From the human T2T-CHM13v2.0 reference genome, Homo sapiens, in assembly GCF_009914755.1 (NCBI RefSeq), contig NC_060928.1: a DNA stretch of 64,000 nucleotides; one strand, given 5' to 3'. This document shows positions 1-64,000 of this stretch, piece by piece; within the stretch, counting starts at the first letter, position 1, and each line of letters starts with the position of its first letter. The notes under the pieces were generated by a model. That model saw nothing but the letters and a program-made list of their open reading frames with translations. It was not told where the DNA came from and made no database searches. The position numbers and the translations under genes are program-made.

Positions 1-954
1 GAAGGAATGACTAGAAATTTTAACTGGACTGATTATTGTGATGGATATGCATATTCAACTGGACAGATTCATTAAAAGAAAACTTTTACTATTTGTTTAA
101 CTGATTAAGTAGCAAGTTGCACTGTGAAGAATGTCTCAAACTACATAAATGTTAATGAATTAATGCAGATTATCACACAGAACAGCACTTCTGAGTTGAA
201 GTTCTGAAATGTGATTACAGGTATAAAACACTATATAGTTATAAAACACTATAGTTGATATTAAATATATATTTTTAAAATTAGATTATCTTTTCCTCTC
301 CTCTTTGTAGATGAGTCAGGTATTTCCTTTTTTTTTTTTTTTTTTGCTCTTCTTAACATAGACTAAGCAGGTAGATGCTAAACAAATTTATTTTTGTGAT
401 TGCTGTTTGTAACTGATCCTCAAATGCATTAGCCTTGCTAGGTTAGGAAAATACTACAATCTAGGGGAACAATCGACTTTGTTTTTTATAATTATTTTTA
501 ATAGATAAAGGCATTGTAAATATCAGAGCAAATGAATGATTTATTCTGTTAAATATGCTTCATAAAGAAATAAAGTGTTTCCCTGAGTCTCCATCTACTC
601 GCAGGTGCCATTCAATAGGAAGCACCTGCTCATTCTTGCTGCCTGATCTTCCTATATTTATGTTTTTGGTCTATACACACAAACTTTTTGTCTCATATAA
701 CCTCTTGAAAGCCAAAAGATAATTAATGACTTAGGTGTCAAATGTCTTTCATGAAAGTGGAGATTTAAAAAGCAATCTATGATTTTTTTTTGCCTCTTTC
801 ATATTCTGCTTGACCATTCATTTTCTGCAGAAAGAGACAATTTTTGACTGTGTAGAAAAGTGTCATTCTCCAAGCACCATCATAAAAGAAACAGGGATGA
901 GAAGACAAAGCAAACATCATGATTAGTGTTCAGGAAGTATGAATTAGAAAATGT

Positions 955-1410
955 GACTAAAATGTTAATAATAACACTCTCTATATTAGCCATGAATAGA
1001 AACTACTCAAATGAATAGAAAATACTCAAATGTCCATCAACAATAAAATTGATATTTTATTGTATAAAACTGATAGATCGTGGACATTTCCTCAAATGCA
1101 GCATTATACAGAACAACACACACAAGATACATAAATTGAACAAACAATATTTCACCAAAAAACAGGCACAAAGCATGATATATTGTATAACAGACAATAT
1201 ATTTTGGAAGGAAAGAGCAATAATAATCATCCCTAGGATTTTATGTGGACCAGAAGAAAGAAAGGGAATATTCCATCATGCTGGTTATACTCTGCTTCTT
1301 GAACTGGGTTCTAGTTACACGGATGTTTTCCACTTGTAAAAACGTATTGAGCTATACTTAGGATATGTGTACTTCTGTATTCATATTATTCCTCAATTAG
1401 ACAAATAGTT
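955..1410 (+). mobile_element. Old L1 (L1ME-like) 3' end fragment
   Basis: Degenerate L1M 3' motifs (caaatgtccatcaac; gaactgggttctagttacacggatg; atatgtgtacttctgtat). Edges approximate. Confidence 0.6.
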
Positions 1411-1658
1411 AAAGAGAGAAATAAATATGTCAACGCAAAAAGTGAAAGTACAGCAAGGTGCTTCCTCCTATTGCCAAGTGAATGATTTTCTGTTGAAAAA
1501 AATAAAAGTGAAATTTACTGGATGCTTCCCTTTACAGATCAAATGATAAGTAATTCATCAAACCAAATGCTCTATTTCAGATATATATTACTTTACTTGT
1601 AAATATTTTTTCTTTTAGTTTTTATGGTATTTTATATTTGACATTTGCCACTGAAAGT

Positions 1659-1675
1659 ACACACACACACACACA
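1659..1675. repeat. (CA)n microsatellite
   Basis: acacacacacacacaca run. Confidence 0.85.
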
Positions 1676-1999
1676 AAACAAACATAAAACAGATCTTTAA
1701 TTCTTTTTGTAGTAGTTTCTAGCTACTATTATTTAAAAGATAAAACACATCTTTAATTTACAGTACTAGTCAATTGATATCAGTTTATCAATTGCTTATT
1801 TCTCACCAAAAGAAAAATAGAATAGGGTTCCTGTCTTTATGAAAAAAGTTAACATGCACAAAAAATTCATATTATGTGCTATTTTTAAACTTGATCATTA
1901 TCTGAAAATGTTGAGTAATGGACAAAATGTACACATTGGACCATATGCAGCTGGATCAGCAAGTGTCTGGACCTTGTAGGATAAGTAGAAATTTGTAGG

Positions 2000-2670
2000 T
2001 GAAAATTGTGAAGATAATTGTAGATTTGCATTCAGTTTTAAGACAAAATACAAAGAGGCTGTGTGCACTTTTAACCTCATTTCTATAAAGGCAAAATTTT
2101 ACGAGTTTATAGACCAATATTACAAGATATAGATATTGATACAATACGCTGATTCATATTTTCTAGTTCTACTTATGTGTATCTGTGAAGTTCTATGCAA
2201 TTTTATCACCTATATAGGCTCTTATATTCCCTACTACAGCCAAAGTATTGTACAGTTCCAACATCACAAGGGTGCATACCTTGTTTTCCCTCTTTATAAC
2301 CACACTCAACTCCCTCAACTCCTTCCCTTGGCTCTTCCTACTCCTTCCTCCACCTGATCTCTAACCCCTGTCAGCCGCTAACCTGTCTTTCATTTCTAAA
2401 ATTTTGTCACAAGAAAAATGTTATGTAATTGGATCTAACAGTGTGAAACCTTGTGACATTTTTCACTTAGTGTAACTCCCTGATAATTCATCCAATCATT
2501 ACATGTATCAATAGTTTGCTCCCTTTTATTGCTGAGTAGTATTACATAGTATGGATCTAGCACAGTTTGTTTGACCACTCTTCCGCTGAAGGATCTTTGG
2601 GCTCATTTCAGTGTTTCAATCAGCCTAGGTTCAACATATAAGTAAAACTGCTAAGAATATTCATGTTCAT
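2000..2670 (-). mobile_element. L1MC-like 3' fragment
   Basis: Antisense L1M 3' motifs: ctctaacccctg, tatcaatagtttgctcccttttattgctgagtagtatt, cacagtttgtttgaccactc. Edges approximate. Confidence 0.7.
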
Positions 2671-2853
2671 AGATCTGGTTCAGAAAGAGCAAATGTAGGA
2701 GATACAGGTGAAAATAAGGTAAGGTCCTTCAAAACACAGATAGAGGTACTCATACCTGAGACTTCAGCAAATAAAAACCACTTTTGGTCTCTTAGCAAGT
2801 GAGAGTCCTGATTCAATAATAATCTGATGGCAATACCAACGAAAGACTAGGTG

Positions 2854-2915
2854 CAGTGGTTCTCAACCGTGGCTGACTATTCATCTCATGTAGGGAGATC
2901 TTTTCTTTCTTTCTT

Positions 2916-2985
<70 letters not shown>

Positions 2986-3348
2986 TTTTCTGAGAAGAAG
3001 TTTCGCTCCTGTTGCGCAGGCTGGAGTGCAATGGCGCCATCTCGGCTCACCGCAACCTCCGCCTCCCGCTTCCCGGGCTCAAATTATTCTCCTGCCTCAG
3101 TCTCCCGAGTAGCTGGGATTACAGGCGTGTGCCACTGCGCCCGGCTAATTTTTTTTGTGTTTTTTTTTTTTTTTAGTAGAGACGGGGTTTCTCCATGTTG
3201 GTCAGGCGGGTCTTGAACTGTGGGGAGATCTTAAAAACCCTCAGTATAAGCTGCTCCACAGATCAATGAAATCAGAATCTTTTTAAGTGAAATTCAGGTA
3301 TTGGAATTTTTTAATTTTCCTAGGCTAAACCAAGGTGGGAGACCACTG
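2854..3348. mobile_element. MER5-type hAT-Charlie MITE interrupted by an Alu
   Basis: TIR-like ends cagtggttctc (2854) and gagaccactg (3348); internal aatcagaatct motif. Confidence 0.75.
2903..3218 (-). mobile_element. 5'-truncated AluS with (TTTC)n/(TC)n tail
   Basis: Alu body about 2990-3218 ending at ggtcttgaac. TSD tgtagggagatctt (2889-2902) and tgtggggagatctt (3219-3232). Confidence 0.95.
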
Positions 3349-6300
3349 GACTATAGGAAAGTAATCCAATCGCAAGCTTGCTGTTGTAATACAAAGGTGA
3401 AGTGAAAATGAAGTGAGTCACAGAAAACGAAACAAATTGGACATTTTGAAGGCAGAAATGTCGGTGTTTAATAATAGATTGAGGAGGAAGACAAAGAATG
3501 GATTAAAAGGTTCCCAAAGTTCTAGAATAAATTGTGGATTCCTGGAAAAATGGAATATTTACACGGGGGTTTTCAGGGAGGTCATTGAGGGTGGTGATTT
3601 ATTTGATTTGATGGGAATGCACTCAGGTAGAGATTTTTTAGAGGCAGCCAGAAACTTTCATATTCAAAGTTATTCATTTATTTCCCCCATAGAATTTACA
3701 GTTAAATTTTTATATTTAACATATACTTTTTATATCTTAGCAGACACCAATGTTTTGTTAGATGCTTCAGTTTGTGGTATATTGAGTTGCTAACATTGCA
3801 CATCTTCTGCGATGAACAAGTTTCAAACCTGGATACTTACTGCTATAAACTGAAATGAAAATGCATCTTCCTAATATATTAAATTAGTTATAGCTCTGCT
3901 GTGAGTCTGGCAGTCATTCAAAACTTGGCAACAGCAAAGGAGAACCAAGTGGCTTTTATAATGTATTTTTAAGTGAAAGTCATAAAAAAAACTCCATTTC
4001 ATTAAGTGCTTAAAAAGAGCTTCTTGAAAACATATTCAGTTCGAGAAGCCCAGCTCCCAAGTGAGTCCTGTCACTCCACAGTAGGTGAGTTTATTTTCCA
4101 CGGTGGCTGAGTTTGGTGCTATTGAGTTGTTTTCCTTGTCACCTTAGGCAAGCTTGATGGTTAATGGCATCACTAATAGGATATACAGTCAGTTATGGAG
4201 TTCTAAACTAGCTTGAATTAGCTATGACTAAAATCAATTACCACAGTCCACTGGTCCACAGAAATCAGGGGGTGCTCTCATTTCTCTTCCTAGTGAACAT
4301 CTGTACTCAGTCCCAAGAGAAGAAAAATATTACCAGCAAAATTGATGCTAATTAGCACCCATGTTGGCAGTCAGAATAGAGACACGGAGAAGAAAATCTG
4401 TAAAATGAGTCTGGTTAAAGGCAATAAACATTGTGACACTAAAATTATCCAAGTATAATAAATGACTTTCCATTGATTTTCTGAAAACCCATATTCTTCA
4501 CTTAATCAACACATTAAAGGAAAAATTTGTGATTGATGTGATATAGGTTGTGCATTTCATTATTTACCCAATGATGATTTTTTACTTCAAAATATTCATA
4601 TCAGCTAACTTGTGCAATCACCAAATGTTACTGGCTTGCTGTATATATTTGGCATAATAAATAGTCCCTCTAGTACATTAGAACTGGCAAGCTTCAGTCA
4701 GTCGACAAGGACAGTAGATAATAATTCTACTAGTTGTGCCTTAAAAGTTGAGCTGTAGATATTAATTTCTTTATCCATATACTTTGAGCTTAATACAATT
4801 CAATAAGAACAATACATGTAGCTTTTCATTACTTACAACTTAATATGAATAAATTCTAGATCGTTCTCTGAGTGGAAGCTGAGGGGAAAAAGGTTGAAAG
4901 ATTCTAAGAATTATAAAAGAAAAGGTTTAAAAATAGGAAAAGATTGCAGAAAAAAATTTCCATGCTTACTGAATAAACTCTCAGGTGAGTTTAATTAGCA
5001 CTTTCATCTTATATTGTATGGCATCATCTTCCAGAAGGCAATATTACTTGTGGTAAAAACATCTTGTATTCCAACTAAATAAATACTGAGGTGGACAGCT
5101 TCATTGAAAACTGAATTTCTTTTGGAAAAGTCATACAATTTGCCTTCTGCAATTTATAACTGACATGCTAGAAAAGACTGATGTCTAAATTCAATCAAAT
5201 ATTTATACTATCATTTTTCTTTGAAGATGAATTTGTCAATGAAGTAATACTTGATTATGCAACTGGAGTCACAGCAAGCATTTCATGGGAATCATGATTG
5301 TGGAGTTGTCCTTTATTGACGTGCGTGTGCTTTCCTATAAAACAGTCTTATAAAGGATAAGAAGTTCGCTGAAATTAAGAAATGGTTTAAACTGGCTGAT
5401 TAAACTCTCCTGGTAACTCCAAAACCACATATTCAAACATAATTAACTTTTAAACAGGAGACAATGTTTGACTCTCACTCGACCTATAGGACCCTGTTAT
5501 TTTATTCTATCTGCAGGAATGAGCTCTGTGCCTTTCATAACATTCCTCACACTTACGCAGAAAAGCAAAGGAAAAACTGCTTACTGACAATATTACACCT
5601 GTAGCAGAAGAGCAAGATAATACTTTGCAATTTAGAGCACTTCGAAGTTTATAAGATGTTTCCACAAAAGTCTTGTGAAACTATAAAATTAGATATTATC
5701 ATCTTGAAACCAAAGTTAAACAAATTCAAACATCTAACAAAGTTTGTGTTTTTGATTGTCCAAGATTTCTATTTTTTCATAAGTGTCCAAAGATGGACTA
5801 TTAGAGTACAGTACATCATGTGTGCATTTAATGTAGGCATATTGGGTTTGGCTCTTGGTGAAAAAAAAAATACTAAGCATATGCAAAAAAAAGAAAGTTG
5901 TAATGATTTATACAATGCAGGTGATTCTGCCTGTTATTATATTTAATGGGCTATAGCCGAATATATATAAAAGGCAAGGCATAAATCTGCCCTTCCTTTA
6001 GTGAGTCTCAGTTCCCAGGTGGTTCTTATAACATGTGCATCTCACCACACTGACTTTAGTTCAAATAATAAAGGCACACATTTTTAAATACGATTGAGCT
6101 CTCAAATTTAAGCTGTTCTTGTGTCCACCTAAAGAAGCAGTTAATAATTAAAGTAAAAAATTCTTTGTATAGACTTGTTATATACTTCATATCCACCTCT
6201 AAAATGATACTGACTATAAATTGTTGGGTTTGTTTGTTCATTGGTTTTGACCTCAGATGAGGAGTTTAGAATGTAAACACCAGTAAGTCCAATTTCAAGG

Positions 6301-7054
6301 TGACTTTTTTATTTCTTGGCTTTCATCTTGGCTTTTAAAATATTTTTGGTTTGGTAATCTTGAAGCAGGTGATTTTATTTGTGCATCTCCACTACATGAC
6401 CTAGAGTAGGTGCTACATTAACTACTGCTTAAAATAAATGTTAAGTGTTCACATATAGGATGGTGAGTAAGGTAGCTGAGTCATACTGGTGATAATAAAG
6501 GAAGAAAAAGGGGCAATGTCGGCACATAAAGAAATTGTGTGCTATTAATTCTGAGAGTTGTAGCAGAAAATCTCAGGTATGGAGAGATTTATATCCAAGG
6601 AAGACATTGAAGATGAAACTAATAAACTGAAGGTTAAAGACTGGCAATAAATAAACTAGGAAATACCAAGGTATTAGTAAAGCAAATATTACAACAACAG
6701 TAACAAAAAAAAAATCAGTAAAATAGGAAAGAGAGAATCAGGATTTTCAGATTGGAAAGGTATTTATCAATAGGGGATATAAATAAAGTTCTGAAGATAT
6801 TTCTGTAAATATGAACAACATATTCCTCAGATAATTCAGTAGTAACACTTGAAACTGTAAATGATTAACTACTGTTGAATTGAAGGAAGTAGTTCTCCAC
6901 AAAATAGGCAAGGTATTTATAGGATTCCGAAACTAAACTATTACTTTAGTATAAATAAGTTCTAGGTGGCTTTAGACTAATTAAATAACGGGAACCAGAT
7001 CCTTAATGAGTTTCTGAAAGAAGCTATTTATAGAATGTGACTGTATTCTTTGAG

Positions 7055-7280
7055 AAATGGTTGGGAAGTAGAGACTGTGTAACCGCCTGGACTTGGATCT
7101 TGTCCCCATGCCTTGCAGACTTGAGCTTTAGGTAAATTACAGAACCCCTCTAAATACCAGTTTTCTCATATACGAATAAACATATTTATTTTTATTTGGT
7201 AAGGTTGCTGTGAAGATTCTAGGAAGCAAAATTAGAGAGCGCAGCCTAGGACTTGGTGCATCCTCAGTGTTCTAAAAGGA
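7055..7280 (+). mobile_element. MIR SINE
   Basis: MIR core-like ttaggtaaattac...cagttttctcatat...aaggttgctgtgaagatt. Confidence 0.65.
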
Positions 7281-7499
7281 CAGAAATGGAGACAGTGACG
7301 GCAGCACCAGGTCCCTAGCACAGTTTCCAAGCACATACCAAATTCTAATTGTTCCCATTCTTTTTCTAACATTTCTCCTTAATTAAGGGGATTTCTGCCA
7401 TATGACACCAGTATTCCCCCTGCTCTACAAAAAATGTCTGTTGGAGAGCTTCTGCCTACATAAAGACTGTATATGTTGCAGTTCTTCCTTTAATTTTAT

Positions 7500-9342
7500 T
7501 ACCATTAATGTCAATTGTGTTCTTAATTCTGCCTGGAAATAATAGTAAATATCTCTTATCCAACTATTCTTCTACACGACTATTATACATCTCCTCTCTC
7601 AAACTTCAGCATTTATCCTTCATTTACACTCTCAGCTGGTGAACTTACTTCTTACTTGACTAAAGAATTGAAAGCAATGCAAAAAGAATGTCCACAGATT
7701 TCTACATTTACATTTGTTTACTTATTATCGTCTGTATCCATTAACTTAGGTATTTCTCATAGTAGTAATGAAGGAACTGTCTTTGCTCCAGTCCTAAGTG
7801 AATCCTTCCATTGGTGTACTTGCTCTGATCCACTCAGTTATCCCAAGGCCAATCCCCCAGGAATTACTCCTTCCCTTCAGCAACATCATTTCTTTCCTCT
7901 CCTTGGACTCAATCCTATTAGTGGATATACAGGTCATTTGTTTTCTATTAAAAATCTTAATTCTCATTTTTCTTCTAGTTATTTCTTCACATTTGTGCTC
8001 ATGTTTACAGCAAAATTATTTTTGGAAGAGTTGCCTATACTTATGATCATAAATCTCTCTTATTCTAAACTCATTTAAACCTACTGTAGTTAGTTATCTG
8101 CCCCCTTTTTAAACAAGTCTTGTCAGTTTTACCAGTGACCTTCATGTTGATAAATACAAAGATATTTTTTGGTCCTCATCTTAACAGAAAACAGCGGCAT
8201 ATGACATACTGGTTAATCACTCTCCCTTCTCTTCTTCCCCTAAATTTTAGGTTATCTAATTGCCCTACAGATTGCTCCTTCTGTCTTCTCTTCTGGTTTT
8301 CCCACTCTGATCCACTGATGTTAGAGTGGTCCAGGGCTCTCTCTCCTGTCTTTCTCTCTCCTGTCTATTTTTTATTTTGATTTACACTCACTTGGTAATC
8401 TCATCCACTGTAATGCTACAAACCCTGCATATTTGTTCTCAAATGTTTCTCTCCAGGGTACACCACTCTCCTTCTGAAATCCAGACATATATCCATTCAC
8501 CTACTCTATCTCCATTTGAATGTCTAGTAGACATCTCAAACTCAACATGGCCAAAACTGAACTAATTTTTTCCTCCAACCCTCAGTACTCTGCTTCTCCA
8601 AGAACTTTTAAAAATCACTGTAGATGAGAGTTACATCTTTCCAAATGTTCAGACCAATAGTTTTCCTGGGTTTCTCATTTCTCATTTATTAAGAGTTGAA
8701 GTTCCTATGTTTTAGAAGGCCCTATGTGGTCTGTCCTCTCTTATATCCTCTTCTGCCACTCTTTCTTACTGACTTTGCTCTTACCACACTGAACTCACTG
8801 CTATTTCTCAAATTTCTCACATAGAATTATTTTAATCTCTTCCTGCAATTTCTTTCCATACACCTTTCTCATCTCCTTCAAAATCTTTGCTCACATGTTA
8901 CCGTCTACATGAGGCCTGCTTTGACCATTCTATTTGAAGTTTGCCACACTCTCCCCAAAGTGTCCCTACCCTCTCATTCAGTGCCATTTTCTTTTATGTT
9001 ATAGAACCTATCTCTTTTAAACATACCATAGAATTTTCTTATTCATTACATTTATTGATTTTTGTCTCCTTCAATAAAACATATGCTTTATAAACAGGGA
9101 TTTTTATCTCTTTTGTTCTCAAACACCTAGAAGAATGCTTGAAACATGATAGAAGATATACAATAAAATTTTGTACATACCATATAATTTTCTTATTCGT
9201 GACTTTTATTGATTTTTGTCTCCTTTAACAAAACATATGCTTTATAAGAAAGGGATTTTTGTCTTTTTTGTTTTCAAACTCCTAGAAGAATAATTGAACC
9301 ATGGTAGGTGTACAATAAAATTTTGTCGAACAAATGAATGAA
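7500..9342 (+). mobile_element. L2a LINE 3' portion
   Basis: L2 motifs (gacatctcaaactcaacatggccaaaactgaact; tctttgctcacatgttacc) and the terminal aatgaatgaa. Left edge approximate. Confidence 0.85.
9021..9326. repeat. Tandem duplication of ~154 bp in the L2 3' end
   Basis: Units 9021-9174 and 9175-9326 both run acataccata...acaataaaattttgt; roughly 85% alike by eye. Confidence 0.9.
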
Positions 9343-9454
9343 TTACTGGATCAGGAAGACCGTTCTTAACATTGTTAAAAAGCAAATGGTTGAGCAGAAA
9401 ACAATAATATGTTGACTATGAATGTAAACATTGAAGAGCTGAAGGTTGTTTTGA

Positions 9455-9834
<380 letters not shown>

Positions 9835-12800
9835 TGGAAACAGCAATTTTATTAACATGTTAATCTGACTTAAAATAACTTTTTATCATGTTTTAAATAT
9901 GCCAAAATTATGTATTGCTGAATTCCCTTTTTTATCGTGGAACTTTGAAAACTTCATTTGGATTAAGACTTTTAGTTTTCAAAGCTTTAATGGTCTCAAA
10001 AGAACAGATTCTAATTTGTAATTCTATATACAAGTCTGAGGCTGGACATCAATATACTGGAAACTAGTCCTAGAAACATGTTAAATACTACTAGTCATAA
10101 AATTCAGATTCTATAACATTTATTTTAAATTTTGAAAATACTGCCCATATTTAACATCTTATTAAAGTATATGCTTAAGAGATATCTGTTAATTTATTTT
10201 TAAGATGAATAAACAGACAACTGAGATTCCAAATCCCACAATATTCTTTCAAGATAATAAAAAACTAAAAGCAGTGTAACTAAAGGTAAAAAGAGCCATG
10301 TTCTTGCATAAATAAAGCATGGAGATTGTCATTGGCAGGGGCAATTTTTGGGTTTCAGCTAGCAGTTTTAATACCCACTATTGAATAGAGAAGGGAAAAA
10401 TAACTTACAGATTCTAGATTCTGACGTTTTATTTGCTTGTCAATTTTCTTTCTGCAACAGGGGTCACTGAATTATTTTTCCTAATAATTTTTATCATATC
10501 AAATGGGTGTGCTGATCCTTCCATTTACCATTGGCCCTTTTATCAGATACCCCAGATTCCTCTTTTATTCCTCTGCAAAATAAATAAATAAACCAATCAT
10601 CATCTGCATGTTTGTGAATTGTCCCTTTTCAGGCTACATATTTTACTTTAATCTATTTCCATGTTCTTTTATTTTATATTCGCTTCTTCTTCAATTTTTC
10701 CCCCTTCTGATGTTTCCCTTCATGATTAGGGATTTTGAATACTTTAATATTCCTACGTTTTCTTTCTCTATTTGTTTTGCTCCATAAGAAACCAATGATT
10801 TTTACAGTTGCTAAACTGAGAAGAAAGTCCAGGTCACGCACAGCTTGGTTTCCTCCTTCTTCCTCTTGGCAAGCAAGAGTTTCCTTCTATTCCACAGGAG
10901 GCAGATTTTTTTCTGCCCTCATCCATGGTCATATTTGACTAAGTGACTGAATTTGCCTATGAACAATGGCATATGAAGACTGGGAAGCTAGGAGTGGTCT
11001 ACCCAGAGACGAGAGGAATCTTATATAACTGACATTGTTTAGAATTGCTGATGAATGATTATCACAAGAAGCAGATCAATGTTTAGTCAATATTATTGTT
11101 TTTTTAAATCACTAAAGATGTTCCACTCCCTTATTACCACCACCTGAGTTGGGATGCTCTTCCTAGCTACACTTCATAATGAATAAAATCATTGCTCAGG
11201 GAAGCACACTTCCTTGCCTGCCCCAGGTGGTCATCCACAGAATACTTTTATTTAGACTGAGGAAACAGCATTGTGAGTGTGGAACTGAGTTATTTGTCTC
11301 ATGTTGATATTATGTTATGAATAAATAGTTATTATGTATCTTCTATATACAAGGCATATAATTCTAATGGCAAAAGGAAATTTCAATAAATATTAAAAAC
11401 TGTTAAATTTGTAAGAGTGAATTAGGATCATAATGCTTGGACATAACAGAACTCTGAGTGTTTTCTTGTTTGAGAGAAACCTTGGGTAGCATTTTGTAGG
11501 CTGCATATAAATTTTCATGAATTTATGGAGGAAAAATTAATCTTCGAGGCTTTTTAAAATAGAACATCCTTTAAATAATAAATATTCTCTCTATTGTTTT
11601 GGCTGTTTTATATTTTTCAGGATAAACTAATACAATTAATGATACTGTAAAAACCTATAGATTACATAGATTTACAAATGAGTGGAATGACATATGGATG
11701 AAAATAATTTGTTACATTTTTATGCAATATGAATAATTTTATTCAGGGTATACAACAGTTATAAGAGACTCTTTTATCTAAGAAATCACTTCTGATAACT
11801 TTAATAGATAAAAATAATGCTTTTGATATCAACTGATTGTTCTCTGCTACCCAGGTATCCCATAAGCATAAACTAATTAAATAATGATTTGCATTATAAT
11901 ATTATCATTATCTACCCTTTATTGAACATATGCTGTGTACTACGCACTTTGCTGAGAGCTTACAGTAGAACTCATCGGTTGGAAAAAACTATCCTCAGTC
12001 TTTCAATTTTGTTCTTGACTCTCTTACTAACTTTATGTTGCCGTATAGTTATGAGCTTATGCGTCTTTTTCTCACCATACTATAACCTCCTCATGTGGAC
12101 GTTCAATTTGTAAATCACTGTTGCATCCATGTAGCTTGACAGATAATAAACAATCAACCAGTATATTATGTACCATAACCAACCTCTTGACTTCTAACAC
12201 TTAATTGGAAATGAGATTGGGAGAGAGTTGGATGATCTATGGCATTTTCTGAAAACATCTAGAAATCTACTTGAGAAAATGTCTAGGTACCAGAGCAATG
12301 TAGAGAGACAGCTAGATATGAATTAATGACCCTATAATTATTGCAGTTACCTCTTGCACCACATTTTTACTCTCCCTCGAAGCACAAGGAAGATTTAGTG
12401 TGAAATCTGGTTGTTTGAAAGCTACTACTACTTGACAGCTAAATACATTATGTGGACCAGAGTATCACCTTATATAAGGTGAATCAATAAAGTTCAAATA
12501 AAGTCGTTGACAATGCCGATCCATCTACCAATTATATGGCATTGCGCTACACTTCCCTGACAGGCTTATGCTTTTATATCCTATTAAAGCATCGGAAATA
12601 ACTCTAAGAGTACTTCCAAATAAACTACAAAACAAAGTACTCTAGATATATTGAGTGCTTTTTTACAGAGCATCAGTTTAATAGTCCATTTTCTACTTTT
12701 GACTATGAGAATATTGGTGACCCCACAAATCTGTAAGCATGTTTTGGCAGAGTTTTTAAACTTGTATATTTACTGTGGCATCTCTTGTTTTATTTTAATT

Positions 12801-14644
12801 CTTAATTTACTGGCCTTAAAAATTTACAAATAACCCTTTACACTTTGCATGCAAAAGAACACTGAGTAAAATGCAACTTTCAATTTTGTGCTTCATTTTT
12901 CTTTGGGAAACAAAAGGAGAAGGTGATTTTACTTGGCTAAGAAAATATCTCGAACCATTCTGAAAAATAAGATAAAAGTGAGTAAATTAAAAAAAAACTT
13001 TACATGTATAAAAATACATTTTATGTTTATGTATAATATTTCGTGAATGTCCAGATGTTTTTACAATTTTAAAAATAATTCTAGTATATTACAAATGTCT
13101 TGGAGTTACCCTAAAATTCAAGAGTAAGATAAATACTTTGATTATAGCTTGCCAACAAGGTATATGTCTTTGGAGAACTATCTAGCATTTCCTTGGAAGT
13201 GCTTAATCCAATCCCTGGTGGGTTGTCAGATGTCTGAAAGCAATAGGTGGCACCATCCTATACTTTGAATGTCTCGTGACACCAAATCATCAGCCTGCTG
13301 AATTCTCTGTTGGTTTTATTATTTTTAGATGCACTGCATATCTCTTCCAGTAATACAAATCACACTCCTACAGGTGCCAGGTTTTGAAAATCTGTGACCT
13401 GCCACACTAGACCTGTTATAGCAATTCCTAAAATAAAGAAAATACCTCACACTCTACTCCTCAAATATTCCAAATATTACAGTCCTGGAGTCATAGTTGG
13501 CTGCTGCGGCATGTCTGCCTTGGTTGACTTGCAGGTATAGAGGAAGTGCTTGCTATGCTATCTCACTCCAAGTATGAAAAGAAAAAATAACCCACCTGGT
13601 TTTCATCAAAGAGCCTTTGAATATTGTTCCTCCTGAGAAGGCTGCTAGCTACTGTGCTTTCATGCTTACCCTTTCTACTGAACCTGTCTCAAAAGCCTTT
13701 AAAATTCATTGATGATACGATGTGTTGCTCAGTCACTGTACTTTCTGTAGCAGGCATCCCAGCTTGAGACCAAGTTACACTCACCCTAAGATTTATGTGA
13801 GGGAACAAGGTGCCTCATGGGAAAGAACTTGTTCTAAGGATATTACGATACAGAGTTTTGTTTCAAGGATGGTAGGTCAACATCAGAGATAAAGGGCCAT
13901 ATATCTCCCTTGGTTAATTCCTCAACCCAGCTGACATGGCCATATACCTCAGTCCACAAGCAAGTTCATGAGAAATAAAAGACAAGTCTCAAATAAAAGC
14001 TGACTTTGTTCTTTCTGGTATTATCTACTCGAGAAATTATCTACTTGAGCACATGCACTTCAGGTATGTAATTGCCAGTAGCTTTTACAACACTGGGAAA
14101 GAAAACCATTGATTTTTGCAATAACAAAAGACAAACAATAATAGTCTCAATATTGAGCATTGGTAGCTCCACGGTGTTAATTAGAGAAAACAACCCTTTG
14201 GCAGAAACTTTGGGGATTGATGTTTTTGCAATCACCATGGGCAGCAGGAGTATAGCTTTTGATGAGGTCCAATAAGGGGACCTTGTCTCCTTTGGTAAGC
14301 TCTAGCAAGGTTAGTGGCCCCATCGATGGACATCAGGGCATGACTTCTACTTTTGTCATTGAAAGTAACAAGCAACAGCAGTATCACAGTGGACTGCAGT
14401 TAGGAGGGACAGGTTAAAAAAGATTCCTTAAAGTGGTTACAAGAAGGAATGGCCCATGAAATACATGTGCAACACACCCCTGGAAGTTTAGAAAATTACT
14501 CGGTATGAAATTAAAGATATCTTATTTTTTATAGTATGTCAAGGAGAAATACAATGAATGTTTCAATGATCTTCCTTTTATTCTCACTCTTGTACTGAGA
14601 AGGACAGAATATGTGAATAACATTTATATGGTTATTTAAGACAA

Positions 14645-14962
<318 letters not shown>

Positions 14963-16379
14963 TAAAATAATTTAAAGTAAAAATTAAGTGAGGGGCATAG
15001 TTATAGAATCCTTAGGAGTATGAATTGTGTTTAGAATACGGGATTGGGATGTGTCCTCAAATAGAAAAAAAAAGTTAAAATACCCTCAGAGGTCCTTGAT
15101 ACTCATTCAGTTAGATAAAAATAGATGTATTTAGTGTTATGAACTGGGCATGGTCACAACAGGGAACAATAAAAACATTTATATTATCAGCAAGTTTACA
15201 GTCTAAAGGATGAGAAAGATGAAAGAGATAAATAACTTAGAATATAAATTCAAGATTGTGTAGTGGTAAATATTATGAAAAATAATAAGGATAACATACC
15301 AAAAAGTAGCAAGTAATGCTATGTTGGATATGGTACCAGGGAAGGCCTGTGTGAGCAAGGGATCTTGATAAAAATTAGTGTATGTGATGTAATAAGTCTC
15401 GTTCTTCATAAAGACTGTAATTTTGCTGTATTTTATGTGTCTCTTCTTAATTTCCAAGGCATATTAAATTTTGAAAATCATTTGTGTACTGTTTCACAAT
15501 GAAACACAAAACTATTGTATCATTTTCCTCTTCAACATATGTAGTCATTTCCCTCAGTTATTTGGATGAATGGGTATTATTCTTTAAAATAAAGGTCTAC
15601 ATTCTTCAAAACTATGCTTATATACTCTGTCTTCATCTCATTTTATGATCTTATGTTTTATAATTATTTATCTACTCAGTAAAGACAAAATCTACACTGA
15701 TTCTATCTAGATATATATTTCTACAAATACACTCATAGTCTATAAAGTAGTTATGGAAACAAAGATGTACTGTTTTAGATACAAATAAGGGATATACATA
15801 GGCATATCACACATACACATAGAGACCAATTGTTATATATTTTCTATTAAGATATTTGACCTCAGGTGTGGTCTGATATTACAGAAATATATCTTATGCT
15901 TGGAGACCTCTCAATCTATAGTTTCACCTCTAGAGAGATCAACAAGGGTTGTCTCTGAGTAGATGTGCTGATCATGCTGTCATTTCAAGTCCATGTGGTT
16001 TTTTTGTGATTAGCATCAAAGGAAAGTGAGTCGGCTTTACTTAGAGTCCTTTGTATTGTAGATCTGCAGTCACAGATTTTAAAGTTTTTTAAAGACAGCA
16101 TCATCCTTTAATATTTTTTCACTATAATAAAATCAGAGTATGTTATTTAATTAAGTATTCATACTTTTAAAAAATAAGTATTTAAAGTGATCAAAATGCA
16201 TGCAGAGTAATTGGTATATATGTTAAAGAAGCAAATGAAATGGTGATATTGTTCCAGTTCTTTAGAAGAGTGACATTTGTTTGTGGATAAGAGTCATACA
16301 ACAAGGTAAATCACGACAATAGAAGTACTAAATTAAAGTTCAAGAACAATGATGTACAAGACAGAACAAGATGGAACAA

Positions 16380-16620
16380 GTGATAAGGGAATATCACTGG
16401 TATGTACTGTGCCTACCATATCACAGGTGTAACTTTGAAAGTTTGGTGAAGAAGTGAGAACTTGATCTACAATCTTAACAGAGTTTATTGTGGGAGAAAT
16501 GGAAAGCCATGTATGGGTGTTAATCAGAGGAAATCAGACAATAGAAATGTTGTAGAAAGTAATATTATGCAGTAGCATGGAGAACAGATTGGAAGAGGGA
16601 GAGATTCTCTGATAAACCTT
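16380..16620 (-). mobile_element. L2 fragment
   Basis: Antisense L2 motifs (aatggaaagccat...gcatggagaacagattggaagaggg). Confidence 0.5.
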
Positions 16621-18029
16621 ATATTTAAGCATTATATTTAGATAGAAATTAATTTGGTGAGCAATTGTACTTTTAGGTTTAACCCAACAGAAATTGGTAT
16701 TTATAATAATACACTTATTTCCTAACAACACTATTATATTACTGTAATTCTTTTCAGTTATTTTATTTCCCAAGAGAATTCTTAATTGCATAAATTAAAT
16801 ACATTAATTAATTCCTTTCAGAAATGAGGAGAGTGCTTCAAAAATTAGATATATGATGCTAATGGAGAATAAAAGCAAATGTACAGAAGTCCACAGGGAA
16901 GGCAAATAGTCAGATAATGGAGTGAGGACAAGGTTGGCAATCTTAGCAAAAATGAAACAACAGATGGGGCATAATTTTTGTGAGTTCTCACACAGATGGT
17001 TCACCAGATGGATTCTGCCGGGTTCATACAGCTTATGTGTATTTTTCAGCTGCTTATCATGATAGGCAAGGCCACTTCTGTGCAGGCAAAATCTTTCCTT
17101 GGTTTAGGTTGTTGAAATATAACACTGCAATAAATTGGTAGTTGGTGACATAATACCAAGTATTTTTATTAACTGCTATTTATACCTAGAGGCATGCATA
17201 TAAGGTTATGTTGAAGATACTAGATTTCAGAAAGAATTTATAGGTCGTAATTTAGAAAATATTGTACTTCAGGAACTTCAGGTAGGTTAGAAGATTTAGA
17301 GACTTTAATTTTAATTTCAACTATTAACTGAGTGTATCATCTTTTGAAATTTTATTTTTAAAAATAACTTTCACTTAACACAGCAAGATGTAGGATTTAA
17401 TAAGGTTATAACTAAAAATGATTTAAATAAATTAGGAAAATGCCTCTGTAAATTTTATCTAACCTATAATTGGCATTCAACATAAAATATTGTATTTTAG
17501 TTGACATTTATACTAGTAAATACCCAGTAAATACTAGCCTACTAAGTGATAAAGCCATTATCTTTAGCACACTGCTATCATAAGTGTATATGCTTGTGTA
17601 TACTAATTTTGAAATAAATATTCAGCATCCTTCAGAACTGTTTTCATTGATTAATGGAACTCCTGAGAAGGAATATCCTTTAGATATAAGGGAAAATCAG
17701 CAACAAAACATTTAAACATTATATGTTGTCAATTAATAACCCTTCATTAAGGTATAGTTATACAAATCTGTGGCGCAAACAAAGGCTCTACTTTATTTGG
17801 AGGCTGACCTTTTTGCTGTTACAAGATGAAATTTTAATTTATGGGAATTTAAATTCTGGCAGGAGGGATTTACCCTATTGATGCTATCCTAAGGTATTGA
17901 TTTGTAACATCAAAGGAATCTGATCTGTCTTGAAACACTAAAGAGGGCTGGAAACTAGTAACTTGGGGATATTTCAGATAGAGTTCTCATTCTCTTTAAA
18001 GACATATCTATCAACAGCAGGGTGCTTAC

Positions 18030-18200
18030 ATAAAACCTATAGAGAGTTGTATTATTTCCTAAATATATTTATATAGATTATTTCATTTGAATCTTTCAAT
18101 GGTCATTTGAGGTCAGCATGGCAAACGTAATCATCTCAATTTTACAAATGAGGAAATAGAGACTTGAAAACTCTGAATAACTAACTACCTTTTTTGCACA
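18030..18200 (-). mobile_element. MIR SINE
   Basis: MIR core caattttacaaatgaggaaatagagac. Confidence 0.7.
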
Positions 18201-18754
18201 CTTAAACAGAAGAGTCCAGACTCTGGCTTACTATAATACTATCAGTAGAGGCTCTCTGAATACCTACTATGTCCTGCAGAAATATAAGTGTGCTACTCAG
18301 CTGAGTCTTGACATGAAGTACATAATGATAATAATCCTAGAGATTGTGTCTACACATAAATTAATCAAAACATGTTTAAGATTTTATTTATTCATCCAAT
18401 GATTAGTTTTGTGACTTAAATTATATACTAGAATATTTTTTTCTTACATTGAGATTTGAGGCTTCGCAGGACAGGGATAAGGCACTTACTATCAAGAAAT
18501 ATTTATATACAAGGTATATATTGCAGCATAATATAATCAGAGTTAGTGGCTAGGTGCTTTGAAAGCAAAACAAAACAAAAATAGTATCTAACCCTGTCAA
18601 AGGGAGTTAGAGTGTAGGAAAGCTAAAGTGACATCTCTGGTAATTCTGAAGAAGTTGAAACAATGTAGTCAGAAGGGAGACAACCCTTCCTGGGAGAAAG
18701 TAGCCCATGTAAAGTCAAAAGTAGCTCATGTAAAGTCAATGCATGTGAAAGTAC

Positions 18755-19101
18755 TGATACGGTTTGGCTGTGTGTCCCAACCACATCTCACCATGAATTG
18801 TAATAATCACCATCTGTCATGGGAGGGACCTAGTGGGACAATTGAATCATGCGGGTGGGTTTTTCCCATGTTGTTCTCATGACAGTAAATAAATGTCATG
18901 AGATCTGATGGTTTTATAAAGGGGAGTTCCCCTGCACAAGCTCTCTTGCTTGCTGCCATGTAAGACGTGCTTTTGCTCCTCCTTTACTTTTCCTCCGTGT
19001 TTGTGAGGTCTCCTCAGAAATGTGAAACTCTGAGCCTATTAAACCTCTTTGTCTTTATAAATTAGCCAGTCTTGGGTATGTCTTTATTAGCAGTGTGAGA
19101 C
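18755..19101 (+). mobile_element. THE1 solo LTR (ERVL-MaLR), last ~13 bp missing
   Basis: Starts tgatacggtttggctgtg; contains gagatctgatggttttataaaggggagttcccctgcac and attaaacctct. Confidence 0.92.
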
Positions 19102-19730
19102 TTGGGAGATTTGAAAAGAGGTAAACCTGGTAAAGTTTGGTCATTTAAATGATAATTTAAGACTACTTCCAGAGGATAGATTTGGACTTTCTGCAAAAAT
19201 ACAATGTAAGGAAATAATAAAAACTAGGGTAAAAGAAGTAAGAGTGAAAAATACCAATAGAAATACTGAGATGTTGGGATTGCAAGGATTTAATAATTGA
19301 TTGCAATTGGAAAGGCAAAAATGAAGGGTTAAAAAAAGATACCCTGGACTCTTATATTTCTAACTTGAACCATTGGAAGGATAATGGTATATTTAGTTGC
19401 AATAAATAGAGAAGAATGACTGAATTTGATTGTTGGTTATGTATTAAGATGAAGAGGGGGATAGAAATGCAGTAAGATAGAGATTTAATGTTGTTTCTAA
19501 CAGGTTAAGTTAGAATTTGCTGAGGAATATCCCAGCAGAGATATTTAGAAGGTGTTTAGTTATGCTGGTATAGTGGTTTAGGTACAGATTTATTAGAAAG
19601 CACCATAATTCAGATATTCAGGTGTTCAAGACTTGGTCTTGAATAGCATTCCCCAGGAAGAAGTATACAAAGTAAGAATTAAAGACAATGAAAGTAAGAT
19701 GCAAGAAAAGAATGAGAAGTCTCTAAAGTA
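19102..19730 (-). mobile_element. L2 fragment
   Basis: Purine-rich antisense L2 pattern (gcaaggatttaataattgattg...ttggaaggataatggtat). Edges approximate. Confidence 0.55.
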
Positions 19731-20859
19731 GTTATGTTTCCAGCTATTATATGTTCCTTTATGTAATTATTTTTTCTTCTTCTTTGCCGTAAGGAACAAA
19801 GGGTGTGAATTCCAAGTTTATCTTTTTATAGTTTCTTTATCCTTGTATGTTTAGTGCCTATAAAAGGGTCTGAAACATGGAAATTAGTAAACATCATTTT
19901 ATTGCATGAAAGAATGAATGGCATTTCAACAACATTCAGGAAAGTCTGTAGAGGGAGAAAAAAAGAAGATTAAAGACATTGCAAAGACTGGGGAATAATA
20001 AACTAAAATATATTCTCAGCCACCTTATCAAATTATAACCTTAAAAAATATGAACAATTGAATTGACACATTCTGGTTAATATCTGTTTATCCCCTCTGG
20101 AAACTAAAATTTTATACTTTTGTAAGAACAGAATAGAAAAAATATATAAAAACATAAATCTAGCTAGAAAAAAATGATTCATTCATCATTCAGTAATCTT
20201 AATTTTCTGAATAAACATTTATATACCTAATATCAAATTTAAACCACAACTCAAGCACAGATTTCGTGGCTTGTTCAACATGCTGGCTGTGTAAAAAATT
20301 TATCTGTATCACAAAAATTGAATCATTAAGTAAATAGAAATATATTAAAGGCAGCAGTTCTACAATATTTTCTTCTATGTACGTGTAGGTGCTGTTTCCA
20401 TTTTCTTATGCTGTAAATGAGCAATCGCTGTATAATCAATCCATTTGACTTTAAGGTATTTATATTTCTGAATAACATTATTTTGGTCATATCAACCAGA
20501 GTTTTCATTACATTGATATAACCTAAATCATAAATCCATCTGCCATTGTGACAAATTGTTTGATGGTTTAAGTTTTCACTCTGAAATAAGTTTACAAATG
20601 TTTTTATCAACTAAAAACGTAGCATTGAGGGTATTATCACAAGTTTCTCTATTTTATTTCTTGCAAATACCATGCCTTAATGTAAAAGTTGCATGTATGT
20701 AAATATGTATTTATATATTCTGTGTAATAAACAGACTGCTTGAATTATGCACCAATACTTGCTGTCTTGAATTTGTTTACAAAGAAAATTATCCTTCTAG
20801 ACTGTAATCTCTTTAGGAAAAAAATATTTTAGTCTGCACTTCACTGTGACTCTTACCCA

Positions 20860-21490
20860 ATGCTATCTGTATACTGCTTGCTGCCAAAGAGTTTTCTTTT
20901 TATAAATGTAATTCAGAGTTTTTGACTTCCCTACTTGAAACTTCACTGGTTCTATAAATGACTAAAGGATAAACCTAAACTCCTTAGTGTATCCTATAAG
21001 TTTCTCCGTAATTGGGCTCCTGCCTAAGCTCTGGATTTATCTCTTGTTTTCTCCCTGGCTGTTTCTTGCCTCAGTGCTTTTGATCATGTTGATCCCATGG
21101 CTTGCAATGTTCTCTCATCAGTCCATACTCCCCTTTCTCCTGCAGGTCTGCTTGCTTTAAAAATTAATCTCATGTCTTTTCCTAAGGAAAGTGCATTCTG
21201 TCTTGCCTCATCCATGTGAAAACAACTTCAGGGTCTGAGTTTTTGCCCTCACCATACTGGATTCAAATCTTTACCCCACTACCCTTCATGCTTGGTATTT
21301 CATATTCTCCCCCACTGCTTTCATCCTTGTCTATACCTATATGTATATCTGTAACTATACCTGTATCTATATATCAATCTATATCTTAGGTGGTCATTTA
21401 CAACCTAGAACTGGGTTTTATTATCTCAGAAACTAATGGCATATTTGGTTCATGACATGGATTTAATAAATATTTCTACTTAAATGAAAT
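20860..21490 (+). mobile_element. L2 3' fragment
   Basis: ggataaacctaaactccttag...ttaataaatatttctacttaaatgaa. Confidence 0.55.
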
Positions 21491-21875
21491 ATTTAAGTAG
21501 AATATTTAAGTATTTAAGAATACTTAATGAAATATTAATGAATATAAACACTATCATGTCAATGTGAAAAGAACAGAAGAGAGTAATAGGCAGGCAGATA
21601 TCAAATCAGTAGCATTTAGAAAATAAACAAAGGGCACTGGGGTCAGGACATCTTGTTAGTTCTAACTTTGAAATATATTTGAAATCTGACTACTTTTGAG
21701 CATTCACCTCCACAGTTATAGCCTTAGTCAGAGCTACAATCCTCTGTTGCTTGCTTCTTGCAAAAGTCTCCAAACTGGCTTCCCCAACTATGACTCTTGA
21801 CTCTCACATTCTACTTTAACATAATAGCCCCCCCAAAAATTTAAATGTAAATCAGATAATTTTATTCATTTGTCC

Positions 21876-22290
21876 TGCTCTGGTTTGAATGTGGCACCCC
21901 AAATTCATGTGTTGGTAATGTAATCCCTAATGCAACCGTGTGGGGAAGTGAGGCCTTTTTGGAAGCTGTTTAAGTCATCAGGACTCCACCCTCAGGAAGG
22001 AGTTAATGCTGACATAATTAATGCTGATATAAAAAGGGATTAGAGAGTGGGTTCTCTCTCCTTTGCTTTTCTGCCACGGGAGGACACAAGAGTTCCTCCC
22101 CTCTGGAAAATACAGCATTCAAAGTGCCATCTTGGAAGCAAGACTGGACGTTTACTAGACAACAAACCTGCAGATGCCTGAATCTAGGACTATGCATCCT
22201 CCAGAATTGTAAGAAATGCATTTCTGTTTTTTATAAATTATCCAGTTTCAGGTATTTTGTTACAGCAGCACAAACTGATTTGTGTAGACA
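21876..22290 (+). mobile_element. MSTC/MSTD-type solo LTR (ERVL-MaLR) inserted in L2
   Basis: tgctctggtttgaatgt start; gccatcttggaagca; ataaattatccagtttcaggtattttgttacagcagcac end. Confidence 0.85.
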
Positions 22291-22577
22291 TGCTGTAACA
22301 TCTTGCCCTACTCATCCTGAGTAAACACTGAAATCATTGCTCACAAAGTCTTTTATAATCTGAAATAATACCTTTCAGCTCTCTCTCTCATTAACTTTGC
22401 TCCAGCCACACTGGCATTCTTGTTGCTTCTGCATCTTGCTAGGCACATTTATTTTTATAAAGGCCTTTTAATCTAAGGATTTCGTTACCATAATATGCTT
22501 TTTTGTCAAGTGTCTGCTTGAAAAAACTCATACCCTCTTCAAATCTTTGCTCACACTTCAGCTTTTTAATTCAGTCT

Positions 22578-22937
22578 TGTCTTTATTTCGGTGGCTGTAA
22601 CACAAATACCATAGATTAGATTGATTAAAAATGAGCATTTACTTATCACTGTTCTGGAGGCTGGGGAGTCTCAGATCAAGGTATCCACAGATTCCTTCTC
22701 TGGTGAGGGCCTGATTCCTGGTTCACAGATGGATGTCTTCTCACTGTGTCCTCACATGGCAGAAGGGGCCAGAGAGCTCCCTTGGGTCATTTTAAAAATT
22801 AAGGTACTAATCCTATTCCTGTCAGATCCAGAATATAACCTAATCATCTCTTAAAAGCCTACTCCTAATACCTTCAACTTGGGGCTTAAAATTTCAATAT
22901 ATAAACTTTGGGGGAACACAACATTCAGTCACTAAAA
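22578..22937 (-). mobile_element. MLT1A-type solo LTR
   Basis: gttctggaggctggg, tggtgagggcc, tgtcctcacatggcagaagggg, tttgggggaacacaacattcagtc. Confidence 0.85.
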
Positions 22938-23144
22938 AGCCATTTTGATGAACTTTTTTAATGATGTGATATCCCACTCATCCTTACCCTACCTCCCAGG
23001 CTACCTCTACTTCCCCATGCATTGGTGACTATGAAAATGTACTGCTCATATATCCTGCAGATTACCATGTTAATTGACTAATGGTTCATTTATTTCGCTT
23101 CTGGATCAACTCCTAAAAATACCTCCATCCTCTTGTTTTCTATG

Positions 23145-25481
23145 TGATATTGTTTGGCTCTATGCCCCCATCAAAATCTCATCTGTAGCTCCCATAATTT
23201 CCATGTGTTGAGGGAGAAACCCATTAGGAGATGATGGAATCATGGGAGCAGGCCTTTCCTGTGCTGCTCTCATGATAGCGAATGGGTTTCACAATATTTG
23301 ATGGTTTTAAAAAACATCTGCACAAGCTCTCACTTTGTCTGCCAACATTCATGTAAGATTTAACTTGCACCCTTGCCTTCCACCATGATTGTGAGGCCTC
23401 CCCAGCCACGTGGAACTGTGAGTCCAGTTAAAAGATCTTTCTTTTGTAAATTGCCCAGTCTTGGGTTTGTCTTCATCAGCAGCATGAAAACAGACGATTA
23501 CAGTAATTTGGTACCAGTAGAGTAGGGCACTTCTGAAAAGATACATGAAAATGTGGAAGTGACTTTGGAACTGAGTAACAGGCAGAGGTTGGAACAGTTT
23601 GAAAGGCCCAGAAAAAGACAGGAAAATGTGGGAAAGTTTGAAACTTCCTAGAGACTTGTTGAATGGCTTTGCCAAAAATCCTGATAGTGATATGGACAAT
23701 AAAGTCCAGTCTGAGGGGGTCTCAGGTAGAAATGAGGAACTCACTGGGAACTGGATCAAAGGTGACTCTTGTTATGTTTTCGCAAAGAGACTGGCAGCAT
23801 TTTTCTTCTGCCCTAGAGATTTGTGGAACTTTGAATTTGAGAGAGATGATTGAGAGTACCTGCTGGAAGAAATTTCTAAGCAGCAAAACATTCAAGAGGT
23901 AACTTGGGTGCTGTTAAAAGCATTTTGTTTTAAAAGGGAAACAGAGCATAAAAGTTCAGAAAATTTGCAGCCTGATGATGCAGTAGAAAACAAACAAACA
24001 AACAAAAAACACTTTCTGAGTAGAAATTTAAGCAGGCTGCAGAAATTTGCATAAGTAACAATGAGCTGAATGTTAATCCCCAAGACAATGGAGAAAATGT
24101 CTCCAGAGAATGGCAGAGATCTTTGTGGCAGCTACTCCCATCACAGGTCTGGAGGCCTAGGAGGAAAAAGTGGTTTCATGGGCCAGGCCCAGGTTCTCTG
24201 TGATGTGTGCAGCCTAAAGACTTGGTGCCCTGTGTTCTACCTACTCCAGCCATGGCTGAATGGGGCCAATGTAGAGCTCAGGCTGTGGCTTCAGAGGGTG
24301 CAAGCCTCAATCCTTAGCAGCTTCCATGTGGTATTGAGCCCAAGAGTGCAAAGAAGTCAAGAATTGACGTTTGGGAACCCCTGCCCAGATTTCAGAAGAT
24401 TTGTAGAAATGCCTGTGTGCCCAGGCAGAAGTTTGCTCTAGGGGTGGGGGCCTCATGGAGAACCTCTGCTATGTCAGTACAGAAGGGAAATGCAGGGTCA
24501 GAACCCCCACACAGAGTCCCTACTGGGGCACTGCCTAGTGGAGCTGTGAGAAGAGGGCCACCATCCTCCAGAACCTGGAATGGTAGATCCACTGACAGCT
24601 TGCACCATGTGCCTGGAAAAGCTGCTGACACTCAATGCCAGCCTGTGAAGCAGCTGGGAAGGAGGCTGTACACTGCAGAGACACAGGGATAGATCTGTTC
24701 TAGACTTTGGGAACCCAGCTCTTGCATCAGTGTTATCTGGATGTGAGACATGGAGTCAAAAGAGATCATTTTGGAGGTTTCAGATTTGACTGTCCTGCTG
24801 GAATTCGGACTTGTATGGGGCCTGTATCCCCTTTGTTTTGGCCAATTTCTCCCGCATGGAATGGCTGTACTTAACCAATGCCTATGTGTCCATTGTACCT
24901 AGGAAGTAACTAACTTGCTTTTGATTTTACAGGCTCATGGATGGAAGAGACTTGCCTTGTCATGGAAGAGACATTGGACTGTGGACTTTTGAGTTAATGC
25001 TGAAATGAGTTGAGACTTTGGGGGAACTGTTGGGAAGGCATGATTCGTTTTCAAATGTGCAGATAGGAGATTTTCAAGGGGCCAGGGGCAGAATGATATG
25101 GTTTGGCTCTTTATCCCTATCCAAACCTCATCTTGTAGCTCCCATAATTCCCATGTATTGTGGGAGGGACATAGTGGGAGATGATTAAATCATGGGAACA
25201 GGTCTTTCCTGTTCTGCTCTGGTAATAGTGAATGGGTCTAACAAGATCTGATGGTTTTTAAAACAGGAGTTTCTCTGCACAAGCTTTCTCTTTTCCTGTT
25301 ACCATCCATGTAAGAGGCAAGTTGCTTCTCTTTGCCTTCCACCATGATTTTGAGGCCTCCTCAGGCATGTGGAACTGTAAGTCCATTAAACCTCTTTTTC
25401 TGTATAAATTACCCTTTATACAGCAGCATGAGAACAGACTAATAGATATCTTTATCAGCAGCATGAGAACAGACTAATAGA
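23145..25481 (+). mobile_element. Full-length THE1 (THE1B-like) MaLR: 5'LTR 23145-23502, internal 23503-25093, 3'LTR 25094-25481
   Basis: Two TGATAT-starting LTRs. The internal region starts gtaatttggtaccag and ends ccaggggcagaa; THE1-int-type peptides appear in the ORF track. Confidence 0.97.
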
Positions 25482-25830
25482 ATGTGTTTCCCATAAACTG
25501 CACCAAGCCATTGGGTAAGCATAATTGGGGGTTTAATGGAGTCCCATTCCTCCAATGCATAGGGCTCCTTTAATGGGAGATTTTGCCTCAAAGATTTTCC
25601 ATCAGACTATCCAAACATTTCTTAGAACTATGTGGCAGTCAAGACTCTTCCTACCCAATTCTCCTTCCTCCCCCTTTTCCTTTGCTAGAGTCATAACTTC
25701 ATCACATTTTGAAGGCTCTTCCTGCTTTCTCTAGCTTCCTTCTCATTCTCCTTCTTAGAATATATCTCCAATAAATTTCTTGCACCTGTATTCCTGACTT
25801 GGCATCTGCTTCTTGGAGGACCCCAACACA
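25482..25830 (+). mobile_element. LTR16-family (ERVL) LTR, 3' part; 5' part probably at ~23030-23144, split by THE1
   Basis: LTR16-like end ccaataaatttcttgcac...cttggcatctgcttcttggaggacccc. Confidence 0.65.
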
Positions 25831-25856
25831 TATCTTGCTATACTTTTTCTTTTCCC

Positions 25857-26400
25857 TATGGCACTAATTTGTGCCCAGGTATTAATTTATAAAGGTGACT
25901 GAGGGAAGACATGGAGTGATCATTACCATTGAAAAAATGATTTTTATTACATACAGTTCCCCAGATGTGGGAGTAAGCTACACCATGCATGTTACAGGAT
26001 GAAATACAAGGCTCAGTCAGGAGGCAAGAGGAGTCAGTGAAAAGCTTGGCCAAGAGCTTTATTGTGTTTTCAGCAAAAAAGGTAAAGCAGAGCAGGAGAA
26101 ACAGCTTAGGATTAGCTAGTTTGAATAATGTCAGCGGGCTCTGGGATATGGGGTGATCAATAGTCATCTGGTACCTGGCACAGAATGATTTAGGGTGAGG
26201 GAAATATTGGCTTAGTGAAAGTTATATAAATGTTTATGGATATAGACTTTTGGGATTGTTGGAGGTTTTGTAATATGATTTTTGTGTTCCCAAAAAGGCT
26301 GAATCACAGGGGAGATGAAAACAACTTTGAGTGTTATTTTGGCCCCATGATTAATGGATGCCAAACAGACAAATACAGAATCTTTAAAAACACAGGACAA
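25857..26400 (-). mobile_element. ERVL LTR of the MER74/MER73/LTR53 group
   Basis: Block ttaggattagctagtttgaataatgtcagcgggctctggg...tctggtacctggc. Confidence 0.65.
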
Positions 26401-26419
26401 GTACACGCTACATTTTATC

Positions 26420-26636
26420 CTAGGTTGGCAAGCTACAGTCCATGGGTCAAATCCAGCTGTTCATCTGTTTTGCAAATGAGGTTTCACTGGAACACAGCCA
26501 TGCTAATCTGTTCATGTATTGTCTATGGCTACTTTCACTACAATGGCAGAGTTCAGTACCTTCAACAGAGACTTAATGGCCTAAAGAGCCTAAAATATTT
26601 CTTATCTGTCACTCAGCAAAAATTGCTAACACCTGT
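26420..26636 (+). mobile_element. MER58A hAT-Charlie MITE
   Basis: ggtcaaatccagc, tggaacacagccatgc, tattgtctatggctactttc, aagcctaaaatattt-like end. Confidence 0.85.
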
Positions 26637-26899
26637 CCTAGCCTACCGTATCATTTAATATATTTAATATTTTAAATGATATTTATAATTTATAAATATT
26701 GATAAAAAATATTAATACATTTAATGTTCATTGTTTGTTGTCTGATTTTCCCCAATTGAATGTAAGCTGTGCTGCTGTATGACAGATATATTGTTTTGTT
26801 TTTTTCACTAATACATGTCAGAAATCCATATTGGTACTTGGCACTTAATAGGAATGGAATCAATATTTACTGGTGAATAAATGAAATTAAAAAAACTAA

Positions 26900-27080
26900 A
26901 TCTGAACTCTTTATATAGAAATTATGTTCTGTGAACAAGTCTCCTAGCCATTACAAATATCAGTTTTCTCATATAATAATAGGGCTTTGCACATACAGTT
27001 AGTTTAGGAAACGAATGATATGGAAAAAGAAAAAAGGTAATGCATTCATGTATATGGTGAGCATTGAATAAATGTCAGAT
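26900..27080 (+). mobile_element. MIR SINE
   Basis: tcagttttctcatataataatagg...gcattgaataaatgtcag. Confidence 0.55.
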
Positions 27081-27870
27081 ATTTATTACATAAGAGAAAG
27101 TACTAAGTTTCATTTTTCTGTCTAGTGGTAAAAATCTCAGCTTACTAAGTGTTAATCCATGTGTGTACACTAGTGACTTGTTTTAAAAAAATGTATAGGT
27201 TTTATCTAAAGCAGGGTTAATATTTTTTATCTTTCCCACTGGGTATTGAAAAGACAGATGAGATTATATTTATAAGAGTACAAAATGTTGAAGGATAAAA
27301 AATGCAATATGAATTTAGATCATTTTTATTCTTTTAAATTCAAATAAAAATCAAGTAAGAAGATAACAATCTCCTTGTGTTTTACTGTTCATATGTAAGG
27401 TGTTATAAGAATAATTGGATTTGGCATATTTGGTGAAGCAGTTGAGCCATTTATAAGCTTTACAATGATATTTGAATTTTTTTTTAAAGTCGTAGAAGCT
27501 AGGCTTCTATTTATATTTCTGGGAGTTTCAATCTCCATTAGCAGATATATCAGATCTTCTATAGATAAAACAACTCAGTTTAAGCAGATTTGGGAAAAGG
27601 GCATTTTTTTTCCCACAATACCCACAAAAGTCTTAGGAAGCTAAAATTGTGTATCTGGTGTTTGTGTTCGGATTAGTACAATTTCTTTCTCTTCTTGTTC
27701 ATTTCTACTTCTTGTCACTACATTTTGCATCTCTTGCACTTCAGCCATCCTTCTGATACTGTATTTGTCAAATTCATGAATTAGATTCTGGACCCCATGT
27801 TGAATGATAATTCTCAATTCCTACTTTACTTCATCTCTCAGAAGCATGTAAAATGGATAATCATTACCAA

Positions 27871-28166
27871 TTTTTTATTTTTTATTTTTGAGATGGAGTC
27901 TCTCTCGTCACCCAGTCTGTAGTGCAATGGCACTATCAGCTCACTGCAACCTCTGCCTCCCGTGTTCAAGAGATTTTCCTGCCTCAGACTGCAGAGTAGC
28001 TGGGATTACAGGCACCTGCCACCACACCTGGCTAATTTTTGTATTTTTAGTAGAGAAGGGGTTGCACAACATTGGCCAGGCTGGTCTTGAACTCCTGATC
28101 TCATGATTCACCTGCCTTGGCCTCCCAAAATGCTGGGATTACAGGCATGAGACACTGCCCCTGGCC
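27871..28166 (-). mobile_element. Full-length AluS inserted in an L2 fragment
   Basis: Alu dimer; TSD tacca(a)ttttt at 27865 and 28167. Confidence 0.95.
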
Positions 28167-29142
28167 TACCATTTTTACCTTCACATTTGAAATCATACCC
28201 TCTCTGTTTTAGTCTTATTTCCCTGGATACTGATTCTCTTTCTTCCTAAGTGCTGTCCTCTCTCTGCCCACCTCACAGGGTCCAGCACACCCTCTTTCTT
28301 CTTGTTTTAAACCCTCTCCTTTTGGTGTGTTCCTGTGACTTTAGTCAACATTCATGTTCTGATGACTTTCAAAATCTCTTGTTCCATTTGAGATCTATTT
28401 TCTGAGCTCCAAGCACTTATTTAAACATTCATGTAGAAAAAGATGAGCATTTGCACCTGAAACTCAACCTTTCTAAATTGAGATAAGGTTTTCACTCAAG
28501 GAAATTTCTTAATATTCCTATATTTTTGTCTTAGTAAATGAGATGATTTACCTCTCATTTTTAAGGCAAGCAATTTGGAAGTCATCTTAGATAACTCTTT
28601 CTTACTATATAAAATGTACACTTTTAAAATAAATGAATAAAAGAATAAAATGAACACTTTTTAAAGCTGTCTACTTCTCTCCCTCTCCATTGCTACTTTT
28701 CTACTCCATACATCATTGTCTTTTTCATGGATTATTAAAATACTCTTTGTTATCACAGAAGCCAGGCTAATTCTCTTTCATGTACAGAGATGTAGAATAA
28801 TTTGTGGCAGACATCTGGTAAATATTCTAATCATTCACCCTTAAAATATCTCTGTTTGTGTTATCTAACAAATCCCCATATATTATTATTCTGCTTTAGA
28901 TTTGATTTAGGTTTTTATTTATATATAGCTTAAATTTAGTTTGTTTTTTAGAATTAGAATATATTTTATTAGATATTAACTCTAATTAAGATTTAGATTA
29001 CATGTAGTGTCAGATATAGATTTCATATTGCTTTTTCTAATTACTGCTAATAGGAAGGTTGAAAATCTTCTTAAATATTTATTTGTTTGTGTATCTACTT
29101 CTGATAAATGCCTGTTTAAATTCTTTCTCCAAGTATCTATTG

Positions 29143-29439
29143 CCAAGGTTCTCAAAATTTTGGTCTCAAGATCCTTAACACTTAAATAAATTTTGAGAAT
29201 TCTGAAGCACTTTTGTTTATGCTAGTACTATATACCAATATATATGCCAAATAAGATATTTTAAAAAGAAAATATTTAAATTCATTTAAGAGTACAAGAA
29301 TATTTTCATAAAAATATTTTTTAAATATAAAATGAATGAGAAGAGTGGCATTGCTTTACATTTTTGAAAATCACTATAAGTTTGACAATGGAATACAGCT
29401 AGAAAAATTTTATATTTGCTTCCATATTTAGTCTGTTGC
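29143..29439 (-). mobile_element. Charlie1a hAT transposon, 3' end
   Basis: ggttctcaaaattttggtctcaagatcc...cttttgtttatg...tgagaagagtggcattgctttacatttttg matches the reverse complement of the Charlie1a 3' terminus. Confidence 0.8.
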
Positions 29440-31505
29440 TATATTAGTTTATTTTCACACTGCTAATAAGACATAACTGAGACTGGGCAATTTACAAAAA
29501 AAAAGAGGTTTAATTGGACTCACAATTCCACATGGCTGGGGAGGCCTCACAATTATGGCAGAAAGCAAAGAGGAGCAAGTCACATCTTACATGGATGGCA
29601 GCAGGAAAAATAGAGAGCTTGTGCAGGGCAATTCCCATTTTTAAAACCATCAGGTCTTGTGAGGCCCATTCACTATCAGGAGAACATCATGGGAAAGACC
29701 AGCTCCCATTATTCAATCATCTCCCATCAGGTCCTTCCCACAACATGTGGGAATTATGGGAGCTACAAGATGAGATTTGGGTGGGGACACAGCCAAACCA
29801 TATTATTACACCTCTGGCCCCTCCCAAATCTCATATCGTCATGCTTCAAAACCAACTGTGCCTTCTCAACAGTCCCCCAAAGTCTCAACTCATTTCAGCA
29901 TTAATTCAAAAGTCCATAGTCCAAAGTCTCATCCAAGACAAGGCAAATCTCTTACACCTATGAGCCTGTAAAATCAAAAGCAAGTTAGTTACATCCTAGA
30001 TACAATGGGGGTACAGGCATTTGGTAAATACTGCCATTCCACATGGGAGAAATTGGCCAAAACAAAGGGGCTACGGCTCCCATGCAAGTCCAAAATCCAG
30101 CAGGGCAGTCAAATCTGAAAGCTCCAAAATGATCTCTTTTGACTCCATGTCTCGCATCAAGGTAATGCTGATGCAAGAATTGGGTTCCCAAAGTCTAGAA
30201 CAGCTCCACCCCTATGGCTCTGCACTGTACAGCCTCCCTCCCAGCTGCTTTCATGGGGTAGTGTTGAGTTTCTGCAGCTTTTCCAGGCATGTGGTGCAAG
30301 CTGTCAGTGGATCTCCTTTTCTAGGCTCTGGAGGATGGTGGTCCTCTTCTCACAGCTCCACTAGGCAGTGCCCCAGTATGGACTCTGTGTGAGGGCCCCA
30401 ATTCTACATTTTCCTTCTGTACTGCCATAGCAGATGTTCCCCATGAGGAAATCACCCCTACTGCAAACTTCTGCCCGGGCTTCCAGGCATTTCTATACAT
30501 CTTCTAAAGTCTAGGCAAAGGTTCCCAAACCTCAAATCTTGAATTCTGTGCACTCTCAGTCTCAACAGCACATGGAAGCTGCCAAGGCTTAAGGTTTGCA
30601 CCCTGTGAAGCCATGGCCCAAGGTCTACACTGGCCCCTTTCAGACAAGGCTGGAACAACTGGGATGAAGGACACCAAGTCTCTAGGTTGCACTCAGCATG
30701 GAGAACCTTGGCTTGGCCCATGAAACCACTTTTTTCTCCTCGACCTCCAGGCCTGTGATGGGAGGGGCTGCCACCAAAGTCTCTGACATTCCCTGGAGAC
30801 GTTTTCTTTACTGTCTTGGGGATTAAGATTTGGCTCGTCATTACTGATGCAAATTTCTGTCGCCAGCTTGAGTTTCTTTTCAGAAAGCGAGGTTTTCTTT
30901 CCTATTGCACCATCATGCTGCAAATTTTCTGAACTTTTATGCTCTGTTTCCCTTTTAAAACAGAATGCCTTTGAAAGCACCAAGTCACCTCTTGAATTCT
31001 TTGCTGCTTAGAAATTTCTTCCACCAGATATCCTCAATCATCTCTCTCAAGTTAAAAGTTCCACAAGTCTCTAGGGCAGAAGCAAAATGCTGCCAGTCTT
31101 TTTGCTAAAACATAACAAGAGTCACCTTTCATCCAGTTCCCAGTGAGTTCCTCCTTTCCACCTGAGACCACCTCAGCTTGGAATTTATTGTCCATATAGC
31201 TATCAGCATTTTAGGCAAAGCCATTCAACAAGTTCCTAGGAAGTTCTAAACTTTCCCACATTTTCCTGTCTTCTTCTGAGCCCTCCAAACTCTTCCAATT
31301 TCTACATGTTACCCAGTTCCAAAGTAGTTTCCACATTTTTGGGTATCTTTTCAGCAATGCCCCACTCTACTGGTACCAATTTACTTTATTAGTCTTTTCA
31401 TGCTGCTGATAAATATATACCTAAGACTGGGTAATTTACAAGAGAAAGGGGTTTAATTGGACTCAGTGTTCCACATGGCTGAGGAGGCCTTGCAATCATG
31501 GTGGA
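29440..31505 (-). mobile_element. THE1 (THE1B-like) MaLR: 3'LTR 29440-29805, internal 29806-31384, 5'LTR truncated at 31505
   Basis: Antisense LTR-int-LTR. The right LTR stops abruptly after about 120 bp at caatcatggtgga. Confidence 0.96.
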
Positions 31506-31559
31506 CCATTGTCAGACTCTCAGTTAATCTTTCCTAGATGTAGACAAGGAAAGGCCTTG

Positions 31560-32489
31560 TCCACTTCCCACCCACCCACCCAGGGCTGGAATGTATTATA
31601 TATTTAAATATATTTCTTGGTTTATTCACTAGAACTGACTATAGGTTTCTTGGTCTAGAATTCTAACAATATTCAGCATTCTTTTACTAAGTACCTTCTG
31701 CCATTAATATACTATTAATACAAGCCAAAACATTGAGGACCTATAGGAATAAAAAGGAGAAAAGCAGATCATCTATTAAGGTTTCTTAAAATAAGAAATT
31801 AGAAGTGTATATAAATACATATATTAATGATAGTGTAGATGGTTGAGGATACTTGTTTCTGATGTCTTTTTATCTCTTTCATCAATTGTCATCATTCTCT
31901 TCTTTAAATTTTCTAAAATAATGTTCTTAAATTTCTCAATATTTAACATTTTATACATTCATGGAGTTAATTGCAAGAGAAAGATAGTGTCATATTGTGA
32001 TTAATCATAAAAAAAGTATATTTGGTCTTTGTACAGTTTCCTGGCACACAACTCCTAAAACTCTTGTGATAAGCATCTTTGTGTATGCTAATAAATGTGC
32101 GTTTCTGGATAGCCTCAGGATGAGGACTCATTGCCAGGGGAACCAGCCATATGATCAGAGGGTTGGAATTTCAGGCCCAGCCTCTGACCTCTAGGGAAGA
32201 GAGAAGGACAAGGAGCTAGAGGTTGTGTTAATCCCCAATGTCCAATAATTTAATCAATCACCACTATATAATAAAGTCTCCATAAAAAGCCAAAAGGACA
32301 GGGTTCAGAGTGATTCTGGGTTGGTGAACATATGAAGGTGCTAGGAGCATTGTTCTTGCATAATGTGTGGAAGCTCTTTGCCTCTTCTTTCCTTTTTTTG
32401 CTCTATGCATCACTTCCATCTGACTGTCCCTCAGTTTCATGTGTTTATAATAAACTAGTGATCTTGTAAGTAAAGTGTTTTCCTGAATT
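31560..32489 (+). repeat. Inverted repeat arm A (930 bp)
   Basis: Reverse complement of 34696-35628, aligned by eye end to end. ORFs 31997+ and 34939- give near-identical peptides. Confidence 0.98.
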
Positions 32490-32862
32490 TTATGAGCTAT
32501 TCTGGCAAACGATCAAACCCAAGTTGGTATTTGTGAAAACCTCCAATTTATAGTTGCTCAGTCTTAAGCATGGGTGACAACCTGAACTTGGGAATGGTAT
32601 TTGCAGTGGGATGGGGCAGCAGTTCTGTGGAACTGAGTCCTTAGCCTATGGGACCTACCATTATCTAACAATGAATAGTATCTGAATTAAGTTTAATCAA
32701 AGGACACTCAGGTGACATCTGTGGAAAATTGGAGAACTGAGTTGTGGGAAAGATACCCATACAGCGGAGAGATACCCATGACACTCAGAGACGTGTCATG
32801 GAAGTATTGGATGTATAATAAGAAAAACAGAGTTTTTTTTTTTTTTTTCTTTAGTTGGTGTC
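31988..32862 (+). mobile_element. MER21-type LTR (MER21B/C-like)
   Basis: tgtcatattgtga...tatatttggtcttt...tttcctggcacacaactcctaaaa start. It continues across the inner end of arm A to ttggtgtcag. Confidence 0.8.
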
Positions 32863-32921
32863 AGTTTAAGTAAAAGCAGTTATTTTTTTGGTTACTTTTA
32901 AAAATAAAATTGCAGATGGTC

Positions 32922-33543
32922 CAATAGTTCTCCATGTGTGTGGTCCAAAAGGTCTAAACTATTGTCATAATAATAGTAAAACTCATTTTATTTTTCACTC
33001 TGTGATAGTTGCACTGATGGTACAAAGGCAATGGTGAGTAAAGCTGCTGGTGTTTTATTACGGTAGCATTCCACTGTACAAGTGTTTATTTTAGTCTTTG
33101 CTGCCACAAATGCACAGAAAATATAGTGCTATTTTCACTTAAAAGTGTTCTTGAAGAAAAAAATTACTAAATATCAACCCCTGAGTACGTGACTTTGTAA
33201 AATAGTCTCTGTGAGAAAATGGTAAAAACAACAACCAAAAACCCCACAACTTTTCTACTGCCTACCAATCAATAATTTTTACACTATCTCTCAGAAAACC
33301 ACTTAAGTACATGCTTCAGTTGTGAGTCACATTAGCTTTTTCAATGTAACAACATATTTAATGAAACTGATTAACAGATAAACACTGGCTATTTACAATT
33401 CGATTATTTGGCAGACGTTTTCTTGAAAATAAACAAGGAAAACCTTTCATGATGAGAAAAATGGCTGACATTATTATTGCCAATTAAAAATTCAAGTGTG
33501 TAAGCAAAAATTATAAGATCGTAAAACCTGTATCTGCCCCTCA
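32922..33543 (+). mobile_element. Charlie1a hAT transposon, 5' part (short pieces resume at ~34132-34187 and ~34658-34695)
   Basis: tgtggtcc...aaactattgtcataataat...ttgcactgatggtacaaaggcaatggtgagtaaagctgctgg matches the Charlie1a 5' end. Confidence 0.8.
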
Positions 33544-34131
33544 TGTATTAGTCAGGGCTCTCCAGAGGGAGAGAACCAATAGAATATATGTGTACATATA
33601 TATATATATAAAATGAATTTATTAAGGAGAATTGGCTCACATGATCACTAGGTGAAGTCCCACAGTAGTTGGTCTGCAAACTAGGAAAAAGAGAAGCCAG
33701 TAATGGCTCAGTCTGAGTCTGAAAGGTTGAAAACCAGGGAAGCCAGCAGTGCAGCCTTCAGTCTGTAGTTAAAGGCCTGAGATCCCCTGACAAACCACTG
33801 GTGTAAGTCTCAAAACCCAAAGGCTGAAGAATCTGGAGTCTGATGTCCAGGGGCAAAATAAGCAGAAAGAAACAAACAGCACAGAAAAAGGAGGAAGTCA
33901 GAAGGCCCCACAAGCAAAGTTATCCCTCTATCGTCCACCTGCTTTTTTCTAGGCATGCTGGCATGGATGGTGCCCACCCACGTTGAAGGCGGTCTTCCTT
34001 TCCCACTCCACTGACTCAAACGTCAGTCTTCTCTGGCAATACCCTCATAGACACACCCATAAACAATACTTTACCAGCCACCTAGACATCATTCAACCCA
34101 ATCAAATTGACATCTAATATTAACCATCACA
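33544..34131 (-). mobile_element. MLT2 solo LTR (HERV-L; MLT2A2-like)
   Basis: tgtattagtcagggctctccagagg...(TA)n...caaattgacatctaatattaaccatcaca. Confidence 0.92.
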
Positions 34132-34187
34132 CACCATATGCTTCATACTTTTTCAACATATAAAGAGTTTACTGATAAGTTTGGTCA

Positions 34188-34657
34188 TGAGAAGAAAATA
34201 GGTTTTAATTTGAAGTATGCAAATTCCTTTAAATATCAGATCCAGGGAGGCATTTAAAATGTGACAGCACTCATGCATCACTCCCACCTTGAGCTAAGTA
34301 ATTACTTCTTGAAGACACTTGCTATATGAGTGTATATTAGATTAACAGATGCCAAGTAACCATAAAATGCCATGTATGCTGGACATCATAACTCATATCC
34401 TATAGTTTAAAAATACATAGCCAATCATTAATCAATGTTATCTCTACAAACCAATGAGAATTCCTGTCAAACAACCTTGTATCAGCCCACTCCTGGTTTC
34501 CTTTTGCCTGTAAAAACCAGCTTGTAACAAAGGCTGAATGGAGAACTCCCCCAGGCAACATGGAAATGTGTCCTTTCTGGGCAGCTGTTCTCATTTTGGC
34601 TGATGTAAACACTTTAAAATTATATTTTCTGCCTCAACTTCTTCCATTAGGTCAACA
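34188..34657 (+). mobile_element. Solo LTR (LTR47-like)
   Basis: TG...CA ends (tgagaagaaaa / taggtcaaca); cctttaaatatcag, ttgagctaagtaattac, CCAAT boxes. Confidence 0.7.
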
Positions 34658-34695
34658 TTTCTAGTAGGAATAGATATGATTACTTCATGTTATAT

Positions 34696-35628
34696 AATTC
34701 AGGAAAACACTTTAGTTACAAGATCACTAATTTATTATAAACACATGAAACTGAGGGACAGTCAGAAGCAAGTGATGCATAGGGCAAAAAACTGAAAGAA
34801 GAGGCAAAGAGCTTCCACATATTATCCAAGAACAGTGTTCTCCCGGCACCTTCATAAGTTCACCAACCCAGAATCACTCTGAACCCTGTCCTTTTGGCTT
34901 TTTATGGAGACTTTATTATATAGTGGTGATTGATTAAATTATTGGACATTGGGGATTAACACAACCTCTAGCTCCTTGTCCTTCTCTCTTCCCTGGAGGT
35001 CAGAGGCTGGGCCTGAAATTCCAACCCTCTGATCATATGGCTGGTTCCCCTGGCAATGAGTCCTCATCCTGAGGCTATCCAGAAACGCACATTCATTAGC
35101 ATTCACAAAGATGCTTATCACAAGAGTTTTAGGAGTTGTGTGCCAGGAAACTGTACAAAGACCAAATATACCTTTTTTTATGATTAATCACAATATGACA
35201 CTATCTTTCTCTTGCAATTAACTCCATGAATGTATAAAATGTTAAATATTGAGAAATTTAAGAACATTATTTTAGAAAATTTAAAGAAGAGAATGATGAC
35301 AATTGATGAAAGAGATAAAAAGACATCAGAAACAAGTATCCTCAACCATCTATACTATCATTAATATATGTATTTATATACACTTCTATTTTCTTATTTT
35401 AAGAAACCTTAATAGATGATCTGCTTTTCTCCTTTTTAATCCTATAGGTCCTCAATGTTTTGGCTTGTATTAATAGTGTATTAATGGCAGAAGGTACTTA
35501 GTAAAAGAATGCTGAATATTGTTAGAATTCTAGACCAAGAAACCTATAGTCAGTTCTAGTGAATAAACCAAGAAATATATTTAAATATATAATACATTCC
35601 AGCCCTGGGTGGGTGGGTGGGAAGTGGA
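34696..35628 (-). repeat. Inverted repeat arm B (933 bp), including a 5' MER21 copy cut at 34696
   Basis: Reverse complement of 31560-32489. Confidence 0.98.
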
Positions 35629-35780
35629 GAGCAGGAGTTGATATGAGTTAAACCATAACATATTGTTAACAAACTTACAGAAGATAGTGCCAAGCATAGT
35701 GGGGGAGTTTGCCTGTTAAGACAAATAATAAAAATAACTCTTTATCTGTACTAGATAAGCATAAATAAAAATGATGCAAA

Positions 35781-36117
35781 TGCACGAAATAAAAGTATTT
35801 CACCCAAAATATACCTCTTTAACATTTTGAGATGAGTGTTCAGAGAGCCAGCAAACAGAAGTACCCCTGCAAAGCTGTCTTTTGTGGGGGAGATTTGCAT
35901 CTATAGAGAAAATCTGCATTGATGCAGTCAGGCTTTCTCCCAGGCCTTTCCTTGTCTGCATCTAGGAAAGATTAACTGAGAGTCTGACAACTTTAAAGGT
36001 CTGAAAGAAATGCTTACCCTCTATTCTCTCTGAGAGCTGTTACCTATGAGATTTTATCTACACAACAGGCCACCTTTCCTTGTCAAGCCTATTCCTTTCC
36101 CCCTCCTGTTTTGTCAC
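35781..36117 (+). mobile_element. ERV1 MER4-group LTR, 5' half (LTR49-like)
   Basis: tatttcacccaaaatatac...ccctgcaaagctgtcttttgtgggggagatttgcatct. Confidence 0.75.
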
Positions 36118-36589
36118 TGCAAAACAAAAAGTATCTGAGACAGCTCTCAATCAATTTATAGGTTTATTTTGCCAAGGTTAAGGATCATGGCCTATGACAC
36201 AGGCTCAGAAGATCCTAAGACTATGTGCCTAAGATGGTTGGGTTGCAGCTTGGTTTTATACATTTTAGAGAGAAAGAAGCTAAGGCAAAAATATAAATTA
36301 GTACATGTAAGGTATACATTGGTTAGGACCAGAAAATGGAATATCTTGGAACAGGGGGCTTCCTTGTTATAGGTAAATTCAAAGATTTGCTGATTGGCAA
36401 TTGGTTGAAAGAGTTAAGCTCTGCATGAAGAGTTAAAGTCAGCTTGAGTTAATATAAGAGGGGCTATGGAAGCCATGGCTCTTGTGATGTAGATGGAGCC
36501 TTCAGGTAGCAAGTTTCAGAGAGAATAGATGGTAAATGTCTGTTATTGGGCCTTAAAAGCGTCAGTCTCTCCAGAAAAGATCTAGTAAG
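36118..36589 (-). mobile_element. MER4 (D/E-like) LTR, left piece
   Basis: aaaaagtatctgagacagctctcaatcaattt...tttattttgccaaggttaagga is the antisense MER4 3' end. Confidence 0.88.
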
Positions 36590-39500
36590 TGAGAACATCA
36601 GAGGAATCCAAATGCCTAGGCAGATAGGGGAGGGTCCATGGTGAAATCCCACCTTCAAGCCAAAAACAGCCTGAAGGCTAAAAGTCCAGACTGCTGGTAC
36701 CAGATGAAATCCACTACCCACAGTGAAAACTTCTGTTCCTGTTTGCCTGCCCTTTCTTAATTGATTCTTTCTCAATAATGCCTTTTAACCAATCAAATGT
36801 TGCCTTTGTCAATACTACCTATGGCCTGCCCCTCCCCTATTCTGAGCCCTGGACCCAGCTACGTGAGGAGGAGAGAACCACCCAACTGCAGGGGCCCACA
36901 CCCTGCATCCCCCTCTCCACTGAGATCTTATTGTCTGCTCTCCTTACTCTTCAATGTTCAGTATATTCTTATCCTTCTTGGGCATAGCACAAGAGCTCAG
37001 GAACTGCTGAACGTGGGTACAAGATATAAGACAGGCAAGTGAGGGCATGCCAGTGTGGCTGAGTGGGACCTCGGCAGGGCATCACCAACTGGAGATCCCC
37101 AGCTTGCAAAGTCACCGAAAAGAAAATCTTGCATCATTTTGCCGGCTCCTGTGGGATACCTGAAGGGTGAGCGAATGCAGACCTAAAATCTTCACTTATT
37201 TCCGAGGCTTCTTGTCCTCAGACATTTTTCTGAAGGCAGATGAAGCACTGGACCTCTGATTAGCTAGTTAAGAGCAATGGCACAGCTACAGTCCTTTGGA
37301 CCCCACCTCCCCATCTCTCTCGGGGGCTGGGAATGTCGACCTCCTTCCAATCCAGTTTTTTCTATGGCATTTTTTCTTCCTTTTTTTCAGGGCTGTCATG
37401 GCCCTTATCCCTTCTTTTACAATGTTAGGAGTGTTGTTGCCAACTACAGAGATATTACTGGGTGAAATGAACATTCATCCCAGCCATCAGATATGCAATT
37501 CAGAACAATGTGGTTTCTGTCTATTCTTAGAGGCAAAGAGGAAGCAGAGATTAAAAGTTTCTCTCTCAGTTGGAGGAACCCAGTTGCATAGAGCAAGAGG
37601 CTTTTTCTTTCAGGCACCTTCACCACCCTGCACTTAAGCTGGCTTTTTATTGTCTTTTCTCCACCATGTCAAGAGTTAACACTGCCCTATGAATACAGGG
37701 AGCTTTTCTATGCAAAAGGTGTTTTCTGTTTGTTTGTTAATTTTTATTGATTTCTATTTATTTATTTACTTATTTAACCTTTTGAAAGGCATATTACTAG
37801 GCCAGGACCCCAATTCTCCCTTCCCCTTGTTTGAGGAGGATCCAGTTCCACAGCTTTATCTTAGCATTGGACTTAATGATAAGGAAGAAGTGAAGGAGCA
37901 GCCCCGCCAGCTGCTGGCTGCAGTCTGGTGAGGGACACCTGACATTTAATTTAATGAGTCCATAAACCCTCCTGAAGCACCTTCTTGCCCCAAACTTAAT
38001 TCCAAGCTTCAGGTTGAAGTCCTAGAAAGGGAAACTAGATCTGAGGGATCCAAAGGCAGGCACAATGGAAGTCAAGGGGCACTGCACAGGTGAGCATGAC
38101 TAATTTCTGCTGATTAGTCCCCCTGCCCTGACATTTTATGAGTAGATGTCATGCTAGCATCCATGGCATAGATGAGGTTACTGACAGCAGGGAGCATAGG
38201 CCAGCACATAGGTGTGTGTGAATATTTTCTACCCTCTATGCCTCCCCATTAACATGGGTGAAACCCAAGCCAGATTGTCACCCATGGGCTGTACCTTGCT
38301 GAGGTTGCTGGGACCTGGGCCTATAAAGACAGAAAAAAGAAAGGGATTGCCTTATCTTTTTCTTCCTCATGTACCTCGGGTATTTACTGGGAGGAAAAAA
38401 GAACTAGGAGATGGCTTTTTCCCCTCTTTCTGGATGGGTAATTGGCCATCTTCTATCTGTACTTCTCTTGCATATATCCTGAATCACTGGAACCCTTTGG
38501 AAATCAAATCAAAACAAAACAAAACAAAACAAAAACACCTACTTTTTTATTTTCCTCCTATGTCTTATCTTCGTAGATGGATAATTGTGTCCCAGTACCA
38601 CAGGACACTACCCTCAGAAGCATCCCTCAAACTGGGAAATTTAATTTTCCCACACCTTAAACTCTGGCTTAAAATGTACTGGGAAGAAATTACAGATCTA
38701 ACTGAGAAAATTTCTTGAGGGCAGACAACTTTTACAGTATGAAAAAAACCTCTTTCTCTGCTTCCTTTTCACAGGACTCCAGGGTAGATAAGACTCCATA
38801 TCTCGGGACAAGGGAACCCAGAAGCCTGACATGCTGGAAAAGGTTAAAAGTTTTTTGTTGTTGTTGTTTTGTTTTGTTTTTGTTTTTGTTTTACCAGACT
38901 TCTGAACTCTCTCTCTCCCTATGCAAACTAGTAAAAGGAATGGTAATGATGACTATTTATATCCTCTCTAAAGTTTCGATTAATGGAATAAAGGATTTGT
39001 GAGGCTAGTCTTAAGCTGTAGTGGATCTGTTGTACTTTTTGCTAATATTTGTCTTTCTGTATCTTTCTATCAAAAAGATCATTCCCTCAGGATAGAATGT
39101 GGGCTTAGGACCCCATAAGCCCACTGTTCAAGCCAGATCAGCAAACCGTCAGTAACAAACTTTGCTACAAATCTCCATCTTGTTTTACATTCTTGGGAGT
39201 TTGACCTTGTAACCATGTGGCAATACTTTCTTTTGGTTTCTGCCATTTTACAATGATGGCCCAGGTTCAATCCTGGCTTAGGGAATGAGTACATCCTGGT
39301 TAATATCTGTGTGACTTTTGCCATTTGCTCATTCTCTTCCCCTCCGTGAACAACTTCTAGATTCCTTTCTTAAATCTTCCTTTCTCTGGGCTACATTTAA
39401 AGTTTCTAGATTTTGTAAAAACTGCTTACCACCTCTTTGAAAATAGCTTGTACACTGGCAGTTAAGTAATAACCTTAGTTGAGGTTTGTTGATTTCACCT

Positions 39501-42500
39501 GTGAGGTTACTTTTGGTGATTTTCAAAAGCCAGAAATATGGCTGTTTGGTGTGGTTGAAGTCGGGTAATAAGGGATTTATGCGGATTTTTTTTTCTTTTA
39601 AAGAGCACTATGGTTAAAAGTCAGCTTAATTAAAAGTGGATATACAAGCTATAGGTATATTCAAAAGACCCTTATGTTTTTTCTTCTCAGGACTTGTTTT
39701 TCTGGAAAAGGATATTTTCTCAGTTGACTGAATTATTTTTTTCCATTTTGTCTTGCCATTCTTTTTGCACACATGAGAGGCCCAAGATAACTTCTGATAG
39801 CCTGAGACTTCTTGGGAAAAACTTTACCAAGAGGACACCAGTTATCCCATTTTGGGCAAAAAAAAAAAAAACTGTTTTCCTCATGGAACCCCAGGAATTG
39901 AAAGCAGATAAGATTCCTCTCAAAATCTGTTTGTCTTCCAGCTAAGTCTGTTGGGCCCTCAAAGCTGCATGCTTTCCTAGTCCTGCTTTTTGAAGGACTC
40001 CACCCAGAGGCCAATAATCCAATTAGGAGGTTGGCAAATGAAAAATCTTATAACTACTGGATCTTCTTCTCTCTGTCTGTGTAATCATACATGTGTTATG
40101 TGTGTAATGTTTGTATAAAAAAGAGCTCTAATTAATTGGCTTAAAGAAAATAAGTGCTTAGATCAAATATTTTTGAAGGAAAAATAAAAGCGGTAATGTC
40201 TTTTCGTTCATGTGACGTTAATCTTTGAAAGATAAAAACAGTTTTAGATATGATTCATAAAGCAAAATGTCATCAGAATGTAAATATGTGGTCTAAATTA
40301 TGCAGGTGAGACACTGGGTTTGCTAAATGTTTTAAGGTTATAAACTGCTTCTTCAGCTTTTGAGAACTGACTCACCTGCTTTACAATTTGTAAGGCCTGG
40401 GAACATATGGAATTAACCACACCCCTAAATATGCTGGAAATAGTCGGGCTTTATCTGTGCTTAGTACGTAATTAAGATAACTTATCAGTTTTACATTAAA
40501 ATTAAAAATTGCTAAGAGTTTTGAGACTACTGAAAATAGCTTTACATGCAAGGTGTGTAAGAAAAGTAAAATGTGTTTTTAGTAAAATATTATAAGGAGA
40601 TATGGAAATAGGAATGTAAATTTTTGCCTAATTTAGAGGTTTAGAGGGTTGTTTTAAATTAGATAAGATAAAGCTAAAGATTTAAATAAGTTGTGGAAGG
40701 TTTGTAAAAATTAATCTTGCAAAAGAAATTCTGTGTGTGAACATTTTGACTCAATTATAATAGGTATTATATAGTTTTTCCATAAATTGAGTGTTGAAAT
40801 GAAAGAACAACAAGGTTTTTTAAGACACTGATCTGCTCTTTAACAGAAGTTATAAAGGGTTATAAAATGTTTATAAGAATCTCACCTCATAGTCAAACTA
40901 GTTAAGTTTGGATAGAATTATCTTAGGTTTCATTAAAAAAAATTGGGGTTGACATTAATAGTTAGACAAATGCAAGGGTGAAATTTGGCTTTCTCTCCAC
41001 TGAACAAGATTTTGATGTAATAGTGAAAAATAATGACAGTTTTTGTTTGCCTTGTGAATAAACTGCCGAAAAAGGGAAGGGAGAAATAGGAGACAGATTG
41101 TTTGGAAAGCTAAGTCTTCCTATTAATGAGTAAAACGTTTTTGCCTTTTAAAAAATTTTTGAGTCACCATTTTGGCTAAACAAATTACTTTATGGTAATT
41201 TGAAATTCCAATTCATAATATCAGTGTTTTAACCTCTTACATATTTAATAAACTTCCTAAAATCAAACTTATTTTCAAGGTTGTTTTTTCTGACCCCTAA
41301 CTTTTGAATGCTATAGAGGGCCCCTGGAGCATCCAAACAAGAGGTAAACAGGATTATTTGGCATGGGATTGCCAATATAAAAAGAATGTTTAATCTTCTT
41401 TAGGTTATATTTTGGTGAATAATATTAATACATGTTCCAATATTGTTATGGGATTTTAAAAATTCTACTGTCTGAGAATATGCTATCAACTATGATTAAG
41501 GTTATTATGTTAAGTTATTGTAAACCACAGAAATAACCAAATTTATTTGTCCATTTTGTTTTTAACTGTAACTACCCTGGACATTTTGACATTCACAGAC
41601 AATTGTTGTCTTGTTTTGTTCCTCTTCAAAAGATGGTTTATAATCACCTATAGAACTTTGCCAGGTGCTCTTAAATGCAGGTTTCTGATAGCCTTGAAAA
41701 CTGTGACATTGGAATAGAGAAATAACATACAGGACTCATGAAGAGCTAAAATGTTTATGAATATCAAGCAGAACAAAAGTTAACTGAATGGACTGAACTG
41801 ACAGAAAACTGAAGTAATCTTTTTAACTTTTTGCTGAAAACATTGCTGATCCTTGTTTTGCTTTTCAGAGTCAAAGAAACTTTTCTTTTTAGTTATCTAC
41901 AGCTTTTAACAATTGAGCCAGGTAACCATTTGTGAATAAAATTTGTAGCCTATTTGTTTCTCTCTGCCTGGTTTCTCCAGAATTTGGAAACTACTGTTGA
42001 GTATTCTTAATTTATGGTGATATAGTCATTTGCATAAGTGCAATAAGAATCCATTTTCTTTTGTGACAGGACACGATTGGAGAAACTGGTTGTTTTTACC
42101 AAGGCTTTAACTGGAAGGGTATGCTTCCCTTTAAGGAATCAAGGTTGACTTGCAGAGCCAATAAAAGCCCCTTGGGAATATTCACCTCATATCTTGTCTA
42201 CACAGTCTCCTTATAGGTTTCCTAACCTGTGGTGAGTAAAGTATGTCAATTTCTAACAGCCCCAGGAGCCCCATGTTATCTTGGGACCTCCAGAAGTGTG
42301 GAATTTACCCAACTCACAGATGTTTGAGGGTAAAAACCCATGACTGCATTTGTTTTTAAAAAGTCTTATGTGAGATTCCTTATAGAACAGAGTTTCATCA
42401 AAGCCAATTTAAAAAGCCTATGTAAAAAATAATTATTCTTGCTGCACTTTATGGAAATTATCAAGCCAAGGATAAGAAAAAAGTTTATTATGCAAACAAC

Positions 42501-43480
42501 TGAGTCCTATCATAATTTGTATTTACAAAAATGAACACTGGAGAGAGAAAAAATATATTTCAAAACTTATACACTTGTCATTAAATTTCCATCTCATTAG
42601 TTGTTTTTAAGTTTTTGCCTACATTTTAAACTAACTGTGCTTATTCCTGTGAACCAAACTGTAATCTCTGGCTGCAGCTCAGAAAAAAACAAAAGGGATG
42701 GGCCATCAAAGTGCAAATGATAATGCAACCAGAGCTTTGGACGATGGCTCTTTTTTACTGGGGACCTTTACACAGGCCTCTGAGGAAGATCTGACTGACA
42801 TTTTCCCAAAACAGTGCCCCTTATTGGCAAGAAGCAGTTAAGATTTGTCTTTGTCCTTGTTCTAATGGCAATTTTATGTACCTCTTCAGAAGGGGGAAAT
42901 GAGATTGGCAGGAGGCAGCCAAATGCCTATGCAGATAGGGGCAGGTCCCCAGTGAAGCCTCACCTTCAAGCCAAAACAGGCTAAATGCTGAAAGTTTGGA
43001 CTTCTGGTCCAGGATCAAACCTATGACCCAGAGTGAGAACTTCTGTTTCTGTTTACCTGCCTTTTTCCAATTGATTATTTCTGAATAATGCATTTTAACT
43101 AATGGAATATTGCCTTTTCCCATACTACTCATGGCCTGCCCCTCTCCTATTCTGAGCTCATAAGAAGCCCTACACCCAGCCATGCTGGGAGGAGAGAACC
43201 ACCCAACTGTGGGGTTGGAGGACCATGCCCCTGTGTCCCTTCTGTGTTGAGATCTGTTCCGTCACTCAACAAAATTCTCTGCCCTTCTCATATTTCAGTT
43301 TCCAGCTTATTCTCATTCTTCTTGGATGTGGTACAAGAGTTCAGGAACTACTGTACATGGATTCAAGCTACAACACAGGTGAGTTGGGGTATGCCAGCAT
43401 GGCCAAGGGGGTCCCAGGTGAGGTTTTGCCAGCCACAGGTCCCCAGCTTGCAAAGTGACCAAGAAGAAAATCCTTCATTG
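36590..43480 (+). mobile_element. Non-autonomous ERV1 provirus with MER61-like LTRs (5'LTR 36590-37136, 3'LTR 42900-43480)
   Basis: Homologous LTR pair (ccaaatgcctaggcagataggg...caccttcaagccaaaa); PPT agaagggggaaa before 42900; 4-bp TSD taag (36586-36589 and 43481-43484); AT-rich MER4-group internal region with no intact ORF. Confidence 0.9.
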
Positions 43481-43812
43481 TAAGGGAAGAAGAATATAAT
43501 GCAAATTTTCCCCACAAGAGACAGCTTTGCAGGTCTATTTCAAAACATGTCAAATAAATATATTTGGGGGTAAAATACTTTGATTTAGTTCAAGGCCTGC
43601 TTTCTGGCATGTGATGCTATACCAGAGTCAGGTTGAAATTTGGTGTCTTATTGTCACAAAGAATCTGTTTTGTCTGTCTTTAGATCTTTGTTTTCGTGTT
43701 AATTCTGGTCAGAAGTGTCTAAACTCCAAAGGGAAGAGGGTATAATGAGGCATTTCTGACCCCTCCCTTCCCATCTTAGCCTAAACTACTTTTTCAGGTT
43801 TCTTTGAGATTC
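43481..43812 (-). mobile_element. MER4 (D/E-like) LTR, right piece, truncated
   Basis: tttccccacaagagacagctttgcagg...ggtataatgaggcat continues the MER4 LTR across the provirus. Confidence 0.85.
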
Positions 43813-46800
43813 TAGATGCTATACCTTTCAGCTGTGTCTGCTTTTCACATATTTAAATATTAAGCCCTAAAAACTGCAAATGCTTTGCTGGCCCAGCTCC
43901 TTAATGGGCTCAATCCTGAGCTCAACAGTCCAGTTGGAAAATAGACTAAAATAAAAAGCCATCGTGTAAATAAAATTGGTCTTCTTTTAGAAGCCTATGG
44001 CAAATTTTTATAATTTTTTGCTACCTTGACATCCATTTTTAATCTTTCCCTAGCTATACACACAAACTCCTTCTTGAAAAAGCTTAAATTCTCTCTCTCT
44101 CTCTCTGGGCTTTGAAATGTAAATTTGCTACCCTGTTTTCTCTAAAACTCAGTGAGGGCTTCAGCCATGTGGGACAGATAAACCTTAACCTTTTCCATTT
44201 ACAAAGGCACAGTTCAAATCCAATTGTCCTTTTAAACTTGTGAGTTTTAGAGGTCTCATGGCTAAAATTTTAAAATCAAGCCGTAGTCTTTCTATTTGTC
44301 TGCATTTTTATGTATATGTGCTTACCTGTCTCTGTAAATTCTCCTTATGGTACCAAATTGACTTATAAATAAATGAGTTCTCATAAATTAAGTAAATAAT
44401 CCCAAATGCTTTTCAAATTCACATTGCTTTAGTAATCTCATGGTATATGAGATAAGTTTAATGTTGTTGGTTTAATAAAAATAACTATGTCTTTTGAGTT
44501 ATCAGCAATACATGCATGTGTTTAACTTTAAGGTCCTTCCTTTTATAATACTTGCCTGACATACAGTAATATAAAAATAGTAAACAAAAAATTTAACTTG
44601 AGATGATGGCTGGATTTCTCTAATGTTTCATGACACTTTTAAAACATAATTGTTAAGAATAAATAGACGTAAATGGAATAAATGTTTATCAATTAACTTT
44701 TAATAATACTTATGTGTTATAATATGTTTACTTATAAAGATTTCTCAAATTTTTTGGCAACTGTACTTTTAGATTTTTGCTAAGCAAGGTGATATTATAT
44801 ACATTCATTGAATATCTAAATTATTTCCAAATAAGATATAGTGCCAAGACATTAATTACTATAATAAATATAAGTTTAAGCTCATATATTTTGGCTTATT
44901 TCAGAGAAACAAGAAAGTTATTTAGATCTATTAGTAAATATGACCTGTTTCCCATTTTTAAAATGTTCTTTTGGAAAGCCCGTATTTCTAAAAGTTATAA
45001 AATATGTAATCATACACTGTTAGTGTGTGGCTACCAATTAAAAATTGATAGCTTCCAAGGATTTTTTTTACTGATATTAAGACTTTCTAAGAGTTAGCAT
45101 TGTAATCAATATTTGTAATAAAAACTACTCAATAGAAGAAAAATACATCTGTATGCAAATTCTAAAAAAAGTGCTTTTGATAAAAAAGACAGTAAAACAT
45201 GAAAATGTGTTTTTTTGTTAAAGAAAAATCACTTTTTTCTAGTTAGGAAGTTACTTAAAGGTTGCTTTAATATAAATGAAATAACAAATAAAATTCAATG
45301 GGTATAAAATGTTGGGAAAAGAAAGACAATGAAAATATTGTAAGAGGTTATAAAAGGTTTATAAAAATCTTATTTTTTGTGGTCAAAGCTGATTGAGATT
45401 GGATAGACCTGTTTATAAGGTTTTCTTAAGATGTACTTTAGCATCAATAATACACTGATGTAAAGGTAGAATTTAGTTTATTTTTTGAATACTATTTTTA
45501 TATAGTATTAATAAGAAATAGCAAAAGATTTTATTACCTTTTAAGTAAACTGCAGACAATTAATAGGAGAGATTTTGTTCCATGCTGTCTTCAGTAGGTG
45601 TTCTGATTATTTTGAAAATTGAGTCTCTTCGCTATTGAAGAGTAAAGGTTTTTGCTTTTTGAACTCTTCAAATTATTTCTTTGGCTAAATAAATATTTTA
45701 CAGTGACCTGTAATTCTATTTTGATCAAGTGTTTTAAATACTTGATATTTGACAAACTTTCCAAAATCAGTTTTAAAATTCTAAATTAAGTTTTTGACCT
45801 CAAATTTAACTTTTGGACTCTGGTATATAAAAGTCATATGGAAAACTATGTTAAATAAGAAAGTAAGAAATGATGTTTGACTTTTTATAGTTATATTTGT
45901 GTAAATGTGTTATTACTATGTCTTCCAAAATTGTATGAGGTTCTCAAAATTCATATACATATTGGTATATGTTATCAGTCATAATTATAATTATTATGTG
46001 AAATTATTGTATGCCATACAAATAACTTAATTTCCTTGTCAATTGTGTCTTTCGCCAAGGTTATTCTAAGTCTTGTCGACATACAACTATTGCTTTACTT
46101 TGATTCTTCTCACAAAGTGGTTTATAATTATCCATAATCCAAAATTTGTATCTTCTTCAAGGAAATTCATGGAAAAGACCCTGATAATTATTCCTGAGTA
46201 CAGATTTTTGATAACTTTAGAGACCATACTATTGGACTAGGTAGAAGCTTTCAAAACTAATTAAAAAGCTGATGTGTTTATGAAAATTGCTAACTACATC
46301 AAGTAAAACTATAGTTAATTACATGAAATTGAACTGGTAGAGATCTAAAATGATTTTTATGACTCTTTTTGCTTGAAACATTGATGATTCTCTCTATCTT
46401 TTGTTTTCCAGAGTCAAGAAACTTATTATATTTGAGCTATTAATAGTTACAGCAATTTGGACAAAGTATGCTCTTGTGAGCAAAACTGAAATATTTACCT
46501 TTCTCTCTCTACCTGAATTCTCCAGAATGCAGAAACTATCAGGGATTATCTTTATTTTATGGCAATATAGTTATCTGTATAAGTTCAATAAGAATATGTT
46601 TTCTTTTCTAATAGAACACAATTGAAAATGCTGGTTATTTTACCAAGGCTTTGACCTGAATGACATATTTTCAGATATGAACAAATTGCTTTGAGAAATT
46701 GAATTTGACTTACAGAGCTGATAAAAGTTTCCTTTAAAAGACTGGCCTGGCACCTTGTCTACATGGTTTCCTTACAAGATTCCTGACCTTGTGGTGTGTA

Positions 46801-47918
46801 AAGAATGTCACTTGTTAACACTCCCAAGATCTGCAAGATATTTTAGAAACTTAAGATTTTTTTGTGACCTCGAGATAAATGGAATTCACCCAGTTTGAAT
46901 AGGTATCACAGGCACAATCTAGTGGCAAAAATTTCTCTTGGATTTTTGGCCTTGAGGGGCTTTTAAAAGTCTAATCTGGTATTTCTTATGAAAAAGTTCT
47001 AGAAAAGCCGGTTGAAAACAGTCTATATGTTCAATTACTATTTTTGATGTACTTTATTAAAAAAAATCAGACCAAGTATAATAAAACTAAAGCTTATTTC
47101 AAAAATAAATTGGTATTAATATGTGCTGAAAAAATGGGACTGGAGGGAGAAATATTATGTTTTGGAAAAAAAAAACAACTAAATTACACCTATTATTAGA
47201 TTATAGTCCTAATCATTGTTTTTGAGTTGTATTCTTTGCCTATAATTTGGGCTGAATTCTTTCCTGGGTACAAATGTCCAAACTAATGTGTTCAAAATTT
47301 CCTCCCAGTTTTCTCACATGAAATCACTAGAAATTAAAACTTTGATTTTTCTGAAGCCCTGCAAACTAAAGCTAGACAACTTAATATAAACTTAGCAGAG
47401 ATCACTATAACAGCTTATATATAAACAGCCTTCATGCCTGTTGATGTGTGAACTACTCAAGAAGTTTATTTGAACATCTGATTCAAACTACAGTTCAAGA
47501 AAAATCTTTCAAATTACCACTGCAATCTGAAGAGATTTCAGAAACTCTACAAAAACTAGTTTATATACTAGTCCAAACATTAACTTTCAGTTTCCTTCTG
47601 TTTCCATAGAATTGCTTCTTATAAAACATCTGTTTGCCTGCATGATATATAAAGGGCTAGCCCATCTACAATGTCACCTCCTGGATGGGACACAGCTGTT
47701 CAGCCAAACTGATGTATTCTCAGCACTAGGAGACTGATTCAAGCAGATATGAGATAATACACTTAAATTTGTTCTTGTCTTCTATTCCATTTTTTTCCCT
47801 TCTTACGCCTAGGTTTTTTTTTTTTTTTTTTCTAAGAACCTCTAATCCAAATCTTTCCACAGTAATGAATCAAGTCTTTTATGTGTGAAACTTCTAGGAA
47901 AATTTCAGATAGGGTGAA
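43813..47918 (+). mobile_element. MER4-group ERV1 internal sequence (5'-deleted)
   Basis: Collinear similarity with the 40-42.6 kb internal region (e.g. ttttaccaaggcttt, aagaatgtcact); ends in a PPT-like tract before an LTR. Confidence 0.8.
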
Positions 47919-48476
47919 TAAAGTAGTGCCGGGAACTTTAGCCTCAAATATGGCTCCATGGTATAATGAGTATTTGAAATTAAAAGCACTTGGAGATCAA
48001 CAGACTTTGGCAGAATCTTTTCCCCTATCTACATAAAGACCAGAGGAACTCACCAAGGAAGACACTTGTTTTTTTCTTCCTTTCCCTTTTATTTCATTAT
48101 CTATTGCACAAAAGAAGGCAGGAATAGAATGACACCTGGACAGATCTTTTCACAAGATAATGTCCGTTTCAAACTCATTCAATTTCTAAAGAGAACAATT
48201 TACAAGTTAAACTCCATTTCTAGATGCTTTCATTCTCTCTGGTAATAATTTATTTCCTCTCCACAGAATTACCTATGTTCTGCATTCCTTCCCTCCCCTC
48301 TGAAATAAGAATATATAATTTGGGACCCATTGGGATATTGACTAATTACTCTATGAATCTCTCTCATGTACACATTAATAAATTTGTATGCCATTCTTCA
48401 TTTTAAACTACCTTTGACAGTTGATTTTTCAATGAACTTTATGAGGATAAAGGAGTTTTTTCCCTTGGCCCCTACA
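47919..48476 (+). mobile_element. ERV1 3' LTR of the MER34/MER39/LTR29 group
   Basis: aaatatggctccatggtataatgagtattt...attaataaatttgtatgcc...ttcccttggcccctaca. Confidence 0.8.
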
Positions 48477-48638
48477 TGAGCAAAATGAATTTATCAAAGT
48501 AATTAAAAAAAACACAGAAATCAAAGAATACAACAGTACGGTGATTATATTAACTTTCACTTTAAGACAACTTCTATACACAATAGTATTTGTACTATTC
48601 ATTCTGTTAACTTTATTATTCATCTTTTTAAAGCAATT

Positions 48639-48696
48639 ATTGATGTTAAAATTGGTGGGATGAAATAATTGATGTTAAAATTGGTGGGATGAAATA
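48639..48696. repeat. Perfect 29-bp tandem duplication
   Basis: attgatgttaaaattggtgggatgaaata x2. Confidence 0.97.
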
Positions 48697-49267
48697 ACAA
48701 GAAAATGTCTATTTTTTTTTTTTCTGAAGCCCAAAGAGACCTGGTAATGAGAGGCAATGCCATATTTCTCAGGTTACTGAAAAAATAAAATTGAGCCATA
48801 TGCTTGTGCTTTTGTTATGAGTTATATTTATGAGATATGCATAGTGAAATTTTTCAAACTATTAGAAAACACTTGCTTATTATCCATTTAATGTTTTCTA
48901 TGCTCCTGTCTCCCATTAGAGAAGATTCAAAAATGCAAGAAAAAACTAGCAGAGTGACAATATATTTTATAGACAAAAATCTTCAAAAGGAAAGAAAAAA
49001 TATTGAGGGAAACTCAATCCATGACAACCATGCCAAGATAATCACATTTCAACAACCATTATTAAAATACTTTATGTCAGAATTATTCTGCTTTTTAACA
49101 GTTGATTACACTGAGCCTAGCTTACAGGGTTACTTGACTTTATTACACACAAGGTTTTTTATAATGATTGTTTCATTGTCAGATCATTGTTATTTCTGGA
49201 TAGAATAAGTTTTCTGCTATGGAAGTGATTTGGTGGCCTACAATTATAAACCTGCCTCAACTGATTT

Positions 49268-49955
49268 TGTTAGCAGTGATGAATCCGTATGGGTCTGTAG
49301 CAACTTGAGTCTTGCCTCCTTGGACAAAATAATTCAGCTGAAGGGTATAAGGCAGAGTGAGAGACCAAGGCAGATTTTGGAGCAGGAATGAAAGCTTATC
49401 AAAAAGTTTTAGAGCAGGAAAAGGAAGTAAAGTACACTTGGAAGAGGGCCAAGAGGGCTACTTGAGAGATCCAACTGCTCCATACGAACTTTGACTTGGA
49501 GTTTGTACATTGGTATGATCCCGGGGTTTGTGTTTCTCCTCCCTTGATTTTTTCTTAGGGCAGGCTGTCCACATGCACAGTGGCCTGCCAGCACTTGGGA
49601 GGGACCGCATGTGCAGTGTGTTTACTAAAATCGTGTTCATGCTCATTTGAGGCGCTTTTCCCTTACCAATCAGTTGTTCCTAGAGGAAGGTCAAATATCA
49701 GTTAAACTCTGCCATTTTGCCTCTCAGTGTACATGCTTGAGCCTACTCGCCGAACTTCTGAGATCTTATTGGGAAGCTGCTGATCACCGGCTTAAGGTGT
49801 ATTGTTTCTATTGGGAGACTGCCTTTCCCTGGCACCACCTGTGACCAATGATTATCTTAGTTTAACAACCACCTGTCACCTGGGGTAGGGGACATTCCTA
49901 GGGTAGTGGACCTTCTCCTGCCCTGCTCATGTTTGTCTAGCTACCTACTGTAAAA
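49268..49955 (-). mobile_element. MER51-type solo LTR (ERV1)
   Basis: tgttagcagtgatgaatccgtatgggtctg...ctagctacctactgtaaaa; TSD attt (49264-49267 and 49956-49959). Confidence 0.9.
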
Positions 49956-50118
49956 ATTTCACATTTCCAATGAAGTATTTCAGTCATGTCTTCTTCTTGT
50001 TGCTTCCAGAAAAAGAAATAACTTTAAATAATTTAGAAATCCCATCTTCAAATTATGCTTTTCTCAAGATTTGCTACCTTTATTTGCTTTATTTCAGCTT
50101 AGCAGTCATGCGTTAATC

Positions 50119-50233
50119 TAAGTTTACCAACCATGCTGTTTTTCTTGAGACTGAGGAAATTTCCTGGACAGAGTTCTTTCAGTGCTAAAATTAGGAAACT
50201 CCTAGGCAAAAACAAGGATGACTGGTCACTCTA
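50119..50233. mobile_element. MER81-like hAT-Blackjack MITE
   Basis: gactgagg...tttcagtgctaaaa...ggatgactggtcactcta. Confidence 0.7.
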
Positions 50234-50518
50234 TCCTTACCCTTTATCTAAATAGATCATGGTTATCAATCACTTTCTATCTCTAATCTTTAGACACATT
50301 AATTAGCTTCTTTTAGCTAAAACTTTGAGATTTAGTTGTTACGTATAAAATGAAAATTAATAATTTTACCCTCCTAAAGTTGTTAAAGGAAATAAAAATA
50401 ATTCAGTAGACTCTAGCACAGGTCTTTACTCATAATAGATGGGCAATAAGTGATATTTCTCTGGATATTCTGCTCTATTCTTAAGAAATGGAAAACATTG
50501 CTAGATACATACAATACA

Positions 50519-52066
50519 TGAGGAATCTTGGAAATGTTTATGAAAAATGCATAATATGTGAAAACTATGCATGGATTTTAATTTTTTTTGCAGCAAAATA
50601 AATTCATGTAAACTTGTTATAACATGTTTGAACATGATCTGCAAAACAGTATGGTTGGTAATCCTAGATGAGGACATGACTGATACATTGAAATAAAGCA
50701 AATCAAGGTGGTAAATCTTGAGAACAGCGTAATTTAATGATGAGATTTCTAAATTATTTGAAGTTACTTTTTTTTTTTTTTTTTTTGCTAGAAGCAACAC
50801 GAAAAATAAGACTTGATTCTGAAATACTTTACTATAAGTGTTAAACCTGTTAAGGCGGGTTTATAATTATAACCCACCAATTTTAAACCTCATATCCATT
50901 TGAGGTAATAAGAAAGATAAGACATCAGTTTGAAAAAAGCCCCATCAGAGTAACATGAATTCTGCTAAAATTAAAGAAAGAACAAACATCAAACTTATAG
51001 TGAAGCTTGAATGGAAGGAAAGTGAAATTATTGATGCTTTACAAAAATTTATGGACATAATGCCCCAAAGAAATCAGCAGTTTAAAAATGGGTAACTTGT
51101 TTTACAGGATAAAACAATGTTGAAAATGAAGTCAATAGCTGCAGACCATCCACACTAATTTGTGAGAAAAAAAATCATCTTGTTCATGCCTTAATTGAAG
51201 AGGACCAACAATTAACAGCTCAAATGATAGTAAACAATATAGACATCTTAATTGGTTCAGATTACACCACTTGACTAAAAATTACACTTGAGCAAACTTT
51301 ATACTTGATGGGTGCCAAAACCATTGTGCCCAGTCAGCTGTAGACAACAGTAGAGCTTTCAGTGGAAATTTTGAACAAGTGGGATAACAATTATAAAGCA
51401 TTTTTTCAAAGAATTGGAACAGGTGATAAAACATGGCTTTACCCAGACTATTTTGAAGGCAAAGCACAAGCAAAGAAATAATTACCAAGAGGTGAAATTG
51501 GTCCAGGTAAAGCAAAAACAGACCAGTCAAGAACAAAGGTCAAGGCAGCAGTTTTAAGGGATACGCAATGCATTTTGCTTATTGATTTTCCAGAAGGCCA
51601 AAGAATGATAACATCTGTTTATTATGAGAGTGTTTTGAGAAAGTCAGCCGTAGCTTTAGGAGAAAAGCACCCAGGAAAGCTTCACCAAGAGCCCTTCTCC
51701 ACCACGACAATGTTCCTGCTCACTCCTCTCTTCAAACAAGGTCAATTTTATGAGAATTTTCATGGGAAATCATTATATTTATACCTTAAAGTCCTGATTT
51801 GGCTCCTTCTGACTTCTTTTTGTTTCCTGATATTAAAAACAATCTCTAAAGGAAACCCATTTTTCTTTAGTTAATAATGTAATGAACCATTGACATGGTT
51901 AAATTCTCAAGACCTGCAATTCTTTTGAGATGGATGGATGAAATTAATGGTACTATCACCTACAAAAGTGTCTTGAACTTGATGAAACTTATAATGAGAA
52001 ATAAATTTTACAATTTTACTATTTCTCCTTTAATTCAATTTTCCACAAATTTTTGAAGTCCTCCTG
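50519..52066 (+). mobile_element. Full-length HSMAR2 mariner with a 258-bp insert at 50641-50898
   Basis: TIR-like ends (tgaggaatcttggaaatgtttatgaaaaa / ttttccacaaatttttgaagtcctcctg); 5'UTR aaaactatgcatggattt; transposase start atgaattctgctaaaatt. Confidence 0.93.
50955..52004 (+). pseudogene. Decayed Hsmar2 mariner transposase
   Basis: Starts MNSAKIKERTNIK. ORF 51575 gives LIDFPEGQRMITSVYYESVLRK..EKHPGKLHQ, typical of the mariner catalytic domain. Multiple stops and frameshifts. Confidence 0.9.
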
Positions 52067-52259
52067 TGTAAATATCTTCCAAAATAAAAGCAAATAACAT
52101 TAGAAAATTTGTGTAATAAAAGTAAAGTCAGTTCTCAGAAGAAATAATATAACATAAGCATATAAAGAAGTAGAATGACCCCAGAAATAAAAATAGATAC
52201 ATTCTTGAAAACAGATTTTATTTTAAATTAAGTGACCAAGAAAACTATAGCAATAAAAG

Positions 52260-53160
52260 TAATGTTCATGTATGGTATTGCTAAGAGTGTTAGAAATCAA
52301 TATTCACATACTCTTTGTTGGAGATATAAATTTGCATTATCTTTATAAAGGCTGATAGACACTATATCAAAGTTTTCAGTAAACACATCATTTGACCAAT
52401 AATTTCATTACTAGTACTCTCTCCTATAGCAGTGCTTGCATATATAGCCAAAGCTATGTAGTCAAAAATTTCCATTTCAGCACATCATTTAAAAGGAAAA
52501 AATTAGTAAGCAATCCAAGAGTTAAATATATTATGATGAGTCTATACTCATCTGCCATACTATGAAATATTACAAAACCTTTACAAACAGTGATATAAAT
52601 CTATGAGAAAAGTCTCTAATGTAGTATTTTTTAACAAAGGGAAGAAAAGGCCGGGCACAGTGGCTCACGCCTGTAATCCTAGCATTTTGGGAGGCCTAGG
52701 TGAGTGGATCACCTGCGGTCAGAAATTCAAGATCAGCCTGGCCAACATGGTGAAACCCTGTCTCCACTAAAAATACAAAAATTTGCCAGGAGTGGTGGCA
52801 GGCATGTGTAATCCCAGCTACTCAGGAGGCTGAGGCAGGAGAATCGCCTGAACCCAGGAGGCAGAGGTTGCAGTGAGCTGAGATCACGCCAGTTCATTCC
52901 AGCCTGGGCGAAACAGCGAAACTCCATCTCAAAAAAAATAAATAAATAAATAAAAAGGAAGAAAAATACTAAACATAAATAAGCATATTATGCCATTCAC
53001 AAATAGAAAAATATTTCTTCTGAAAGATGATATGCATATGAAAGACACAGAAAGAAAGGAAGACAGCAACAGACTGACAGTTATCTAGAAATATGCACCA
53101 TATCATTTAAAGTTAATTTGCATTGGAGAATGGAACTGTGAAACAGGAAAAATATTTAGC
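52260..53160 (+). mobile_element. Old L1 (L1ME-like) 3' region, interrupted by an Alu
   Basis: atttgaccaataatttcattactag and related degenerate L1M motifs. Edges approximate. Confidence 0.55.
52649..52955 (+). mobile_element. Full-length AluS
   Basis: ggccgggcacagtggctcacgcc...ctccatctc(A)n(TAAA)n; TSD about ggaagaaaa. Confidence 0.96.
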
Positions 53161-53166
53161 ATTGTA

Positions 53167-54713
<1,547 letters not shown>

Positions 54714-55559
54714 CATACTTAAATTCTTATATATTTGAATTTTTACCTTATGCATATATTACTACAGTATTTAAATAAATAAATGGTGTATTTTCCAATA
54801 AATGTTTTAAATACAATTTTCTAGAAATTTGTCAAAGTTGGGCCTCAAAAGGTGGTGAGAAAATGAAGAAATATCCATTTTGTTAATTAGTTTACATGAA
54901 GGTGGGTCATGTGACAGCCTGGATAGGTTGTCAATGTATATCTTAAATGTTTTACTCCACTGGTCTGCCATGAAGCCCTGCCTTGATATCTGGAAGGAAT
55001 GATATTTTTCTTTAAAAAAAATAATAAAAACTAGAGCAGAAGTCCAAAGAATAGAAGTGTTTTAAACATTGGCATGAGCTTGAGAGGGTGAATATAGTGA
55101 TGTGGACTAATGGAAAAGGGAAGAATGTTCAGGCAAAGTCAGTGGAGGGTCATTAAAGGTGAGCAAGACCTTCAGTTCCATGGGCATAAATCAGGTGACA
55201 TGCCAGAGGGCAAAGTCAACAGTTTTTTTTTTTAAATACATTTTTTTTCCTAGAGAAAAGCCAGTTATATTCATATTATTTCATAAATTCATTTAAAAAA
55301 ATTATTTATTTTAACTTCTGTGAAAACAGACTGTATCTTTCAGTTAATGATGTCTTCAGTTGTGTCAGTCAGCCACAGGGAAGTTGCGTGAAAACTTATC
55401 CTTGACATCTCTTGTTAATATCAAGAAAAATCCTGCTTCAAAGAATCTTAGAATTAACTTATGAATTCAATGCTCCCAATGTTATTGAAACAGATATTTT
55501 AAGAGTGAAGTGCTCTGTCATTTTAAAACATGTAAATGGTAAATGGTACATTTTATGTT

Positions 55560-55760
55560 GAGGCTTTAACGTTTAAGGGAAACCTATCTGTGCTGAAACC
55601 TCTACATACATCATCTCATTTTACTTTAATCACATCCCTGTAAAACAGGTATTATTATCACAACTTTCTCAACAAGGAAATATGAGACTGAAAAGTAGGT
55701 GGTAAAGGTTAGAGTTGAACCAAAGTGACTTGTCTTCAAACACCAAGTTCTTAACTGTAA
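55560..55760 (-). mobile_element. MIR SINE
   Basis: catcatctcatt...ccctgtaaaacaggtattattatc...aaggaaatatgagactg. Confidence 0.65.
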
Positions 55761-57017
55761 ACTGTAAAAAATATTATTAATAAAATATGTTTTGAAAGAG
55801 CAGCAAGCAAACTATTCAATATTCAGCCCACTTTAATGTCAGCATCTGCCCTGAAGTGGGCACAGTGCTAGGTTATGGACCTATAAGAAAGAAGAAGACA
55901 AAATACTTGACTTAAAGATAGCAAATGGGTCATTTCCATTCATGGCAAAATAGGCTTGTGGATGGCCTACATAAGGAAAGAACTAGCGCTTAGCCTAACC
56001 AATAATAAGTTTCTGTTGTTAAGTTAATCTGTAAGAGTCTTCATAAAAATGCAATAAACATTTTGTGGTATACGCTTTTCTCACATGATGAAGTGGAATT
56101 ATGAATGGGAATGAATACATTATCTATTAACTTGAAGCTAGCTTATAACAGAAAAAAGTATTATAAAGTTCAGATTGGTTTAGGAATTAATAAACTGCTC
56201 TGGCATCAAATCAAATGCCTTCAAGTGAATTAACTTGGTATCTTTCCCACATGCTTCCCATGTCTGTAATCTAAGACTTAGTTTTTGCATGTAACAGAGA
56301 ATCTTACAATGAGCCCCTGGTGATAAGCTTTTATTAGAGAGGCATGTTCACGTTGTATATGTTATCTGAGATTTTTATATGGCTTTTCTTTATTATGAGT
56401 CTACAATTACTATGCAACTCTGAGATATAAAACCTAGTTTTATATTTGCAGAGTGATTTTGGCAATTATCTCATTCTACATGGAAAGGTAATATAAGGTA
56501 AAACACATTTACTCTGGCAATAGAATTGTTCCAGTGGATATTACAGTTATTTGTAAATGTCTGAGCAAATTTAAATTGTCCCTTTCAATTTATATACACA
56601 TTGAAGAATTAAATCTGTTGATTCTTTTGTGACATATAACAGTAGTACAATGTCTCATAATTACGTTTTGGGCTAGGAACTACCAGGGAAAATTAAAGTG
56701 TAAATTGGCCTTAAATTTATAATATTCTGTATTTAATATATGTAACAAAGCCTCTCCTATATTCTTAATTTTTCAGTGGTAATCACACATATGTATTGTG
56801 TTCTTTTAAATTTTGAATTAAGCTATATTTTAACAAAACATAGAAACTTATTCTAGAGAAATCATATTTATAATTTAAAATGCTAAAATCTCCTTGGTAA
56901 GGTTTAAATGATTAATTTAATACTTTGACTACATACTACATAAAAATATTTTAAATAGCTAAGATAAATCTAAAACCAGAAATATTAAAGGCCAGATCAA
57001 TTATTTCTGAGAGGAAA

Positions 57018-57934
<917 letters not shown>

Positions 57935-58399
57935 TTAAAGGATGCAAAATTGACTCCCATTTTCCTCATTTCTCTTCTGAATATTTTGCTCTAATCACTT
58001 ATCCTCCTTTTTCACACAAAATATTATTACAAAACAGTAACAGCTATATTTATATTCTAATAAATAAATAATTCCATAAATTGAATAATGTACAAATTAC
58101 TAATTACTAATTTCAATCTTTAAATTGCTCAAAGCTAGGTATCAACAGCTGCCATGCTTAACCTATTATCTTCAACTGTCCCAAAACAGGGTTTAATGGT
58201 TTAATTGAATTTATTCTTGATTCAGTTCCTTCTTCAAATAAATTTTCCATGTATCTTGCTGAGAAATGTAAATAAATATGAGGTAATAACAGTGAGTGTA
58301 TGTATTTATGTATATGTATGTTCAAGAGTCCAGATATAAATTTAACATTAAAAGCCAGTATCTGAATATTATCAAGATTAAAAGTGAATATACACTATA

Positions 58400-59955
58400 A
58401 ACTCTTTCAGTTTATAGGAATAAATTTAGGAAAAGGAATAAATTTAAAAATTAGAAAAGAAATTTAGTAATTAGGGGTAAATTTAGCAGGAGAAGTAAGT
58501 GCAAGATTTGTAGATAGTCTGAAAACTATAAAATATTTGTGAAAAGAAGTAAAGACCCAAAGGATTATAAATCATGCTGCTATAAAGACACATGCACACG
58601 TATGTTTATTGCGGCACTATTCACAATAGCAAGGACTTGAAACCAACCCAAATGTCCAACAATGATAGACTGGATTAAGAAAATGTGGCAGATATACGCC
58701 ATGGAATACTATGCAGCCATAAGAAATGATGAGTTCTAGAGAAAGCATCATCCTCAGCAAACTATCACAAGGACAAAAAACCAAACACCACATGTTCTCA
58801 CTCATAGATGGGAATTGAACAATGAGAACTCATGGACACAGGAAGGGGAACATCACACACCGGGGCCTGTCGTGGGGTGGGGGGATGGGGGAGGGATAGC
58901 ATTAGGAGATATACCTAATGCTAAATGATGAGTTAATGGGTGCAGCACACCAACATGGCACATGTATAAATATGTAACAAACCTGCATGTTGTGCACATG
59001 TATCCTGAAACTTAAAGTATAATAATAATAATAATAAAAAGAAGTAAAGACCCAAGTAAATGGTAAGAAATGCCTGTTCATTAAAGAGAAGATGTAATAT
59101 TGTTAACAAAACAATACTTGCAAATTGATCTACATATTCAAAACAATCCCTATTAAATTTCCAGCTTTCTTTTTTGTAGTTACTGACAAGTTGATTTTTA
59201 AATTTATATGGAAATGCCAGGGATACAGAAGAGCCAAAATTATAGTAAAAAGGAAGGACAAAATTGGAGGACTCATAATTCATAAAATTTGTCTTCAAAG
59301 CAGAAGTATGCATGTGAATGTGGCATTAGCATATGTGTAGACAGTGGAATAAAATGAAGAGTACAAAAATATTATCGGATGGAATATATTTAATAATTTT
59401 GGAGAGTTCAAAATTATTGAATATATCTTGTTGATACAGATTGATGAAATAAAATGGAGAGTCTAAAAATAAACCCTTATATTTTTGGTCAATTAATTTT
59501 AGAAGCAGTGCCAAGGTAATTCAATGGGGGAAAGAATAGTTTTATACCCACAAATGTTACAAGGGGCAACTAGATATCTACATGTAGAAGAATGAATTTG
59601 TACCGTTACTTACTATACCAGAAAATAATTTTAAATGGATCATAACCCTAAATATAAGAACTAAAACCATAATAGTCTTTGAAGAAAACATGAAAGTAAC
59701 TCTTCATGACAATGTGTTAGTCAGTTGTTTCTCAGATCTGACACTAAAAGCACTAGGGACAAAATAAAATATTGATAAATTGAATTTCTTCAAAATTAAA
59801 AGCCTTTGTGCTTCAAGGTAGATCATCAAGAAAGTGAAAGAAAAAGCCACAGAGAAAATGTTTATAAATCATATATCTGATAATGGAATTTTATTCAGAA
59901 TATATACAAAGCATAACTCAATAATAAATAAAGCTCAATTAAAAATGGGCAAAAG
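58400..59955 (+). mobile_element. Old L1M (MB/MC-like) ORF2 3' region hosting younger L1s
   Basis: gacaagttgattttta aatttatatggaaatgc; gtgccaaggtaattcaatggggg; aattaaaagcctttgtgcttcaa; taaaaatgggcaaaag. Confidence 0.8.
58561..59036 (+). mobile_element. L1PA (about PA4) 5'-truncated 3' end
   Basis: Canonical L1PA 3'UTR with a (TAA)n tail; perfect 19-bp TSD aaaagaagtaaagacccaa (58542-58560 and 59037-59055). Confidence 0.96.
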
Positions 59956-60940
59956 TCCTCTCTCTCTCTCTTTTTTTAGTCTTGCTAAAGGTTTGTTAAT
60001 TTTATCTCCGGAAAACCGAATTTTTATTTTACTAATCTTCTGTATTTTTGTCTCAATTTCATTTATTTCTGCTCTTATCCTTATTATTTCTTTCCTTCTA
60101 CTAATTTTGAGGTTGGTTTGTTCTTGCTTTTCTAGTTCCCTGAGGTGCAGTGTTAGGTTATTTATTTGAAGTCCTTCTACTTTTTTGGTATAAGTGTTTA
60201 TTTATATAAAAATCCCCCCTAATACTGCTTTTACTATATCCCATAGATTTTGCTATGTTGTATTTCCATTTTCACTTGTTTCAAGAAATTTAAAATTTTT
60301 TCATTGTTTTATTGACTCATTGGTCCTTCATAACATTTTGTTTAATTTCCATATGTTTGTATGTTTTACAAGGTTCCTCTTGGTATTGATTTCCAGTTTT
60401 ATTCTAGTGTGGTCAGAGAAGATAGTCAATATGATTTCTGCTTTTTTTTAAATTTGTATAGACTTCTTTCTAACCTAAGATATAGTCTGTTCTGAAAAAT
60501 GCTCTATGTGCTGATGAAAAGACTGTGTATTCTGTAGCAGTTCTGTTCTATAAATGTCACTTAGGTTTACTAGATTTAGCATGTACTTTAACTTCACTTT
60601 GTTATTGTTGTTGATTTTCTCTCATTTCTGTTCATTACTGAGAATGAGGTATTAAAATTTCCTACTGTTATTGTATTGCAATCTATCACTGCCTTTAATC
60701 TATTAATGTTTGTCTTATATATTTAGGAGTTCCAGTGTTGGTTCCATACATATGTATAATTGTTATATCTTCTTGCTGAATTGACTCTTTTATCATGATA
60801 TAGTGATCTTCCTTATCTTACTTTAGTCTTTGATTTGGAGTCTATTTTATCTGATATGACTATAGCTACTTCTGCTCTTTTTTGGTTTTCAGCTGCATAA
60901 AATACCTGTTTTCACTCCTTCACTTTCAGCCTACATATGT
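59956..60940 (-). mobile_element. Inverted 5' segment of a twin-primed L1 (L1MA/PB-like)
   Basis: Antisense L1 ORF2 endonuclease-region sequence whose 3' end (left) nearly abuts, in L1 coordinates, the sense segment starting at 60941. Confidence 0.9.
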
Positions 60941-62569
60941 AGAAGATATAACAACTGAGACCTAAGAAATACAAATACTCATTAGAGACTATTATTAACA
61001 ACTATATGCCAACAAATTGGAAAACCTAGAAGAAATGGATAAATTCCTGGATACCTACAACCTATGAGACTGAACCATGAAGAAACAGAAAACCTTAGGA
61101 AATCAGTAACAAGTAATGTGATTAAAGCTGTAATTCAAACTCTCCAAAGGAAACCTAGGACTTGATCGATTGACAGCTGAATTCTACTAAACTTTTAATG
61201 AAAAGCTGATGCTAGTCCTACTCAAAATATTCAAAAAAATGTAGGAAGAGGGAATACTTCCAAACTCATTCCATAAGGCCAGCATAACCCTGATACCAAA
61301 ACCAGACAAGGAAACAACAACAATGAAAACAATAATAAAACTACAGGGCAATATCACTGATGCAAAAATCCTCAACAAAATATTAACAAACAGAATACAA
61401 CAAAACATTAACAATATCATTCATCACGATTAACTGGGATTCATCCTGAGGATGCAAGGATGGTTCAACATCCTTAATAAATGCAAAACACTACATCAAT
61501 AAATGCAAAACATTACATTAACAGAATCAACAATAAAAATTATATAATTCTTTCAATAGATGCTGAAGAAGCATTTGATAAAAACATCCCTTTATGATAA
61601 AAATGCTCATCAAAATGGGTATAGAAGGAAAATGCCTCAGAATAATGAAGATCATTTATAAAATACAACTATCATACTGAATGGGGATAACTCAAATGCC
61701 TTTCTTTTAAATACTAGAATAAGACAAGGATGCACACTTTCACTATTATTCACCATAATACTGGAAGTCTTGGCTAAAGAAATTAGGCAAGACAAAGACA
61801 TAAAGGGCATCCAAATTGGAAACGAAGAAGTCAAATTAGCCTGGTACACAGAGAGTGTTATCTTTATAGATAGAAAATCCTAAAGACTCCACCAAATTGA
61901 TAAATGAATTCAGCAAAGTTGCAAGAAACACAAGCAAGATATGGAAATCAGTAACACTTTTATATGCCAACAGCTAAAAATCTGAAAAAGAAATCAAGAA
62001 AGCAATCCCATTTACAATAGTTGCAAAAAGATGAAGTCCCTAGGAATAAATCTAACTAAAGAAATAAAATATCTATTCAAGGAAAACTATAAAACTATGA
62101 TAAAAGAAATTAAAGGAGACACAAAAAATATTCCATGCTCATAGATCAGAAGAATTAATATTTTTAAAATGGAAATATTACTGAAAGCAATTTATAGATT
62201 CAATGCAATCGTTTTCAAAATACCAATGACATTCTTTGCAGAAATATAAAACAAATCCTAAAATTTATATGGAACCACAAAAGATTCCAAATAGCCAAAT
62301 CAATCCTGAACAAAAAGGACAAAGTTTGAGGCATCACACTACCCGATTACAAAATTTATTACAAAGATATAGTAACCAGAATAGCATGGTACTGGCATCA
62401 AAATAGACACATAGGCCACTGAAACAGAATAGAGAACATAGATATAAATCCACACATTTATCACAGACTCATTTTCAAGAAAGGTGCTAAGAACTTGCAA
62501 TGGAGAAAGGAGAGTTTTTTCAATGCTCATCCATATGCAGAAGAATGAAACTAAGTTCTTATCTTTCAC

Positions 62570-63113
62570 TGATATGGTTTGGCTGTGTCCCCACCCAAAT
62601 CTCATCTTGAATTGTAGCCTCCATAACTCCCACGTGTTGTGGGAGGGACCCGGTGGGAGATAATTGAATCATAGGGGTGGTTTCCCTCATACATGGTAGT
62701 GAATAAGTCTCATGATCTGATGATTTTATAAGGGGTTTCCCCTTTTGCTTGGCTCTCATTCTCTCTTGTCTGCCACTATGTAAGACATGCCTTTCTCCTT
62801 CCTCCATGATTTTATGGCCTCCCCAGTCATGTGGAACTGTGAGTCCATTAAACCTCTCTTTCTTTTATTTTATTTTCCTTTTTTTTATCATACTGTAAGT
62901 TCTGGGGTACATGTGCAGAACGTGCAGGTTTGTTACATAGGCATACATGAGCAAAGGTGGATTGCTTCACCCATCAACCCGTGATCTACATTAGGTATTT
63001 CTCCTAATGCTATCGCTCCCCTACCCCTCCACCCCCCAATAAACCTCTTTTTGTTTGTAAATTATCCAGTCTTGGGTATGTCTTTATCAGCAGTGTGAAA
63101 ACAGGCTGATACA
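62570..63113 (+). mobile_element. THE1 solo LTR inside L1
   Basis: tgatatggtttggctgtgtccccacccaaatctc...gctgataca; 5-bp TSD ttcac/ctcac. Confidence 0.95.
62861..63037 (-). mobile_element. L1PA (about PA7) extreme 3' end inside the THE1 LTR
   Basis: taagttctggggtacatgtgcagaacgtgcaggtttgttacatagg; TSD attaaacctctctt / aataaacctctttt. Confidence 0.92.
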
Positions 63114-64000
63114 CTCACCATACACAAAATCAAATAAAAATGGATTAAAGACTTGAATCTAAAACCTGAAACTATGAAACGACTAGAAAATAATATTAGT
63201 CTGGGCAAAGATTTTTTTTTACGTAACCTCAAAAGTACAGGCAACCAAAGCAAAAATAGATAATAGGGATTCCATCAAGCTGAAAATCTTCTGTACAGAA
63301 AAGGAAACAAGCAAAAAAGTTAATAGAGAACCCATCATATGGGAGAAAATATTTATGAACTGCCCATCTAACAAAGAATTAACAACTAGAATATATAAGG
63401 AACTCAAACAACTCAAGAACAACAAAAAAAAATAAGCTAATTAAAAAATGGACAAAAGACCAGAACAGACATTTCTCAAAAGAAAACATACACATGGCCA
63501 TGGGTGTATGAAAGTAATTCTCAGCACCACTAATCATTAGAGAAATGCAAATTAAAACTACAACGTGATTTTATCTCACCCCAGATAAAGTGGCTTACAT
63601 CAAAAGACAGGCAGTAACAGATGCTAGAGAAGATTTGGAGAAAGGCGGACCCTCATACACTGTTGGTGGGAATGTAAGTTAGTACAAACACTATGTAGAA
63701 CAGTATGCAGGTTCCTTTAAAAAAACTGAAAATAGAACTTCTATTTGATCCAGCAATTCCACTATTTGGTATATATTCAAAAACAAAAGGAGATTGATAT
63801 ATCAAAGATATATCTGCACTCCCATGTTTATTTCAACACTGCCACAATAGTCAAAATATGAAATCAACCTCGGTGTCCATCAGTTGATGAATGGATAAGG
63901 AAAATGTGGTTTATATACACAATGGAAAACTATTCAGCAATAAAAAAAGAATAAAGCATCATTATTTTCAGCAACATGGATTGAACTGGAAGTCATTATG

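What the first reader, a model, noticed from the sequence alone, without database searches (positions are those of the whole stretch)
29143..34695. A split Charlie1a shows the spacer is flipped relative to the ancestor
Seen: the Charlie1a 3' end lies on the minus strand at 29143-29439, while its 5' half lies on the plus strand at 32922-34695 (interrupted by MLT2 and an LTR47-like LTR) and stops at arm B. MER21 runs unbroken from arm A into the spacer but is cut at the inner end of arm B. Inference: flipping the spacer restores one minus-strand Charlie1a, so the ancestral order was THE1 - inverted spacer - arm B, and this haplotype has the derived orientation plus a deletion.
Basis: partly seen in the sequence, partly recalled or inferred. 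Interest (0 to 1): 0.7.

Follow-up and report, generated by a model that had tools for sequence, protein, structure and literature searches.

The report
Flipped DNA segment with two-age arms
In a gene-free stretch of human chromosome 4, the pieces of one old jumping element face opposite ways around a 2.2-kb segment flanked by mirror-image copies, so the segment was very likely turned around with loss of about 0.6 kb, likely by a copying error in a primate ancestor; it is a known kind of rearrangement, and its mirror arms likely record two different dates.

Summary
Confirmed. Against a profile built from 16 other copies of the element in this genome (1,409 columns), the plus-strand pieces occupy columns 23-731 and the minus-strand piece columns 1065-1407. 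They do not overlap, are collinear after flipping, and about 330 columns are missing. A second, independent line agrees: the MER21-like LTR is whole only across arm A and the spacer, while the outer arm and a 49-bp tag belong natively to the right flank. So the spacer (32490-34695) is very likely inverted relative to the ancestor, with a 0.93-kb inverted duplication and a deletion of at least about 0.55 kb. The outer 770 bp differ at 0.9%, the inner 158 bp at 8.2% (p=1.7e-6), with derived changes on both arms. An old event (roughly catarrhine to early-ape age, inferred) was therefore followed by a young copy-over or a second rearrangement. Whether the flip is old or young, fixed or polymorphic, needs primate and pangenome sequence, which I could not search. 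Known kind of event, no gene nearby.

The parts
29143..29439 (-). 3' end of the Charlie-type DNA transposon (name recalled), cut off by the THE1-like insertion
   Evidence: profile columns 1065-1407, E 4.4e-27; terminal repeat 8 of 11
29440..31505 (-). THE1-like LTR element (name recalled): left LTR whole (to 29803), right LTR cut after about 121 bp, about 240 bp missing
   Evidence: LTR-LTR alignment 99 matches, 21 mismatches; genome copies stop matching at 31505; left LTR extent
31506..31508 (.). junction J1: 3 bases that match neither side in register
31509..31557 (+). 49-bp inverted copy of 35942-35990, an interior piece of an LTR that is whole on the right
   Evidence: 48 of 49 identical; 39 other copies of that LTR span it
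31558..31559 (.). junction J2: 313 bp of the donor (35629-35941) skipped, 1-2 unmatched bases
31560..32329 (+). arm A, outer young layer (7 substitutions and one 1-bp indel against arm B)
   Evidence: its non-repeat part has two copies only among the matches returned
32330..32489 (+). arm A, inner old layer (13 substitutions and one 2-bp indel against arm B)
31995..32855 (+). MER21-like LTR (name recalled), unbroken from arm A into the spacer
   Evidence: 28 of 28 other copies align across 32440-32550
32490..34695 (.). spacer, 2.2 kb, inferred to be inverted relative to the ancestor
32922..33544 (+). Charlie 5' part, piece 1
   Evidence: columns 23-639, E 3.4e-66
33545..34131 (.). MLT2-like insert (name recalled) inside the Charlie element
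   Evidence: profile coordinates resume without a gap across it
34132..34187 (+). Charlie piece 2
   Evidence: columns 639-694, 32.5 bits, 0 of 200 shuffles
34188..34657 (.). LTR47-like insert (name recalled) inside the Charlie element; start approximate
   Evidence: genome copies mostly end near 34657; profile resumes across it
34658..34698 (+). Charlie piece 3, ending at junction J3
   Evidence: columns 691-731
34696..34698 (.). junction J3: 3-bp microhomology (AAT) between Charlie and the cut MER21-like LTR
34696..35628 (-). arm B (inverse of 31560-32489); carries the first about 500 bp of the MER21-like LTR; continuous with the right flank
   Evidence: 97.4% over 937 columns
35786..36110 (.). 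intact LTR of the right flank; donor of the 49-bp piece (35942-35990)

Best explanation
The 2.2-kb spacer is very likely inverted relative to the ancestor, likely by a replication or repair template switch that also copied 0.93 kb in mirror image and removed at least about 0.55 kb, and the outer 770 bp of the two arms were likely made alike again much later. Inferred ancestral order: Charlie 3' end, whole THE1, Charlie middle, Charlie 5' part with its inserts, whole MER21 (all minus), unique DNA, right LTR. Net path of the copying (inferred): leave THE1 at J1, copy 49 bp of the right LTR backwards, skip 313 bp (J2), copy backwards through arm B, MER21 and the Charlie 5' part, then rejoin forwards inside MER21 at a 3-bp microhomology (J3). 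This is the '1-3-4-2' order of the four-point template-switch model with one extra hop. J3 and the inner 158 bp are old (8.2% apart). The outer arm was last copied recently (0.9%), by one long conversion or fold-back tract (about 0.5 of this reading) or by a second rearrangement that also made J1 and J2 (about 0.5; see rivals). Shown: pieces, strands, junctions, missing sequence, two divergence levels. Inferred: ancestral order, mechanism, dates. No function is proposed; likely neutral.
For: Collinearity and non-overlap; 18 of 43 loci with both pieces in order on one strand and 0 of 43 on opposite strands; MER21 whole only on the arm A-spacer side; right flank is the donor; THE1 LTR cut at J1; junctions with 3-bp microhomology or 1-3 unmatched bases; step in divergence at 32330, 0 of 500 permutations, 7 of 770 against 13 of 158, p=1.7e-6; inner differences derived on both arms, 3 on A, 7 on B, 3 unclear of 13. 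PMC5453318 (passages) reports type 1-3-4-2 as 23% of short human-chimp events. PMC6748972 (passages) reports 18 of 21 non-homologous inversions with small deletions or insertions attributed to FoSTeS/MMBIR.
Against: No primate orthologue or second human haplotype was seen. The 8-bp target-site test gave 3 of 8; four intact control copies gave only 2-5 of 8 (termini found in 4 of 16), so it is uninformative. An inverted duplication followed by a crossover between the arms gives the same present-day sequence. The first test of piece 3 was negative (129 of 200 shuffles) until the piece was extended to 34698 and scanned over the whole profile. The four-point model was built on events of tens of bases, not kilobases.
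Confidence: 0.85

Rival explanations
1. Timing variant, young flip. An old event made only a short inverted copy of the MER21 inner part (J3) and left the spacer in place. A recent inter-strand switch (J1, J2, with a homology-guided return between 32193 and 32329) lengthened arm A, flipped the spacer and cut THE1, at about 1% divergence, near or after the human-chimpanzee split.
For: No mismatch in the outermost 150 bp and 1 in the 49-bp tag, which lies beyond a 313-bp gap: likelihood ratio 4.4 for young over old. The 7 outer differences are evenly spread (5008 of 10000 draws), as expected of one date. Arm lengthening together with spacer inversion in one switch is described at small scale for yeast REG2 (PMC8604942, passages).
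Against: Needs two non-homologous rearrangements at one locus, rarer a priori than one plus a conversion tract (inference). One mismatch or fewer in 49 bp still has p=0.08 if old.
Confidence: 0.2
2. Timing variant, old flip with young extension. An old inversion duplicated only the inner MER21 part. Later a fold-back or break-induced copy, primed in the inner homology, ran outwards along arm B, overshot into the right flank and rejoined inside THE1.
For: Explains why the inner edge is diverged (it served as primer) while the outer edge and the 49-bp tag are young. Type 3-2-1-4 and its mirror make up 31% of short events in PMC5453318 (passages).
Against: Same need for a second rearrangement; not separable from the other variants without outgroups.
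Confidence: 0.22
3. One old complex event made all three junctions, without or with the flip; later conversion, or crossover between the arms, homogenised the outer 770 bp and may still toggle the spacer as in recurrent human inversions.
For: Arms of 0.93 kb at 97.4% fall in the range of recurrent inversions, repeats over 90% identical from 654 bp (PMC6748972, passages). A dense cluster of differences with a 2-bp indel sits at the boundary and could block branch migration.
Against: The 49-bp tag looks young (1 of 49). Repeated short tracts should leave both edges diverged, not only the inner one. No inversion at this place among the 10 chr4 rows of Table S1 of PMC10150506 (44 sample columns), although the smallest of those rows is 2,966 bp.
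Confidence: 0.43
4. One recent event with a burst of errors near J3 produced the inner differences.
For: The outer arm and the tag agree on about 1%; more derived changes lie on arm B (7) than on arm A (3).
Against: Derived changes occur on both arms (3 against 7, p=0.34), and they are of mixed kinds without a single-base signature.
Confidence: 0.05
5. Two separate Charlie insertions in opposite orientation, each truncated; no inversion.
For: The family has many copies (40 of 40 scored candidates matched); the target-site match was not recovered.
Against: Each part ends exactly at a rearranged junction or at the truncated THE1; no overlap in the profile; 0 of 43 other loci show the opposite-strand arrangement; MER21 and right-flank provenance point to the flip independently.
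Confidence: 0.03

Closest known systems
Template-switch event type 1-3-4-2 / 3-1-2-4 of the four-point model (Loytynoja and Goldman 2017, PMC5453318; passages seen)
   Same: [quoted passage not shown]
   Different: Here the copied stretch is about 3.1 kb rather than tens of bases, there is an extra 313-bp hop, and the arms show two ages.
Non-homologous human inversions with deletions or insertions, attributed to FoSTeS/MMBIR (Giner-Delgado 2019, PMC6748972; passages and part of the supplements seen)
   Same: Inversion with deletion and short templated or unmatched bases at the junctions; size within 0.1-415 kb.
   Different: Those are young and polymorphic; here the inner junction looks far older and polymorphism is unknown.
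Recurrent inversions between inverted repeats (Aguado 2014, PMC3961182; Giner-Delgado 2019; passages seen)
   Same: Arms over 90% identical and over 654 bp; a high-identity sub-block inside more diverged repeats is also described there (HsInv0209, 782 bp at 99.9% within 94% repeats).
   Different: Both orientations have not been shown for this locus.
Arm homogenisation with spacer inversion by template switching (Abraham and Hazkani-Covo 2021, PMC8604942; passages seen)
   Same: One arm serves as template for the other; the REG2 case lengthens the arm and flips the spacer at once.
   Different: Yeast coding DNA, arms of 5-16 bp.

Membership tests
Charlie1a (hAT DNA transposon) | terminal inverted repeats | tested here: met
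   8 of the first 11 bases of the two termini match
Charlie1a (hAT DNA transposon) | dispersed copies of about 1.35-1.45 kb holding both parts in order | tested here: met
   18 of 43 loci; lengths 1332-1442 in the 4 of 16 copies with both termini found
Charlie1a (hAT DNA transposon) | 8-bp target-site duplication across the restored element | tested here: inconclusive
   3 of 8; intact controls 2-5 of 8
Charlie1a (hAT DNA transposon) | hAT transposase remnants | tested here: inconclusive
   0 of 11 stop-free stretches of 24-50 aa matched Pfam
Charlie1a (hAT DNA transposon) | best match to the Dfam/Repbase Charlie1a consensus | not testable with these tools
   no repeat library; name recalled; PMC5753468 (passages) only lists Charlie1a under hAT
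Template-switch inversion with inverted duplication and deletion (1-3-4-2; FoSTeS/MMBIR-like) | spacer inverted relative to the ancestor | tested here: met
   by internal markers only
Template-switch inversion with inverted duplication and deletion (1-3-4-2; FoSTeS/MMBIR-like) | inverted duplicate flanking the spacer, with deletion at the breakpoints | tested here: met
Template-switch inversion with inverted duplication and deletion (1-3-4-2; FoSTeS/MMBIR-like) | microhomology or few added bases at junctions, no long homology | tested here: met
   J3 3-bp microhomology; J1 3 and J2 1-2 unmatched bases
Template-switch inversion with inverted duplication and deletion (1-3-4-2; FoSTeS/MMBIR-like) | all junctions formed in one event | tested here: inconclusive
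   two divergence levels; the tag favours a young J1/J2 by 4.4 to 1
Recurrent polymorphic inversion between inverted repeats (InvFEST NAHR class) | inverted repeats over 90% identical and at least about 650 bp | tested here: met
   937 columns at 97.4%; range from PMC6748972
Recurrent polymorphic inversion between inverted repeats (InvFEST NAHR class) | both orientations among humans or apes | not testable with these tools
   only one human genome searchable; not among the chr4 rows of Table S1 of PMC10150506

The most novel reading that the evidence does not exclude
The locus is a kilobase-scale case of an inverted repeat growing outwards: an old 160-bp mirror copy primed a template switch near or after the human-chimpanzee split that lengthened the arm about sixfold, flipped 2.2 kb and cut a THE1 LTR, leaving a human-lineage or still-polymorphic inversion below the size that most catalogues cover.
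Probability: 0.2. Interest if true: 0.55.

Novelty: new member of a known kind. Interest (0 to 1): 0.3.

Why it matters
Modest. No gene or RefSeq functional element lies in the window, so an effect on phenotype is unlikely. Its value is as a clean, datable record of how inverted repeats arise and are rewritten: nested repeats give the ancestral order without outgroups, and the arms hold a sharp step from 0.9% to 8.2%. If the young layer marks a second rearrangement, it shows that a small old mirror copy can seed a larger inversion with deletion tens of millions of years later. It would also name a candidate 2-4 kb inversion to genotype in pangenomes. One alignment to ape and macaque assemblies would decide this.

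Tried and rejected
Target-site duplication of the restored element: 3 of 8, controls 2-5 of 8, uninformative. Flanks of the MLT2-like, LTR47-like and MER21-like inserts gave no clear duplication by eye. Pfam scan of 11 stop-free stretches: nothing. No long transposase frame stood out among 43 fetched loci, and these frames were not scanned further. Piece 3 as a templated insert from elsewhere in the window: best scores 26-27, rejected; the first test as Charlie was negative or borderline (129 and 10 of 200), resolved. The missing Charlie middle elsewhere in the window: no profile hit below E 0.3. Assembly artefact: considered unlikely because the arms differ at 20 sites and 2 indels. One-sided mutation burst: not supported. 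Literature: not among the 10 chr4 rows of Table S1 of PMC10150506 (same assembly). No hit for coordinate prefixes in the supplements of PMC11451754, PMC9712629 (file 1 not searched) or PMC1270012; those searches, apart from two T2T prefixes, rest on my recalled estimates of GRCh38/hg19/hg18/hg17 positions and are weak. The supplement held for PMC13629690 showed unrelated gene-prediction files and no 'chr4', so its list of 612 candidates was not seen. The ape-genome tables of PMC12058530 were not readable, and that list covers events over 10 kb. 'LINC02494' gave 0 papers. Two key inversion papers (Porubsky 2020, 2022) were not held under the ids tried. Absence from print is therefore not established.
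Full report
Frame. Self-comparison of the window shows two inverted arms, 31560-32493 and 34692-35628, 97.4% alike over 937 columns, and a 49-bp piece, 31509-31557, that is the inverse of 35942-35990. The non-repeat part of the arms returned only these two places in the genome search. No gene is annotated in the window (hub note). All repeat family names below are recalled; no repeat library was on hand.

Test of the split element. I searched the genome with the 5' part and the 3' part and kept 43 other loci. In 18 of the 43 both parts score 80 or more; in all 18 they lie on one strand, 5' part first, without overlap; in 0 of 43 do they lie on opposite strands; 0 of 56 background comparisons reach 80. 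A profile from 16 near full-length copies, picked from those 43, has 1,409 columns. It places 32940-33541 (+) at columns 23-639, 34132-34191 (+) at 636-695 and 29444-29143 (-) at 1065-1407. The last piece first tested negative (129 of 200 shuffles for 34657-34691 at columns 700-790). Extended to 34698 and scanned over all columns, its best place is 691-731, directly after piece 2 (8 of 200 shuffles; 0 of 200 for 34670-34698), while 34699-34730 does not fit (56 of 200). So the 5' part runs to column 731 and about 333 columns are missing. In the 16 copies the distance from the end of piece 1 to the start of the 3' piece is 333-584 bp, median 400, of which the window keeps about 93. The target-site test was uninformative (3 of 8; controls 2-5 of 8 in the 4 of 16 copies with both termini found), and Pfam found nothing in 11 short frames.

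Independent line. The MER21-like LTR (31995-32855) aligns across the inner end of arm A in 28 of 28 other copies; its arm B copy stops at base 499 of 861. The 49-bp piece is interior to an LTR that is whole on the right (35786-36110; 39 other matches span it). The THE1-like LTR left of it is cut at 31505, about 121 bp of about 364. So the outer arm belongs natively to the right flank, and the inner arm to the spacer. Both hold together only if right flank, unique DNA, whole MER21 and Charlie 5' part once ran in one line on the minus strand.

Junctions. J1 (31505/31509): 3 bases match neither side. J2 (31557/31560): 313 bp of donor skipped, 1-2 unmatched bases. J3: Charlie and the cut MER21 share AAT at 34696-34698, so arm B starts at 34696 and one apparent arm difference (32490/34695) is Charlie sequence and was dropped. 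Minimum loss: about 240 bp of LTR plus about 310-335 bp of Charlie. The net order of switch points is 1-3-4-2, which creates an inverted repeat around an inverted spacer (PMC5453318, passages). An inverted duplication followed by a crossover between the arms gives the same result and cannot be excluded.

Two ages. The outer 770 bp differ at 7 sites (0.9%, 95% CI 0.4-1.9), the inner 158 bp at 13 (8.2%, 4.5-13.7); Fisher p=1.7e-6. The change point is 32330, reached by 0 of 500 permutations (run with the 14th site still in). Polarised by 28 other MER21-like copies, the 13 inner differences are derived on arm A at 3 sites, on arm B at 7 and unclear at 3 (p=0.34), so this looks like old independent drift and not a one-sided burst. 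The two THE1-like elements of the window have LTR pairs 17.5% (21 of 120) and 17.7% (59 of 333) apart. On that local clock the inner layer is about 0.44 and the outer about 0.05 of the THE1 age (corrected values). With recalled neutral divergences (chimpanzee about 1.2%, orangutan about 3%, macaque about 6-7%) the inner layer predates the orangutan split (18.2-19.6 Ma) and the outer layer lies near the chimpanzee split (5.5-6.3 Ma; dates from PMC12058530, passages). These dates are inferences. The event cannot be older than the THE1 insertion that J1 cuts.

What made the young layer. The outermost 150 bp have no mismatch, the outer differences are evenly spread, and the 49-bp tag has 1 mismatch, favouring a young tag by 4.4 to 1. 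This fits a second rearrangement that lengthened arm A, with or without flipping the spacer; a small-scale case of arm lengthening with spacer inversion is described in yeast (PMC8604942, passages). Against it, conversion between close arms is much commoner than a second complex break (inference), and 1 or fewer mismatches in 49 still has p=0.08 if old. I put one old event with later copy-over at 0.43, old flip with young extension at 0.22, young flip at 0.20, one recent error-prone event at 0.05 and two separate insertions at 0.03. The first three all agree that the present orientation is derived.

Known or new. The class is known: non-homologous inversions with indels, and repeat-mediated recurrent inversions with arms from 654 bp (PMC6748972, passages and part of the supplements; PMC3961182, passages). 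This locus is not among the 10 chr4 rows of Table S1 of PMC10150506 (supplement 2, first 30 of 31 places seen). Other supplement searches were blank but weak or unreadable, and bioRxiv supplements are closed, so a listing elsewhere is possible. Verdict: observation confirmed, interpretation supported, new member of a known kind, interest 0.3.

Noticed in passing
window 23145-25450 and 29440-31505: Two THE1-like elements face each other 4 kb apart, 83% alike over 2,039 columns; LTR pairs of both are about 17.5% apart, so they look like separate insertions of similar age.
   Followed up: partly
window 25418-25481: The end of the first THE1-like element carries a short tandem duplication of about 27 bp and lacks a few bases of the usual LTR end (seen).
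   Followed up: no
window 36601-37134 and 42912-43478: Direct repeats 71% alike and 6.3 kb apart, likely the two LTRs of an old provirus; described only.
   Followed up: no
window 41763-42267 and 46298-46829: Direct repeats 68% alike, overlapping the span of the previous pair; relation unexplained.
   Followed up: no
window 49957-50142 and 50643-50845: Old inverted pair, 76% alike, 500 bp apart; possibly the ends of a DNA transposon.
   Followed up: no
window 9015-9326: Tandem duplication of about 155 bp, 86% alike.
   Followed up: no
window 53407-53466 and 56110-56173: 60-bp direct repeat, 84% alike, 2.7 kb apart.
   Followed up: no
G000:C4:62030552-62030994: The closest genome match (79%) to the LTR47-like insert lies only about 128 kb upstream on the same chromosome, opposite strand.
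   Followed up: no
L006:1612-1978: Another copy of the same DNA transposon also carries a THE1-like LTR inserted in it, at a different position.
   Followed up: no

What the first reader, a model, noticed from the sequence alone, without database searches (positions are those of the whole stretch)
31501..31560. 49-bp templated insert at the left breakpoint: multi-step template-switch scar
Seen: the THE1 LTR ends abruptly at 31505, followed by cca, then 31509-31557, which equals the reverse complement of 35942-35990 (48/49 match, inside the LTR49-like LTR), then tg, then arm A. Established: short nearby-templated junction inserts are hallmarks of FoSTeS/MMBIR or Pol-theta end joining. Inference: one event with three switches (31505 to 35990; 35942 to 35628; end of spacer back to 34696) would explain the deletion, inversion and duplication together, and it must postdate THE1 and that LTR.
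Basis: partly seen in the sequence, partly recalled or inferred. Interest (0 to 1): 0.7.

Follow-up and report, generated by a model that had tools for sequence, protein, structure and literature searches.

The report
Inverted-copy scar at old DNA break
A 49-base stretch on human chromosome 4 is a back-to-front copy of DNA 4.4 kb away and sits in line with a 934-base inverted duplicate; it likely marks an old repair of broken DNA that deleted, flipped and duplicated non-coding sequence, an ordinary kind of scar in a stretch with no annotated gene.

Summary
31509-31557 is the reverse complement of 35942-35990 (48/49); a genome-wide scan finds no third site within 3 mismatches, and insert and donor share two bases that 0 of 27 other copies carry. 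The reading needs three changes. (1) The 49-mer is not a Pol-theta-type junction insert: it is collinear with arm A, the tip of one inverted copy (35990 to 34696) that lacks 313 bp. (2) The linker 'tg' fits a fold-back insertion (7-bp hairpin, 3-bp priming, 2-bp resolving microhomology; background 2.3%); 'cca' only weakly. (3) The arms have two ages: outer 770 bp differ by 1.0%, inner 160 bp by 7.5-9%, on both arms. Either one old three-switch event was followed by gene conversion (0.45), or a young copy landed on an older short inverted duplication (0.3); a later 313-bp deletion is also open (0.15). No ape or monkey sequence was reachable, so this is undecided. The class (deletion-inversion-duplication) is known; the locus was absent from the three inversion tables I could read. 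No gene is annotated in the window. Low interest.

The parts
29441..31505 (-). LTR retroelement (THE1-type, name recalled) whose right LTR (about 31381-31505) is cut after about 125 of about 363 bp; left side of junction 1
   Evidence: the rest of that LTR is not found in the window; its two LTRs match at 101 of 124 bases
31506..31508 (+). Junction 1 linker cca; with its flanks it forms ACCAT, the inverted repeat of ATGGT at 31498-31502 (possible fold-back, weak)
   Evidence: 5-bp inverted repeat, background 10.4% at random positions; fold energy -1.1 kcal/mol
31509..31557 (-). 49-bp inverted copy of 35942-35990; distal tip of the inverted copy that continues as arm A
31543..31561 (+). Junction 2 hairpin: GACAAGG (31543-31549), 5-nt loop, CCTTGTC (31555-31561); priming CCT, inserted TG, resolving TC
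   Evidence: 1 of 16 possible dinucleotides gives 7 bp, background 2.3%; -6.4 kcal/mol with DNA parameters
31560..32329 (-). Arm A, outer block: inverted copy of 34858-35628, 8 differences in 770 bp (1.0%), first 150 bp identical
32330..32493 (-). Arm A, inner block: inverted copy of 34692-34857, 15 differing sites in 164 bp (12 events in 160 bp with doublets merged and the junction site left out)
32494..34691 (.). Single-copy spacer, 2198 bp; continues the old LTR-like repeat of arm A, then an old DNA transposon interrupted by later insertions and cut at 34698
34692..34698 (+). Junction 3: the transposon matches to 34698 and arm B starts at 34696, giving 3 bp of microhomology (6 of 7 with one mismatch)
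   Evidence: (clear in 1 of 5 copies, p 0.009, 22/29 before and 8/29 after; suggestive in 1, p 0.094; not seen in 3)
34696..35628 (+). Arm B, inferred original copy
   Evidence: continuity with 35629 onward is inferred, not shown (one search found no old repeat across 35628)
35629..35941 (+). 313 bp present after arm B but missing from the inverted copy (the skip at junction 2)
35942..35990 (+).

Best explanation
The 49-mer is an inverted copy of 35942-35990 that lies in line with arm A, and it likely formed with arm A in one replicative repair event that deleted, inverted and duplicated this region, after which gene conversion likely homogenised the outer 770 bp of the arms. Steps: a top-strand end at 31505 (shown: break; inferred: short fold-back adding cca) invades at 35990 and copies leftwards 49 nt (shown: identity and orientation); the end folds back on itself, adds TGTC and re-anneals by TC 313 bp further along the same template (shown: hairpin and microhomologies; inferred: order and enzyme, Pol-theta-like); it copies arm and spacer for about 3.1 kb and returns by 3-bp microhomology to 34696 (shown: microhomology; inferred: same event). 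Lost in the event: at least 238 bp of the left LTR and the rest of the DNA transposon (shown absent from the window). Inferred age from the inner arms: 6-9% pairwise, younger than the left element (18% between its LTRs over 124 bp). The spacer may since have been flipped by recombination between the arms; one genome cannot tell.
For: Unique local donor. Same orientation and order as arm A, 313 bp beyond its end. Both linker templates lie left of their junctions, none of 5 bp or more on the right within 40 nt, which fits one left-to-right strand. Old repeat continuous across arm A/spacer in 26 of 28 copies, so junction 3 is at arm B's start. One deletion explains both truncated elements; neither remainder is in the window, and 35629-35780 does not continue the transposon (shuffle p 0.84-0.90 in 4 of 5 copies, 0.04 in 1). 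Inner-arm changes fall on both arms (4 on A, 6 on B where both alignments agree), as expected after long separate evolution. The divergence step (32296-32342) lies next to a 2-bp indel and a double change. Conversion needs a few hundred similar bases and is more frequent at short distance (PMC3924837 passages). 18 of 45 human inversions carry small deletions or insertions ascribed to single FoSTeS/MMBIR events (PMC6748972 passage).
Against: The 49-mer cannot be converted across a 313-bp gap, so it should show the old age, yet it has 1 difference where 3.7-4.3 are expected (P of 1 or fewer 0.06-0.11; two-age versus one-age likelihood ratio 2.6). The outer 150 bp are identical right up to junction 2. 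A toy conversion model gave the observed block pattern in at most 2.3% of 300 runs in each of 24 settings (pattern defined after seeing the data). Mammalian conversion tracts are usually a few hundred bp and rarely over 1 kb (PMC3961182 passage). Junction 1 shows at most 1 bp and junction 2 no direct microhomology, which is weak for pure MMBIR. Junction 3 rests on 1 clear copy of 5. No outgroup sequence was seen.
Confidence: 0.45

Rival explanations
1. Two events of different age. An old inversion of the spacer left a short (at least 160 bp) inverted duplication and junction 3. Much later a break left of it was repaired with one end guided by that old homology: 770 bp plus the 49-mer were copied from arm B's side and joined to the cut LTR by fold-back end joining. 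Junctions 1 and 2 would then be young (about 1%, near the human-chimpanzee level, recalled figure).
For: Sharp step from 1.0% to 7.5-9% (Fisher p 3.5e-7; change-point permutation p 0.001); outer 150 bp identical to the junction; 49-mer differs at 1 of 49 like the outer block (ratio 2.6); conversion model rarely gives the pattern. Long-tract conversion ended by microhomology joining with template switches and short inverted or duplicated pieces is shown in mouse cells (PMC5104497 passages).
Against: Needs two rare rearrangements at one place; a 160-bp, roughly 92% identical repeat is a poor substrate for homologous pairing (established knowledge); the likelihood ratio from the 49-mer is small; no human-chimpanzee inversion is listed here, though this model predicts a deletion-duplication difference that those tables would not list.
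Confidence: 0.3
2. The first event copied the whole 1.3 kb (35990 to 34696) inverted; a later, separate 313-bp deletion in that copy, repaired by fold-back end joining, left the 49-mer as a remnant. There is then no template switch at junction 2.
For: The 49-mer and arm A are collinear. Junction 2 has the features of fold-back insertions at plain deletion junctions: span 7 bp, priming 3, resolving 2, template within 20 bp on the retained side (PMC11541566 passages).
Against: An independent deletion of this size within a given 1.3 kb is rare (my estimate from recalled rates, about 1% or less), whereas extra switches near a junction are common in complex events; the same fold-back can occur during second-strand fill-in of one event.
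Confidence: 0.15
3. One young event, with the inner-arm differences made by a burst of error-prone synthesis next to junction 3.
For: More changes on arm B than A (6 against 4) and 7 of 13 substitutions are transversions (P 0.10).
Against: Four changes, including a 2-bp loss, are on arm A, where 0.9 are expected for a young copy (P 0.012); the 4:6 split is compatible with even (p 0.75).
Confidence: 0.04
4. The 49-mer is an independent insertion (Pol-theta capture of a distant piece, or a fragment of another copy of the LTR family), unrelated to arm A.
For: It lies between two short linkers, as captured pieces do.
Against: No other genomic site within 3 mismatches; two private bases shared with the local donor; orientation and place 313 bp beyond arm B's end would be a coincidence.
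Confidence: 0.03

Closest known systems
delINVdup class of complex structural variants (Collins et al. 2017, PMC5338099; passage seen)
   Same: Inversion with a deletion at the left and a duplication at the right breakpoint.
   Different: Seen here in a reference genome with no polymorphism record found; small (about 4.5 kb); the duplicate has an internal 313-bp gap and two blocks of different age. If the spacer was flipped later, the original class is an inverted interspersed duplication into a deletion (iDUPdel in the same passage).
Fold-back (snap-back) templated insertions of Pol-theta end joining / SD-MMEJ (PMC11541566, PMC5728401; passages seen)
   Same: Junction 2: priming 3 bp, inserted 2 bp, resolving 2 bp, span 7 bp, primer repeats 5 nt apart, template on the retained side.
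   Different: Applies to the 2-bp linker, not to the 49-mer. Junction 1 reaches only 5 bp. The enzyme cannot be tested.
FoSTeS/MMBIR-type human inversions with small deletions or insertions (PMC6748972; passages seen)
   Same: Several nearby switches that join deletion, inversion and duplication.
   Different: Little direct microhomology at junctions 1 and 2; single-event origin not shown; not known to be polymorphic.
[quoted passage not shown] 2016, PMC5104497; passages seen)
   Same: Homology at one end, microhomology joining and short templated pieces at the other; tract of about 1 kb. Fits the two-age rival.
   Different: Shown in a mouse cell reporter with long perfect homology; here the homology would be about 160 bp and diverged.
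Inversions that recur by recombination between inverted repeats (PMC6748972, PMC3961182; passages seen)
   Same: Arms of 934 bp at 97.4% fall in the reported range (over 90% identical, from 654 bp).
   Different: No record of this locus in the tables read.

Membership tests
Pol-theta fold-back templated insertion: junction 2 linker | Template span of at least 7 bp including flanking microhomologies | tested here: met
   7 bp, 31555-31561 against 31543-31549; threshold from PMC11541566
Pol-theta fold-back templated insertion: junction 2 linker | Priming and resolving microhomologies of 2-3 bp; template within 20 bp on the retained side | tested here: met
   Priming CCT, resolving TC, template 8-14 bp left of the junction
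Pol-theta fold-back templated insertion: junction 1 linker | Template span of at least 7 bp | tested here: not met
   5 bp only; background 10.4%
Pol-theta templated insertion: the 49-mer itself | Short template (typically under 10 bp) within about 20 bp of the break | tested here: not met
   49 bp; donor 4.4 kb away now, at least 3742 bp away before the event under the best model
Pol-theta end joining | Dependence on POLQ | not testable with these tools
   Fossil germline event
FoSTeS/MMBIR complex rearrangement | Several template switches in cis to nearby sequence | tested here: met
   Three junctions within 4.5 kb, all pieces local and unique
FoSTeS/MMBIR complex rearrangement | Microhomology at the junctions | tested here: inconclusive
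   Junction 3: 3 bp; junction 2: only through the fold-back; junction 1: at most 1 bp
FoSTeS/MMBIR complex rearrangement | All junctions arise in one event | tested here: inconclusive
   Two divergence blocks in the arms; needs outgroups
delINVdup | Deletion at the left breakpoint | tested here: met
   Left LTR cut at 31505 and transposon cut at 34698; remainders not in the window; sequence outside the window was not searched for them
delINVdup | Duplication at the right breakpoint, copies inverted | tested here: met
   Arms A and B, 97.4%
delINVdup | Spacer inverted relative to the ancestral allele | tested here: inconclusive
   Inferred from the repeat that runs through arm A into the spacer and from parsimony; continuity of arm B with 35629 onward not shown
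Recurrent inversion between inverted repeats | Inverted repeats over 90% identical and at least about 650 bp | tested here: met
   934 bp, 97.4%
Recurrent inversion between inverted repeats | Both orientations found among humans or apes | tested here: inconclusive
   Not among the 10 chr4 rows of the T2T table, 44 sample columns, nor in two human-chimpanzee lists; small events can be missed

The most novel reading that the evidence does not exclude
A two-stage fossil: an old 160-bp inverted duplication served, tens of millions of years later, as the landing site for a one-ended homologous repair that copied 770 + 49 bp with a fold-back skip and joined a cut LTR. The second step would be recent enough (about 1%) to be specific to African apes or humans. 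It would be a natural germline case of non-canonical termination of homologous repair, and it would have built a 934-bp inverted repeat able to flip the spacer.
Probability: 0.3. Interest if true: 0.4.

Novelty: new member of a known kind. Interest (0 to 1): 0.25.

Why it matters
Little for function: no gene or functional element is annotated in the window (hub annotation). As a mechanism record it is a clean, testable example: it shows that an apparent 'templated insert' can be the tip of a longer inverted copy, that a fold-back signature can survive in a reference genome, and that arm identity can misdate such an event by up to eightfold. If the two-age reading is right, it is a germline instance of a repair route so far shown in cell reporters, and a small lineage-specific rearrangement that ape assemblies can date in one alignment.

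Tried and rejected
Another family copy as source of the 49-mer: rejected. A second, unrearranged paralogue of the region: none among 5 matches for 35380-35840. Arm B as a simple insertion after an unflipped arm A and spacer: disfavoured, because 35629-35780 does not continue the transposon and two coincidences are needed; not excluded. A distant template for cca: a 9-mer at 29383-29391 matches, but 0.43 such matches are expected by chance. A templated piece at junction 3: no match of 12 bp or more for 34640-34700 within 25000-42000. Target-site duplication of the left element at the spacer end: not seen by eye. One-sided error-prone synthesis: changes are on both arms. Polarisation dropped 4 of 14 inner-arm differences (32342, 32350, 32392, 32393) as alignment-dependent or unresolved, and 32490 as the junction site. 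Catalogues: absent from PMC10150506 supplement 2 (30 of 31 'chr4' hits seen), PMC1270012 Table S1 (no row starting at 57-61 Mb, control term found; the place in that older assembly is my recalled estimate) and PMC2603318 Table S1 (2 chr4 rows). Uninformative: PMC6748972 supplements (0 hits for chr4, 12 of 18 files); PMC12058530 supplement (scanned); search for LINC02494 (0 papers); three papers not held. Unseen supplements of ape-genome and pangenome papers may list this locus.

Full report
Observation. The window (human T2T-CHM13 chr4, by the hub's note) shows at 31509-31557 the reverse complement of 35942-35990, 48 of 49 bases. It follows an LTR element that breaks off at 31505 and the letters cca, and is followed by tg and arm A (31560-32493), an inverted copy of 34692-35628 at 97.4%. 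None of the 40 other rows extends past 31505. Repeat names (THE1, LTR49-like, MER21-like, DNA transposon) are recalled; no repeat library was at hand.

Source of the 49-mer. A DNA search ranked the local donor first among 40 scored of 125 candidates. Over the 27 best other loci the top ungapped score is 45/49, and two bases shared by insert and donor (31509 T, 31540 G) occur in 0 of 27. A pattern scan of the whole genome with up to 3 mismatches returns only insert and donor, with 0 control hits. The donor's own best relatives reach 89% over 81 bp, apart from one 66-bp match at 91% and two at 90%.

What the 49-mer is. Read along the top strand, the new DNA is the reverse of 35990 to 35942, then of 35628 to 34696: one direction, one order, with 313 bp left out. 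So the 'insert' is the tip of the same inverted copy as arm A. It does not fit Pol-theta junction inserts, whose templates are typically under 10 bp and within 20 bp of the break (PMC11541566, passages); the donor was at least 3742 bp away under the best model.

Linkers. At junction 2 the last bases of the 49-mer, the tg and the first bases of arm A form CCTTGTC, the inverted repeat of GACAAGG 5 nt upstream; 1 of 16 possible dinucleotides gives 7 bp, and 2.3% of 3000 random positions do; the hairpin folds at -6.4 kcal/mol. This is a fold-back insertion with 3-bp priming and 2-bp resolving microhomology, as defined in PMC11541566 and PMC5728401 (passages). At junction 1 cca is part of a 5-bp inverted repeat, which 10.4% of random positions reach: compatible, not significant. 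Both templates lie left of their junctions, which fits a top strand extended left to right.

Junction 3 and the deletion. An old LTR-like repeat runs from arm A into the spacer: 26 of 28 family copies align across 32493. Arm B therefore starts in the middle of that repeat. The spacer ends in an old DNA transposon interrupted by later insertions. In an anchored test on five copies, one follows the window to 34698 (22/29, p 0.009) and then departs (8/29), one is suggestive (p 0.094), three show nothing. Arm B identity starts at 34696, giving 3 bp of microhomology. The missing parts of the left LTR (at least 238 bp) and of the transposon are not in the window, and 35629-35780 does not continue the transposon. 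One deletion on the left explains both cuts; this is inference, and continuity of arm B with 35629 could not be shown.

Two ages in the arms. The outer 770 bp differ at 8 sites (1.0%), the inner 164 bp at 15 (9.1%; Fisher p 3.5e-7), or 12 events in 160 bp; the step lies at 32296-32342 (permutation p 0.001). Counting which allele 28 family copies carry, from both alignments, gives 4 changes on arm A (32343, 32359, 32402, a 2-bp loss) and 6 on arm B (32330, 32365, 32416, 32418, 32455, 32470); 4 differences were unresolved and left out. Four changes on A are too many for a young copy (P 0.012), so the inner block is old. It is younger than the left element, whose LTRs match at 101 of 124 bases. 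The outer block is either converted or young. For conversion: it needs one rare event instead of two, the step sits beside an indel and a double change, and nearby repeats of this length convert (PMC3924837, passages). For a young copy: the first 150 bp are identical up to junction 2, the 49-mer has 1 difference where 3.7-4.3 are expected at the inner rate (P 0.06-0.11; likelihood ratio 2.6), a toy conversion model gave the pattern in at most 2.3% of runs in 24 settings, and tracts are rarely over 1 kb (PMC3961182, passage). One-ended homologous repair finished by microhomology joining with complex breakpoints is shown in mouse cells (PMC5104497, passages). I put one old event plus conversion at 0.45, two ages at 0.3, a later 313-bp deletion at 0.15. 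These weights are my judgement and rest partly on recalled rearrangement rates.

Comparison with what is known. The layout is the delINVdup class (PMC5338099, passage), or an inverted interspersed duplication into a deletion if the spacer was flipped later. Inversions with small deletions or insertions ascribed to FoSTeS/MMBIR are common, 18 of 45 in PMC6748972 (passage); short fold-back inversions at breaks are also described in yeast (PMC11724301, abstract and outline only). The arms are in the size and identity range of recurrent inversions, but the locus is not among the 10 chr4 rows of the T2T inversion table (PMC10150506 supplement 2; v1.1 coordinates, taken as equal to v2.0 on chr4 by recall), nor in two human-chimpanzee lists. 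None of nine paper searches listed a paper on this locus, judged from titles and abstract starts; only aimed at the locus itself, and several key supplements could not be read, so absence from print is not established.

Verdict. A real, unique, locally templated copy; a new member of a known kind of complex rearrangement, in a stretch without annotated genes. Interest 0.25.

Noticed in passing
window 23145-25414 and 29441-31505: A second element of the same LTR type lies 4 kb upstream in the opposite orientation, 83.4% identical over 2039 bp: an older, longer inverted pair next to the rearrangement.
   Followed up: partly
window 25414-25481: A 35-bp tandem duplication (1.9 copies, 96%) at the end of that second element's LTR.
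   Followed up: no
window 9015-9326: Tandem duplication of about 155 bp, 86% identical (9015-9174 and 9169-9326).
   Followed up: no
window 35978-36045 and 36504-36571: A 68-bp inverted similarity (71%) between two related LTR pieces; the donor's end at 35990 lies inside the left piece. Could be chance or could have exposed the invasion site.
   Followed up: no
window 34188-34657 and L067 (G000:C4:62030552-62030994): The best genomic relative of the LTR in the spacer (79%) lies about 128 kb upstream on the same chromosome; no target-site duplication was evident for this LTR.
   Followed up: no
window 36601-37134 and 42912-43478; 41763-42267 and 46298-46829: Two pairs of direct repeats of about 530-570 bp at 71% and 68%, possibly LTR pairs of old elements right of the donor.
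   Followed up: no
window 49957-50142 and 50643-50845: An inverted pair of about 190 bp at 76%, 500 bp apart.
   Followed up: no
window 31541-31542: The one mismatch in the 49-mer falls where family copies vary as a decayed CpG would, so it dates the copy poorly.
   Followed up: partly

What the first reader, a model, noticed from the sequence alone, without database searches (positions are those of the whole stretch)
31560..35628. 930-bp inverted repeat pair flanking a 2.2-kb spacer: candidate recurrent or polymorphic inversion
Seen: 31560-32489 is the reverse complement of 34696-35628, and the match includes ~430 bp outside the MER21 LTR, so this is a local duplication and not two independent insertions. 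Established: near-identical inverted repeats mediate NAHR inversions of the spacer, often recurrently. Inference: 32490-34695 may exist in both orientations in populations.
Basis: partly seen in the sequence, partly recalled or inferred. Interest (0 to 1): 0.8.

Follow-up and report, generated by a model that had tools for sequence, protein, structure and literature searches.

The report
Old inverted duplication, apparently fixed orientation
A roughly 1-kb stretch of human chromosome 4 is present twice in opposite orientation around a 2.2-kb spacer in a gene desert; it is a real old local duplication, but the human inversion catalogues I could read show no sign that the spacer flips between people.

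Summary
The inverted repeat is real and larger than reported. The left arm is 31509-32493 (985 bp) and the right arm 34692-35990 (1,299 bp). They share 984 aligned bases with 23 mismatches (97.7%); a 311-313-bp stretch exists only in the right arm. The outer ~470 bp occur nowhere else in the T2T genome, and the inner ~500 bp belong to an old dispersed LTR family.

Each arm is continuous with undisturbed sequence on one side only. The old LTR runs through the left arm's inner edge (38 of 38 family hits). Another repeat runs through the right arm's outer edge (9 rows). This pattern fits an inversion that duplicated its own breakpoint. It also fits a larger inverted duplication later trimmed by deletions. 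The two cannot be separated without ape sequences.

Polymorphism is not supported. No inversion is listed here in T2T-based call sets of 44 genomes or 65 genomes. The longest perfectly identical tract between the arms is 180 bp, so the substrate for recombination is weak. No gene is annotated in the window (hub annotation). This is an ordinary feature of low interest.

The parts
29436..31505 (.). About 2.07-kb LTR-bounded retroelement (THE1/MaLR-like, a name from recall) forming the left outer flank. Its right LTR (31381-31505) is cut to 125 of ~370 bp exactly where the left arm begins.
   Evidence: 29485-31505 matches the in-window copy 25414-23379 (83%, 2039 bp), and 29436-29803 repeats at 31381-31501 and at 23506-23147; genome copies at 85-87% identity end at window 31490-31505 (most at 31501-31505); the sister copy continues past this point, so this copy is truncated.
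31506..31508 (+). Three bases (CCA) of unassigned origin at junction J1, between the truncated LTR and the left arm.
   Evidence: junction print. Neither the flank family nor the right-arm parental sequence accounts for them.
31509..31557 (+). 49-nt outermost piece of the left arm, a copy of 35990-35942.
   Evidence: pair I4, 98%; row C4:62159942-62159990.
31558..32493 (+). Main body of the left arm. 31558-31978 is locus-specific sequence and ~31979-32493 is the first part of an old LTR copy.
31979..32763 (+).
   Evidence: 38 of 38 family hits cross query position 244 (= 32493), ending at window 32509-32763. L004 aligns over 32004-32656.
32494..34691 (.). 2,198-bp spacer. It holds the LTR tail (to ~32763), mostly unique sequence with short ancient repeats (32764-33543), a dispersed repeat at 33544-34131, a ~470-bp dispersed repeat at ~34190-34660, and 30 bp of non-repeat sequence up to junction J3.
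34692..35630 (-). Main body of the right arm. Its LTR part is truncated at the inner edge (junction J3, 34691|34692). The inner 145 bp carry 11 of the 23 mismatches.
   Evidence: none of the six family copies aligns inward of 34690.
35631..35941 (-). 311-313-bp stretch present only in the right arm. Its outer ~155 bp (35786-35941) belong to a dispersed repeat.
   Evidence: hits cover query 158-311 at 82-87%.
35942..35990 (-). 49-nt outermost piece of the right arm.
35786..36106 (-). Dispersed repeat (80-85% identity to other copies) that runs unbroken through the right arm's outer edge at 35990. It is followed by a ~480-bp LTR-like repeat at 36108-36592.
   Evidence: 9 of 47 rows span query 383/443-709/725, crossing position 511 (= 35990)..

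Best explanation
This is an old, locus-specific inverted duplication of about 1-1.3 kb, made by one repair- or replication-based rearrangement. It was not made by two TE insertions and it is not an assembly error.

Most likely (about 50%) the event inverted the 2.2-kb spacer and duplicated one breakpoint in the same step. This is the 'staggered-break' or template-switch kind of inversion. The predicted ancestral order is: left retroelement, then the spacer in the opposite orientation, then a single copy of the arm, then the right flank. After the event a second, inverted arm copy sat at the other end of the flipped spacer.

The event left two new junctions. J1/J2 lies at the left arm's outer end. 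There a truncated LTR is followed by 3 stray bases, a 49-nt templated piece and a 311-313-bp skip. J3 lies at the right arm's inner end and is followed by a cluster of transversion-rich substitutions.

Today the structure behaves as a fixed, single-orientation feature of a gene desert. The arms have diverged to 97.7%, with no perfect tract above 180 bp, so recombination between them should now be rare.

Shown here: the repeat, its uniqueness in the genome, the one-sided continuity of each arm, the junction anatomy and the absence from the call sets I read. Inferred: the mechanism, the ancestral order and the age.
For: - **Repeat and uniqueness:**
- **Left arm continuous with the spacer:** 38 of 38 LTR-family hits cross 32493, while the right-arm hit stops there. 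The six family copies stop at or before 34690 in the right arm.
- **Right arm continuous with its outer flank:** 9 rows span 36106-35786 across 35990. The left arm keeps only 49 nt of that repeat and abuts a truncated retroelement LTR.
- **Complex outer junction of the left arm:** one search prints it.
- **Uneven divergence:** 11 of 145 mismatches next to J3 against 12 of 839 elsewhere (Fisher p = 1.4e-4), with 11 transitions to 12 transversions overall.
- **Direction of change:** polarised against six family copies, 12 of 20 differing columns in the LTR part are derived on the right arm, 4 on the left, and 4 are ties.
- **Precedents:** inverted duplications of non-repetitive sequence flank 17 of 29 Drosophila inversions and are ascribed to staggered breaks (PMC1885836, abstract). 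In humans, HsInv0260 is a 1,831-bp non-homologous inversion with a 980-bp duplication at one breakpoint (PMC6748972 SD1).
- **No polymorphism seen:**
- **Age:** Jukes-Cantor distance is 1.4% without the cluster and 2.4% overall. Set against a human-chimpanzee divergence of ~1.2% (recalled), this suggests roughly 7-13 million years if there was no gene conversion.
Against: - The predicted ancestral joint (31505-31508 next to the reverse of 34691) cannot be confirmed. The missing ~245 bp of the truncated LTR is not at the spacer's right end nor anywhere in 28-40 kb, so sequence loss must be assumed.
- The same flank pattern arises if a longer inverted duplication was made first and the left arm later lost its outer part and the 311-313 bp.
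- The 12-to-4 polarity is only weakly significant and rests on copies ~70% identical.
- No ape or other human sequence could be examined here, so neither the ancestral order nor fixation is directly shown.
- The call sets read are filtered lists and could miss a rare allele. The HGSVC3 spreadsheet is flagged as cut when stored.
Confidence: 0.5

Rival explanations
1. A longer segment was copied in inverted orientation and inserted 2.2 kb to the right, with no inversion. The segment ran from inside the old LTR outward past 35990. The left, parental copy later lost its outer part, together with ~245 bp of the neighbouring retroelement LTR, and the 311-313 bp. These losses came as one complex deletion or two separate ones.
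For: - The left arm is continuous with the spacer, as expected of a parent copy in place.
- Most derived substitutions, and the cluster next to junction J3, lie on the right arm. This fits the right arm being the newly synthesised copy.
- The left arm's outer end is visibly scarred.
Against: - It needs one or two extra events.
- It needs a 49-nt island to survive between two deletions.
- No outer end of the supposed daughter copy can be identified. The repeats to the right (35786-36106, 36108-36592, 36601 onward) show no break that pairs with 34691.
Confidence: 0.3
2. A simple inverted duplication placed a daughter arm at the left. The spacer was later flipped by homologous recombination between the arms, an odd number of times in the lineage leading to CHM13. 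The locus may therefore still toggle.
For: - It gives the same diagonal flank continuity as the best explanation.
- Inverted repeats of similar size do mediate human inversions. HsInv0072 has 1.45-kb repeats at 98.4% identity and is recurrent; HsInv0061 has 654-bp repeats at 99.7%.
- The low divergence of the outer 839 bp (1.4%) beside a 7.6% patch could reflect gene conversion between the arms.
Against: - It needs two events where one suffices.
- No second orientation is listed in 44 or 65 genomes.
- The longest perfect tract today is 180 bp. This is at or below the minimal homology usually quoted for mammalian recombination (a recalled figure).
Confidence: 0.12
3. Assembly artefact, or chance convergence of two independent insertions of the same LTR family.
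For: None found. The inner half of each arm does belong to a dispersed family.
Against: - About 470 bp of each arm is sequence found nowhere else in the genome.
- The two LTR parts are 92-98% alike, while other family members are 66-76% alike.
- The whole 4.5-kb structure, with 2.3% arm divergence, is shorter than the long reads used for this assembly (general knowledge).
- No inversion or misorientation is listed here when other genomes are compared with this assembly. Call sets for insertions and deletions were not examined.
Confidence: 0.02

Closest known systems
Inversions with inverted duplication of a breakpoint (staggered-break model, Ranz et al. 2007, PMC1885836; human HsInv0260 in PMC6748972 SD1)
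   Same: - Two inverted copies of largely non-repetitive sequence sit at the two ends of a segment.
- Each copy is continuous with original sequence on one side only.
- The size is comparable to HsInv0260, a 1,831-bp inversion with a 980-bp duplication.
   Different: - The ancestral, uninverted state has not been seen here.
- The junctions are more complex: a 49-nt templated piece, a 311-313-bp skip and the loss of at least 245 bp.
- HsInv0260 is polymorphic in humans, whereas this locus shows no second allele in the tables read.
Small NAHR-mediated polymorphic inversions of InvFEST (HsInv0061, HsInv0040, HsInv0072, HsInv0266)
   Same: - Inverted repeats of 0.65-1.9 kb, made of unique sequence plus TEs, flank 1.7-5 kb segments.
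- The architecture is the same as here: arms of 0.98 and 1.3 kb around a 2.2-kb spacer.
   Different: - Those repeats are 98.4-99.9% identical. These arms are 97.7% identical, with a 311-313-bp indel and no perfect tract above 180 bp.
- Those loci have both orientations genotyped in people. This one appears in none of the lists I could read.
Replicative template-switch rearrangements (FoSTeS/MMBIR) with error-prone synthesis near junctions
   Same: - Several closely spaced switches occur at one junction: 3 stray bases, 49 templated nt and a skip.
- A cluster of transversion-rich substitutions lies within ~350 bp of the other junction.
   Different: The mechanism is inferred from scars about 10 million years old. 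Ordinary divergence, gene conversion or later deletions could give the same picture. The attribution of such clusters to MMBIR is recalled, not taken from a paper read here.

Membership tests
Locus-specific inverted (segmental) duplication | The homology includes sequence that is not a dispersed repeat and occurs only at the two copies. | tested here: met
   arm positions 1-~470 match only C4:62155509-62156493 and C4:62158692-62159628, plus the 49-nt piece.
Locus-specific inverted (segmental) duplication | At least 1 kb long and at least 90% identical (the usual segmental-duplication threshold, recalled). | tested here: inconclusive
   Identity is 97.7%, which meets the threshold. There are 984 aligned bases; the left arm is 985 bp and the right arm 1,299 bp, so length sits right on the threshold.
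NAHR-mediated polymorphic inversion (InvFEST type) | Inverted repeats of high identity flank the segment. | tested here: met
NAHR-mediated polymorphic inversion (InvFEST type) | Both orientations are observed among individuals. | tested here: not met
   There is no entry at chr4:62.155-62.160 Mb (T2T) in PMC10150506 Table S1 (44 samples). PMC12350169 tables 37 and 38 (65 samples) also have none. The locus is not among the 45 inversions of PMC6748972. This was tested only through published tables, not through reads or assemblies.
NAHR-mediated polymorphic inversion (InvFEST type) | A tract of uninterrupted identity long enough for homologous exchange (about 200-300 bp or more, recalled). | tested here: inconclusive
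   The longest perfect tracts are 180, 150 and 137 bp.
Inversion with breakpoint duplication (staggered breaks or template switching) | Each repeat copy is continuous with ancestral sequence on one side only, in a diagonal pattern: one arm on its inner side, the other on its outer side. | tested here: met
   38 of 38 family hits cross 32493; none crosses 34690 inward; 9 rows cross 35990; the left outer flank is a different, truncated element.
Inversion with breakpoint duplication (staggered breaks or template switching) | An outgroup or ancestral allele has a single copy and the opposite orientation of the spacer. | not testable with these tools
   No primate or other human assemblies are available here. 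The supplement of the ape genome paper could not be read.
Two independent insertions of one TE family in opposite orientation | The homology is confined to the element, and divergence is typical of the family. | tested here: not met
   The homology extends ~470 bp beyond the element. The arms are 92-99% alike against 66-76% for other family copies.

The most novel reading that the evidence does not exclude
The locus is a micro-inversion that has toggled. The spacer was flipped by exchange between the arms at least once after the duplication. The low divergence of most of the arm, beside a 7.6% patch, is the trace of continuing gene conversion. The orientation would then differ among great apes, or at low frequency among humans, below the reach of the filtered call sets.
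Probability: 0.12. Interest if true: 0.4.

Novelty: new member of a known kind. Interest (0 to 1): 0.2.

Why it matters
It matters little for biology at this locus. There is no annotated gene or functional element in the window (hub annotation), and no variation has been detected.

Its value is as a worked example of two points:
- An inverted repeat pair need not be the cause of an inversion. It can be the product of one. The one-sided continuity of each arm with broken repeats is a test that can be run on a single genome.
- Arm length and average identity overstate recombination potential. Here the longest uninterrupted identity is only 180 bp.

If ape genomes showed the predicted ancestral order, this would add a dated human-lineage case of inversion with breakpoint duplication.

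Tried and rejected
- **Porubsky et al. 2022 (Cell):** not held by DOI or PMC id. I used the T2T remapping of the same data instead.
- **Ape genome paper (PMC12058530):** the only supplement held is a picture PDF, so nothing could be searched. No ape comparison was possible.
- **Aguado 2014 (PMC3961182) and main text of Giner-Delgado 2019:** no mention of chr4. Aguado's inversions are 5.1-226 kb.
- **Genome Research 2026 ultralong-read paper (PMC13629690):** no chr4 or 4q13 in the main text. Its supplements were not consulted.
- **Test of the predicted ancestral joint:** the continuation of the truncated left-flank LTR, taken from the in-window sister copy, was sought in four places: the reverse of the spacer's right end, the left arm, the spacer's left end and the right flank. 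Only chance-level 11-16-nt matches turned up. It is also absent from 28-40 kb. The test is uninformative, because sequence was lost at that joint.
- **Reading ancestral orientation from ancient repeats:** I looked for repeats split between the spacer and the flanks. 32700-33560 and 28150-29450 hold only ~100-200-bp ancient fragments, which cannot be joined.
- **The spacer's right end:** the repeat at ~34190-34660 ends about 30 bp short of junction J3, so it marks no breakpoint.
- **Chance and two-insertion explanations:** rejected.
- **Failed call:** one search failed on a term that was too long and was re-sent.
Full report
**1. The observation**

The inverted repeat exists. The repeat finder on 29000-38000 reports three abutting inverted pairs:
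- 31560-32016 / 35172-35628: 457 nt, 99%
- 32009-32347 / 34840-35178: 339 nt, 98%
- 32345-32493 / 34692-34840: 149 nt, 92%

It also reports a fourth pair further out, 31509-31557 / 35942-35990 (49 nt, 98%).

A gapped alignment joins these into one arm pair. The left arm is 31509-32493 (985 bp) and the right arm is 34692-35990 (1,299 bp, read on the minus strand). There are 984 aligned columns with 23 mismatches (97.66%), a 1-bp and a 2-bp indel, and a 311-313-bp stretch (35629/35631-35941) that only the right arm has. The spacer is 32494-34691 (2,198 bp).

**2. A local duplication, not two insertions**

I searched the left arm against the window's own assembly, which is the T2T genome and can be searched. 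Arm positions 1 to about 470 matched only the two arms. Positions from about 470 to 985 also matched 39 scored members of an old dispersed family at 68-76% identity (42 rows in all).

I had no repeat library and cannot confirm it.

An assembly artefact is very unlikely. The whole structure is 4.5 kb with diverged arms. No inversion or misorientation is listed at this place when other genomes are compared with this assembly.

**3. Anatomy of the flanks**

- **Left outer flank (29436-31505).** This is a ~2.07-kb retroelement bounded by direct ~370-bp LTRs. It has an inverted sister copy in the window at 25414-23147 and many genomic copies at 85-87% identity. From recall it looks like a THE1/MaLR element. 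Its right LTR is cut to 125 bp exactly at the arm (31381-31505). The sister copy continues past this point, so the cut is a break and not a natural end.
- **Junction J1/J2.** Three unassigned bases (31506-31508) follow. Then comes the 49-nt piece, and then the arm resumes 311-313 bp further along the right-arm template.
- **Left inner edge.** The old LTR runs straight through 32493. All 38 family hits cross that position and end between 32509 and 32763. The right-arm hit stops exactly there.
- **Right inner edge.** In the right arm the LTR ends at the junction. None of six family copies aligns inward of 34690. The next repeat in the spacer (~34190-34660) ends 30 bp short of the junction.
- **Right outer edge.** A different dispersed repeat runs unbroken through 35990. 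Nine rows span about 36106-35786, covering the outer flank, the 49-nt piece and the outer 155 bp of the right-arm-only stretch. An LTR-like repeat follows at 36108-36592.

**4. What the flank pattern means**

Each arm is continuous with undisturbed sequence on one side only, and the sides are diagonal. The left arm is continuous with the spacer. The right arm is continuous with the outer flank. The two new joints are the left arm's outer end (J1/J2) and the right arm's inner end (J3, 34691|34692).

A plain 'copy and paste in reverse' would leave one arm continuous on both sides and the other on neither. The diagonal pattern is what an inversion that duplicates one of its breakpoints leaves behind. 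With ancestral order X-M-b-W, the product is X-b'-M'-b-W.

There are precedents:
- Ranz et al. proposed this for Drosophila, where 17 of 29 fixed inversions carry inverted duplications of non-repetitive sequence, ascribed to staggered breaks (PMC1885836, abstract).
- In humans, Supplementary Data 1 of Giner-Delgado et al. lists HsInv0260, a 1,831-bp non-homologous inversion with a 980-bp duplication at one breakpoint (PMC6748972).
- A template-switching replication event would give the same product. It would also explain the stuttering at J1/J2: 3 bases, 49 nt, then a skip.

**5. Divergence between the arms**

- Mismatches are unevenly spread: 11 of 145 in the stretch next to J3 against 12 of 839 elsewhere (Fisher p = 1.4e-4).
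- Transitions and transversions are about equal (11 and 12), and several changes are adjacent pairs. This is unlike ordinary primate divergence. The usual excess of transitions is recalled, not tested here.
- I polarised the LTR part against six family copies. Of 20 differing columns, 12 have the left arm in the family state, 4 have the right arm in it, and 4 are ties. Most changes near J3 are therefore on the right arm.
- This would fit inaccurate repair synthesis next to a junction. It would equally fit a patch that escaped gene conversion. The outgroup copies are only ~70% identical, so the polarity is weak evidence.
- Jukes-Cantor distances are 1.4% without the cluster and 2.4% overall. 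Against a recalled human-chimpanzee divergence of about 1.2%, the event would be roughly 7-13 million years old if the arms never converted each other.

**6. The main rival origin**

The same picture arises if a longer segment was duplicated in reverse to the right and the left, parental copy later lost its outer part. That loss would include ~245 bp of the neighbouring LTR and the 311-313 bp.

This needs extra events and the survival of a 49-nt island. It does fit the excess of derived changes on the right arm.

I tried to decide between the two origins:
- The missing LTR piece is not next to the spacer's right end, nor anywhere in 28-40 kb.
- No repeat is split between 34691 and the right flank.
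- The spacer and left flank hold only short ancient repeat fragments that cannot be joined.

The question needs outgroup sequence, which these tools do not hold.

My odds are:

| Origin | Odds |
|---|---|
| Inversion with breakpoint duplication | about 0.5 |
| Trimmed longer duplication | about 0.3 |
| Duplication followed by a recombinational flip | about 0.12 |
| Other origins, including an assembly artefact or two independent insertions (about 0.02) | the rest |

**7. Is it polymorphic?**

I could only consult published tables.

- **Giner-Delgado et al. (45 validated inversions).** The chr4 entries lie only at hg18 39.9, 89.07 and 189.1 Mb (PMC6748972 SD1).
- **Aguado et al. 2014.** The main text has no chr4 case.
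- **Porubsky et al. 2023 (PMC10150506 Table S1).** This is the T2T-based call set, with 44 sample columns. It lists chr4 calls at 4.01, 33.07, 49.23, 49.60, 72.26, 72.70, 91.25, 160.25, 191.30 and 192.18 Mb. None is at 62.155-62.160 Mb. The same call showed 30 of 31 'chr4' occurrences, and no GRCh38 minor-allele or misorientation row near this locus.
- **HGSVC3 (PMC12350169).** The supplementary workbook holds CHM13-based and GRCh38-based PAV inversion tables for 65 samples. These include calls under 1 kb.
  - It had no number beginning 62155 to 62160 apart from an unrelated chr7 identifier.
  - It had no identifier beginning chr4-6215 or chr4-5881 to chr4-5884.
  - chr4 rows are present in those tables, at 33.07 and 191.30 Mb and at hg38 87.93 Mb.

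Caveats:
- These are filtered lists.
- The workbook is flagged as cut when stored.
- My hg38 position (about 58.82-58.83 Mb) is an estimate from one offset.
- The 2022 Cell call set and the ape genome supplements could not be read.

A common second orientation is thus unlikely. A rare one is not excluded.

**8. Recombination potential**

Known small inversion-mediating repeats in Giner-Delgado's table are:

| Inversion | Repeat size | Identity |
|---|---|---|
| HsInv0061 | 654 bp | 99.7% |
| HsInv0040 | 755 bp | 99.9% |
| HsInv0072 | 1.45 kb | 98.4% |
| HsInv0266 | 1.9 kb | 98.5% |

The present arms are within that size range but less alike. They are interrupted by a 311-313-bp indel. Their longest perfect tracts are 180, 150 and 137 bp. 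This is at or below the minimal homology usually quoted for mammalian homologous exchange, a figure I recall and did not check. The spacer of 2.2 kb is also far too long for the hairpin-type instability of close inverted repeats (recalled).

**9. Verdict**

The population half is unsupported.

The feature is an ordinary, old inverted duplication in a gene desert; no gene or functional element is annotated in the window (hub annotation). The one point of interest is that the repeats may be the scar of an ancient small inversion rather than a substrate for new ones. Interest is low.

Noticed in passing
window 29436-31505 and 25414-23147: Two ~2.1-2.3-kb LTR-bounded retroelements of one family (THE1/MaLR-like, from recall) lie in inverted orientation about 4 kb apart. 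They are 83% identical over 2,039 bp. This looks like two old independent insertions, too diverged to recombine.
   Followed up: partly
window 32342-32418 / 34767-34845: A tight patch of arm differences includes adjacent double changes (32342-32343, 32392-32393) and a near pair (32416, 32418), mostly transversions. It may be multi-nucleotide mutation from inaccurate repair synthesis, or a patch converted from a third LTR copy. I did not look for a donor copy.
   Followed up: partly
window 35786-36592: A ~480-bp LTR-like repeat (36108-36592) directly abuts a 321-bp repeat (35786-36106). In at least one other genomic copy the two lie ~730 bp apart (C2:186796057-186796348 and 186797076-186797399). 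This suggests an LTR plus the start of its internal region, with an internal deletion here.
   Followed up: no
window 28000-28167: A short, high-copy repeat matches at least five other places in the window at 72-84% identity. It is probably an Alu-type element and is unrelated to the finding.
   Followed up: no
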